Source of the DNA: Heptranchias perlo | Taxonomy: Eukaryota | Reading direction: 5' to 3' | DNA length: 64,000 bases | Assembly (NCBI RefSeq): GCF_035084215.1 | Contig: NC_090333.1 | Location: 61,628,001-61,692,000, forward strand | In this document: positions 1 through 64,000 of the stretch, piece by piece | How the letters are laid out: the number at the start of each line of letters is the position of its first letter | Numbering within the stretch: the stretch's first letter is position 1 | Translations under genes and position numbers: made by a program | The notes under the pieces: model-generated | Database searches by the model: none | Told to the model about the DNA's origin: nothing | Seen by the model: only the letters and a program-made list of their open reading frames with translations

Positions 1-473
1 AGTGCCTTTATCTCCTCTATTATATGCATTTTTGACCATGTGATAATAGCAGAAAGTCAACCTGTCCTATGGCAGGTAATTTATTCTGCTAAAACAGGTA
101 CACACAAAATAGGCACATTTTGAGCTTATTCTAAAATCATAATAACTTGATTTAAATCACTGCCTTTAAGTCTTTGATGACGGCTACTTCGACAATGCAT
201 AGAGGGAATAGTAAGTTCAGATAATCAGAAAGAACATAAGTGTAATAACAGCAGAGAGTCAACCTGTCCTACGGCAGGTAAGTGATCCTATAGCTGTTAG
301 ATCCATTTCAATGTGTAAACTTTCATCGAAGTGCAAGGTTGGTATAATGAGTCAATGTGTGTGACCTGGTATCAGGCACACACATTGACTGGCACAGGAA
401 ATTCCCGTGACAATCAAATCATGCCCAACTTCCTGTGCCACGACTACCTCAGTGTTACTGGTGCAGGTAGTTG

Positions 474-1000
474 GGGGTAGAAATTAGTCTAGGCCAGTTT
501 TCGGGCCCAGCTTTGGTCCTGCACGAGCAGCGGACGCCCGATCAGACAGGCCCGAGGCCGGCCCGAAATTGGGCCTCGGACCTCATCTAAATATTCCGAG
601 CAGCCTACCCTTGTGCAGGCTTGTAAGTCCTGGGGGATGGGGACCGATCGCAGCTTGCAACAGCTGTGGAGCTAAAAGGAGCACTCCTGCTCCTCCTGGC
701 CCCACATTAAAAGTAAAAAAAAATCTATTTACATTTTCCAGTACCCGCCGCTGGCTAGGCCATATCCACGACCAGAAAATCTAAGTGGAGCAGGCCCATG
801 GCCATGCTCTGCTCAGGGCAGCCCAACTACGGGATCGGGTCCATCAACATTCGTTAGGCCCCTCATTAACATATTCAAGGGGCCTAACGCCCATTTTTGG
901 CCGCTACCCAGGACGACTAAAAGATGGGGTCCATGAATTTAGTAGTGGGTCCAACACCTGCGCCTGAAAAATGGGGGCCACGCATAACAGTGTCGACCCC
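474..1000. mobile_element. Harbinger-type MITE (527 bp)
   Basis: Degenerate TIRs (ggggtagaaatt...ttttcgggcccag versus reverse complement ggggtcgacact...ttttcaggcgcag). Flanked by 3-bp direct repeat TTG at 471-473 and 1001-1003. No coding capacity. Confidence 0.65.
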
Positions 1001-1221
1001 TTGGAGCTCCTTATTCCTGATGGTCATGGCACTGCTATGTTTCTTCTCACCGCTTTCAAGGAGGAGACTTTCTGGATATGAACATATAAAAAGGACAGGA
1101 AAAGACCATCTGGTGTAACAAACCCACAGCATTTAGAGGTGGTGCAGCCACTTACACAGTTAACCCACATTTCTAAACATACAGGGGCTTAAATTAGGTA
1201 AGGCCTATTATTGGGCGTAAC

Positions 1222-1369
1222 CTAACAGCACTGTGGGAGAACCTTCACCACATGGACTGCAGCGGTTCAAGAAGGCGGCTCACCACCATCTTCTCAAGGG
1301 CAATTAGGGATGGGCAATAAATGCTGGCCTTACCAGCGACGCCCACGTCCCATGAACGAATAAAAAAAA
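1222..1369 (+). mobile_element. LINE 3' tail inserted just inside the left end of Harbinger element 1
   Basis: Near-identical to the 3' end of the LINE at about 16498-16647 (cagcggttcaagaaggcggctcaccaccatcttctcaagggcaattagggatggg...aataaaaaaaa). Confidence 0.85.
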
Positions 1370-1503
1370 TGTAGTGCGATCCGCTATTAACCCCCGCCTA
1401 ATGGCCATTGCGCAGGCACAAGTCATCGGCAGCCTGCACCTCTTAAAAGATGCGGATGCACATTTTAAATGGCACATGCACAGTCCACTGGGAGGAGGGA
1501 GAG

Positions 1504-3589
1504 ATGGCCGGAAGGATGGCAGGACCGACGCGAGAGAGGGCCCCTGCTTCTCCGATGATGCACTGGAGGCCCTGGTGGAGGGAGGGCCAACATGTAGGTG
1601 CAGGGTGGCAGGAGACCCTCCAGACTGCAGCTCCGCTGGCATTGGCAGGCTGTGGCCCAGGAAGTGAACGCCAGGAGCATTGCACCACGCATGTGGGTGC
1701 AGTGCCGAAAGAAGTTCAACGATTTGACACGAGTGGTCAAGGTGAGCGAATGCAAGTGTCAAGTGGCACATCCAACCAACTGCACCACTGCTCCATGCAT
1801 CACACCCCCCCGTCACCCACCCACCAACAAACACTGCCCATCCATACACAATGCTGCACTCGGCATGCTGCATCTCACCCACACACGGTAGCACATTTGC
1901 AAGCCACACAACTACCACTCGCAGGTCACTCACACTGGCAGCTATTTGACCACGACAGGCACGTCACCCAGACACCTTGCAGCATACTCACTGCCCTCTA
2001 TCTTGCAGGAGAAGGTGGCGCATAACAGACGGCAGCAGGAGGGACCTGAGGGAGGAAAGGTATCCCTACACATCCTCACCCTCTTGGAGGAGACTGTGCT
2101 GCGGATAATTGGCCGGGCCGTCGCTGCACCCGTGACCACATGCTGCGCTGGAGGTCCCGATGAAGGGGGGTCTCTGCATATCTAATGCTTCTTCTCATTA
2201 CCCACATCAACCTCCCCCCATAATCTTTTCTGACTCACATGCTGCAGATGCTGTCAGCATGCAAGACTTACTTGCTCCTCTCCCCACTCCACAACTCAAC
2301 CTGTTTCCCTTTTTCATTGCAGATACCCAAGAACACATGGCGGCACTGTCCGAGGAGGAGGAGGAGGAGGAGGACACTGAAGCCACACCGTCACTCGATC
2401 TGACACTCGCATCCACCAGCTCAGAGACTGACACTGCGCGTCCTTTAGAGGTTAGGTTAGAGGAGGGATCTGCACGAGGTGAGACATTGGGCACAAGTGC
2501 GCAGGATCCGGGGCGGAGTGAACAGATACCACAGGTGCCAGCTCGCCGGAGAGCGAGGTCGCTCATTAATTCTGCTGCAGAGGAGTCAGATGAGTACTTT
2601 GATGGGCCAAGCTGCAGAAGACGGCTGATGGGCGTACAGTACACCACCAAATGCTTGGTGCACTGGAAAGCCTGCCAGAAAGCCTGCGCACAGTGACAAG
2701 GGACATGGAGGAGTCCAGCTCCAACTTGGCACAGGGCTTGAGCTTGGATCCCATCCTTTCCAACATGGAACGCTGCTCATCTCCATCAGCATACCTGTGG
2801 AACCCACCATGACGCAATGTCTGATGGCCAATGTCGCGGCTTCCATAGCAGCACAAACCGATGTGATCAAAGGTCTGCAAGCTATGGTTGCAGCTCAGAC
2901 CGCCGCGATGGAAGCTCAGACCGCCGCGATGGAAGCTCAGACCGCCGCGATGGAAGCTCAGACCGCCGCGATGGAAGCTCAGAGTGCCGCGATGGAAGCT
3001 CAGACCGCCGCGATGGAAGCTCAGACCGCCGCGATGGAAGCTCAGACCGCCGCGATGGAAGCTCAGACCGCCGCGATGGAAGCTCAGACCGCCGCGATGG
3101 AAGCTCAGACCGCCGCGATGGAAGCTCAGAGTGCTGCTATCGTGGCTCTGGGGACCACTGTGGAACGGGGCTTCCAGGGCATCACAGCACTTCAGCAATC
3201 TGTTCTCCAGCTGGTCACCAGGATTGCTGAGGCACCGCCCCAGGAGAGTGGCAGTGGCGCCATGGCAGTCAGACCTGCTGTCCTTTCTCAGGACGACAGC
3301 CTTCCTGCTCCCACCCCTGCCACTCCACCAGTGCCCCTGTTGTTTCCTTATCAGCCATCTAGGCCAGACTGCTGCAGCCCACGCTGAGATGGTGCAGTCT
3401 GAAGCCAGGCCCTCCAGGCCCAGAGCTGCTCGAGGTCGTCCTCCAAGGCCAACTGCACGCTCCTCAATTGAAGGTCAGCAGCCTTCCACCACCCATGCTC
3501 CAGCCACTGGGGATGCACCTCGTAGGAGCACTAGGAGAGGTAATGGCACACGATCGACAGACATTAAGGGAATGCACAAGGGTGAATAG
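1504..3589 (+). pseudogene. Harbinger Myb/SANT-like accessory gene of element 1, 3 exons (about 1504-1741, 2009-~2168, 2323-3589), frameshifted
   Basis: FSDDALEALVE...WQAVAQEVNARSIAPRMWVQCRKKFNDLTRVVK|gtgagc. Acceptors tcttgcag (2008) and ttttcattgcag (2322). Acidic tract followed by a coiled-coil region. Several frameshifts. Confidence 0.85.
2893..3123 (+). repeat. 21-bp tandem repeat x11 encoding heptad (T/S)AAMEAQ
   Basis: Unit gctcagaccgccgcgatggaa. 10 of 11 units are identical and one is the variant gctcagagtgccgcgatggaa. Confidence 0.97.
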
Positions 3590-3746
3590 TCCTATTCTGT
3601 TTGCATAATTTAATTTGTTAATTGATAAATGTGACTTTGAATTTGCATTTGGTGGTGGGTTTTATTTATGCAATGAGCTGAGGGGGAAACCAATGTGTAA
3701 TCAGATGGAGGGTGATTTGATGGTCATGTGAGAGCAGACAGGTGGG

Positions 3747-4815
3747 TTATTGATAGCGGGTACGGATCAGGTGAGAGCGCAGAACCCTTGCAGACAAGGC
3801 GTGTGTTCCCTGTTGCACCCTTGCATCTTCCTCCACTTCCTCATCTGGCACCTCTTCCTCCTCAGCCTCTTCCTCCTCCACCTCTGGCTCAGGGTCTTCT
3901 CCGAGCATTGGTGGCAAGGGCTGGTCCCTCATGATGGCGAGGTAGAGCAGCATGCAGCAGACCACCACAAATCTTCCCACCCACTCAGCGGAGTACTGGA
4001 GGGCTCCTCCAGAACGGTCCAGGCAGTGGAAGTGTTCTTTCAGGAGGCCTTTCGTGTGCTCCACGACATTGCGTGTGGCAGCATGGCTCTCATTATAGCC
4101 TTGCTCTGCACGTGAGAGTGATTTCCTGACCGGAGTCACGAGCCACTGCGTGAGTGGATAGCCCTCGTCGCCCAGTAGCCAGTCTTTGACCTGCCAAGCC
4201 AGGCGAATGATAGCTGGCACGTTGGACTGCCGCATAACAAAGGTGTCGTGACTGCTCCCAGGGTAGCGGGCATCGACCTCCATGATTTGATGTGGTCGCA
4301 CACAAGCTGCACATCCAGGGAGTGGAAGTCCTTTCGGTTCACAAAGACGGTCGAGTTGATATGCGGGGCACGCAGGGCTTGCTTGTTCTGCTTGTCTCTG
4401 TCAAGAGGGAAGGTGATGAACCTGGTCCTCATCTGGTACAGTGCGTCTGTGACCTCCTTTTTGCAGCAATGCACCACATACTGCAAGATGTTGCACATGT
4501 CGCCAGCAAAGGCCTGTAATGATACTGAGCCGTAAAAGTTCAGCGCCATGGTTACATTCACTTCCACAGGCAATGCTGTCCTTGCCCTGCTCTGAGGCTG
4601 CAGTTGTGGCCGCAGCAGCTGACAGATCTCCGTCACGGCCCCCTTGGTGAACCTCCGCTGTTGGACGCAATGCTCCTCATTGGATACGGCTGCCTGCTCA
4701 GTGCCCTGCGCCTCCTCTTCCTCCCTCTCCTCGCAGCTTGACCTGCTGTGCTTGGCCTCTCTGCATGCTCCCAATCGTGTTCAATGCCCAGCGGGAGCCC
4801 TAGCAGGTCACTCAT
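3747..4815 (-). pseudogene. Harbinger (HARBI1-like) DDE transposase of element 1, frameshifted
   Basis: Motifs FVNRKDFHSLDVQLVCDH, ARYPGSSHDTFV, WLLGDEGYPL, YNESHAATRNVVEHTKGLLKEHFHCLDRSGGAL, acidic tail, spread over several frames. Confidence 0.93.
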
Positions 4816-5559
4816 GGTTGCCAGGAATGTTGTTCAACCACGACTGTAACTTTCCGAACTGTAAGGCAGTACCAAGCAAACCGCTCTCAAATGTAGTGTA
4901 GCAACTCTCAGTAAGTATAGGGAGCTTCAAAAAACACTTCCTATTCCACCAGCAGCCAGAAGCAATAATTCAGCAACTAACCTGCAACACCGGCACGGTC
5001 CCTTTATATAGCGCTGATGGGGGGGGGGGTCCTCCAGGCTGTCTAAGACATGTTCAAGTGTGCGTGATTAAGACTGTGCATTGAGTTGAGCGTTAGACAC
5101 CATTTTGGAACTTATCACTTTAAATCAGCGTTGCAGACTGATTGTATGCATTTTCTCCTGACTTTACATGCGCTAATACTTATACCAAGATGGCGTCCGG
5201 TGCATGTCACGCTGGAATCGTGGCTGCGCAGCCAAGGTGCCATCTTGGCACTTCGGGAGGCCGTGTAGCGCCAAAACAATGGGCGCTAGACGGCCCAATT
5301 TCTAGCCCACAATCTGGTGGGAGAGCAACAAAAAGAAAGAAAACACCTGGAGACAATTCGGACAAAATCTATGGAAAACTTCTCTGACTCCTAAGGCAAA
5401 GCCACAAATGAATATTGTGGGCAAAGGTTACGACCAAATTAAATGGTGATATTTCTACCAAGGTGGTGGGAAGAGTGAGTTTCACCATGAATTTGTGTCA
5501 CGTGTGGAAACAACTGTTTAAAGCTCTAAGAGACCACGGTAACCCATAAATCCTTTCAA

Positions 5560-6900
5560 TCCCAGCTCACCTGCAATTTATCCTCTGATACTGGAAATGC
5601 CCTCCTCTTTCAGGAACTTATCCAGCTCCTTTTTGAGGCGCTGTAAGGAATTTATACTCACCACATGCTTTGGTAATCTGTTCTAGAGGACACCAATTCT
5701 CTGTGAAAAGAAATACTTCCTAATTTCTAACCTAACTCTTTGCTTAAGAATTTTATATGCATTGCCCCAGTGCTGCTACCCTTATATGTCTCAATCACCT
5801 ATGCAGATGGACAGAACCTCATCCCTTCATCATTTTAACCCCTCTAATTCTGCATTTCTCCAAAGAAAATAGCCCCAACATCTGAAGCCCATCTTGATAA
5901 CTAAGAGCCCCAAGAGTGGGCATCATTTTGGGTGCCTTCCTTTGTCCCTTCTCCAGGGCCTTGATATCCCCCCACCTGTATGGGAACCAAAACTGGTCAC
6001 AATTGTCCAAGTTAGGCTTCATCAAAGCCTGTACAACCCATGTTTAGTATTCTTAGTTTTATATTGTATAATAATACAACCTAAAGCCCTATTTGCCTTC
6101 CCAATGCCCTCATCGCTCTGTTTATGTACCATTAATGATTTGTCAACTATAACATCCAGATCCCTCTCTTGATATATAACCTATTTATAGTGAGATAAAA
6201 GCCTAAACAATATTTCTTGAGTGTACATGGTGGCATTTTATTGCACACATTGATACTGCAGGTGTGGCAAATTGTGTCTTAACCCACATTTACCTTGCAA
6301 TTTTCTAAGTTCATGATCACAACCCATTGGTTATTTCTCCTGGTCCTGCACATAGTACTTCTCTATTGTCACTTTATCAGTTCCGTTCATGATTTTGATT
6401 TTAAACTATCTGCCCCTTACTGTTTTTCTAAGATGAGTGAGTTGAGTACTCTAGCATCAAAGTTCAATGTTGCATGACTCAGAACAATTATCTTTCTTTG
6501 AACCATTTCCAATGGTCCTGATTCTTTTCATAACAATGATTTGATCTTACACATGCTTTATCTGAACCTTTTCCTTGGACTAAAATTGATACCTCAAAGT
6601 GTGAAGGAAGTTCCAATATCTGGTTAACAATAACAGCAAGTGTGCTCCACTGTCTTCAATCATTGATATTGCTCTTCATCATGTCATCACAATTACTATT
6701 TGAAACACACTGCACATTATCTTGCATTTGTCAACATTAAATATTCTTTGCCATTCATCTGTCCATTTAGTAAGTTACCAGAAAGGTCTTTGGATGATGA
6801 CCTTCTCCTTGGAACATTTCTCTTTTCCATAGTTTGTAATCATCAACAAATATAGAGCATCTACTTACATTACTTTTCAACAAGACATTATTCATCCGTA
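5560..6900 (-). mobile_element. Old CR1 LINE 3' fragment
   Basis: PNLDNCDQFWFPY...DIKALEKGQRKAPKMMP...LGLFSLEK (ORF 5819-6025). Further degenerate RT sequence runs to about 6900; that boundary is approximate. Confidence 0.75.
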
Positions 6901-8274
6901 GTATATGATCATATGACATAAATAACTTGACTGTTCTGGCATACCGTAGTAATAAGGCAACAGAATGTTGGGACAGGCTGTCTGGGAAGTGTAAAGAGAG
7001 CTCTGGAGTGCAACAGATTTAAGACAATTCTAATCTGAGGGAGTCCATTCTCTAGCACTGTCATCCTTCATCTTAATGAACGTATGAACTGCCTCAAAAT
7101 ATAAACAGGAAAACGATGTAAGATACAGGACTTCGTTATATAAAAATCTGCTTTACTTGACAGATGAACTAATCTAGCTCACATTGATAGATTCCAGAAT
7201 GCAGCTCCAAATACCTGATGTCCAGTCATTAATATAAAATCCATTATTTATGTTATGAGAGCCATGATGGTTTAATCACTACATCCTATACGGTTAGGTC
7301 TTGGAGCACCAACAAGAAAAACTGGTCCTCTTAATTTTCTGGAAACATAGAAAGATAAAACTACTCAGCTATACTCTCCGTCTATTGGAATGAAATAAGA
7401 ATTCAATAGATTAAACAAGTTTAGCAAACGTCAGCTTCCAGTCCAATTCAAGTGTACTGTTTACTATCATTTATACTGTATTAGTGAACTAATATTAAAT
7501 TAAAATATCCTGCAGAAAGGTCAAACTCTTTTAAGGACTCACGGCTAAACTGTTAATGGACGTTCAGCAAGTACATTCTACCCTGGGACCCCACAGTTAA
7601 AGGGAATAGGAGTGACCACTCACAAACCCACAAATAAAGTGCTTCCTTTTTAATGGAGATTACGGTAAGAACAAAATGAGGCTGTGGTAACTGAACTCTC
7701 TGGAGTATCAATCCCGACTTGCACAAAAGTTAATTACGTGACCAGCACTTAATGACATAACATGGAGGCCCATTTTTCTGCCTATGTCTGCGTTCACGTG
7801 AAAGACAGTTCAATAGCTGTCAAATTTCTGATCCCAATGATGCTTTTGTGCACATCAACTTTTAATGTTAAAAAAAAAAAGCCCTCATGGACTGTTTTTT
7901 ATGTTACATTAACAGGAACACCGTTCAGTAAAATGTGCATTAGCATTATGCATTGAATCTTCATAATATAATATGTTTTAGCCCGCAAAAGGAATCATTA
8001 ACTGTCAGGTTCATAACTATTACAAAGATACTTTTTGATTTATTGTTAATAATAAATGAATTGAAAAATATATATAAGCCTGAAAATTGCTGTTGTTGTG
8101 CTGATCAGAGATTAACTGTATGTCACAGATGGTTTTCTGGAGAATGCACACCTGCCCATTAACCTCCAGTACTGCTGTGTTTTCCATCATGTTTAAATTG
8201 TGCATGTTTCCTCCCACACATTAATCAAGCCAATGACGCAACCACAGTTGAAGTATCATTCAAACCGCTACGTG

Positions 8275-8697
8275 TGGAGAGACCAGAGAAGCTGGGATTG
8301 TTCTCCTCAGAGAAGGTTAAGGAGAGATTTAATAGAGATGTTCAAAATCATGAAGGGTTTTGATAGAGTAGATAGGGAGAAGCTGTTTCCACTGGCAGGT
8401 GGGTCGGTCACCAGAGGACACAGATTTAAAGTAATTGGCAAAAGAACCAGAGGGGAGATGAGGAGAATTTTTGTTAGGCAGCGAGTCATTATGATCTGGA
8501 ATGCACTGCCTGGACGGGTGGCAGAAGTAGATTCAATAGTAATTTTCAAAAGGGAATTGGATAAATACTTGAAGGGGAAAAATATGCAGGGTGAAGGGGA
8601 AAGAACAGGGGAGTGGGACTAATTGGATAGCTCTTTCAAAGAGCCGGCACAGGCATGATGGGCCGAATGGCTTCCTTCTGTGCTGTATGATTCTGTG
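8275..8697 (+). mobile_element. CR1 LINE 3' fragment
   Basis: RRLRRDLIEMFKIMKGFDRVDREKLFPL...RVIMIWNALP followed by a CR1 3' tail (gggccgaatggcttccttctgtgctgtatgattct). Confidence 0.9.
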
Positions 8698-8749
8698 CTT
8701 TGCACGTGGAGGGGGCAAGGCAGGATTTGCATTGAGAAGTTCCAGGGAA

Positions 8750-8970
8750 ATGGAGGTTTCTCATTTTGATTATGCATCCCCAGCGCCAATGATACAGGAT
8801 GTGCAGGAAAGGAGGGTTTTCCTGATTGGGAAAGTAGGCACCTTCGTCAAAATTGGCTAGTAGAGTAAGCCTGGCAGGAGATAGCAGACGGCACCAATCC
8901 TCTCAGCACAACCAGAAGAATATGGACACAGGTCGGACAGAAGATGGCCGAGCTGAAGAAAGCTACCAGG
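8750..8970 (+). pseudogene. Isolated degenerate Myb/SANT-like exon (Harbinger remnant)
   Basis: Stitched frames read MIQDVQERRVFLIGK...AWQEIADGTNPLSTTRRIWTQVGQKMAELKKATR|gtaagg. Same layout and donor position as exon 1 of the Harbinger Myb genes. Confidence 0.65.
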
Positions 8971-9100
8971 GTAAGGAAAAAGAACAGCTTTCTATTGCCA
9001 GGTACCCGCTTCAAATATGCGTGCCACAAAATATTCTTCCATAACCCGTGGCCCCTTTTACTATTGCCCCCTCCTAAACATTCATACAAGTTCATACAAC

Positions 9101-9315
9101 GGGTATGGTATTGTAGTGGTTATGTCACTGGACCAGTAATCCAGAGACCTGGACTAATAATCCAATAAAACACGAGTTTTAGTCCCACCATGGGAGTTTC
9201 AGGACTTGAAATACATTTTAAAAAAAAAATCTGGAAATAAAAAAGTCTCAGGAAAAGTGACCAAATAAATGTGCCTTGCCAGCGACTCCTACATCCCGAG
9301 AATTAATTTTAAAAA
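9101..9315 (+). mobile_element. tRNA-derived SINE (shortened) with LINE-type tail
   Basis: Head with A-box-like tgtagtggttatgtcactgg and degenerate B-box-like gagttttagtcccacca. Tail gccttgccagcgac...catccc is shared with the LINE at 16600-16647. Confidence 0.6.
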
Positions 9316-9436
9316 GTTTAAGAGATAAAAACCTCACCAACTGCTTTCTACAAATGGTCACCCTGCAGCATGGCACAAATACAAGCAGCAATTTTGAATT
9401 GCAATTGTTGTCACACTGAAATTTTATAGGGACTTA

Positions 9437-9619
9437 GAATCATAGAAATGATAGAAATTTACAGCACTGAAGGAGGCCATTCTGCCCATCGGGTCTGCGC
9501 CGGCCGAAAAAGAGCCATCCAGCCTAATCCCACTTTCCAGCTCTTGGTCCGTAGCCTTGTACGTTACGGCATTTCAAGTGCATATCCAAGCACTTTTTAA
9601 ATGCGGTGAGAGCTTCTGC
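9437..9619 (-). mobile_element. CR1 3' end fragment
   Basis: catagaa tail repeats and ggaggccattc hairpin. Inverted relative to 10221-10350. Confidence 0.8.
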
Positions 9620-10350
9620 AAAAGTGGCAAATGGAATTCAATCCGGAGAAGTGTGAGGTAACACATTTGGGGAGGGCAAACAAGGCAAGGGAATACACAA
9701 TAAAGTGTCGAGGAACCTTGGAGTGAATGTCCACAGATCCCTGAAGGTAGCAGGACAGGTAGATAAGGTGGTCAAGAAGGCGTATGGGATAGTTTCCTTT
9801 ATTAGCTGAGGCATAAAATATAAGAGCAGAGAGGTTATGCTAGAACTGTATAAAACACTAGTTAGGCCACAGCTTGAATACTGTGTACAGTTCTGGTCAC
9901 CACATTACAGGAAAGATGTGATTGCACTAGAGAGGGTACAGAGGAGATTTACGAGGATGTTGCCCGGACTGGAGAATTTTAGCTATGAGGAAGGATTGGA
10001 TAGGAACAGAGGAGGCTAAGGGGTGATTTAGTTGAGGTGTATAAAATAATGAGGAGCCTAGATAGAGTGGATAGGAAGGACCTATTTCCCTTAGCAGAGG
10101 GATCAGTGACCAGGGGGCATAGATTTAAAGTAATTGGTAGAAGGATTAGAGGGGAGCTGAGGAGAAATTTCTTCACCCAGCGGGTGGTGGGGGTCTGAAA
10201 CTCACTGCCTGAAAGGGCAGTAGAAGCAGAAAACCTTGTCGCATTTAAAAAGTATTTTGAAATGCACTTGATGTGCCGTAACCTACAGGGCCATGAACCA
10301 AGAGCTGGAAAGTGGGATTCGGCTGAATAGCTCTTTTTCGACTAGGCGCA
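9620..10350 (+). mobile_element. CR1 LINE 3' fragment
   Basis: MLELYKTLVRPQLEYCVQFWSPHYRKDVIALERVQRRFTRMLPGL. Confidence 0.9.
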
Positions 10351-10469
10351 GGAAATCCTTTTAAGGTAACCAAGCTGCATGATGCGTGTTCATTTGCTGT
10401 CAGGCAGGCTGAGCTGTGGGATTTATGTCACTGTACGTGCTCCGTAAACTTCCTATTTCTCAAGGCTAT

Positions 10470-10621
10470 CGCTGGGAATTTCTTTGGGGGAGGGGGGATA
10501 TTTCTGATTGGCCGACATAACTTTGGCAGAAACCCCAGATGGACACGTAAACAGAATTTCCAATGATCTACTGTGTAATTCTGACAGCTGGTCAGGAGAA
10601 GCCCTGAAGAAATTCTCAGCG
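10470..10621. mobile_element. 152-bp MITE with 3-bp TSD
   Basis: TIR cgctgggaatttct versus reverse complement cgctgagaatttct (13/14). TSD TAT at 10467-10469 and 10622-10624. Confidence 0.75.
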
Positions 10622-11319
10622 TATTTCTTCAAGACTATGGTAGCAGACTAAAACTGGAGGAGGTCCCAAGTGCGAGAAGCCACTGACCCCATTTGGGGAG
10701 ACCGACTGAATATCATTTGGCACAAGAGCATTAAGTGAGTGAGGGAATAGGGTGGGGTGAAACTGGAGGCTTTCATCAAGTTATGTGCTCGTACCATCCT
10801 CTCTTGTCCTATCACCCGACTCACTCACTGCCACCCAAGCTCTAATCAACCATAAAACATCTTAGGCAGTATGTTGCAATACAAGCAACACTTTAAGATG
10901 GTTCTTGGAGCCAGCATTATAACATATGTTATCCTTCTATTTTTGTAGGCCTGGAAGAACAGAGTGCCAGCACTAGTAGTGCCCCTGAGCAAGCCAGTAC
11001 AACATTAGCAAGCCACATTCATCTTGGTAAATATAACAGATGTACATTGGAGACTTATTTAATGTGATTTTCATCAAATGGATAAACCTTATCCGAGTTT
11101 CACATAAGCAGCAAAGGCACCTGTGTTTTGTGTTATCAGGGTTGTTATCACACCCAATAGGCCTTTGACAGGCTTTAAACTGCTAATGTTGCGGAAGAAA
11201 AGACTGTCTCATTAGAACTTTTCATCAGTAATCAGAGGCTGATGAGCAGAGCTTATAAACAGAGAATTTGTTTAGAGAGTTCAGCTTTCTCATGAGAAAG
11301 TGATGTAACCAGCGAACTA

Positions 11320-13233
11320 ATAAAAAGAACAACATAGGGTGACAAAAAGATAGTTAGAGCTACAAAAAGGGAGTATGAAAAGAAGCTTGCAACGGATATC
11401 AAAATCAACACAAAAAAATTTTGCAATTATTTTAGGAAAAAGAGGGTGGTCAAGAGCAATGTGGGCCCCTTAAAAACTGATAATTGTGATATTGTAAATG
11501 AAAATAAGGAAATGGCAGAGATGTTAAACAAATTAATTTACACCAGTATTTAGAGTAGAGGTGAGGATAGCATGCCGGATACTGGAAGGAAACTAATTTT
11601 GAATCAGGGACGGGGACTCACCATAATTAATGTAAGGAAATTAACAGTAATGAAGAAAATAATGGCACTAAAGATTGACAAATCCCCAGGACCAGAGGGT
11701 TTCCACCCCAGGGTTTTAAAGGAAGTAGATGAGAACATTGTAGACGCCCTAACTATAATCTTCCAAAGTTCTCTCGATTCAGGAACTGTTCCTTTCGATT
11801 AGAAAATTGCACATGTCACTCTGATACTTAAGAAAGATGAGAGAGGGAAAACCAGGGAATTATAGACCAGTTAGCCTAACATCTGTTGTGGGGAAAATGC
11901 TGGAGTCTATAATTAACGATAGAGTGACTGAATGCACTGAAAATTTTCAGCTGATCAGAGAAAGCCAGCATGGATTTGTAAAGGATAGGTCATGCCTAAA
12001 GAACCTGATTGAATTTTTTGAAGAGGTGACTGAAGTAGTAGATAGGGGAATGTCTATGGATGTTGTTTATATGGACTTCCAGAAGGCATTCGATAAAGTC
12101 CCTCATTAGAGACAGTTAGCTAAAGTCGAAGCTCATGGAAGTGAGGGCAAATTATTGACCTGATTAGGAAATTGGCTGAGCGGCAGGAGACAGAGATAAT
12201 GGGCAGGTACTCAAAATGACAGGATGTGACTAGTGGTGCCCCACAGGGATCTGTGTTGGGGCCTCAACTATTCACTGTATTTATTATCGACTTCGATGAT
12301 GGGATAGAGAGCCACATATCCAAGTTTGCCGATGACACAAAGATAGAATTGCAAGCAGTGTAGATGGAAGCATAAAATTACAGAGAGCTATCAATACATT
12401 AAGTGAATGGGCAAAGCTGTGGCAAATGGATTTCAATGTAAGCAAGTGTGAGGTCATCCACTTTGGACCTAAAAAGGACAGATCAGAGTACTTTCTAAAT
12501 GATGAAAAGCTCGAAACAGTGGCAGTCCAAAGAGACTTATGGGTCCATGGACATAGATCATTAAAATGTCATTGACAGGTACAGAAAATAATCAAAAAGG
12601 CTAATGGAATGCTGGCCTTTATATCTAGAGGACTAGATTATAAGGGGGTAGAAGTTATGCTACAGCTATACAAAGCCCTGTTTAGACCACACCTGGAGTA
12701 CTGTGTTCAGTCCTGGGCACCGCACCTTAGGAAGGATATATTGGCCTTGCAGGGAGTGCAGTGTAGATTTACTGGAATGATACCTGGACTCCAAGGTTTA
12801 AATTACGAGGCAAGATTACACAAACTAGGGTTGTATTCTCTAGAACTTAGAAGATTAAGGGGTGATTTGATCGAAGTTTTCAAGATATTAAGGGGAACTC
12901 ATAGGATAGATAGAGAGAAATTATTTCCGCTGGTTGGGGAGTCTAGGATTAGGGGACATAGCCTAAAAATTAGAGGCAGGACTTTCAGGAGTGAAGTTAG
13001 GAAACACTTCTACACGCAAAAGGCAGTCGAAGTTTGGAACTGTTCCGAAAACTGCAGTTAATGCTAGCTCAATTGTTAATTTTAAATCGGAGATTGATAG
13101 ATTTTTGTTAACCTAAGATATTAAGGGATATGGGGCTAAGGCTTTGGAGTTGGGTCACAGATCAACCATGATCTCATTGAATGGTGGAACAGGCTCGAGG
13201 GGCTAAATGGCCTCCTCCTGTTCCTATGTTCCT
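11320..13233 (+). mobile_element. 5'-truncated CR1 LINE (RT domain to 3' tail)
   Basis: KSPGPEGFHPRVLKE, GNYRPVSLTSVVGKMLE, YMDFQKAFDKVPH, FADDTK, RPHLEYCVQ. Tail cctcctgttcctatgttcct. Confidence 0.95.
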
Positions 13234-13369
13234 AGCAGAGCTCACATAGATTTAAGTGAAGAATTTGTTTAAAGAGCTCAGCTTTCTCATGAGAAAGTGG
13301 TTAAACCAGGGAACTGGTACTCAGTGCTGCCTGTCATAATAAATGTCACATGATGCTGTGTTAAGAGTT

Positions 13370-13840
13370 TACATAGAAATACATTAAAAGTTACAACACG
13401 GAAACAGGCCATCAGGCCCAACCAGTCTAAGTTGGCATTTACCCTCTACATGAGCAAACAGTCCTAATCACATGTATTCACCCTGTTTCCATATCTCTTT
13501 ATCGCCTTTCCCTTCATTCACCTATCCAATCTAATCTTAAATGTTGACATAGTTTCTGCCTCAACCACTAGCCCTGGAAGTGAATTCTCTTCCTCAACTG
13601 TGTACAGTGGCTTCTCTGGTTCTCTGTTCTAAATCTCTTCTATCTGTGGCCCATTCTAGACCCATTAACTACTGGGAACATTCTACTGCTATCTACCTCG
13701 TCCCATCCTTTCATAATTTTAAACATTTTTATCATATCACCCTATAATCTGCACTGTTCTAACAAAAAAAGCCCCAGTTTTTTAAGCCTTTCTTAATATT
13801 TGTACTTCCTAATACCAGGAACCATCCTTGTGAAAGTGTT
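13370..13840 (-). mobile_element. Old CR1 3' fragment
   Basis: Reverse-strand tail acatagaaatacat...gaaacaggccatcaggccc and degenerate ORF2 C-terminal sequence. Confidence 0.65.
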
Positions 13841-14547
13841 GGAAAATAAAGCATAGTTACAGAATCCATTATCACAATTTTTTACATTTCACCTGCTTTA
13901 AGTACACAAAATATAGCTTCAGTCCAAGTTGTAAATTTGTTGCAATTCATGGTACTGAAAATCTCTCTTCCCCAAAGACATAGTGCACTTTGGAGAGTTA
14001 AAAAGCCTCAGGTAATGAATTGATAGCTATATGATGGTCCATGCCAGCAACATACTCTATTATTTTAATGATAGAAGTTAAAATCTTATTGACCTTGGTT
14101 GGAACCCAATTCACATAACAGTACTATTTTGAAATGTTAACTGTTGCACTGGACCGGTGGCCTCTTGCTTTCTTAGAATCCTGAATATGTGACACATAGG
14201 GTTCGATAATAAGAGCCTGCGAATATTGAAAGTATGACTCATTCACTCACAGAAGCTTGAGGTTCATATCCCTCCTTCCATGCACAAAAACCCAACCACG
14301 TTAAACACAATTGCAAAGTACATGATTTTGTTTGCTGTCGTGGCCCTCCACAATCATTGTTTTGGTAAAGTCACTGGATTTCAAAATTCTAGTGAGATTC
14401 AGAAGGTTTCTTCCCTCAAATTCAGTCTCTTGGAATTGTTGCAAAACCTCTCAATTTCCTAAAAGGTACTTCATTATGGACTGAGAAAACTGGGGGAGGA
14501 AACAGGCAGAAGGACAAAATGTATTTTGGTTTTGACGAGAAGAAGAA

Positions 14548-15900
14548 ACAACAACCACTTGCATTTATATAGCGCCTTTAACGTAGTAAAACATCCCAAG
14601 GCGCTTCACAGGCATGTTAACAAACAAAATTTGACACCGAGCCACATAAGGAGATATTAGGATGGATGACCAAAAGCTGGGTCAAAGATATATGTTTTAA
14701 GGAGCATCTTAAAGGAGTAGAAAGAGATGAAGAGGCAAAGAGGTTTAAGTAGGGAATTCCAGAGCTTAGGGCCTAGGCAACAAGAGGCACGGCCGCCAAT
14801 AGTGGAGCGATTAAAATTGGGGATGTGCTAGAGGCCAGAATTGGAGGAGTGCAGAGATCTCAGAGGAGGTTACAGAGATAGTGGGGTGGGGGGTGGGGGG
14901 GCATGGAGGGATTTGAAAACAAGGATGAGAATTTTAAAATCGAGGCGTTCCTGGACTGGGAGCCAATGTAGGTCAGCGAGCACAGGGATGATGGGTGAAC
15001 AGGACTTGGTGAGAGTTAGGATATAGGCAGCAGAGTTTTGGATGAGCTCAAGTTTATGGAGGGTGGAAGGTGGGAGGCCGGCCAGGAGAGCATTGGAATG
15101 GTCTAGTCTAGAGCTAACAAAGGCATGGATAAAGATTTCAGCAGCAAATGAGCTGAGGCATGGGCGGAGACAGGCAATGTTACGGAGATGGAAGTAGACG
15201 GTCTTGGTGATGGAGCGGATATGTGGTCGGAAGCTCATCTCAGGTTCAAATAGGATGCTAAGATTGCAAACAGTCTGGTTCAAGCTCAGACAGTGGCCAG
15301 GGAGAGGGATGGAGTCAGTGGCTAGGGAACGCAGTTTGTGGCAGGGACCGAAGACAACGGCTTTGGTCTTCCCAATATTTAGTTGGAGGAAATTTCTGCT
15401 TATGCAGTACTGGATTTCACCAAGCAGTGTGACAAATCAGAGAGAGTGGAGGGGTCCAGAGAGGTGGTGGTGAGGTAGAGCTGGGTGTCGTCAGCGTACA
15501 TGTGGAACCTGATGTCATGTTTTTGGATGATGTCACTGAGGTGCAGCAGGTAGGTGAGAAATAGAAGGGGGCCAAGGATAGATCCTTGGGGGACTCCAGA
15601 GGTAATGGTGCAGGAGTGGGAAGAGAAGTCATTGCAGGTGATTCTCTGGCTACGACTGGATAGATAAGAATGGAATGCAGTCTCACCTAGCTGGATGACG
15701 GAGAGGCGTCGTAGGAGGATGGTGTGGTTAACCATGTCAAAGGCTGCAGACAGGTCAAGAAGGATGGAGGGGGGGTGGGTAGTTTACCACGGTCACTGTC
15801 ACATAGGATGTCATTTGTGACTTTGACAAGGGTCATTTCAGGACTGTGGCAGGGGCGGAAACCTGATTGGAGGGGTTCAAACATGGAGTTGCGGGAAAGT
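14548..15900 (-). mobile_element. L2 LINE 3' part (RT + tail)
   Basis: QSGFRPCHSPE, GVPQGSILGPLLF, FHMYADDTQLY, IHAFVSSRLDHSNALLAGL, LHWLPVQERLDFKIL. Tail aggcgctatataaatgcaagtggttgttg. Confidence 0.93.
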
Positions 15901-15944
15901 TAGGAATGAATGAGAATGAAAGAGTTTAGAATTTTGTGCTCTTT

Positions 15945-16647
15945 GTCTTTACCATCACCAAATCCCCCACCATCAACATCCTGGAGGTCACCATTGACCA
16001 GAGACTTAACTGGACCAGCCACATAAATACTGTGGCTACAAGAGCAGGTCAGAGGCTAGGTATTCTGCGGTGTATTCTGGGTATTACTTCCCAAAGCCTT
16101 TCCACCATCTACAAGGCACAAGTCAGGAGTGTGATGGAATAATCTCCACTTGCCTGGATGAGTGCAGCTCCAACAATCCTCAAAAAGCTCGACATCCTCC
16201 AAGACAAAGCAGCCCGCTTGATTGGCACCCCATCCACCACCTTAAACATTCACTCCCTCCACCACCGGCACACTGTGGCTGCAGTGTGTACCATCCACAG
16301 GATGCACTGCAGCAACTCGCCAAGGCTTCTTCGACAGCACCTCCCAACCCATGACCTCTATCACTTAGAAGGACAAGGGCAACAGGCACATGGGAACACC
16401 ACCACCTGCACGTTCCCCTCCAAGTCACACACCATCCTGACTTGGAAATATATCACCGTTCCTTTAACGTCGTTGTCAAAATCCTGGAACTCCCTTCCTA
16501 ACAGCACTGTGGGAGAACATTCACCACACGCTCTGCAGCGGTTCAAGAAGGCGGCTCACCACCACCTTCTGAAGGGGAATTAGGGATGGGCAATAAATGC
16601 CGGCCTCGCCAGCGACGTGCACATCCCATGGATGAATTTTAAAAAAC
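15945..16647 (+). mobile_element. CR1/L2-group LINE 3' fragment (distinct family)
   Basis: ILEVTIDQRLNWTSHINTVATRAGQRLGIL...YKAQVRSVME...LDILQDKAARLIG...KSWNSLP. Poly-A-like end. Confidence 0.85.
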
Positions 16648-17004
16648 TGACAGGCTTTTCAGAACTGACAGTGACCAACTGCATAAACATAGCTGTCACA
16701 AGACACCGTCTATCTGCTCAAATAAATCTAGATTCTGGCTAGCTGCTTTGAACTTCAATTATATACACATCACTATGACATTTTGAGATTTTTATCTATT
16801 TGGCCTGGATGCAATCTTGGTTTAATTTATATTACGATGTTGCTATGAAGTTAATTTCAGTTCATAATGGGTTAATTCCCAAAGTCACATGCTATCTGCA
16901 ACACTGATTAAGATCATTATTTGAAAAACCAGATCAAGTAGGTATCAAAAATTGTGTATTCTCACATACCCCAAATTCATTTCGAGACAACGGAGGATAT
17001 TGAG

Positions 17005-17350
17005 TTACATAGAAATTGTAAAATGGAAACAGGCAATTCGACCCAACCAGTCCGTGTTCGTGTTTATCCTTCACATTAACAATGGGCCTAATCCCACGTG
17101 CCCGCCCTCTTCCCATATCCCTCTTTCCTTTAACCATCTATCTAATCTTGTTCTTAACAGTGGACACGGTCTTTGCTTCAATCACTAACTCCAGTCATGC
17201 ATTCCACAGTCTGACAACACTATATGCAAAAAGTTTCTCTTTCTTTCTGTCCTAAATCTCTTTGAAGAAGTAACAGATTGTGAAGACAAGGACGATCTGC
17301 TGGACATGGACTTTCAGGAGGCCTTCGATAAGGTGCTACATAAGAGTCTG
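17005..17350. mobile_element. Short CR1 fragments (3' tail on -, RT piece on +)
   Basis: acatagaaattg...aaacaggcaattcgaccc tail on -, and atggactttcaggaggccttcgataaggtgctacat (MDFQEAFDKVLH) on +. Confidence 0.6.
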
Positions 17351-18004
17351 CATCAACTTGATCAATTTCATGCATCAATCTGAATTTCTAAATGCAAATT
17401 TCAGCTGAAAAATCTATCTACTTTTTCCATAATAGCTGCAGATGTTCTTGATTTGCTTTGAAAGACCAAGGGGTAAATTTTAACTCCCAAGAACAGGTGG
17501 GTTGGGGGTGGGTGGGCAGTAAAAATCCTCCCCTTTCACATCCCAGCTCCAACACGCCCACTTCCAGGTTTGACCCAGAAGCATCTGGATGCCTGTGTGT
17601 TTCTGACACCCATTAATCCCACCAGCTCTTGGAGCCAGTGGGACGATATTTAAAGGGCCAATTTAGGTCTTTAAAGTACTTAGTCCTGTTAACTTATTGT
17701 ATATTGACTTGCACAACCATTTTAACTTTCCTTGATCATGTCTCCCGTGGCCTCTGAAACACGCCATGGAAGCAGAGGTGAGTTGCAGCCGACCCTCATT
17801 TGGACCTTTAAACCAATGATTGACACGTGAAGAAAAGGTGAGGTATTACAGCAGGGCAGTCAGTTCTCTCAGACAAACCTTTGGCTGGGAGTTCTTTGTG
17901 TTTAGACTGAGATTTCTCTGTTCCCATTTGGAATTCTTATGTTCACCCATATTTACCTATATTTTGGACCCCCTCAAACTGACAACATCAGGATAGGGGG
18001 CGTA

Positions 18005-19189
18005 ATGGATTTATTCCACAGTACATCTGAGAAGGAAACACATCACCATCCGTGACAGGCACAACGTGCAGTTCTGGGACCTGCAGGTCCACAAGACACA
18101 GGTGCGCCACAAGGACCTGCAGAAGAGCAGAGAGGGGACAAACGGAGGGGCCGAGGTGGCAGGAGGCACTACCCATGTGAAAGGGTGAACAGGCAGAGGC
18201 TGAGCTTCCTGGACCTCTCCGAGAAGCAATGTCTACGAAGGCTCAGATTGAGTCGCCAGGTGGTCGCAGACATCTGCACGCTCCTTCATGCAGAGCTGCT
18301 CCCGGCTGGGCCTGGTGGCCACGCATCGCCCATCGCAGTTAAAGTCACCATTGCCCTCAATTTCTTCGCCTCTCAATCCTTCCAGGGCACCACTAGTGAC
18401 ATCTCCAGGGTCCCTCAGTCATCTGCACATAAGTGTATATGCTTGTTTGCCAGGGCATCTGAGTACGTTCACTTCCCCCGTGACGTCATCGGCCAGACTG
18501 AGAGAGCAGTGGGTTCCAACTCTCTGGCTGCCTTCCCGTGGGTATAGGACGCAATTGATTGCACACACGAAGCAATATAGGACCTGCACATGAGCCAGGA
18601 ATGTTCATAAACCGAAAGGGATATCACTCCATCAATGCGCAGTCGGTTTGCGACCACCAGAGGAGGTTTCCGCAGGTGTGTGCCAGATTCCCTGGCAACT
18701 GCCATGATTCCTTCATTTTGCACGAGTCCAACATCCCGGCCTCTTCCACACACATGACAGACTTAAGGGCTGGATCCTTGGAGACAAGGGATACGCCCAG
18801 ACGTGGCTCATGATACCTCTGAGAAACTCCACCAATGAGGTACAGCAGCGGTACAACGACAGTCACATCACCACTAGGTCTGTTATTGAACAAGCCATAG
18901 GAATGCTCAAGATGTGCTTCAGGTGCCTGGATCGATCTGGGCGAGCCCTTCAGTACTCACCAGCGAGGGTGCGCAGATTAATAGTCGTGTGTTGCGTCCC
19001 GCACAACATCGCTCAGCAGAGAGGGTTACAGGTGGAGGAGCTCGAATGTACTCATGAATCATCCTCATCTGCCGGCAACATTGTGGAAGAGGAGGAGGAG
19101 GAGGATGATGATGACGATGGGCACCCTTCGCCAGAGCAGCGACTGCTCGTGATGCCGGGGAGTCACTCGTATTGAACAGGTTCGCATAA
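18005..19189 (+). pseudogene. Harbinger DDE transposase of element 2, disrupted
   Basis: RLSFLDLSEKQCLRRLRLSR, KVTIALNFFAS, FPWV*DAIDCTH, FINRKGYHSINAQSVCDH, ARFPGNCHDSFIL, YNDSHITTRSVIEQAIGMLKMCFRCLDRSG. Start position approximate. Confidence 0.93.
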
Positions 19190-19511
19190 TGAGATCTGCA
19201 AACTGAAGATAGTGAACTACTCAGGTCGCTGGAACAACCACCAACACTGGCCCCCTTCCCCCTCCTCCGCTTGCACAAAACAGTCCTTCAACCACTCATA
19301 CACCCACTGTAAACACGCCCAATGGGTGGTATCAAGTATTGGCGTTCATGATGAAGCACATGAAAAGCCAATTTCACAAAAGGGACTCAAGAATGGACTA
19401 GACATGGCAATGGTGGTGAGAATCATAACATTTAACGTGCATTTAACAAAAAACAAATATAAATGAAAAACATGATGTTTCGTCATACATCCTTGTGCAT
19501 ACCCTCGGTGA

Positions 19512-22500
19512 TTACGAAACCTTAACCTTACTCTTCCACGTGGTGCATCCCCTGTGGCTTCAGCAGAGGTAGTGGCAGATTGCTCAAGTCCTGCACTGAC
19601 TGCTGAGATGCTCACGGCCTACGACCTCTGGGTTTTGGAGCCAGTGAGGGCCCCGCCATAGACTGCTCCACCTGCATCTGTGCAGGGGCAGACTCAGCCA
19701 TCGGGAGAGGAGGCAGCATTGCGGGTACTGTTGAGGGAGGGGGGCAACGGGTGAGATGTGGGAACGCTTTAAGTGGAGTTCCCACTTCCATGTCCCCTTT
19801 TACCATCATCTCTCTCCTGGGCCAGCGCAACATCACTCCTACCACCCTGCTGGACAACAGCTTGAAGCACATCTGTGACGCATTCTAAGGCCATGGCTGA
19901 AGTATCTGTCTGCCTGTTTAAGGCGGCAGAAAAGTTGGCATCCTGAGTCCGCACGGCTGTTATCATGGCCTGAATGGACTCATTTGTGAGCCGTGCTTGA
20001 AATTCAATGGAGGCTGCCATTCTCTCCATCACAGACATTCCCGCACTTACCTGTGCCACCATTGTACTAATGCTAGAGGTGGACACCTCCATCCTCTCCG
20101 CCATTGTGGAGAGTGTGCGTGACACATCTTCTGGTACCTCGCAAAGATGCAGCTGTACCTCTATCATTCTCATTCTCAACGATGGCCACCGGGGTTCAGC
20201 ATCTGCGTGCAGCTGAGCAGAGTTGAGTACGCCTCCGGACTTGGACTCTCCACAGCTGCCCCTGCCACCAGCATCTGCTCATGCTCACCAGTGAGTGGTG
20301 AATTACCAGGTGACAACTCAACTATCTGCCTAACAGGACCCACCGAAGTGTGAGTAGCTGTGCTGGTGCATGGCTGGATATGATGTGACGATGCGCCCTC
20401 AGAGGAATGGAGCTCCTCTGAGGAATCGCCCTCTTCCATGTTGCGTGCCTCTTCATCAATCCTTGAAGGCCCTGGAAGAGAACATTAAGCAATATTAATA
20501 ATCATTGCACAAATTAACAGTAATGAAGAAAATAATGGCACTAAAGAATGACAAATCCCCAGAACCAGATGGTTTCCATCCCAGGGTTTTAAAAGGAAGT
20601 AGGTGAGAACATTGCAGAAGCTTCGACTATAATCTTCCAAAGTTCTCTCAATTCAGGAACCATTCCATTAGATTGGAAAATTGCACATTTGCTCTGCTAT
20701 TTAAGATGAGAGAAGGAAACCAAAGAATTATCACCAGTTAGTCGGGAAATTACTAGAGTTCTGTAATTAAGGATAGAGTGACTGAACACCTTGAAAATTT
20801 TCAGCTGATCAGAGAAAACCAGTTTGGATTTGGAAAGGGCAGGTCATGTCTAAAGAACCTGATTGAATTTTTTGAAGAGGTGACTAAAGTAGTGGATAGG
20901 GGAATGTCTATGGATGTTGTTTATCTGGACTTCCAGAAGGCATTTGGTAAAGTCCCTCATAAGAGACTTAGCTAAAGTCGAAGCTCAAGGAATTGAGGGC
21001 AAATTATTGACCTGGTTAGGAAATTAGCTCAGCGGCAGGAGACAGAGAGTAGGGATAATGGGCAGGTATTTAAATTGGCAGGATGTGACTTGTGGTGTCC
21101 CACAGGGATCTGTGTTGGGGCCTCAACTGTTCACTGTATTTGTTAACGACTTAGACGATGGGATAGAGAGCCACATATCCAAGTTTGCTGATGACACAAA
21201 GATGGGCAGTATTGTAAGCAGTGTAGATGGAAGCATGAAATTACAGAGAGATATTAATAGATTAAATGAATGGGCAAAACTGTGGCAAATGGATTTCAAT
21301 GTAGGCAAGTGTGAGGTCATCCACTTTGGACCTAAAAAGGATAGATCAGAGTACTTTCTAAATGGTGAAAAGTTTGAAACAGTGGAAGTCCAAAGAGACT
21401 TAGGGATCCATGTACATAGATCATTAAAATGTCATGGACAGGTACAGAAAATAATCAAAAAGGCTAATGGAATGCTGGCGTTTATATCTAGAGGACTAGA
21501 ATACAAGAGGGTAGAAGTTATGCTACAGGTATACAAAACCCTGTTTAGACCACACCTGGAGTACTGTGTTCTGTTCTGGGAACCGCACCTTAGGAAGGAT
21601 ATACTGGCCTTGGAGGGAGGGCAGCGTAGATTTACTAGAATGATACCTGGACTCCAAGGGTTAAATTACGAGGAGAGATTACACAAACTAAGGTTATATT
21701 CCCTGGAATTTAGAAGATTTAAGGGGTGATTTGATCGAAGTTTTCAAGATATTAAGGGGAACTGATAGGGTAGATAGAGACTATTTCTGCTGGTTGGGGA
21801 GTCTAGGACTAGGGGACATAGCCTAAAAATTAGAGCCAGGACTTTCAGGAGTGAAGTTAGGAAACACTTCTACATACAAAAGGCAGTAGAAGTTTGGAAC
21901 TCTCTTCAAAAATGGCAGTTGATGCTAGCTCAATTGTTAATTTAAATCTGAGATTGATTGATTTTTGTTAACCAAAGATATTAAGGGATATGGGGCTAAG
22001 GCGGGTTTATGGAGTTAGGTCACAGATCAGCCATGATCTTATTGAACATGTTTGAGGGCCTAAATGGCCTACTCCTGTTCCTATGTTCCTAAGTTAGTTT
22101 GCAATGAGCTAACTGAGGTGTGCAACAGGTCAATCATTGGTAACATCAATTCATGATGTGTGTAAGGGATGTTAAAATTCTGTCACCAGCCGTTTGCAGG
22201 CTGCCAATCTCTCCATCTATGACGGCCAGGCATTCAACCGTGCGGCTGAGCTCCAAGGCCTCCTCCTCCGCCTCTGTCAGGGGCACTATTTGTGGTGGCC
22301 CCCTCCAGTCATACTCCTCTCCCGTGCATTTTGCACTCTCTTCTACAAAGGGAGAAAGAACAGACGTGTGAGTGAGTGAAGGTGATGTGGTCACTCAATA
22401 GATGCATTGCTTTGAGTGAGGCTGCCAATGAAAGAGATACATCAGAGAATGAGTATTAGACAGATTCATCACATTGCATCAGGATTGGGGTGAGTGGGAG

Positions 22501-22918
22501 TGGTGGGTTCACAAATGGGGAGGTGAAGAAGTGTACGGAAAGTGAAGGGAAGTTGATGATGAGACTTAAGTGGGTGTGAGGAGTGATGTGATGGAGTAGG
22601 CTTAGCAAGACAGAGTGAGGTGGGGGCGGGGGGGTAATGAACACCATGGGATGTAGGTGAATCAGGAACTGTACTCACTTTTCCTGACCTGGTAAGATCA
22701 TGAAAGCGCTTCCTGCATTGCGCCCATGTCCTTGCCACCATGCTCCTGCTGCTCAGCTCCTCTGCCACCTCGAGCCAGGCCTTCTTGGTGGCAGAGGCTG
22801 AGTGCTTCCTCCGATCAGCCAGGTACAGTATGTCCCTCCTGCTCCTCACACTGGCCACTATCAACTCAAGCGAAGAGTCATTAAACCGGGAAGCTGGCTT
22901 AGTTCTTTGATGCTTCAT
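19512..22918 (-). pseudogene. Harbinger Myb/SANT gene of element 2, exons 22918-22679, 22342-22187, 20471-19512
   Basis: RFNDSSLELIVASVRSRRDILY...KKAWLEVAEELSSRSMVARTWAQCRKRFHDLTRSGK|gtgagt. GT-AG boundaries match element 3. Coiled-coil-like exon 3. Confidence 0.88.
20511..22090 (+). mobile_element. 5'-truncated CR1 inserted in intron 2 of the element 2 Myb gene
   Basis: RT motifs ([16 protein letters not shown]). Same subfamily as 11320-13233. The flanks rejoin to match the uninterrupted intron of element 3 (about 43480-43545). Confidence 0.93.
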
Positions 22919-24507
22919 TTCTTCAAATTCCTTCTTTCTCCCTCAAAATCCTTGCTTGGATTAACCCTTTAAATACTCCAGTTCCTAGCAAGTCATTTGG
23001 GTACGCAGCTTGGTGATGCGAAACCTGGACGTTACATTAAGGGCCTTCAATTGAGTCACGATCGCTCAAGCCAACGCATGCAAAATGTTTCCGTGTTTTC
23101 CATGTGATTATTCATCCCCCCCTCTGCTGAATTCCTGCCGCCATGTTAAAATTTACCCTCAAACGTCTGGAAATGTAATCCAAAGTTATTTATTCACAAA
23201 ATAGAGAACACTGTTGTGTATATTCTAGTCAAAGTGCAACCCGTGTATCAATGAGATACAATGGAGCCCAGCTAGCTTTCATGGGAACACAAGTATTAAG
23301 CAAAAAAAAATTATTCCACTCATCAGAGCCATTCATTTCAGTCTATACAGAATTGGCACTGTAAAGGGCTCTACTCTTATTAAATCTCCCGAGAAAGCCA
23401 ACCAAACAATCACTTAATGGTTGTTAGTAGTTTCATTCAGGATGCTGAATTCATTTTTGATCCAATAATATCACTTATTTATTGTCACAGCTCACCTGAT
23501 GTTATTTTCATCCTCCCAAATGAACTTTTAATGCTTTTCCTTTAGTTCTCCTCTCCCACACACTTTCCCAATTGAGGTGGTTAATGTAGGACTACTGCCA
23601 TCCTTTGTCAATTTTGCTCTTTGCCCGACTGCCTCAAATCATTCTGAGCCAAGGAGGCTCCTTCACTCACTCACCCATTTTAGCACAGAGTTAACTCATT
23701 ATTAGATAGGTGGTTCAGCACCATTTTCTGCCCTCTGGAGGATAGTCACCTAATCTCTGCTCAGTACCTTCTTCGAGTGGGACAGCCAAAGTCACCATAT
23801 GGAGCACCATAGACAGTAGCACATCCTTTCTGTCACATGTGAAAAACATCCCATCTATTCAACCACTGCAGTGAAACTGTACATCAGACACCTCACCTAT
23901 TCAACATGACAAGTTTTAATTACTGTTCAGGATGTTCACACATGAATAAATATCAAACTTCTCTTAAGGGCATCTACAATGCAACAAACAGCTGATTTAA
24001 TGTTATATTTCTACCTTAATTTGCAGTTGTTGAATATTTCATGCTTGCCCTTTCCCTGTATTCTCAACTCTCAGAGGAGCACAGCAAGAGTCTGCACCAT
24101 AGAAAAGTTCAGTGATGCTCAAGTGTTTCCTTAGGGACAGCCAATACTATGAAAATATTATTATATTAGGCAGACTATCTGCCACGTCCACTGTCACTAC
24201 CAGCTTACTTTTTTTTAACGAGAGTGAGAATCTTTGCTGGCCACTAGGGAGTGCATTTGCGTAACCTAGGGTGACTCACCCATTGGTTGTCCCTTGTTAC
24301 CTGTCGAGAAATGCCTACCTTCACTCAATGCTTCCCTGATGAAATGATCAAGAATGTATAGGGGAAGGTGTCCACACAAACCCGCATGATATCAGTCTAC
24401 CACACAGCACTATAGAGTGCCAGTGCACTGCGCCATCACACCACAGTAACCAACAGTGTTAACTGTACTCAGTCACAATAAAACAGAAGGCCTGGAACCA
24501 GACTTAC

Positions 24508-24563
24508 GTAAACTGGACCAGTGGTCTTGTTCCTTCCTCCTGGCATGCCATCTTCACGAATAG
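24508..24563 (-). CDS. nr6a1: NR6A T-box/C-terminal-extension exon (56 bp)
   Basis: tttttcag|CTATTCGTGAAGATGGCATGCCAGGAGGAAGGAACAAGACCACTGGTCCAGTTTAC|gtaagt = (A)IREDGMPGGRNKTTGPVY. Joins in frame to the DBD exon (G|CT = Ala) and matches the NR6A1 motif AIREDGMPGGRNK as recalled. Not in the ORF track. Confidence 0.92.
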
Positions 24564-25067
24564 CTGAAAAATAAAGTCATTCATTTCACAAAATGGTGTA
24601 GAACAGGCACATTCTGTCTTTACAATATAATTAATGAGGATTCTTCAATGGATCTTCCAAATTTCTTCACCTCTTCATGAACTACACCATTTTGCATTCA
24701 CATGCAAGATAGCAAGTCATTTATAGGTTTGTTGAATTAGAAAATGTTTTTAACACGACTGCCAAATTGAATCATAATAAAAGCACTATGTTAATCTTGA
24801 AATTCAACTAAGATTCTTTGAGTAGCTTCCACAGTGCTTATATTATTGTGCTGCAGTGCAGCAGTATCAATTTCCACACATCAGTCTAAATTTCCTGTTG
24901 TTTAATGTCCAGTTTTTGGGTGTGAAGTGCACGTAACTGTTCGGAAAATCAGGTGGAGATCCATGCTGCTGGATCTTTGCCCATTTTTTGATCTGTCTGA
25001 TTTTGCGCCCTTAACTATAATGGCTGCAGGAAATATCCGCCAGTTTGTGAGCACTCGACGCAAATGA

Positions 25068-25545
25068 CAGAACATAGGAACATTAGGAACAGGAGTAGGC
25101 CAGTCAGCTCCTCGGGCCTACTTTGCCCTTCAACTAGATCATGGCTGATCTGCACCTCAACTTCATTTTCCTGCCACTGCTCCATATCCCTTGATACCCT
25201 TAACTAACAAAAATCTATCTCAGTCTTGAAAGTTCCAATTGTCCCCCAGCATCCACAACCTTTGGGGGAAGAGAGTTCCAAGTTTCCACTACCCTTTGTG
25301 TGAAAAAGTGTTCCTGATTTTGCTCCTGAATGGCCTGGCTCTAATTTTAAGATTGTGCCCTCTTGTTCTAGATTCCCCCACCAGAAGAAATAGTTTCTCT
25401 GTATCTACCCTATCGAAACCTTTTATAATTTTAAACACCTCGATTAGATCACCCCTCAGCCTTCTAAACTCAATGGAACACAAGCCAAGTTTGTGCAACC
25501 TGTCCTCATAATTTAACCCTTTAAGACCTGGGATCATTCTGGGAA
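25068..25545 (-). mobile_element. CR1 3' fragment
   Basis: RMIPGLKGLNYEDRLHKLGLCSIEFRRLRGDLIEVFK. Tail gaacataggaacattaggaacaggagtaggcc. Confidence 0.9.
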
Positions 25546-26073
25546 ACACTGGAAAAAACTGGAGCAGTCAGCGGTGCATCGTAATCAATCGCCAGCAGCC
25601 GATGTGGTGGAGATTCCACAACGACTGTTCCTGGACTACTCTGACATCTAATGAACATTCCCGGCCCCCCCCCACACACACACAAAACAAACCTCTCAAA
25701 GTCACGTCACAGTCCCGTAAAAACAACTCCTCTCACATGATCGGGTTGAGAACTGACAAAAGCCACCTAACAAATTGGCTCGTAGATCCAGGTGCCAGAA
25801 ACCAGACTGACGTTAAGTGAGCATCTCAACTGCAGTAGCATGGGGACGATTTGCACACGACGATTTCTTTTGCTTGTTTGTTAATCGAGTTTTTGATTAT
25901 TTAATCCACACCAGTCCTTCCATTTACAAGCCCATATAAAGAATGGCACCTGTTTTACCCAGGGCATGGCTTCGACTGCAGTCCCTATTACAGTGCGTAA
26001 TGTTATATTGCTGCTATGCCAGAGTGCACAAATCAGGCATGGTGTTCTCTTAAAAGTCCACATGTCAGCCAAT

Positions 26074-26826
26074 GGGCTGGATTTTGCTGTAAAAATAACG
26101 GTGAAGCTAACAGTTATTCGTGTGCAAATCGGACAGTAACTTGCGGCGACTGCACATGTACAGTTAAATGTGAAATCCAGATGTTGCTGTCCGAGATACG
26201 ATGCTCCTCCAAAAGCTGCACGAAAATGGCATCTCGCTGTCTGACTCACCAATCAGATGTATTGAACAGCGTGAAGTTCCTGCACTTACTTCATAGATAC
26301 AGACTAAACTCGCCACAGAAAGTTAGGGCTTGTCCATTCCAGTGTGAGTATCCTTTTAATGCCTCTTAGTTACAGCCAAGCAACCTCTCTGGCACTGAAA
26401 ATTAACTTTTACAAGTGTTGAGAATCAATCCTTCAGCTTTTAATTATTGTTGGAGATTTTTTAAAAATTTAAATAAAAATGTTTTTTCTTACTGTCTCTT
26501 TTATCTCTCTCTCTTAATCCAATCTTTCTTTCCCTCTTTATTTTGCTTTCTGTACCTGATTTGACATTGAATTCACTATTCGAACTGACACTTCCTGGTT
26601 CAGTCTCTGTCTGGCTCATCAACGATTCTTCAATCTGATTGGTTAAGGGGATACACAGTTGCTTGCCCTGTTCACACAGGTCCCAGATGCTCTGTAGAGG
26701 GCACCGCGGTGGATCGTTAATTTAGAGTAACTTGCCGTGCAAAAGCTCATAGAAAGTCTCTGGGCAAGTGCAAGTCTGACCAATGACTGGTGCCGTTCGT
26801 TCGCTACTCACAGCAAAATCCGATCC
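26074..26826. mobile_element. Harbinger-type MITE (753 bp)
   Basis: TIR gggctggattttgctgt versus reverse complement ggatcggattttgctgt. TSD AAT at 26071-26073 and 26827-26829. Confidence 0.78.
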
Positions 26827-27635
26827 AATGACTTTTGTGAATTAGGAGCAAGATTTTTTTTTTAAAAAACTGTGTAACAGAGCAAGAATATTTGCAGTGC
26901 AATATACAAGTTGTGTTATATAAATGGTTATTCAATGGGTTTGTCTTGCTGTTATTTTTTTTCTATAGCCCCATTTTTTTTTTAAGGAGGAGATAAGTTG
27001 TTTTCAGGGTATAGTTGGTTAGCTCTCTGACGTGACTCTTTTCTGGAACCAGGGGCTGTTGTCTGCACAGAGATGGGATGAAAGTATCCTCTCCACAAGT
27101 TTAAGGAGCCTGAGTGAAATAAGCTCATGCAATCTCAACTTTGCTCCCAGACCTCTTCAAAGTACGCAGGCCGGCCGCTGTAAGATACACCGATCTTCTG
27201 CTGTCTCCTGGGCTGGACAAGGTTCAAAGTGTGTACTGCAGGTATCTGGAATACTGGCAGCGCTATGTTACATTTAGCTTCCATACATCTTCCAATTGGC
27301 TGAGCCACTACTAACATGAGCTGTCTCCTCTCTTGAATTGACAGGCACTGCATCCAAGCGGGGGAGTGCTGGGTCGGGGTGGGGTGGGGGAGTGGTGAGG
27401 GGGCGGATGTGTGGACAGGGCAGAGGAATCTCTTATAGACAAATGTACACACAAGCAACTCGACAAAATCGCATTTTTTAAATAAGAGAAAGGAGAAATG
27501 GAGATAAAGAATCTAAAGTAAGGGATGCGGTCATTCTAGTTCAACTCCCCAAGAGAGAAACAAGTGAACCAATAAAAGTAATATTATTTTTATTGTAATA
27601 TATAGAATAAATATTCCATATATTATATAAAATCA

Positions 27636-28261
27636 TCACACCCCTCTGCAGTGGAGCTCCAAAGCGGTGAAGGGCTCTAAAGGGCCCTTGCCAACTGAAA
27701 GCCAACAATTCAATTTGTGGGACCCATCAAAGATCTGTAGCTCAGTGGACTGTTGCAGAACGATTGAGTCATGGCTGCTCCCTGGGAAATGGGCATTGAC
27801 ATGTAAAATGATCTTTCTGCAGTCGTTAACAATCGGCACCTTTGTAGAGTGGAAAACCTGCCACTCTGAGTCAGTCCACTTCAGTTACTGGGTCCTTTCC
27901 CCATGGAAGCAGGTGAAAGTGCTTCCACTTGACTTATATCACTTGTTTGAAGCATCTGTGACAACTGGCGGATTATAGCTGGTGTCCCCTGTTGTGGCCT
28001 GGACGGATTCTGTGGCGGTAAAAAGTGGAGGCCTCTGCAACCTTCGAAGCTATGGGTAGTGCTGTTCCATTCCTGGAGGTTGTCTGCAGCAGCAGATGGC
28101 AGCATTGGTAAGCTGGGTTTAACAAAAACAATGGCCCAGACTTTGCTGACATAATAATGGGAGCTAAAATACCCTGAGCCTCAAACCTAGACCTGCAAGT
28201 GTGTTTTGTACTCGCCCCATGCCCCGACCGTCCGAGACCCGCTGGGGGTTAAAATCAAGTC
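27636..28261 (-). mobile_element. Old Harbinger remnant with transposase fragment
   Basis: IVNDCRKIILHVNAHFPGSSHDSIVLQQS...NCWLSVGKG. Terminal gggggttaaaatcaagtc resembles the TIR of elements 2 and 3. Limits uncertain. Confidence 0.7.
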
Positions 28262-30116
28262 TGTTGTGGTAATACAAAGTAAAGGACTTAATCACGTTAC
28301 AAATGTTAGTAGCCAGCTTTCCTTTCTCATCCTGACCTGGCTGAATCAGCGGCAGTTGCAATTATTTCCAGTTGCGTGTTGGAAAGCCACATCTCAATGA
28401 TTCTCTGTTTTGCATTCCCACAGTTTGAGTTTCCAGATCTTGTGGGAATACACAGTTGAGGGAACATCCCCAGGATACACAGTTCATTCCTAGATGGAAG
28501 AAAGCTTGAAAGTCCACAACTGATCTAATATTTATGTAACTTTAGATTTGTCACAGGATACTGGTTTGAGGTTTCCTTGTGCCCGTAAGACTGTGAGACA
28601 TTTTGTATTCAGATTGCAGAGTGATTGCAGCCCTAACCATTCAGAGAAAAACACCATGAATAAACAGGTCTATTTCCTGCCCGCATCCTGTTGACTGTCC
28701 CACGCTCTTAATCAGCGTTGAAAGGACTTGCCCTCAATCAAACTTATCTTCTCCATGTGGTAAAATAGAGTTCAAATGAGGATTACTTTTTAAAGTACAT
28801 GCGCACCTTTTTTAAAGTAATGTCCTGACATGGAGGACGTTGGGACAGAACAGGCTCGAGGGGTTGAATGGCCTGCTCCTGTTCTTATGTTCCTAGATGC
28901 AATAAATATAAAGTCGTTTCTCTTGTTTGAGCTCCGTTGGGCAAAATTAAGTCTTCCTAAAAATGTTAACGAGGATGTGACAGTAACAACAGGCAGGTGT
29001 GGACTGACTGGTGATGCTTATTCTCTGCTGTAAATCTGACTGAGAGCTTTCAAAGTTCTACCCTGATATTTTCATAAAAGGGGTTTGAGATGTTTACAAT
29101 TGCAAATGAGAGTCCAACTGCTTGTTCGTCACAGCTTTGACTCCTATTTATCCATCTATCTAAATATCTATTTGTCTATAATATATAAAAAGTCTTGTGC
29201 CTAATGCATAGTTCCTCTTTGTTATGCTTAGTTCCTGTGTCCTGATTTTCTCACTCATGCCTTTGTATTATTTTTAATTGTAAACTAAGATGTGCTTACC
29301 ATGATACTTATCTTTTGGTCCTCCAATGCTAGGTGGCGCCATCACTCCTCCAAGGTCCATCTTCCAGATCAGCTGCAGGTAGGTGTTGTTTAAATGTTAT
29401 GATCCTGAAATTCCTGGTGGGGGGTTTTGCTCCACCGGTGCAAGTTCAGTGGAGCAGAACCCTGGCCTGGCCTGGCCCGAGACTGCAGACACAGTCTCAA
29501 ATTCTGAGCACGGGGTCATTTACCTGGTCAAGGTGGGATACCAGGGCCCACAAGAGCACAACAGCAGCATCCACCCTTGCAATGTAAAGGACCCAGCCAA
29601 GTGTACAGAGCATCTTCAAGACCAACAGAAAATAGCATTAATTCCTCAATACTCGCAGGAGTCACATTTAAAGAAAGTATCAATGAGAAAGAAAGCCAAT
29701 CTGACCTGTAATTGACCTGAAGGACTGCCCAAGAACAATTAGCCTCTAATTGACCCAGGAAGATACAGTAATTAGATCTTGTGGATTTAAAGAGACACCC
29801 TAAATTACACAGAGCTGCACTTCAGTAGCAGAATAATTCATTGTACATTCATGGTATAAACCTCTAGTCCTTAGAAAACAGCGTTTATCTGCCAACCTAA
29901 CATAATCAGTACCACAAGAGATTGTTGAGCAATTAAAAGTATTGTGTTCTTAATGAACTCCTTCCAAAGATAGTGAGGAATTTTTCCACAGATTAACACT
30001 ACCTCTATTTTAAGCATAATTCTTGTCACTTTTATACTTAACCCATTAATATGTTCCCTAACCCTACCTGTAAATAAAACTTGCTATCATTTAAAAGTTG
30101 CTGATGTCAAAAGAAT

Positions 30117-32081
30117 GGGGTATAAATTGGCCTTGGCGGTAGAGTAAAATGGGTGACAGCGAATCCACAGCCTGTTTTATGCAGGCCCGATTTTCTTCTT
30201 CATTTAAGTTAATAGAAAACAATATTGGGCAGGGTGTGAAATGGGCGGGGTCTACAACGGGCGAGGAGTGTAATTTGCAATAGGCGGGTGTGAAACGGGC
30301 GGGGTGTGAAACGGGAGGGGTGTCCAATGGGCGGGGTGTGAAACGGGAGGGGTGTGAAACGGGAGGGGTGTGAAACGGGAGGGGTGTGCAACGGGAGGGG
30401 TGTCCAATGGGCGGGGTGTGAAATGGGCGGGGTGTCCAACGGGCGGGGTGTGAAACGGGAGGGGTGTGAAACGGGAGGGGTGTCCAACGGGCGGGGTGTG
30501 AAACGGGAGGGGTGTGCAACGGGAGGGGTGTCCAACGGGCGGGGTGTGAAACGGGCGGGGTGTGAAACGGGCAGGGTGTGAAACAGGCGGGGTGTGAAAC
30601 GGGAAGGGTGTGAAACGGGAGGGGTGTGAAACGGGAGGGGTGTCCAACGGGCGGGGTGTGAAACGGGCGGGGTGTGAAACGGGCGGGGTGTGAAACAGGC
30701 GGGGTGTGAAACGGGAAGGGTGTGAAACGGGAGGGGTGTGAAACGGGAGGGGTGTGAAACGGGAGGGGTGTGAAACGGGCGGGGTGTGAAACGGGCGGGG
30801 TGTGAAACGGGCGGGGTGTGAAACGGGCGGGGTGTGAAACGGGAGGGGTGTGAAACGGGAGGGGTGTGAAACGGGAGGGGTGTGAAACGGGAGGGGTGTG
30901 AAACGGGAGGGGTGTGAAACGGGAAGGGTGTGAAACGGGAAGGGTGTGAAACGGGAGGGGTGTGAAACGGGAAGGGTGTGAAACGGGAGGGGTGTGAAAC
31001 GGGAGGGGTGTGAAACGGGAGGGGTGTGAAACGGGAAGGGTGTGACACGGGAGAGGTGTGAAACGGGAGGGGTGTGAAACGGGAAGGGTGTGAAACGGGA
31101 AGGGTGTGAAACGGGAGGGGTGTGAAACGGGAGGGGTGTGAAACGGGAGGGGTGTGAAACGGGAAGGGTGTGAAACGGGAGGGGTGTGAAACGGGAAGGG
31201 TGTGAAACAGGAGAGGTGTGAAACGGGAAGGGTGTGAAACAGGAGAGGTGTGAAACGGGAGGGGTGTGAAACGGGAGGGGTGTGAAACGGGAGGGGTGTG
31301 AAACGGGAAGGGTGTGAAACGGGAAGGGTGTGAAACGGGAAGGGTGTGAAACGGGAGGGGTGTGAAACGGGCAGGGTGTGAAATGGGAGGGGTGTGAAAC
31401 GGGAAGGGTGTGAAACGGGAAGGGTGTGAAATGGGAGAGGTGTGAAACGGGCAGGGTGTGAAACGGGAAGGGTGTGAAACGGGAAGGGTGTGAAACGGGA
31501 AGGGTGTGAAACGGGAAGGGTGTGAAACGGGAGCGGTGTGAAACGGGCGGGGTGTGAAACGGGAAGGGTGTGCAATGGAAAGGGTGTGAAACGGGAGGGG
31601 TGTGCAATGGAAAGGGTGTGAAACGGGCCGGGTGTCCAATGGGCGGGATGTGAAACGGGAAGGGTGTGCAATGGAAAGGGTGTGAAACGGGAGGAGTGTG
31701 CAACGGGCGGTGTGTGAAACAGGAGGGGTGTGCAATGGAAGGGGTGTGAAACGGGCGGCGTGTGCAACGGGTGCAGTGTGAAACAAGAGGGGTGTGCAAT
31801 GGGCGGGGTGTGAAACGGGAGGGGTGTGAAACAGGAGGAGTGTGCAACGGGTGCGGTGTGAAACAGGAGGGGTGTGCAATGGGCGGGGTGTGAAACGGGA
31901 GGGGTGTGCAATGGGCGAGGTGTGCAACGGGTGTAGTGTGAAACAGGAGGGGTGTGCAATGGGCGGGGTGTGCAACGGGTGTAGTGTGAAACAGGAGGGG
32001 TGTGCAATGGACCGGGTGTGAAACGGACAGCCGATTCATTATCCTTTGTTTGCGACACCACCCGAGACCAATTTATACCCC
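30117..32081. mobile_element. Harbinger-type MITE containing an expanded minisatellite
   Basis: TIR ggggtataaattggcct versus reverse complement ggggtataaattggtct (16/17). Flanks AAT / AGT (2/3). Confidence 0.82.
30286..32025 (+). repeat. 16-bp G-rich minisatellite, about 108 copies (gggaggggtgtgaaac)
   Basis: Direct reading. The stop-free minus frames repeat every 16 aa = 3 x 16 nt. Variants gggc/ggga/ggaa and tgaaac/tccaac/tgcaat. Confidence 0.97.
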
Positions 32082-32796
32082 AGTGTTTTTGGGTAGTTTG
32101 ACAATGCTGCATTGAGTTGCTGGCTATAAAGGCCATATGTTCATTTGCACATTTGCCAAGTGTCTCTGCGATTTGAGATCTGCCGCTCACATTGAGAAAT
32201 GCCACACTTGACTGGAATGCGGTGACAATTTACAAAGTCATGGCTAGTTGCACTGATGACTATGCATGGGAGATCAGACTATATCAACACAGAGGGACCT
32301 CACCATTGAACATTACAAATGCTCCCCACATTTCCAGTGACCCTGGCAACTGACAGCAGATATAGATCATGCTCGGGGAATAATGATGCAATTCAATCTA
32401 GTAATTATCAATCCGGATACTTTAAATAAAGTTCTTGATATATTGGTAATTACGAATAATATCAACAGATGCTACAAACAAAATAATAAATATATACATA
32501 GCAAAAGGGTAAACCACAGCCAGCTCGATTACTTTTGGTTTGAAACTTTCTCTTGTGGCTCGTTTTGGTCCTTCAGAAACTTGGGGAGGGGGATTCAGTT
32601 CTGGGCACTGGCAGTTTCGCCCTGCTTTTCTCCCCGCTTTTGTTTTTCTACCATTGTTTTCTCCCCATTCCTTCTCCTCTCATCCAATCTGTCAACTTGC
32701 ATTTCATCATTAATATTCTGCAGTAGTCAAAAAAAGAGGCTCAAGTTTCTTTTCAGATGATGCATCCAATCCAACCAAGCAACAGTACTGGCCTTT

Positions 32797-33010
32797 TAAC
32801 AACAACTTGTATTTATATAGCGCCTTTAACGTAGTAAAACGTCCCAAGGTGCTTCACGGGCGTAATTATCAAACAAAATTTGACACCGAGCCACATAAGG
32901 ACAGGTGACCAAAAGCTTGGTCAAAGAGGTAGGTTTTAAGAAGCGTCTTAAAGGAGGAGAGGTAGAGAGGCGGAGAGGGTTTGGGAGGGAATTCCACAGC
33001 TTAGAGCCTA
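32797..33010 (-). mobile_element. L2 3' tail fragment
   Basis: Same sequence as about 14548-14775 (aacaacaacttgtatttatatagcgcc...). Confidence 0.85.
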
Positions 33011-33990
33011 GGATACAATAGACCAGGAAACAACTTTGAATAGTCAAGCTCATTTCTCCAGAATAAAAGGCCATCTCCTGCATGGAGATGCACAGAGTGA
33101 ATCTCTGGAAAGCTCCATGGTTCACAACTGTTTTGCATTACAACAGTGTCACAGCAGAATCTATCAACAAGGTTCTTAACTACAAAGCTGAGCTTAGTCA
33201 TGGCACTGGAGATACATTTAAGAATGGCTCATAATTTTTTCCAGAGCTAAAGATGCCTAAAGTATGAAATGTGCCCCAAAGGACTGAACATATCAAACCC
33301 CATGGAAATTTTAAAGGCTTTGATTTGGGCCCATGTCTGATGTTTGTGTGGCCTCAATCCACTTTGCTAAGAGAACCAGACCCCAAGAGTACATTAACCC
33401 TCTCGACATTTAACATTTTAAAAGCATTTTCTTTGCCTTCTTTAAGATGTATTTTCCTTCTCCTCTGGGTCTCCCTCCTCCCCAGGTTACGATGGATTTC
33501 CGACCTGGAGGTTGCAAACTTTTGTCACGACAAATGCCGTGGCTTAGGGGAAAAAAAAACCTTTTTCCAAAATTACATGAAAGACAAACTATTTCAACAA
33601 TGATGTGGCTTGACATTTAACTGTTATATAGAGGGTGCGTTTATCTCAATCTAGTTTCTCTCTTTGCTGTGGCTCCTGCTGATTTGCCAGCATTTAGTTT
33701 AGATGCTGGAATTAATTTTTCGAGATAGTTGTAATTTTGAAGTCATGGGAACAGCTCAAATGATCTCAAATCTCCCAAAAAACCAGACCAAAAATTGGAA
33801 TTAAAAATATCCCTGACATTTACAATAAAAAGTGCTCAGTCTGCTCAAAAAATAGATCGACTAGCCAAAAAAAACAGACAGGTGACAACCTGACCAAGGG
33901 GGCTCCGCCATTGCCACTCATGAGCCAGTCGCTACTGGATGCATGATAGGCTGGTCATCTGATTGTCCCTCCGTTTGGAGACAAATTGGG

Positions 33991-36735
33991 CCTCCACTCA
34001 CTGCCCCTCCACTCACTAACCCCTCCACTCACTATCCCCTCCACTCACCAGCCTCCACTCACTGCCCCTCCCCTCACTGCCCCTCCACTCACTAACCCCT
34101 CCACTCACTAACCCCTCCACTCACTATCCCCTCCACTCACCAGCCTCCCCTCACTGCCCCTCCCCTAACTAACCCCTCCACTCACTAACCCCTCCACTCA
34201 CTAACCCCTCCACTCACTAACCCCTCCACTCACTAACCCCTCCACTCACTAACCCCTCCACTCACTAACCCCTCCACTCACTAACCCCTCCACTCACTGC
34301 CCCTCCACTCACTAACCCCTCCACTCACTACCCCCTCCACTCACCGGCCTCCCCTCACTACCCCCTCCACTCACTACCCCCTCCACTCACCGGCCTCCCC
34401 TCACTGCCCCTCCCCTCACTACCCCCTCCCCTCACTACCCCCTCCACTCACTACCCCCTCCACTCACCGGCATCCACTCACTGCCCCTCCACTCACTAAC
34501 CCCTCCACTCACCGGCCTCCACTCACTACCCCCTCCACTCACTAACCCCTCCACTCACCGGCCTCCACTCACTGCCCCTCCACTCACTATCCCCCTCCAC
34601 TCACTAACCCCTCCACTCGCTAACCCCTCCACTCACTAACCCCTCCACTCACTAACCCCTCCACTCACTACCCCCTCCACTCACTAACCCCTCCACTCAC
34701 TATCCCCTCCACTCACCAGCCTCCCCTCACTACCCCCTCCATTCACTAACCCCTCCACTCACCGGCCTCCCCTCACTGCCCCTCCCCTCCCCTCACTACC
34801 CCCTCCACTCACTACCCCCTCCACTCACTACCCCCTCCACTCACCGGCCTCCCCTCACTACCCCCTCCACTCACTACCCCCTCCACTCACCGGCCTCCAC
34901 TCACTGCCCCTCCACTCACTAACCCCCTCCACTCACTAACCCCTCCACTCACTACCCCCTCCACTCACTAACCCCTCCACTCACTAACCCCTCCACTCAC
35001 CAGCCTCCCCTCACTACCCCCTCCACTCACTAACCCCTCCACTCACTAACCCCTCCACTCACTACCCCCTCCACTCACTAACCCCTCCACTCACTAACCC
35101 CTCCACTCACTATCCCCTCCACTCACCGGCCTCCCCTCACTACCCCCTCCACTCACTAACCCCTCCACTCACTAACCCCCTCCACTCACTAACCCCTCCA
35201 CTCACTATCCCCTCCACTCACCAGCCTCCCCTCACTACCCCCTCCACTCACTAACCCCTCCACTCACCGGCCTCCCCTCACTGCCCCTCCCCTCACTACC
35301 CCCTCCACTCACTACCCCCTCCACTCACCGGCCTCCCCTCACTACCCCCTCCACTCACTACCCCCTCCACTCACCGGCCTCCACTCACTGCCCCTCCACT
35401 TACTAACCCCCTCCACTCACTAACCCCTCCACTCACTACCCCCTCCACTCACTAACCCCTCCACTCACTAACCCCTCCACTCACTATCCCCTCCACTCAC
35501 TGGCCTCCCCTCACTACCCCCTCCACTCACTAACCCCTCCACTCACTAACCCCTCCACTCACTAACCCCTCCACTCACTACCCCCTCCACTCACTGCCCC
35601 TCCACTCACTATCCCCCTCCACTCACTAACCCCTCCACTCACTACCCCCTCCACCCACTAACCCCTCCACTCACTAACCCCTCCACTCACTAACCCCTCC
35701 ACTCACCGGCCTCCCCTCACTACCCCCTCCACTCACTACCCCCTCCACTCACTAACCCCTCCACTCACTATCCTCTCCACTCACCGGCCTCCCCTCACTA
35801 CCCCCTCCACTCACTACCCCCTCCACTCACTAACCCCTCCACTCACTATCCCCTCCACTCACCGGCCTCCACTCACTAACCCCTCCACTCACTAACCCCT
35901 CCACTCACCGGCCTCCCCTCACTACCCCCTCCACTCACTAACCCCTCCACTCACTAACCGCTCCACTCACTACCCCCTCCACTCACTAACCCCTCCACTC
36001 ACTAACCCCTCCACTCACTACCCCCTCCACTCACTAACCCCTCCACTCACTACCCCCTCCACTCACTAACCCCTCCACTCACTAACCCCTCCACTCACTA
36101 ACCCCTCCACTCACCGGCCTCCCCTCACTACCCCCTCCACTCACTACCCCCTCCACTCACTACCCCCTCCACTCACTAACCCCTCCACTCACTAACCCCT
36201 CCACTCACTATCCCCTCCACTCACCGGCCTCCCCTCACTAACCCCTCCACTCACTATCCCCTCCACTCACCGGCCTCCACTCACTAACCCCTCCACTCAC
36301 TAACCCCTCCACTCACTAACCCCTCCACTCACCGGCCTCCCCTCACTACCCCCTCCACTCACTAACCCCTCCACTCACTAACCCCTCCACTCACTAACCC
36401 CTCCACTCACTGCGCTTCCACTCACTGCCCCTCCACTCACATGCCCCTCCACTCACATGCCCCTCCACTCACTAACCCTTCCACTCACTGCCCTCCACTC
36501 ACTACCCCCTTCACTCCTGCCCCTCCACTCCCTGCCTCTCCACTCACCGCCCCTCCACTCCCTGCCTCTCCACTCACCGCCCCTCCACTCACTACCTTCC
36601 CCTCACTTCCCTTCCCCTCAGGGCCCTCCACTCACTATCCTTCTCCTCACTGCCCTCCACTCACTACATTCCCCTCACAGCCCCTCCACTCACAGCCCCT
36701 CCACTCACTGCCCCCTCAATCACTGCCCCCTCTCC
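33991..36735 (+). repeat. 16-bp C-rich minisatellite, roughly 170 copies (cccctccactcactaa and variants)
   Basis: Direct reading. Variant units ...ctaccccct, ...ctatcccct, ...ccggcctcc. Degenerates toward 36400-36735. Confidence 0.97.
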
Positions 36736-37849
36736 CTAACACCCGGACTGATATTTGACGTCAGCACTTTGGCGAGTTTCAATCCTGTGCCATTAGTACG
36801 ACAGTTTGTACCACAAAGGTGCTTTGCTGCCAGTTTACTGTTCATTAAAAAAAGCCTCTCTAAATCTTTGGAAAGCAATCATAAATTCGGAATAAGCTGT
36901 ACAGGGAAAAAAAAACACGATTGCCCCCCTCCCTCTGAATTTATGTAGCTAGTAACTGCACTGTCTGGTACTTGTAAACCCTGCCTTTATCAAACAGTTA
37001 CAACCAACATTCTTGTACATGATTTGCAAAACAAGGTTTGAAATGTAACTCACGAGTGCCCCTGTTAGTTTTTATTTGCTGTATAGTTTTCAGCTGCTAA
37101 CGCTTCTGGTTTGTGCTGGTAAATGCATTTTCATTGCAGTTTGCATTTTAATTCAATTACAGATTGGTAGAATTTTTTAAAACAGCAAATGACAAACCTG
37201 TGTCCTTTTCTGGCTGACCCAGATTCTGGATCATTACATGAAAGTGTGTTCATTTCCAACTCTCTCCATATACATTACCGATCGCAAGTGGGCTTTGTTA
37301 GAAAGTTGAGTTATTGGTCAGATCTAAACATTCCCTTCAATTTGACCAACCCCTCCAGTTGTACCATTTTGCGTGCAATGAACTGCAGTGACATCCAAAG
37401 TCCTGGCATGCTCCTCCCAAATATAAAACCTAATGCCATCTGACAGCTAGTTGGTTATTGGCTCACTGCCTCTGGGTGGCAGTAATCCCCTCAACTTAAC
37501 TCTCCATTTTCAACTCTTCCCAGTCTGGAGAATCTAAAGTTTGCACAGAAGCAGCTTGGAATCGCCAAACAACATCTGGATCAGATTAAAGAGTTCTGTG
37601 TAAAAGAAGAGGGAGTTCAGTCGATCTGAAATCAGTCCAAGTTAGAAATAGTCTGGGCAGCAAGCAACCTAATTTACAATGCAGTACGGTCTAGCTATAC
37701 TACACGTTAGAGGTCAATTTGGACCCCAAGTCAACTGAAATATGACTTTTGAAAGAAAGTAGGATTGTTTTTCTAGCCCGAGACAGATGCGGCAGGCTTG
37801 CTCCTGCCAGGTTGGAAGAGGGATGGCCCAGGCTGAACTTACAATGTCA

Positions 37850-37992
37850 TCTCGACCCCAAGCTCTGGAATTACCTCCTAAACCCCCTAAAGTGTGGCTT
37901 GGTGTCAATTTTTGTCTGATAACGTTCCTGTGAAGCGTCTTGGGACGTTTTACCATGTTAAAGGTGCTATACAAATGCAAGTTGTTGTTGTT
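37850..37992 (+). mobile_element. L2 3' tail fragment
   Basis: ccccaagctctggaatt...gtgtcaatttttgtctgataacg...gctatacaaatgcaagttgttgttg. Confidence 0.8.
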
Positions 37993-38349
37993 GATGTTGT
38001 CGGCCTCACTTTAATAATTCCAGCAAGCTCCCAGTCCAAATGGGACCTGGCTGTGAGAGCTCACCGAAGGGGAGAGGAATCCACGTATCTCCAGCCTTCT
38101 TGCTGGAGTTGGTTATCTTCCCTCTCTGGGTGCTCCATAATTATGCCTTTTGCACCACGTATATGCAGGAAACCATGGTGATTCTGGAGAATGTGGCTGG
38201 GCTATTTTGAGGGACGTCCCCTGAGCTTTTTAGGGAACTGAAGCACTGCTTTACATGCCTATAGTTGTGCTCTATGATGCCTCGGGTAGCTGCATGCATT
38301 TCATTGCACCAGTGCTTGGCAGTTGAATGTGGCTGCTGTGGAAGCAGTC

Positions 38350-38545
38350 ATGAATGAGGGCTCCAAACGGTAGCCTTGGTTTCTGACGCTAACCTTGCAC
38401 TTTTCTTTGTGGGTCAAATAATGGAGATACAGTGGATTGCCTTAAATTAAAGTCATTATGGCAGCTACCAGGATAGCAGATAGCAACCTGCTACAATGTT
38501 TGTGCTGAGGGTCACATACGAGCTGCACAATGATGGAAGGGCAGT
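38350..38545 (+). pseudogene. Very degenerate Myb/SANT-like exon remnant
   Basis: Pieces FSDANLALF and *QQIATCYNVCAEGHIRAAQ*WK resemble the Harbinger Myb domain. Confidence 0.4.
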
Positions 38546-38949
38546 AATTTCCATTCATGAATGCACAACTATTGTGTGCAGGAGCACATAGCGTCACATT
38601 GACTCCATCAATGACACCCTGGGCTTTGGGGAATCTTGCTAATTAGAAGTGCAATGCCCTCTCATGCTGTTGCCCGTTGACCATGGGGAAAGTGCTGGCA
38701 AACAATGCAAACTATACATGTGTGCACTACAGATTGGCTGATGTTGTTGGCGTCTCTCTGTGGCAGCCTGGGATGAGCCTGAGGCATAAAAGGTCAGGGG
38801 GTAAAGTGACTGCAGAAGCCGCTGGCAGTGCAGTGCCCATGGTGAAGTTTGGCTAAAGGTCCGATTCCAGCATGCCACGTACATCTGTTACTTTCCCCCT
38901 GGTGAATCTTAGTCTATGAAGAAAGATTTCCTCAGAGAAATCAAAGTAA

Positions 38950-39330
38950 AGAAAGAGAGAAAGCACCGGCATTTATATACCACCTTTCACGACCTCAGGG
39001 CGCCCCAGAGTGCATTACAGCCAATGAAGTGCTTTTGAAGTGTAGTCGCTGTTGTAATGTAGGAAACGTGGCAGCTTGGGATGTGGATCCTGAGTTGTTG
39101 AGTACATTCGAGGCTGAGATCGATAGATTTTTGGAGTCTAAGGGAATCAGGGAGATGGGGATCGGGCGGGATAGTGGAGTTGAGGTCGAAGATCAGCCAT
39201 GATCCTATTGAATGGCGGAGTAGGCTCGAGGGGCCGAATGGCCTACTCCTGCTCCTAGTTCTTATGTCCTTATGTTCAAATCATGCACAGCAAGGTCCCT
39301 CAAGCAGCAATGTGATAATGACCAGATAAG
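38950..39330 (-). mobile_element. DeuSINE-like SINE 3' half interrupted by a plus-strand CR1 tail (about 39085-39277)
   Basis: SINE tail atttatataccacctttcacgacctcaggg...gtaggaaacgtggcagc resumes at aaatcatgcacagcaaggtccc. The intervening gatcagccatgat...cctactcctgctcctagttcttatg is CR1. Confidence 0.8.
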
Positions 39331-39984
39331 CCATCCCCACAGACTCATTGGTTAGTTGGTAACTTCAGAGAAAACCAGACGTCCTCGCACTTTTCATTAA
39401 AAAAGGAATTTCACCCCAAAATCTTAACGTGGTCAAATTCAGCCATTTTCTCCCCTCCAGATGTGCAGCTTGGAGTTTAAACATTTCAGACTAACCCAAA
39501 CTTTTTACTTGAAAGATAAATCTGCCATCAGAAATGACGACACCAGAGCGCGATGGGAAATTGAATGCAGAGTGATACATCATAGCCTGTAAAGGTAGAT
39601 CACTAGTACAGTATTAACAGCAATCTAGCCCAGGTCTGAGCATCACTCAATTCTCCTGCTTTTACTGGAGCCAGTTGTCAGAATTTGACAGATGTGCTTG
39701 AGTGTAGTTAAAGGGACATTGCAATCCAGTTGGGAAGGTGAGAAATTGTGATGTAGGGGAGAAGGGGAGAGTTCCGCAGAGAAGAACTAAAGTAAAATAG
39801 TTGAAAGAAAAACGGAGAACAAAACAAGAGAGCAAAGCGACCAGAAAAGCATTTGCAAAACACCTGAGAGAGAGGCATTATACATTGTTACATTATATTA
39901 GGTATTTCACAAAGGCTTCATTATGTGCTGGTCCCAGTCCAGTTTATCTTATCTGCTTGTTTAAATGCAAATTCAGATGTACGC

Positions 39985-40792
39985 ACAGCAGCTCCGATAT
40001 TTACGGGGTGTCAGGGAGGGAGCTGCGGGGACTTGTAGTGGCTGGGAAACCTGGAAGTACGGGGAACGCGGAAGTCCTGCCGAATTTAACAGCATTTGAA
40101 TTTTTTTTTTCTCTATTTGCTGGCCGGCAGCCAGACATATTGAGAGGCTGGCTGGCTGTCGGGTGGGAAGGCCTGCGCTGGAAGGCTGCTGTGGGGAGCG
40201 GAGAGGAGGGAGGGAGAGATCACGGGGTGGGGGGGAATCGGGGGTCAGCCTGGAGATTGGGTGTTGGCCTGGCGATCGGGGGTCGGCCTGGGGATCGGGG
40301 CTCGGCCTGGAGATTGGGGGTCGGGATCGGGGTGGGGGCGGCCTGGGGATCGGGGATTGGCTTGGAGATTGGGGTGGGAAGGGGTTGGCGGATCATGGGG
40401 AAGGAGGCCGATCATGGCTTGGGGGGCTGGGGTGAAGCACTCTTGCTCCTCCTGGTCTACAAGCAGTACTATAAAAACCACTTACTTGCTGGATCTTGCC
40501 GTTCTCACCTCCCTTCAGCAGCTTGGTTTTCCGAGTCCTGGGAAACCCGGCCTGGAGCCGTTAAATCTAAATGTCCGCTAAAATCTGAGGCACGCAGCTG
40601 CATTAGCTTATTTAAATTACTGACCCGCCTCTCGAGAGTGGGTTACTGGCCCACTCCCCCAACCCGTCGCGGTTAAACCAGAAGTAGGCGTGTTCATGGC
40701 AGGTTGGGATCTGGTTTCCCATTTTCAAGAATTGAATCCCCCCCCCGCACCCAACCCTCTCCCACCCGTCCTGGGGGTTTCAAACTCCCCCC
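39985..40792. mobile_element. Non-autonomous Harbinger derivative with internal G-rich degenerate repeats; left end not found
   Basis: Right end cccaaccctctcccacccgtcctgggggtttcaaactcccccc resembles the element 2/3 terminus. About 20-bp ggggatcgggggtcggcct repeats at 40190-40430. Confidence 0.6.
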
Positions 40793-41150
40793 AGTATTTC
40801 AGTTCAAGGTATTTACATTTAAGACATTTCCCTTGTGTTAGTTTAAGTTGTTGATGAGCTGGTTACCACCTCACTCTTTTTTGGATGCAACAACTGTTTG
40901 TGTTGGTCATCGGCTCAGACACTTTCTCAGGCTTGCTGTGCACAGTGATATCAATTGGCTGATATTTAAATAACAATCCATGATTAAATTAAACATATGA
41001 AGGCAGCTCATTCTGTAACGTTCCACACTCCAGAACTCCGAGCAGTTCGAGTGAATGCCAAAGTCAACTGAGGCCTATCTGTGGGAAAACACAAAGAATG
41101 TTGAGCCATGGGAGCCAAGTGCTGTCTGAGAGCACGTGGTCCATGTACCT

Positions 41151-41273
41151 GTGATATTGGATCTGCCGCCCATTATACACCTCTCCTGATTTTCATCGAA
41201 TGAGAGGTGTACAACGGGCGGCAGATCCACTATTGCCCGTTTTACACTTTTGTCCAAAATCAAAATCACCCCC
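41151..41273. mobile_element. Half-MITE with 27-bp-arm palindrome
   Basis: ggatctgccgcccattatacacctctc ... gagaggtgtacaacgggcggcagatcc (25/27 paired). Terminus caaaatcacccc. Confidence 0.6.
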
Positions 41274-41350
41274 ATTGAGTGCAACATCTGGAATGGAAGC
41301 TAAGATAGGACAACAGTGTGTTTAATGATGCTGACAGAAACGTTACCAAC

Positions 41351-41581
41351 CTTTCCTGTTCATGCCCATTTGCAAGCACTTCATCAGCCGGCAGTACTGG
41401 CACTGGTTACGCTGCTTTCGTGACATGGTGCAGTTCTTGTTCCGAATGCATCTGTAAATCCGTTTATTAAATATGCTACGCTTGAAGAATCCTTTGCACC
41501 CTTCACAGGAGGTAATTCCGTAATGTAATCCTGTAGCTCTGTCACCACAGATTAGGCAGACTCGTCTGTCTGAGCGATCGT
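41351..41581 (-). CDS. nr6a1: Nuclear receptor NR6A (GCNF/NR6A1-like) DNA-binding-domain exon, two C4 zinc fingers
   Basis: Translates [76 protein letters not shown]. Acceptor tttttgtttatcag at 41582+, donor AAAG|gttggt at 41350. 231 bp, phase 1-1. The symbol is the nearest family member; orthologue versus paralogue is unresolved. Confidence 0.93.
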
Positions 41582-41845
41582 CTGATAAACAAAAAAATAT
41601 ATTCATTGTTACAATGAATTAAATTGTTTTGATTTGATGATGGATGAGGAAGACAATAGAAATGTGATGTAATCTGCTATTTATTATTGCATATTCGTCC
41701 ACATCTGTTAGAGTTTACCCTTCCAGTAATCAGTTTCAGTTATACTCTCCTCTGCACAGTGTATATAAACATTAGATATCTAACATGTCCAGTTCAAATA
41801 GTTTTTCAAGGACATTTTCCTCCTTCATTTCTGCTATCAACTAGA

Positions 41846-42265
41846 AAGAAAGAAAGACTTGCATTTATATAGCACCTACCATGACATCGCAAAGTGCTTT
41901 ACAGTCAATTAAATCATTTGGAAGTGTAGTGACTGTTATGACGTAGACAACACGGCAGCCACTTTTGTGCAGAGCAAAGTCCCACAAACAGCAATGAGAT
42001 GATGACCAGATGATCTGTTTTAGTGATTTTGGTTGAGGGATAAATATTGGCCAGGACATTGGAGAGAACACCCCTGCTCTTATTTAAAATAGTGCCATGG
42101 GATCTTTTACGTCCACCTGACAGGGCAGACGGGGCCTTGATTTAACGTCTCATCTAAAAGCATAGGCCAACTAAATTAAAGAAGAAAAAAAGACTTGCAT
42201 TTATATGGCGCCTTTCATGACCTCAGGGTGTCCCAAAGCGCTTTATAGCCAATTAAGTACTTTTG
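41846..42265 (-). mobile_element. DeuSINE/SacSINE1-like SINE (41846-42160) plus a second tail fragment (42185-42265)
   Basis: Reverse complement of the SINE body seen at 61657-62118. Confidence 0.85.
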
Positions 42266-42670
42266 ATCACACATCAAATTTGCCACAGATCGAAGACCGA
42301 AGCCATATGGCTAAGATACTGTGTCCTTATCTCTAAGCCATTGATGGAGCCACTCAGATTAAGTTTTTAAGCCAAATCTAGTGACTCTCATTTCAAATGA
42401 AGGAAAGTTGATGGGCATGATTTTAAAATAGCGGCGGGAAGTCAGCGGGGGGGCCGGGGGGAGGGGGAGGGTGAGTAGTCGCGTGGGAAACCCAGGAAAC
42501 TTTTCTGTGTGTCGGCTCGAGCGATCGCGACTAAACTGAAGGCCTTTAATTTTATTTCCGGGTTTCACGCAGCGGGCGTACTGCGCGCCCGAGTGATGTC
42601 CTGGGAACTGGAGTATTTAAAAGGCCATTGCAGCCATGGATTTTGAAGGAGAAAGGAAGAAACTTCAAAA

Positions 42671-44505
42671 ATGCAGCATCACAGGTCCAAGGCAGCACCC
42701 CGTTTCAGCGACTCCTCCCTTGAGTTGCTACTGGCTGGTGTCAGGAGCAGGAGGGAGATACTGTACCCGGCTGACCAGAGGAAGCGCTCTGCTTTTGCCA
42801 CGAAGAAGGCGTGGCTGGAAGTGGCAGAGGAGATCAGCAGCAGGAACACAGTGGCATGGTCATGGACATAATGCAGGAAGCGCTTTAATGACCTAACCAG
42901 GTCAGGAAAAGTGAATACAGTTACTGATTCACCTACATCCTGTGGTGTACAACACCAAATACTGCCACCCCCCCAACACACAATTTGTCTTGTCAAGCTT
43001 ACTCCATCATATCACTCCTCACAACCACTTAAGTCTCATCATCAATTTACCTTCACTGCCCATGCACTTCCTCACCCCCCATTTACGTACCCACCACTCC
43101 CACTCACCCCAATTCTGATACAGTGTGATGAATCTGTCTGATAGTCACCCTCTGATGCATCTCTTTCATTGCAGCCTCATTCAAAGCATCCATTGGGTGA
43201 CCCTGTCACCCTCAGTCACTTACACTTCTGTTCTTTCCCCCGTTGTAGAAGAAGACAGTACAAAATGCATGGGAGAGGAGTAGGACTGAAGGGGGCAACC
43301 ACAAATAGTTACCCCCCGACAGAGACAGAGGAGGAGGCGATGGACATCAGCCACACAGTTGAAGGCCTGGCCGTCGGAGATGGAGAGACTGGCAACTCGC
43401 AAATGGCTGGTGACAGAACTTTAACATCCTTCACACACATCATGAATTGATGTTGTCAATGATTGACCTGTTGCACACCTCAATATGCTCATTGCAAACT
43501 AACTTCTATGATGATTTTTTAATATTACTTTATGTTCTCTTCCAGGGCCTTCAAGAATTGATGACGAGGCAGGCGCCATGGAAGAGGGCGATTCCTCAGA
43601 GGAGCTCCATTCCTCTGAGGGCGCATCGTCCCATCATATCCAGCCATGCACCAGCACAGATGCTCACACTTCGGTGGGTCCTGTTAGGCAGATAGTTGGG
43701 TTGTCACCTGGTGATTCAACACTCACAAGTAAGCACAAGCAGACACTGGTGGCAGGGGAAGCTGTGGGGAGTCCAGGTTGGGGGGCACACTCCTCTCCAA
43801 GCTTTGCTCAGTTGTGTCAGATGCTGAACCCAGGGGGATATCACTGAGAGTGAGAATGATCAAGGTACAGATGCACCTTTGCGAGGTAATGGCAAAGGTG
43901 TCACACACTCTCCACAATAGCGAGAGGATGGAGGAGTTCGACTCCATCGCTAGTGGATTGGTGGTGCAGGTAAGTGCGGGAATGTCTGTGATGGAGAGAG
44001 TAGCAGCCTCCATTGAGCTTCAAGCACGGCTCTCCAATGAGTCTATTCAGGCCATTACAACGGACGTGTGGAGTCAGGATGTCAGCATGTTTGCCATCTT
44101 AAACAGGCAGACAGAAACTTCATCCGTGGCCTTAGAAAGCGCCATATCTCCTCACCAGCCTGCAGTCCAGCAGAGTGGTGGGAGTGATATTGCACGGGCC
44201 CTGGAGGGGGATGATGGCAAAAGGTGACATGGAAGTGGGGACTCCATTCAAAGCAGTTCTCCCCGCCCCCACAACCAGTACCCATAATGCTGCCTCCTCT
44301 CCCGATGGCTGAGTCTGCCCCTGCACAGGCGCAGGTGGAGCAGTCTTTGGTGAGGCCCTCATGGGCTCCAAAACCCAGAGGTTATAGGCCGAGAGCATCT
44401 CAGCAGTCGGGGCAGGGACCTGAGCAACCTGCCACTACCTCTGCTGAAGCCACAGGGGAGGAACTATGTAGAAGCGCTAGGAAGAGGAAGGCTAAAGTTT
44501 TGTAA
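42671..44505 (+). pseudogene. Harbinger Myb/SANT gene of element 3, exons 42671-42910, 43249-43409, 43546-44505
   Basis: RFSDSSLELLLAGVRSRREILY...KKAWLEVAEEISSRNTVAWSWT*CRKRFNDLTRSGK|gtgaat. One in-frame stop and frameshifts. Basic C-terminus RKRKAKVL. Confidence 0.88.
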
Positions 44506-44828
44506 TCACCGAGGGTATGCACAAGGGTGTCTGTCACAATGTCATGTTTTTCATTTATATTTGGTTTTTATTAAATGCACGTTAAATGTTATGATTCTCA
44601 CCACCATTGCCATGTCTAGTCCATTCTTGAGTCCCTTTTGTGAAAGCGCGCTTTCATGTGCTTCATCATGAACGCCAAGACTTGATGCCACCCATTGGGC
44701 GTGTTTACAGTGGGTGAATACGTGGTTGAAGGACTGTTTTGTGCAAGCGGAGTGGGGGGGAGTGGGGGTCGGTGTTGGTGGTTGTTCCAGCGATCTGAGT
44801 AGTTCACTATCTTCAGTTTGCAGATCTC

Positions 44829-45290
44829 ATTATGAGAACCTGTTCGATTCGAGTGACTCCCCGGCATCTCGAGCAGGCGCTGCTCTGGTGATGGGTGCCC
44901 ATCTTCATCCTTCTCCTTCTCGTCCTCATCGTCTTCTTCAATGTTGCCGGCAGATGAGAATGCTTCATGAGCGCGTGCGTGGCTCCCAGGCCCAGCCGGA
45001 AGCAGTCCTGCATGAAGGAGCGCGTCTGCGACCACCTGTCGACTCAATCTGAACCTGTGTAGACACTGCTTCTCGGAGAGGTCCAGGAAGCTCAGCCTCT
45101 GCCTGTACACCCTCTCATGTGGGTAGTGCCTCCTGCTACCTCAGCCCCTCCATTCTTCCTCTGTCTGCTCTTCTGCAGGTCTTTGTGCTGCACCTCTGAC
45201 TTGTGGAGCTGTAACTCCCAGAACTGCATGTTGTGCCTGCTATGGATGGTGATGTTCCTCCTCCTCAGATGTACTGCCGAATTTACCATT
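44829..45290 (-). pseudogene. Internally deleted transposase of element 3 (N-terminus fused to acidic C-terminus)
   Basis: RLSFLDLSEKQCLHRFRLSRQVVAD...PAGPGSHA joined directly to RAHEAFSSAGNIEEDDEDE. Confidence 0.88.
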
Positions 45291-46384
45291 GTACCCCCCA
45301 ACCTGATGGTGTCAGTTTGAGGGCGTCCAAAATGTTGGTAAATTTGTCTGAACGCAAGAATTCTGAGCATGAACAAGGAAATCTCAGTCTAAACACAGAG
45401 AACTCCCAGCTAAAGGTTTGTGTGAGAGAACTGATTGCCCTGCTGCAAAAACTCACCTTTTATTCACGTGTCAATCACTGGTTTAAAGGCCCAAATGAGG
45501 GTCGGCTGCATCTCACCTCCGTTTCCATGGCGTGTTTCAGAGGCCACGGGAGACACGTTCAGGGAAAGTTAAAATCGTTTGTGTAATTTGGTTTAAATGC
45601 CTAAATTGGCCTTTTAAACATCGTCCCGCCGGCTTTAAGTGCCGGTGGGACTTACAGGTAGGTCAAACCCTGAAGTGGTTGGTGCCAGGATGCGGCCCTG
45701 CTCTGATTTCTTATAATTTTCACTGCCTACCCGCCCCCAACCCACCTGTTCTTGGGAGTTAAAATTAGCCCTGTTAAGTCTGTATAATACTCATCACTTA
45801 TGGTTTCTACCTCAACATAGAAACTGTGTAGAAACACACCTTCATTTATCACACACTTTTTCATGGTTCCCAAAGACAGTCTCTAGAGTTTTTATTTAGG
45901 TGGCTCAACTTGTTTTGCTGGAGAAAAGCATTCAAGTTAATCTGAGTTCCACATATTTAAATCTCATATATCTGAAAATAAAATGAGTTGATGTGTGAGT
46001 AGGGAGAACCTCAAATACCCACCAGGGAACTTGGATGTTAACCACCTCAGTAAACCTTCTCCTACTCCACCCTCCCCTGGGAAAAAAATATTTCACATTT
46101 TAATTGCTGAAAATGTGGAAATCTGCAGCAGGGGATGAGTTGAATGAACTTTGATCGTCCCTATTTTCTGATGTGCTTGTTAATTTAGGCAAAGTTATTA
46201 AATATTGGTGGAAACTTTCAAAGGACACATCTGGAGGAAGCACAAGATTTAATCAAGTGATGACTTCTCCCTCAACCTCGAACAGGAAGCACCACGAACC
46301 AGCAACAGTCCAATGCCTCAAACTACAAGTAGGACAATCTGGAAACTCTTGCTGCTCTGGTGGAGTGGAAATCTAACAATATCA

Positions 46385-46775
46385 TTACATGCAAGACTGC
46401 CAGAAGTATTTCATTTCACAGAGAGTTCTCCACCTCTGGAATAAGTTGCCAGTGCATTCAGTGAGTGTCGGCTCACTCCAGGCCTTCAAAAGGGAGCAGG
46501 ATGAGTTTCTGCAAGTAGAAGTCATCTTGAGCAATAGAAGGTAGCTGGGACTAGTGATATCAGTCACCATGGTATCTTGGAGTTTGCTTGATTTGCTTTG
46601 GGGAGTCTTAGTTCATCGCTAAATTGGCCGAATGTTTTTTCTGGGTTTTATTTGCCTCTCCCAGGAGAGTTCATGAGTGCGTGATGGAAGGTGGGACGTG
46701 TGTGTGGGTTGCACCACGTCCGGACAGGAGAGTCTTGATGGAACAAGTTATCTTCTGCTGTCCTTTTTCGAATGT
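46385..46775 (+). mobile_element. Old CR1 3' fragment
   Basis: tatttcatttcacagagagttctccacctctggaataagttgcca (F.QRVLHLWNKLP). Confidence 0.6.
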
Positions 46776-47998
46776 CGAGTCTACTAAGACCCTTAGCTCT
46801 CCTTAGCTATTTCAACACCATTCATGGTGAATATGTGTCATCTATTTTCCCTTTTTATGTGCAATACCTTGTACTTGTCTGCATTAAATTTCATCTGCCA
46901 TTTTTCTGCCCACTTAGATATTTTGTCCAACTCATTCTGTAATTTCCGTGCTGCCTCCCCTGAGCCCACTGCTCCTCCTAGTTTTATGCCATCTGCACAT
47001 TTGACCCATTTGAATTTTTGAATCCAATCATTGATGTTAATTAGAAACAGTCCCAATAGTGAGCCCTGGTCTACCCCACTTAGAACCTCCCTCTGTCCCA
47101 ACATAACCCTTCGAACAAGTGCACGCTGTTTTCGACCCTTCAGCCAAGTTTTGCTCTGAATCCCCACAGTTTTGAGCTCGACTAATAGCCTTTCATGTGG
47201 AACTTTGTCAAATCCTTTTAGAAGTCTAGGTGCAACACATTGTAAGGCTCGCTGCAGAGACAGCGTAGTATGGCACTTCCTCAAAGAAGTCAAGGAAGTT
47301 GGTCAGGCAGAATCTTCCCATTCTGAACCCGTGTTGATAATCCTCAAATTTGTTCTTGATAATCAGTTCCATATGGAATTGAAGTAAGACTAATGGGCAT
47401 GTAATTGCCTGTCTTGTCACCCTTTTTGAATATAGGCACCACGTTGGACTATATCCAATCTACAGGCACCTCTCAAGTATCAAATGACTCCCTCATAATG
47501 ATTGTTAGTGCCTTGGAAATCTCATCCCTAGTTTCTCTTAGCATTCTGGGATAAATAGCATCCAGCTCAGGGAGTTTATTGGTTTTCAGCCCCTTTCAGC
47601 TGCCTAGGACTTCCATCTCATCCATGCCAAAGTCATTAATTTTTCCTATTTTATTTATGTTTGGGGAGGGCATGGTGCTCATATTTTCATTTGTGAATAC
47701 CTGGAGGAAGCAATCACTCTGAATATTTACTATCTAATTCTGATGTTCTGTTCCTAGCTGGTTAGCATCTTTTATGGCTCTCACCTCTTCACTGACTGTT
47801 GAAGTACTGAAAGTATTTCTTATTGTTATATTTTGCTTCCACAGCTGTGTGTTTTTTTCTAGGTCTCTCTTTACCTCACTGATCACCCTTTTAACATTTT
47901 GCTGCATAGTCTTACATTCATCCTAGTGAGCCCTGTCCTCTTTCTCCTGAGAGGATTTGCAAAGGTCCATCTTTCCTCTTGATTTCACTTTTAAACAT

Positions 47999-48090
47999 AT
48001 TGTAAACAATTTTACAACACCAAGTTATAGTCCAACGATTTTTATTTGAAATCTACAAGCTTTCGGAGGTTTCCTCCTTCCTCAGGTAAA
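47999..48090. mobile_element. Short Penelope-like terminal fragment, followed by a minus-strand CR1 tail (48090-48225)
   Basis: attgtaaacaattttacaacaccaagttatagtcc...aagctttcggaggtttcctccttcctcagg resembles Penelope termini as recalled. Not verified. Confidence 0.45.
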
Positions 48091-48388
48091 CATAGAAAAC
48101 GTAGAAAATGGGAGCAGGAGTAGGCCATTCGGCCCTTCGAGACTGCTCCGCCATTCAATATGATCATGGCTGATCCTCTATCTCAATACCATATTCCCGC
48201 TCTCTCCCCATACCCCTTGCTGCCTTTAATAGGAAACATAGGAAACTTTTGATTGTTTGTTAATCCATTTAGGGTCATGCTTGTTTAGTCTGAGATTGCC
48301 GATTCCAGGTATGTACTTATTGTCCTTTAAAGGTGTTCCATTTGTTCTCTACTGAACTCCCCCAATCTGTTTGCTTGAGTTGATCCAT

Positions 48389-49452
48389 GGGGCTCAATTT
48401 TGAAATGGTGGCAGGTTGGCAGTAAGGGGAGGGGGTAGTGGTGACAAACCTGAATAAAAAAAACTTACCTTTTCTGATGTGATCACGATGTAATTGATGG
48501 TGATTAAAGTTGTTTCTGGGTTTTGCATCCGGCAGTCAGCCGCTGGAGCGGTGGGGGGGGCGGGGGAAGAGGGGGAGATCGGGGAGGAGGGGGAGATTGG
48601 AGGGGGAGAGGGGAAGATCGGGGGGAGAGTGGAAGATCGGAGGGGGGGAGAGGGGTAGATCGGAGAGGGACATCGTTTGGGGGGGAGACGGGGAGATTGG
48701 AGAGGGACATCGGGGTGGGGAGAGGGACATTGGAGAGGGAGACATCGGGGGGAGAGGGGGACATCGGAGAAGGAGACATCGGGGGGAGAGGGGGACATCG
48801 GGGGGAGAGGGGGACATCGGAGAAGGAGACATCGGGGGGAGAGGGGGACATCGGAGAAGGAGACATCGGGGGGGAGGGGGACATCGGAGAAGGAGACATC
48901 GGGGGGGAGGGGGACATCGGAGAAGGAGACATCGGGGGGGAGGGGGACATCGGAGAAGGAGACATCGGGAGGGAGGGGGACATCGGAGAAGGAGACATCG
49001 GGGGGGAGGGGGACATCGGAGAAGGAGACATCGGGGGGGGAGGGGGACATCGTAGTGGGAGACATCGGACATCGGAGCAGGGTGGAAAGGCAGTTTATTT
49101 TGTTTTTTAACTTTGTGCAATGGTTTTTTATTTAATTTATTTTGTTTATTTTTGCCTGATCCGGCTCTTCGTGCCTGGTTTCACCAGGTGTGAATCGGAA
49201 GCCGTGGGAAAACCACCCAGGTAAGTTTAAAATCATTTTAACTATCGACCACGTCAGAAAATGAGGTACTTTATCATCCCGCCGGCTTTAATTGCTGGCG
49301 GGGCTTCCATGTTCCTGAAGCGCGCACAAACAGGCATGTTTGTGGCAACCCTGGAAGTCGACGGGTTGGAGCCGGCTTCCGAACCCGCTCGGGATTTTCG
49401 CAGCCCCCGCGCCCCCAACGCACCCGCAATTTGATTTTAAAATTGAACCCCT
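48389..49452. mobile_element. Harbinger-type MITE containing a GA-rich minisatellite
   Basis: TIR ggggctcaattttgaaat versus reverse complement ggggttcaattttaaaat. CAT on both flanks (48386-48388, 49453-49455, allowing a 1-nt offset). Confidence 0.78.
48550..49075 (+). repeat. About 30-bp purine-rich tandem repeat (ggggggagggggacatcggagaaggagacatc), built from two ~15-bp subunits
   Basis: Direct reading. Most homogeneous at about 48740-49050. Confidence 0.92.
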
Positions 49453-51990
49453 CATTTCTTGAACGTTAGCCCTTTTAAACTCATATACCTAGCTCCTCAT
49501 CTGTGCAATTTCAAATCCCACATAATAATGAATTTAATCATTCTGTAGTTGCTGCCCCCTAGCGATGCCATGTCAACCATTTTCTGTACAATGTCCGCGT
49601 AATTAATGAGTACCAGGTCAAGATAAGCAATGGCTCTCATGCTTTGCTTACACACCGTGTCATAAAGCAGTCATGCATTACATTTCCCAACTCTGACTCT
49701 GAACCACTTCGGTTTTCTCAATTTAAGTTACCCATTAAAATAACCCGCCCTTCCTATCTCTTCAGAGGACAAACTGTCTTCCTTCTCATTCTTCCCTGCA
49801 GGTCTGTTGGGAAACTCGTGGCAATATTTAAAATAACACTGTATATATACAAACCACAAAGTGTCTCTTGATCATGCAGAGTGTCATTTTGTTTTAAAGG
49901 AAAGGTGATTCCAAATGGATCTAAGTTAAGCCCAGGTGCAGATTTTGTTCCCAAATACTCACTGTTTACCCAAATTGAAATTTAAATTCGGAATCCTGTG
50001 CTGGCATTCGTCCATTGTCTGCATATACAATATATATTTAAGTGGCAAATTAATGACCTTGTCCTTTTTTGTTCTTGTCCTGTCATTTCATTGTCTATCT
50101 CATTCTTGGCAAAGTAGATAGATTAAATTGGAATAAACTCTCCAAATATAAATTAGGATTTGTGCCGGTACCAGTTTTATTTGTAGTATTTCTCTTATTT
50201 CCACACCCCAGATCCTGTGTATAAAATGTACTACAGTCAATTATATGTCAAACGAAAGTACACTGTATTGTAAGACAATGGGGTTTTAATGAGGTTGGTA
50301 GGAGCTGGCATCACTCATATCCACTTTTTTGTTAGACATGCTTCTCCCATTGAAGCTTATCTGCCCAAATTCAGGACCTTCTGCACCCTCTCCTCCCTCT
50401 CCATTTGACCTTTGCTGTGACTGAGCAAAGATGCCCACAAAAGTTAGGTTTTCAAAATGGAAAAATATAATCACAAGAAATCCCTACAACTTAGAAGCTT
50501 TCCTCATCACACAAGCCAAGCTGCTTCCACATGCTGAACTGTGCATGTGACGGGAGTAATGATAAGATATATTCACAGTAACAAATGTTGGAATATGGAA
50601 GCTGGAACGAGCGCACACTTGTCAGTTCATGGTTAACAGATGGAGATTCTAGTTTTGATAGTGGTGAAAAATGTACTGTATAAAGGGAAAGCAAACTTCC
50701 AGACATCAAATTTAGAATCACCAAATTTCTCATGTAAATCTGTTCCGAATTGTAGTTCAAAAGCATTTCAGATGCAGACAAGATGTAACTGATCTGGAAG
50801 GGCATGTAAAATGTGTGTTGTGTCCTATGATCCTTCCTCATAATTTACTTATGTATGTATGCCAACTGGATACAAAGGTAACCATTTTCTTTAACCCTTG
50901 TCAAATGTCAGGTTCTGTCATCTGTAGCGGTGCTAAAAGATTTGGCTGGGATCACCAGTCTTACATCCGGAACTGTCAGTTAGTGAAGGATTTGCGTAAA
51001 TGTGACTGAGGTTGCTGGAGAAGTCCTGATGTTGTGGACTATAGAATCTGGGGTAACTCAACCGTGTCTAAGATGTTTATTATTGACTGTGAATCTTACT
51101 GTGAGAAACACAAACAATAAATTATTTTCTTTTGTCTGCAAAGCACATTTGCTTTCAAAGGGTCAATATAGATTGCAGAAGGATCCCATTTTCTACATCT
51201 ATGTTATTAGGTCTGTCCAGATCTGAGTATTTCTGGGCAATCATTCACACAACAACAGGTCTGCACTGTGATAAAAGATGTAACAATGAGGTCAGTGTAA
51301 AATCTGATGTATAAGTTATATCTCTACCTTATGATTGGTGTATTTGGCAAAAAAAAGCCTAGAAATTATACTACCAAAGGAGACTGACAAAAGTATACGT
51401 TTTGTCTGGATTTAATTTTTGATTTGTATCCTTTATGGCTAGCATCAAGGTTAAAATAGGTCACACAGGGGTAAGATCAGTCATGGCTAGTTACTTTGCT
51501 GCAAGATGGAAGCAATTCAACATGGAATCACTTCAGATGCATTTCTCCTCAGAAGCACTCTGTGGTACCTTACTGCTTAAGGAATCGTTTTATTCAACTT
51601 ACTCAGGTTGACAATTTTGGTCCGAGTCAGGCTGTGAGAGGTCGCTGCTGGAAATGGTGATTGAGTTTGGCTGTTCACAAGCCATCTTGACACAGGTGAA
51701 AGAATTGAGCTTGGCCTTGTGTTTGATTGACAGCTATATCTGAGATCATTGAGAAGGGGCAAAGCCATTGATTGGCTGTGGTCTTCTTTGACGAACAGCT
51801 CAGTGGCCAAGGGGTCTCCAATTACGGATTATACCTGGATTTGTATGTTTTTAACGGTCAGTCCATAGTGAGCATTTGAGTTCTGTAGCCACAGCTTGAG
51901 GGCTTAGTGTCTGAGGGCTTTGTGTTCTTTAATATTGGGGCCAGCCAACGGAATAGCCGGGCTCCTTTTCAAATCGCTGCCTGTTCCATA

Positions 51991-54900
51991 GGTGTCAGTT
52001 GTGGCTCAGTTGGTAGCATGCTCACCTCTGAGTCAGAAGGTTGTGAGATTGTCACTCCAGAGTCTTGAACACATAATCTAGGCTGACACTTCAGTGCAGT
52101 ACTGAGGGAATGCTGCACTGTCAGAGGTGCGGTCTTTTGGATGGGACGTTAAACCCAAGGCTCCATCTGTCCTCTCAGTTGGATGTAAAAGATCCCATGG
52201 CACTTTTCGAAGAAGAGCAGGGGAGTTCTCCAATATTGACCAATATTTATTCCTCAACCAACATCACTAAAACAGATTATCTGGTCATTATTTTACTAAA
52301 TTAATACAAATAAATCAATAAATAAAAACTAGAACAAGGTTAGATAGAGATGGCAGGGCAGGTGGTGTGTCGTAACTGCAGCATGTGGGAGTTTGTGGAG
52401 AGCAGCATGATCCCAGGCAACCACATCTGTAGTAAGTTTCTGAAACTCGAGGAACTTTGGCTCAGAGTTGTTGAGCTGGAGTCCGAGCTGAAGGCATTGC
52501 AATGCATCAGGGAGATGGAGATTTATCTGGACACTTTGATCCAGGAGGCAGTCACACCCCTTAGGTTAGGTAGTGGTTTAGATTTGGTCAGTGGTCAGGG
52601 ACAGGGTGATGTGACTGCGAGTCAGGCAGGTAAGGAGCAGTGATGAAGGAGCCTCAGCCTTTGACCTTGTCCAACAAGTACGAGGTACTTGCTACCTGTG
52701 TGGATGAGAACAAAGACTGCAGGGAGGATGGGCAATTTGACCACTGTGCCGTGGTACAGGAGGCCATTCAAGTGGGGGGGGGGGGTTTAAAAAGGAATGC
52801 GGTAGCGGTAGGGGATAGTATAGTCAGGGGGATAGATACTGTTCTCTGCAGCCGTGATGGGAGTCCCAAAGGCTGTGTTGCCTGCCCAGTGCCAGTGTTA
52901 AGGACATCTGCTCGCGGCTGGAGAAGAACTTGGAGCATGAGGCGGAGGATCCAGTTGTCGTGGTTCACATAGGAACCAACGACATAGGTAGAACTATGAA
53001 TGAGGTTCTGCTGAGGGAGTTTGAGAAGCTAGGGACCAAATTAAAAAGCAGAACCTCAAAGGTAATAATCTCTGGATTACTACCTGAGCCACATGCAAAT
53101 TGGCGTAAGGTTAAACAGATCAGAGGGTTAAGTGTGTGGCTCAAAGAGTGGTGTGGGAGACAGGGGTTTCGATTCATGGGGCACTGACAACAGTGCTGGG
53201 GAAAGAGGGAGCTGATCCGTTGGGACGGGCTCCACTTAAAGCGGGCTGGAACCAGTATCCTGGCAAATTGAATGACTAGGGCGGTAGATAGGGCTTTAAG
53301 CTAATAAGCAGGGTCAGGGGGGAAGGGATCAGGTAAGGGTAAATTTATAAATCTAAAGAGAAAAGTCAAGGCCACAGAGCAGTGTAGCGATTTGGGTAAA
53401 GATAAGCAGAGTGTGTCAGGAAGGGACAGAGAGTTTAATGGTAATAGTGCAGCAGTGAATGAGATCAAATCAGGGAAAAATAGTAAAAAGTTAAAATTAA
53501 AGGCGCTTTATCTGAATGCACGAAGCATTCATAGCAGGATAGATGAATTGATGGCACAAATAGAGATAAATTGGTTTGATCTGGTAGCCATTACTGAGAC
53601 GTGGTTGCAAGATGACCAAGGTTGGGATCTAAATATTCCAGGGTATTTGACTTTTCGAAAAGACAGACAAAGTGGAAAAGGTGGGGGTAGCCCAGCCCTG
53701 ATAATAAAGGATGACATAAAGACAGCAGTGAGAAAGGATCCTGGCTCAGAAGGTCAGGAAGTAGAATCAGTACAGGTAGAGATAAGAAATAACAAGGGGC
53801 AGAAAACACTGGTGGGAGTAGTTCAAAGGCCCCCTAACAGTAGTTATACTGTTGGTCAGAATATTAATCAAGAAGTAAGAGGAGCTTGTAACAAAGGTAA
53901 TGCAATAATAGTGGGGGACTTTAACCTTCATATAGATTGGACAAATCAAATTGGCAAAAGTAGTTTGGATGACAAATTCATGGAATGCATTCGAGACGGT
54001 TTCCTAAAACAATACGTCATGGAACCATCCTATGAACAGGCTATTTTAGATCTTGTATTGTTTAATGAGACAGGGTTAATTAGTAATCTCATAGTAAGGG
54101 ATCCTCTGGGGCAGAGTGATCATAATATGATAGAATTTCACATTGAGTTCGAGAGTATTTAAGTCTGAAACTAGAGTCTTAAACTTAAACAAAGCCAATT
54201 TCATAGGTATGAGGGGTGAGTTGGCTAAGGTAGATTTGGAAATTAGATTAAAAGATATGACGGTAGATAAGCAATGGTGAATATTTAAAGAAATATTTCA
54301 TAATTCTCAACGATATACATTCCATTGAGAAATAAAAACTCCACGGGAAAAGTGATCCATCCGTGGCTAACTAAAGAAATTAAGGATAGTACTAGATTAA
54401 AAGAAGAGGTTTATAATGTTGCCAAAAAGAATAGTAAGCCTGAGGATTGGGAGAGTTTTAGAAACCAGCAAAGGATGACCAAGAAATTGATAAAGAGGGA
54501 GAAAGTAGAATTTGAGAATAAACTAGCAAGAAATATAAAAACAGGTTGTAGGAGCTTCTACAAGTATGTAAAAAGGAAGAGATTAGCAATCGTAAACATG
54601 GGTCCCTCAGAGGCTGAGAAAGGAGAAATTATAATGGGGAATAAGAAAATGGCAGAGACGTTAAACAAATCATTTTCATCTGTCTTCACAATAGAAGTCA
54701 CAATAAACATACCAGAAATAGTGGGGAACCAAGGGTCTAATGAGAGTGAGGAACTTAAAATAATTACTATTAGTAAAGAAAAGGTACTGGAGAAATGAAT
54801 GGGACTAAAAGCCGACAAATCCCCTGAACCTGCTGGCCTACATCCTAGGGTTCTAAAAGAGGTGGCTGTAAAAGAGTGGTTGGGTTGGTTGTGATCTTCT

Positions 54901-56549
54901 AGAATTCCCTAGGTTCTAGAACAGTCCCAATGAATTAGAAGGTAGCAAATGCAACAATGCTATTCAAGAAAGGAGGGAGAGAGGAAACAGGGAACTATAG
55001 GCCAGTTAGCCTGACAACAGTAATCGGGAAAATGCTGGAATCTATTATTAAGGAAGTGGTAACGGAACACTTAGAAAATCATAATATGATTAGACAGAGT
55101 CAACATGGTTTTATGAAAGGGAAATCATGTTTGACAAATCTGTTAGAGTTTTTTGAGGATGTAACTAGCAGGGTAGATAAAAGGGAACCAGTGGATGTAG
55201 TATATTTGGATTTTCAAAAGGCATTCAATAAGGTGCCACACAAAAAGGTTGTTACATGAGATTAGGACTCATGGGGTTGGGGGTAACATATTAGAATGGA
55301 TAGAGGATTGGTTAACGGAGAGAAAACAGAGAGTAGAGATAAACGGGTCATTTTCAGGTTGGCAGGCTGTAACTAGTGGAGTGCTGCAAGGATCAGTGCT
55401 TGGGCCTCAGCAATTTACAAACTATATTAATGACTTAGATGAAGGGACTGGGTTTAGTGTATCCAAGCTTGCTGACGATACAAAGCTATGTGGGAAAATA
55501 AACTGTGAGGAGGACACAAAGAGTCTGCAAAGGGATATAGACAGGTTAAGTGAGTGAGCAAAAGTATAATGTGGGGAAATGTGAGGTTATTCACTTTGGT
55601 AGGAAGAATAGAAAAACAGAATATTTTTTAATTGGTGAGAAACTATTAAATGTTGGTATTGAGAGGGATTTGGATGTTCTTGAATACGAAACACAGAAAG
55701 TTAACATGCAGGAACAGCAAGCAATTAGGAAGGCAAATGGTATATTGGCCTTTATTGCAAGGGGTTGGAGTACAAGAGTAAGGAAGTCTTGCTGCAATTG
55801 TACAGGGCTTTGGTGAGACCACACCTGGAGTACTGTGCACAGTTTTGGTCTCATTATCTAAGGAAGGATATACTTGCCTTAGAGGCGGTGCAACAAAGGT
55901 TCACCAGATTGATTCTTGGGATGAGAGGGTTGTCCTATGAGGAGAGGTTGAGTGGAATGGGCCTATACTTTCTGAAGTTTAGAAGAATGAGAGGTGATCT
56001 CATTGAAACATATAAGATTATGAGGGGGCTTGACAGGGCAGATGCTGTGAGGCTGTTTCCCCAGGCTAGAGAGTCTAGAGCTAGGGGGTATAGTTGCAGG
56101 ATAAGGGGTCGGCCATTTAGGACTGAGATGAGGGGGAATTTCTTCACTCAGAGGGCTATGAATCTTTGGAATTCTCTACCCCAGAGGGCTGTGGATGCTG
56201 TCGTTGAGAATGTTCAAGACTGAGATCGATAGATTTTTGGACACTAAGGAAGTCAAGGGATATGGGGATCGGGTGGGAAAGTGGAGTTGAGGTAGAAGAT
56301 CAGCCATGATCTTACTGAATGGCGGAGCTCGAGGGGCTGTATGGCCTACTCCTGCTCCTATTTCTTGTGTTCTTATGTTCTTATTATCACATTGCTGTTT
56401 GTGGGACCTTGCTGTGCATATATTGGCTGCCATGTTTCCTACATTACATCAGTGATTACACTTCAAAAGTATTTAATTGGCTCTAAAGCGCTTTGGGAAG
56501 TCCTGAGGTCGTGAAAGGCGCTATATAAATGCAAGTTCATTCTTTCTTT
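51991..56549 (+). mobile_element. DeuSINE/SacSINE1-like SINE split in two (51991-52291 and 56383-56549) by a CR1 insertion
   Basis: tRNA-like head tggctcagttggtagc, body gatcccatggcact...gaagaagagcaggggagttctcc, L2-type tail aaaggcgctatataaatgcaag. The halves rejoin to match the intact copy at 61657-62118. Confidence 0.88.
52292..56382 (+). mobile_element. Near-full-length CR1 LINE (ORF1 + ORF2), decayed
   Basis: ORF1: CRNC zinc-finger/leucine zipper and SGNH esterase blocks (VGDSIVRG, VHIGTND, DGLHL). ORF2: APE endonuclease (YLNARSI, ITETW, VGDFN, SDHN) and RT. Tail tcttatgttctt. ATTAT duplicated on both sides. Confidence 0.96.
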
Positions 56550-56581
56550 ATCAGAAATGAGTTTGTAATTTGAACATTATT

Positions 56582-57114
56582 GGGCTGATTTTAACCCTGA
56601 CTGCCCGGCAGAAACTGGGCGGGTGGGCAGTTTTAAAATGGCTCGTGCGACTTAACCGCATTCTACCTGCTGCCTTCCTGTGGGTTGCAATCTTAACCTG
56701 CTCTTCTGAGCAGGTGAGAGGGACACCTGCAAGAAGCCAGAATATAAAGATTGAGCTTCGATGACATTATCAGGGCCCGACTGCAATTTTAACAAGAGCA
56801 GCCGGAGCTGGAGCCAGGAGAGGCCTCGAAAGGTAAGTTTATTTGTTGTTTAGTTTCCTTGCAGTCCAGGAGGAGCAGGAGCACTCCTGAAGGCATCACA
56901 AGGAAATGGTGGGGGCCTTCTCCTGCCCCTGGCTTCCGTCCACTGACCGTGAGGCCCTCATTACTCCCTCACAACTACTTCACCTGAGTACTGGGGAACA
57001 TTCCTTTGGATCCTTATTGGCGGCCTCCTGCCAGACCTCCTGCTGCAGAGGAGGTTTACTGTCTGCTTCTGCTCCCACCTCACATGACTTTCGAGTGAGA
57101 GTTAAAATTGGGGC
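56582..57114. mobile_element. Degenerate Harbinger-type MITE
   Basis: gggctgattttaaccctgact versus reverse complement gccccaattttaactctcact. Internal ggaggagcaggagcactcct motif shared with the MITEs at 474-1000 and 39985-40792. Confidence 0.55.
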
Positions 57115-57399
57115 TTTTGTTTAGAGAGAGAAAATGAGTGGCGTCTTTGTTATTTTACGTATTCAGGCGGGTATATTAATGCACATTACACTATTATACT
57201 GTTTATTCATTTGCCTTATGTAAATAAAACCACTTTTTTGTCCAAAGCCTGAGGCTCGTTCTGGTAGGAGTATATGTCCAATCCATTTTCAAATTCATGT
57301 GGTGGTATGTGATACATTCCAATAGTTAGTGTACAGAGTCAGGGATCTCTTATCACCAATGGACCTTGCTCTTGTTTACCTAGATATTTGGTAAAATAA

Positions 57400-58420
57400 A
57401 AGAAAACACTCTTGATTGTTATGGATTTACGAGAGGAGCTAGTGATGCTGAGTCAAAGAAAATATTTGGAAATCATAGGAACAGACACATGTGAGACTTT
57501 GAATGTAATAAAATAAATGGACATCTCATAATGCCAACTAACAATGTCTTAGCGCAAGATATAGATAATTTCCAAATCAATCGCAATATTAGAACAGGGA
57601 ACATGACGGTGATATCTAATAGCAAAACTGGGAAAGAAAAGGAACTTGAGTGTTATCGTATCCAGAGTGAAGCTACTATTAACAAGGTGAATCGTTCTGG
57701 GATCAATCTTAAGGACATTTCACCAGATAACAAAATATTCTAATCTTGTAATGACCACATGATGATGCAGTATCTGGAGTGTTGCATGTAATTTTTGGCC
57801 ACACTAACTTCAAAAGCATCGTGATGTGTTGGGGAAAAAAAGCAGAGTAAAAAGGATGGTTGTGGGATGCATGTCTGAGTTGTGGAGAAAGATGATTAGA
57901 AGTGAACTGAATCAAGATTTTAAAGTGTTGAGAGCAATGGATAATGTAGATGAAAACAGGCTACTTGGACTGTGAGCGCAAAACTAGAGCACAAGTATAA
58001 AATCAAGAAACTTCAAGCAAGACGTGAGAGTAAAATGATTCCCCAGCTCATAACAGTGGACTCTCCACTAAAGCAGCTAATGTTTTATTAATTGACACCT
58101 TTAAATAAAGGGCTGGATTAATATCTGGGTAGGATGGGATGAAGAGTCACAAGGATGAGTTCAGATTGAGATGATTGAATACTGTGAGGATCAGAATGGC
58201 TCCTGAGCTGCTAGAACGGTACAAAAGTAAAGTCAAAAAGGGCAGCTGGTCAAGGATGGAAACATCATAGAAACATAGAAACATAGAAAATAGGAGCAAG
58301 AGTAGGCCATTCGGCCCTTTGGGCCTGCTCCGCCGTTCAAAATGATCATAGCTGATCGTCTAACTCAGTATCCTGTTCCCGCTTTTTCCCCATATCCCTT
58401 GATCCCTTCACCATTAAGGA
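57400..58420. mobile_element. Very old CR1 (+, about 57400-58230) and a younger CR1 tail (-, 58265-58420)
   Basis: catgtaatttttggccacactaacttcaaaagcatc (FWPH..K.D-like) and catagaaacatagaaa tail repeats. Confidence 0.6.
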
Positions 58421-61400
58421 TGATAAACATGGGCAGTAAGGCAGGGTAGATATCTGGGAGTTCTGCTTGATTTGACTTTGAGGGAGCAAAGAGAAACTTT
58501 GCAGCACATTCCTTCAGGAGAATAAATGAGTTGAATCAAGCCCATGATAGAATTTGTGGAGGGAGCAGGCTTGATAAATCAAAAGCTTTTTTCTTGTTCC
58601 ATGCTTTATGTTTTTAATCAGTAATGTAATCAGCAAGTATATTAGGGTCGGGGAGAGAAGGGGTTCTCATTATTCTGATTGCTGATCACAGCTATTATTG
58701 CACCAGGGATTCAACATAATTATTTGGAGCAGCTGAGCAATAAACCACAAACAACAGCAAAAATGAAATAAATACTATTAATTCTGTAAGCATATCCACA
58801 GAACAATTATACATTTCCTTGAGTAAAACAGCATCCATTTGTGCATAATCATATTTTCCAAGAATAATTTGGGATAATGCCATGTTTTCCATTATACTGA
58901 ATGCTTCATGCTGCTCCTAAAGTGTTAAGTTTGGATAGACGTACAAACTATTCCTGGAAATTCATTTTCCCCGCAAATCAATAGCTGGTGGGCAATCATT
59001 TTTCAAGTTGCACATGCTAACTGTTAAGTATGTTTTATATATGGCTGAAAAATACGATCCAGTCTGTCAACTGTGTGCCAGTCATTGATTTCTCTAAATA
59101 TTGCCTTGTGTCCTGTCTGGGAGCCTGCAGTTACTATGGAACTGCTCAGCTTAAGTTACAGTGGGAGAAGTGAGGGAGTCAGTTCGAGGAAAGATTGCAA
59201 ATGATACGTGCAGGGCTGTGAGTTCTGCTGTTCATGAATAAAAGTTGAAGTGGGATCATCATTTTGAGGAGAAACTTGGGAGGGTGAGAACCTCTAGACG
59301 AGAGGATGCCTGTCAGGACGATAACAAGCAGTCACACAATGACTATCTTGGCTTGCAAATGAGTGACGTCACTGAAAAGCAGAGTTACAAATAAGCTTTT
59401 GTCAAGAAATCTGCAATGCCTCAGCTTTTTCTTCAGCAGACAAATCAGTGCGGCAGTACACTTCATGGACACTGTTTGAAAGTGAAGTGCCGAGCAAGCA
59501 AATAAACTGAAAACATGAATTTATGACGAACACAGTTACAGAAATATTAAGGCACTCTCAGTGAGATCTTGCACTCGGAATCACAGAGTATTTCAAACAT
59601 TACGCAGAAATGGGTTTCGTTTCATGCCTGGGTTCCTTGGTGGATGGACTGAGGGAAAATCATGGAATCAATGTCAGTATAATTCATAAATGATGTGCGC
59701 ATTGGAGGCCTGATTTTCACCCAGTAATTCAATATTTCTGCGACACGTTGCATCAGAAACATTTGTAGTCAGTCTACTCTTGCGGATGGTGCCAGTCGAT
59801 TGGTGGGGCATTGAAGCATTAGCTCGGCAAAACCACACTTCAAAACTACTGACCAAATGGGATAGTATCTATGTCACTGCTTCACAGGGGCACAAATTCA
59901 GTTTAACAATTCAGTCAAAAAAGGCAGCAGCAAGGTCATTTCATCGATTTCTAGCTGTCGTTCCTGGTTTATCATTTAGATGCTAATTAGACCACATTAC
60001 ATAATGGGCACAATGCTTCTCCGCCCAAAAACCTGACCAATAAACATGAAATAACTTTGCAGCTTGGTGGGTGGTGGGGGGGGGGCGGGGGGTATATTTC
60101 TACATTTTTAACACATTCTTACATTATTTTTGATGGATCCTGAATGTATTTTAAAGGGAAATGGCAGCCTGACCGACTGCCACGGTCGTGGTCATTCTGC
60201 GAGCTCATGCCTCTACGCCAAAAAGAAACGGCAGCTTTGGCGACTGCACGTAATTGTAACACGAGATTTAGATTTGAAGATAGTTCTTTTTATTTTCATG
60301 GCACGTGACCACATTTGGCGCTCAAGCACAACTTAGGGCACGCAATGCCAAGTGGCACTGAAACTATTTATGAATGTAAAATAAAGCTCTGTGTCCTAAC
60401 AACGAGATAACCAGAGGCCTCCAGGAAAGACTCCAAGTTTCAATATTTAAACAACAATACTGGCTCTTGGTCAAAATGGAAAACTTTTGTAGACTGCTGG
60501 GGAATTGTGATTCTCTCCCTGGTTCTGCACTTCATTTCCTACAGATTCTCTCCACCAGAAGGGGGCAGTTAAATTGTACTGTTGAGAACTCCAGATGTAT
60601 TAGTACCCAGGATATTATGTAAGTGCTTGTATTGTTCATCCTGCTCTCAGATCATCAGTAATATGATGATAAACTGAGTTAAAAAGACCAATTCCACTGT
60701 GACACATACCACGCACGAAAGCAGGCAGCGGGAGCTGGCACCATTTGGCATCAGAGATGGAATGCCTATCTTCATCACGGTGCACAAAGATCCCTTCATG
60801 GCAGACATGGTGGATGGTATACCGGATAGCTTTCAAGGTTTCAGTAGTGTGTAGGGGAAGCACATTATGCAGCCTATATAGATCATTCTGACATGTGGAA
60901 TTGGCTGAATGGTCATCAACTGCAGCTACACTTCGTTCCAATCATCTGAGATTATGGAACACATCAACAATCGGCAAAAGACTGAGGAAAATGCAGCACA
61001 AGTCTTCCTTACTGTAAACAATTTCCTTCACCAGTACAATATATGCCATGCAGTGTTTGCACAGCACTGTGAGACAGTCGCTGAAAATACACTGTCATTA
61101 TGAATGTGTGATTAGTAGAGAGAAACCCCGGGAAATCTGAAATAAAAACAGGAAAGGCACAGGACGTCAGTCAGCATCTGAAGGAGGAAGAGATTCGCAT
61201 GAACCCCAGTTCCAATGAAGAGTTGATTGAGCTGCGATGTAGCTCCTGTTTTTACTTTGAAATCAGTGCTTTGGCATTCATATCTTGCACAATGAAAACT
61301 GATTTCTGATGCATTATCTTTCCATCATAATATGGTTTGACACCCTTTCAAGTGAAAAGCTTCACAAAATTAGAATGCTGATTTTATGGTATACGCTTAC

Positions 61401-61464
61401 GGCTGATTCCAGTTATGCTGCTGCCCATATGTAGGCCTGGGATAAACAATGCACCTCAATGTTT

Positions 61465-62172
61465 TCTCTCAGGAGAAACCTCTTTACCCAAAGAATGGTA
61501 AGAATGTAGAACTCGCTATCACATGGAGTAGTTGAGGCAAATATCATAGATACATTTAAGGGGAGGCTAGATAAGCACATGAGGGAGAAAGGAATAGAAG
61601 GGCATCCTGATAGGGTTAGATGAAGAGGGGTGGGAGGAGGCTCGTGTGGAACGTAAATGGTAGCACTCAGTGGTAGCACTCTTGCCTCAGAGTCAGAAGG
61701 TTGTGAGTTCAAGTCTCACTCCAGAGACTTGAGCACAAGATCTAGGTTGATACTCCAGTGCAGTACTGAGGGAGTGCTGCACCGTCTGAGGTGCTGTCTT
61801 TTGGATGGGACGTTAAACCAAGGCCCTATCTGCCCTCTCAGGTGGACATAAAAGATCCCATGGCACTATTTCGAAGAAGAGCAGGGGAGTTCTGCCCAGT
61901 GTGCTGGGCCAATATTTATCCCTCAACCAACATCACTAAAACAGATCATCTGGTCGTTATCACATTGCTGTTTGTGGGACCTTGCTGGTGCAAATTGTCT
62001 GCCACGTTTCTTACATTACAACAGTGACTGCACTTCAAAAGTACTTTGTTGGCTGCAAAGTGCTTTGGGATATCCTGAGGGCATGAAAGGCGCTATATAA
62101 ATACAAGTCTTTCTTTTTTGCATAGACCCGTTGGGCCGAATGGCCAGTTTCTGTGCTGTAAATTCTATGATT
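61465..62172 (+). mobile_element. CR1 3' fragment interrupted by an intact DeuSINE-like SINE (61657-62118)
   Basis: CR1 gaaacctctttacccaaagaatggtaagaatg...ggaggctcgtgtggaacgtaaa resumes at gcatagacccgttgggccgaatggcc. The SINE has a B-box gagttcaagtctc. Confidence 0.85.
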
Positions 62173-62645
62173 TATAAACCCTTCTCTGGGTTCTTAATAA
62201 ACTTCATGTGTTCGCCCCTCAAACACTGGTGCAAATTCCACTGCAATCAACTCTAAAATATGTAGAAAACATATTGTTACTTTAGAGCCAATATTGATGC
62301 ATTGTTTGCTAACCTATCTGCAGTAAGTCTGTACCTTGTCCACACACCGCCACTATTCCCCAAATCTCATTTCTATTAATGGGCTTGATTCTTGATGAGC
62401 ACAATGGATTAACATGAGAATTCAAAAGAGAAGTCTGGGTTAAATGCAAGAGCACAATTATGTGGCACTCTAATTCCTAGATTCCACCAGTTCATCCAGA
62501 GGATGGGAGTACAGGGAGTAAGTATACACCTCATTGACTCTAGTGATGATAACATATATACAGAACTTACATATCTAGGAACTGCAAACAAATGGGAAGT
62601 GAAGGATTATTCTGTTTTGACAATTTGACATTTGACAAGGAAGAG

Positions 62646-62825
62646 ATTTGGGATGGGCAATAAATGCTGGCCTCGCCAGCGACGCCCACATCCCGTGAAC
62701 GAATAAAAAAAAAACAGACTTCACGTTACAAAAGTGACAACACTTCAAAAGTAATTCATCGGATGTGAAGCACTTTGCGACGTCCTGAGGTTGTGAAAGG
62801 CTCTGTGTAAATGGAAATTCTTTCT
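62646..62825 (+). mobile_element. LINE tail (62646-62715) abutting a SINE tail (62720-62825)
   Basis: gggatgggcaataaatgctggcctcgccagcgacgcccacatccc...aaaa, then cacttcaaaagtaattcatc...gtcctgaggttgtgaaagg. Confidence 0.75.
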
Positions 62826-64000
62826 TATACTTGTCTTGTAGGAAAGACCGTATTTACCACCTCAAGTCTCCAAAATAAAAACCATACATCCTGTTTCAAA
62901 TTTGCCGATAACTAACTCATTTAGCCCTAATTAACTTTTTTTCTTAAGAAGATGTTTTTCCATGCATACTTTTCTCTCCTCCTTTCCCTCTTCTGAAGGC
63001 ACTGACTGACTCACTGATGCCCTCCAGGAGGGGTGTCCAAAATGCAGCCCTCGCCTCCTCCCACCCCCCTAATGTGGCCTCTAAACCCTTTGAATCTGGC
63101 CCTTGAAACCCGGAAAATTCAGTCTGATGTACACATATTACTTATTTTGCAGACCGCCCGAAGTTTGGAAAGGCCTGTTTTTAGCATGATTGCTTCACCG
63201 GTGAATAGATTCTCAATTGGAACACCAGGATTCATTGGTGTCAGCTAGTTGAGATATAAGCAATTTAAAGAGCACATGGAAATAAATGTTACATGTAACC
63301 CCGAGGGCTCCACAGTGTGCTGTGCCATCCATGAAAACAGAACTTGGCCCGCCCCCCCCCCCGCCCTCCCATACCTCACCCAAATAGTCATTATTCACCT
63401 ATGAGGCTTGAGACATCAGGCTATTCAAACACACTGAGTATTACAGCCCAACCTGGTCCTTTTCCCTCACCCAACATCCCTACCTACAGATTTAAAGCAG
63501 GGTTGATGGGCTAGAGGTCGCAAGCAGGAACTGCGGGTGATTTGACCCTCGGTAAGCCAGGGACACTGAGGCCAATTGTAATGCCCCTACTGTCACCTAA
63601 CTCAACACAGACTGAGAATTGGACCTGGAATCACCTTGCTCCGTACGGCTTAGTTACTCACTGGACAAAGTTGCTGAGCTCCCGTGCAAATGGGGAATGA
63701 TAAAATCATTCATTCCATCACATCTGAAGACTCAGGAACTCTTATGCCTTCATCTGTCAGCAGATGGTGCTGTACCTTTCTTAATACAAAATATTGTCCT
63801 GTCAGGAGGTTAGGAAGCTGTCAGTCATGTGCACAAAGCTCCCCTTGGTTGTTGAAATGATACCACTCTGGTGTGTTTACTGCACTCTGCCAGCAGGTGG
63901 CTCTCCTCTTACTGAAATGCAAGCCATCCTGTCAGGAGGCCACTGCCTTGTTCCCATGATGCTTCTTGTTTTGTTTATTTTATGTTTTCAGCAGTTTTGC

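Follow-up and report, generated by a model that had tools for sequence, protein, structure and literature searches.

The window analysed here, i.e. the whole stretch of 64 kb on contig C9 of the Heptranchias perlo genome, contains 2 exons that were identified by exon modelling as exons 2 and 3 of an NR6A gene of 9 exons and 436 codons, which spans approximately 286 kb and has no internal stop codon (Table 1). The 1311-nt frame was open with GT-AG borders at 8 of 8 introns, exons 2 and 3 were in phase with each other, and no stop, frameshift, splice-site loss, or exon loss of the kind seen in pseudogenes was found in the 1311 coding bases and 16 splice sites examined. A preliminary description of the sequence had assigned the 2 in-frame exons to an NR6A-type DNA-binding domain (DBD) and T-box with intact cysteines and CEGCKG motif, which was borne out, and the downstream exons for the ligand-binding domain (LBD), for which absence or disruption had been considered, were all open.

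Table 1. Exons and introns of the NR6A gene on C9, and neighboring genes on C9 and C34
Feature	Location	Strand	Remarks
Coding exon 1	G000:C9:61762075-61762060	minus	16 nt, MGENE; ~70 kb past window end
Intron 1, 3' part	window 41582..64000	minus	rest beyond window end
Coding exon 2	window 41351..41581	minus	231 nt, AG..GT, phase 1 to 1; complete C4 zinc-finger DNA-binding domain
Intron 2	window 24564..41350	minus	GT..AG, 16.8 kb; position as in C34 NR6A1
Coding exon 3	window 24508..24563	minus	56 nt, AG..GT, phase 1 to 0; C-terminal extension / T-box
Intron 3, 5' part	window 1..24507	minus	whole intron 76 kb
Six remaining exons (hinge and ligand-binding domain)	G000:C9:61576196, 61567366, 61565365, 61547727, 61517265, 61476601	minus	before window start; stop ends 61476513
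V-ATPase G	C9 62.417 Mb	plus	
PTPRC	C9 62.14-62.16 Mb	minus	best solved match CD45, E 2e-23
miR-181a/b	C9 62.004 Mb	plus	
NR5A2	C9 61.378 Mb	minus	47/47 residues identical to 2a66
NR6A1 exon 1	C34 21.235 Mb	minus	
miR-181a/b	C34 21.13 Mb	plus	inside NR6A1
NR5A1-like	C34 20.809 Mb	minus	
Proteasome beta	C34 20.514 Mb	minus	

No first exon was found inside the 64-kb window. A pattern built from the N-terminus of the chimaera and horn-shark proteins gave a single match in 3.25 Gb, located on the correct strand 92 kb upstream (control, 0 matches). An NR6A1-type first exon gave no match on C9 (E up to 1), no CpG island was observed near the first coding exon (observed/expected ratio of 0.15 to 0.55 across 20 kb), and an Rfam scan of the window gave 0 matches.

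The deposited H. perlo model (P0008) begins with repeat-derived exons and omits the true last exon; its N- and C-termini, repeat-derived and mis-spliced, were discarded. Because of its repeat-derived start and missing last exon, the model suggests that the gene has little transcript support. No RNA record was listed for the DBD exon, and 2 exons queried against runs X3, X4, and X5, which are RNA only by guess, recovered no contig of the gene, a result that is neutral with regard to expression. The RefSeq label of the product is NR6A1-like.

Domains of the C9 protein and comparison with NR6A1

The product of exon 2 contains both zinc fingers with the 8 zinc cysteines and the CEGCKG P-box. The best solved match to the DBD was the mouse/human NR6A1 DBD (5krb, E = 4e-39), followed by RXR (E = 3e-26), and the NR6A-type identity of the exons is far beyond chance. 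Of the 58 matches obtained in the genome, exactly 2 were NR6A-type DBDs (100% and 86%), the next match being at 57%. The other NR6A1 locus for which a search had been proposed was located on C34, so the C9 gene is not the sole locus; the DBD of the C34 protein, which is NR6A1 in the deposited record P0276, was identical to that of mammals at 66/66 positions. Compared with this own-genome NR6A1, the C9 protein was identical at 58/66 positions in the DBD core (8 differences) and at 23/26 in the extension (3 differences), in exact agreement with the numbers estimated in the preliminary description. The NR6A-type C-terminal extension after the second finger, AIREDGMPGGRNK, was present and unchanged.

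Both zf-C4 and Hormone_recep (Pfam) were over the cut-off in the C9 protein. The LBD was 55% identical to that of the own-genome NR6A1 and ends 7 residues past the last conserved HSC, with no further AF-2 helix in the alignment; NR6A1 is likewise described without AF-2 in a passage of PMC10909835. A structure predicted for the sawshark orthologue, rather than for the H. perlo protein, suggested a helical LBD with pLDDT values of 80 to 94 that matches nuclear-receptor LBDs. The stop codon in the C9 gene is located at the site of a Trp in the sawshark and chimaera, whose proteins extend 7 to 27 residues further; beyond this stop codon, two miR-181 sites are predicted. By its DBD, extension, LBD, and position in the tree, the C9 protein belongs to the nuclear receptor subfamily NR6A. 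By analogy, homodimeric binding to DR0 / TCAGGTCA and repression of transcription, the NR6A hallmark, are predicted for it.

At sites that are nearly invariant from amphioxus to mammals, the three full-length orthologues share six fixed changes. These include I to T ahead of the P-box, C to F beyond helix 1, a D-box change of S to I, and V to T, as well as SI..Q to TT..Y in the extension. Such changes, together with an LBD diverged by 45%, would fit a paralogue that has been neofunctionalised and now prefers other response elements or dimerises in another geometry, as had been proposed at first. However, the P-box and AIREDGMPGGRNK are unchanged, the D-box occurred in 21 different forms among the stored NR6A-type proteins, 4 of the 8 DBD core changes are not shared with the chimaera orthologue, and the solved NR6A1 DBD chain has a Ser at the C-to-F site. 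Furthermore, an excerpt of PMC7515732 presents GCNF on DR0 as RXR-like, i.e. non-cooperative, and the repeated loss of the gene suits redundancy more than a new role. The claim of altered dimerisation or response-element preference was therefore not upheld, and we consider a new role of this kind unlikely.

Orthologues, constraint, and decay

Full-length orthologues were on record from two sharks and a chimaera. Those of Pristiophorus japonicus (sawshark) and Callorhinchus milii (chimaera) clustered in one clade with the C9 model with 100/100 support; their LBDs were 90% and 80% identical to the C9 LBD, respectively, and the DBD was identical to that of the sawshark at 65/66 positions. Only short, decayed models of 112 to 137 amino acids were identified in Heterodontus francisci (horn shark), with R to W, R to C, and G to R replacements. 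In the relatives X1 and X2, the DBD exon was broken by a stop codon (CGA to TGA in the second finger), and a 10-nt deletion was seen at its donor end. No copy from a ray, another shark, or a bony vertebrate was found in the protein collections searched. Short frog and sturgeon "NR6A1-like" proteins were considered as orthologues and rejected, since they are pieces of NR6A1. The gene has been kept by a chimaera and some sharks, while other sharks seemingly are losing it and bony vertebrates apparently have lost it.

The LBD of the C9-type gene was 90% identical between two sharks, whereas that of NR6A1 was 99% identical between shark and skate. In the largest LBD exon, 11 amino-acid-changing and 9 silent differences were counted between the C9 gene and X1 in 86 codons. 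Had the lineage been neutral after it separated from X1, approximately 7 to 15 indels would be expected in the coding length, as scaled from the intron indels relative to run X1, whereas 0 frame-breaking indels were observed, for which the rough probability under neutrality is 0.008 to 6e-5. The C9 clade had a long stem of 0.77 changes per site in the tree, and the H. perlo branch itself measured 0.044. On these sequence comparisons, the gene is best read as being under relaxed but real constraint.

Alternatively, the gene could be an ohnologue that is already silent or effectively neutral in H. perlo, a young pseudogene awaiting a frame-breaking hit. The broken DBD exon in X1 and X2 and the short models in H. 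francisci would be in keeping with such a state, as would the faster rate, the earlier stop, and the poor deposited model. However, the absence of lesions from the coding bases and splice sites contrasts with the neutral indel expectation, the branch leading to H. perlo is short, and the DBD is nearly identical to that of the sawshark. We therefore regard a silent gene as quite improbable and retain the reading of an intact gene under relaxed constraint.

Duplicated blocks and the age of the split

The C9 gene is located in tandem upstream of NR5A2 on the same strand at a distance of 97 kb, and the distance between NR6A1 and its NR5A gene on C34 is 84 kb. The NR5A family, the miR-181 pair, and V-ATPase G were present on both C9 and C34, as in a duplicated block, and the synteny with NR5A and miR-181 that had been suggested as a check was thus seen on both contigs. 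The DBD exon of the C34 NR5A gene did not type it cleanly (91.8 bits to NR5A2 vs 90.0 to SF-1). PTPRC was recognised by its phosphatase family and by its match to a solved structure, whereas a Pfam CD45 family search gave no hit, and a dDENN profile search gave 8 matches in the genome, none on C9 or C34. The gene closest to mammalian NR6A1, flanked by NR5A1-like and proteasome beta genes, is the C34 gene, whereas the neighbors of the C9 gene are NR5A2 and PTPRC. The C9 gene is thus a second NR6A paralogue and not the NR6A1 orthologue, as had been suspected from the sequence. No paper on it was found in the literature searched, outside which lies the 2020 shark nuclear-receptor survey by Fonseca and colleagues, where it may already be listed.

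The C9 gene resembles NR6A1/GCNF of jawed vertebrates in its DBD, P-box, AIREDGMPGGRNK, short C-terminus without an AF-2 helix, and intron positions, which were common to the C9 and C34 genes at the 7 junctions compared, as in a DNA-level copy. It also shares the upstream tandem position to an NR5A gene and an antisense miR-181 that precedes its DBD exon; mouse Nr6a1 contains an antisense miR-181a2/b2 pair, according to parts of PMC9755267 and PMC10909835. It differs in its chromosome block, in its LBD (53% to 55% identical to NR6A1 generally), in beginning with a 5-codon first exon, with 13 residues preceding the first cysteine, and in being several-fold faster and patchily retained. Furthermore, its miR-181 pair is located upstream, at a distance of 242 kb from the first coding exon, whereas that of NR6A1 is located between coding exons. 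No alignable 3' UTR was found between the C9 gene and C34 NR6A1 except for one repeat.

In a 13-row tree, the 8 jawed-vertebrate NR6A1 rows formed one side of a branch with 70/79 support, and the 11 jawed-vertebrate rows were separated from amphioxus and Ciona with 100/98 support; this tree left out 14 rows, comprising hagfish, Lottia, brittle star, one amphioxus, the short horn-shark model, teleosts, and redundant NR6A1. In the 27-row tree, for which the careful search was incomplete and long-branch warnings were given, the C9 clade was placed outside all jawed-vertebrate NR6A1 with a support of 91, and hagfish was unplaced. The best trees thus agree on a split before the divergence of sharks and bony fishes, with which they are compatible but not decisive, since a grouping of the C9 clade with shark NR6A1 was not rejected (p-AU 0.191). 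The genome-duplication origin proposed earlier rests on gene order, with the tree being compatible, and the C9 gene is likely an ohnologue of NR6A1 from the early vertebrate genome duplications.

A duplicate that arose only in the cartilaginous-fish lineage, by segmental copy or transposition of NR6A1, and then evolved fast would agree with the p-AU value and with the gene being known only from cartilaginous fishes in the protein collections. Yet such a copy would have had to land upstream of NR5A2, on the same strand and with antisense miR-181 upstream, in the layout of the other block, and the best trees place the clade outside jawed-vertebrate NR6A1. The block predates the shark/bony split because NR5A1 and NR5A2, a paralogue pair according to a passage of PMC3923872, are both present in mammals. 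We find this origin highly improbable. The deposited name might imply that the C9 gene is orthologous to NR6A1 or a duplicate of it made in assembly, but this is refuted by the canonical NR6A1 on C34, the divergent LBD, and the different neighbors.

A second NR6A gene is also found in fish genomes with teleost nr6a1a and nr6a1b, but both nest inside ray-finned NR6A1 (96 to 98 support, 27-row tree); they derive from the later teleost duplication. Insect Hr4 is NR6A2, assigned to subfamily 6 by nomenclature in parts of PMC1847479 and PMC7827873, but is a protostome gene unrelated to the vertebrate NR6A duplication; because it bears this name, NR6A2 is unavailable for the shark gene. Neighboring receptors duplicated together are described for THRA-RARA-NR1D1 and THRB-RARB-NR1D2 in an excerpt of PMC3923872, where NR6A1-NR5A1 is given as a block without a partner; here, in contrast, the partner NR6A copy persists, though it is confined to some cartilaginous fishes.

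Proposed history of the second NR6A gene

Taken together, we consider it probable that the C9 gene is an intact, likely duplication sister of NR6A1 that was copied in a block with NR5A and miR-181, and that it encodes a predicted AGGTCA/DR0-binding repressor, an orphan receptor like NR6A1. After the duplication, the NR6A1-type first exon would have been lost from the C9 copy and a 5-codon first exon then gained downstream of the miR-181 pair, whereupon the copy, evolving fast, may have become a partly redundant, narrowly used partner of NR6A1. It could then have become expendable without loss of the microRNAs, because these were no longer within its coding span. This would explain both the repeated decay in sharks and the NR6A-less miR-181a1/b1 site in mammals, which we take to be located between PTPRC and NR5A2 in the human gene order.

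More tentatively, there may have been two ancestral jawed-vertebrate NR6A genes, one per NR5A-miR-181 block, of which the second is predicted to work in chimaeras and squalomorph sharks and would be in the midst of decay elsewhere, the orphan miR-181a1/b1 being its trace in bony vertebrates. In the mouse, the number of thoraco-lumbar vertebrae is set by the dose of Nr6a1, as reported in a part of PMC9755267, so that retention or loss of the second copy might have shifted the dose of NR6A, and perhaps its targets, during axial or gonadal development of sharks.

The gene presents no new mechanism, and its protein is already in RefSeq. A passage of a 2024 review describes Nr6a1 as the sole member of subfamily 6, without a close homologue (PMC10909835), and a second vertebrate member would alter the ancestral receptor count. 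The miR-181 clusters would also gain a history, in which the a1/b1 pair resided in an NR6A locus that has been lost, and the natural gradation from an intact through a decayed to an absent gene would allow a study of how a duplicated developmental regulator is slowly lost. The dose role of Nr6a1 in the mouse makes the second copy directly testable in embryos of chimaeras and of some sharks.

Two NR6A-type genes in the Heptranchias perlo genome

The window corresponds to G000:C9:61628001-61692000, on contig C9 of the H. perlo genome. Among solved sequences, its DNA-binding domain (DBD) was most similar to the NR6A1 DBD (5krb, E 4e-39), followed by RXR (3e-26). The genome contained 58 DBD matches, 2 of which were of the NR6A type: the window exon and an exon on contig C34 that was 86% identical to it, the next match in the genome being 57%. 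The C34 gene provides the second, more canonical NR6A1 locus sought in the preliminary description, with a complete exon set, a DBD core identical to that of a mammal at 66 of 66 residues and a ligand-binding domain (LBD) identity of 85%. The earlier count of about 8 changes in the 66 DBD residues and 3 in the T-box proved exact when set against this NR6A1, from which the C9 gene differs at 8/66 residues of the DBD core and 3/26 of the C-terminal extension. Intron positions were common to both genes at the 7 junctions compared, and the LBD identity between them was only 55%. It was also noted that 2 pairs of nuclear-receptor exons (C34:36513648 and C1062:143808; C15:53013432 and C291:3552) are probably assembly duplicates, since scores and frame lengths were identical between chromosome and small contig.

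A protein search identified an H. perlo record, NR6A1-like, with a DBD identical to that of the window, as well as close relatives from the sawshark Pristiophorus japonicus and the chimaera Callorhinchus milii. The downstream exons, which had been left to be checked, were recovered by mapping the relatives' proteins on 200 kb of neighboring DNA, and consisted of 6 further C9 exons for the hinge and LBD, all open. The models of the chimaera and the horn shark Heterodontus francisci start with MGENE, and this start plus a donor-site pattern gave a single match across the 3.25 Gb genome (control, 0). The assembled gene contained 9 exons, 436 codons and no stops, with GT-AG ends in 8/8 introns. 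The window is therefore located entirely within a gene of about 286 kb. The deposited protein model P0008, which looks to be without transcript support, misses the true first and last coding exons, and its N-terminus was rejected as derived from a repeat with many genomic copies.

Positions of features in the C9 gene and at related loci
Feature	Position	Strand	Remarks
First coding exon	C9:61762075	as gene	MGENE plus donor-site pattern
DBD exon	window 41581-41351	-	NR6A-type; AG and GT ends, in phase
Extension exon	window 24563-24508	-	56 nt; AG and GT ends, in phase
True last coding exon	C9:61476601		absent from deposited model
miR-181 (two 8-mers) and let-7 (one 7-mer) sites	G000:C9:61476513 minus 114-220 nt		after stop
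P0008 opening exons	window 43534-43626, about 42700-42894	-	repeat-derived
P0008 terminal exon	G000:C9:61512000-61511893		wrong
Intronic tandem arrays	window 2892-3130, 30286-32026, 33991-36744, 48561-49068		21-mer x 11, 32-mer x 54, 16-mer x 176, G-rich
Transposon remnants	window 3747-4397 (-), 21031-21729 (+), 53311-54162 (+)		pieces of DDE_Tnp_4 transposase, reverse transcriptase, LINE-type endonuclease
Stop in X1/X2	window 41420		CGA to TGA, second finger
Deletion in X1/X2	window 41351-41360		10 nt, donor end
NR6A1 DBD	C34:20971991
Third NR5A gene	G000:C40:5127000-5136999		changed Ftz-F1 stretch
Third miR-181 pair	C40:10.628 Mb		mature sequences of a and b types

Phylogeny and gene order

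In a tree of 13 sequences, the C9 model and the sawshark and chimaera proteins formed a single clade (100/100) with a long stem (0.77). The best tree placed this clade among jawed-vertebrate NR6A proteins, outside the NR6A1 sequences, with a support of only 70/79, and constraining it with shark NR6A1 cost 5.6 log units (p-AU 0.191). A quick tree of 27 sequences gave 91 for 17 NR6A1 proteins, and left the hagfish unplaced. Given this support and p-AU value, the duplication was dated from the gene order and not from the tree.

From high to low coordinates, C9 contained genes for V-ATPase G (+), a two-domain phosphatase (-) with CD45 as its top solved match, miR-181a/b (+), the NR6A-type protein (-) and an NR5A protein (-) with a second DBD exon 47/47 identical to NR5A2. 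The order on C34 was NR6A1 exon 1 (-), an intragenic miR-181a/b pair (+), the remaining NR6A1 exons and an NR5A1-like gene (-), which had 4 SF-1-type residues and near-equal scores for both NR5A types; past it were a proteasome beta gene and, farther away, V-ATPase G. Human 1q32 contains ATP6V1G3, PTPRC, MIR181A1/B1 and NR5A2, in that order and on the same relative strands as on C9, and is not known to contain an NR6A gene; 9q33 contains PSMB7, NR5A1 and NR6A1. The third NR5A gene and miR-181 pair, separated by 5.5 Mb on contig C40, where NR6A searches of the genome gave no match, probably represent another copy of this block.

Mouse Nr6a1 contains an antisense miR-181a2/b2 pair (PMC9755267, PMC10909835). 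On C9, a distance of 242 kb separates the miR-181 pair from the first coding exon, which is located downstream of it, and an NR6A1-type first exon gave no match on this contig. From these observations, the C9 microRNAs would seem to have become independent of the coding gene, in which case the NR6A-type gene could be lost while the miR-181 pair stayed.

Retention and decay of the second gene

The KRSIF signature was found in at least 5 proteins from 3 species among the best 120 of 181 matches listed, and 5 of the 6 matches in an LBD search were these same proteins. A search for shorter proteins added one species, H. francisci, among the best 120 of 845 matches listed, and a 50%-cluster search added none beyond it among 150 matches listed. 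The ATGLHYG motif occurred in 245 of 377 stored proteins, and the signature in 11, representing the window's own translation and proteins of H. perlo, sawshark, chimaera and horn shark. For catshark, bamboo sharks, skates and rays, NR6A1 alone was present among 15 of 73 cluster members listed, an absence that refers to protein collections, not genomes.

The RefSeq label of the gene is NR6A1-like, and the name NR6A2 is used in the literature for the insect Hr4. We found no account of this second gene in a literature search with most subscription papers outside its scope. A 2020 survey of nuclear receptors in sharks and chimaeras, or its supplements, may already include the gene. A 2024 review describes Nr6a1 as the sole member of its subfamily (PMC10909835), and the available part of PMC3923872 contains no account of a second shark NR6A.

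X1 and X2, DNA runs of relatives from one study, each contained the orthologous DBD exon on one contig, with I changed to N, Q changed to H and 5 further differences. Judged from its sequence, the gene in these relatives is a recent pseudogene, because this exon has acquired a stop and a 10-nt deletion, and the largest LBD exon has kept an open frame (of its 86 codons, 11 have replacing and 9 have silent differences). The 4 short isoform models of H. francisci (112-137 residues) include the DBD, with nothing beyond the extension exon, and would give DBD-only proteins if translated. They differ from the C9 model at 10 positions, among which R is replaced by W at two and by C at another, and G by R at a further one, a pattern that looks like decay.

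The H. perlo intron differed from X1 by 3-6 indel events in 268 bases. The neutral expectation on the H. perlo branch was about 7-15 indels and no coding lesions were seen, giving a rough P for a lesion-free frame of 0.008 to 6e-5 if rates are equal. Also in favor of a working gene, the C9 DBD was identical to that of sawshark at 65/66 residues, and the LBD was 80% identical to that of chimaera. Both zf-C4 and Hormone_recep scored over cut-off in the C9 protein, and the predicted sawshark structure had a helical LBD matching receptor LBDs (pLDDT 80-94 in helices, 57.7 overall). Evidence against a working gene was an LBD identity of 90% between the 2 sharks, compared with 99% for NR6A1 between shark and skate, the apparent lack of transcript support for the deposited model, and a C9 stop codon located where both orthologs read Trp, which leaves a tail equal in length to that of NR6A1. 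The C9 gene is a real second vertebrate NR6A, and is likely to be working.

Predicted regulation and DNA binding

The two miR-181 8-mers and the let-7 7-mer of the C9 gene are all within 220 nt of its stop codon; 1995 windows from this region included 21 with two or more such 7-mers. The C34 NR6A1 has one miR-181 8-mer at 189, a like distance, and a let-7/miR-196 site at 362. Feedback by miR-181 on the C9 gene is predicted.

NR6A1 targets DR0 or the extended half-site TCAGGTCA, binds better as a homodimer, and has an LBD without AF-2 that recruits co-repressors (PMC10909835). Because the P-box, the recognition helix, the AIREDGMPGGRNK stretch and the same short C-terminus have been kept, the C9 protein is predicted to bind DR0 or the extended half-site as a homodimer and recruit co-repressors, as NR6A1 does. 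The changes previously stressed as indicating altered dimerization or response-element preference turned out to be weak signs of new specificity, since 4 of the 8 in the DBD core are not common to the chimaera ortholog, the D-box has 21 forms across stored NR6A-type proteins, a count of 102 other receptors included 8 with RNQ before the seventh cysteine, the C-to-F site is Ser in the solved NR6A1 chain (5krb), and GCNF on DR0 has been compared with the non-cooperative RXR dimer (PMC7515732). Six changes were fixed across all 3 full-length orthologs, and these, above all TT..Y in the extension, may have shifted the flank preference.
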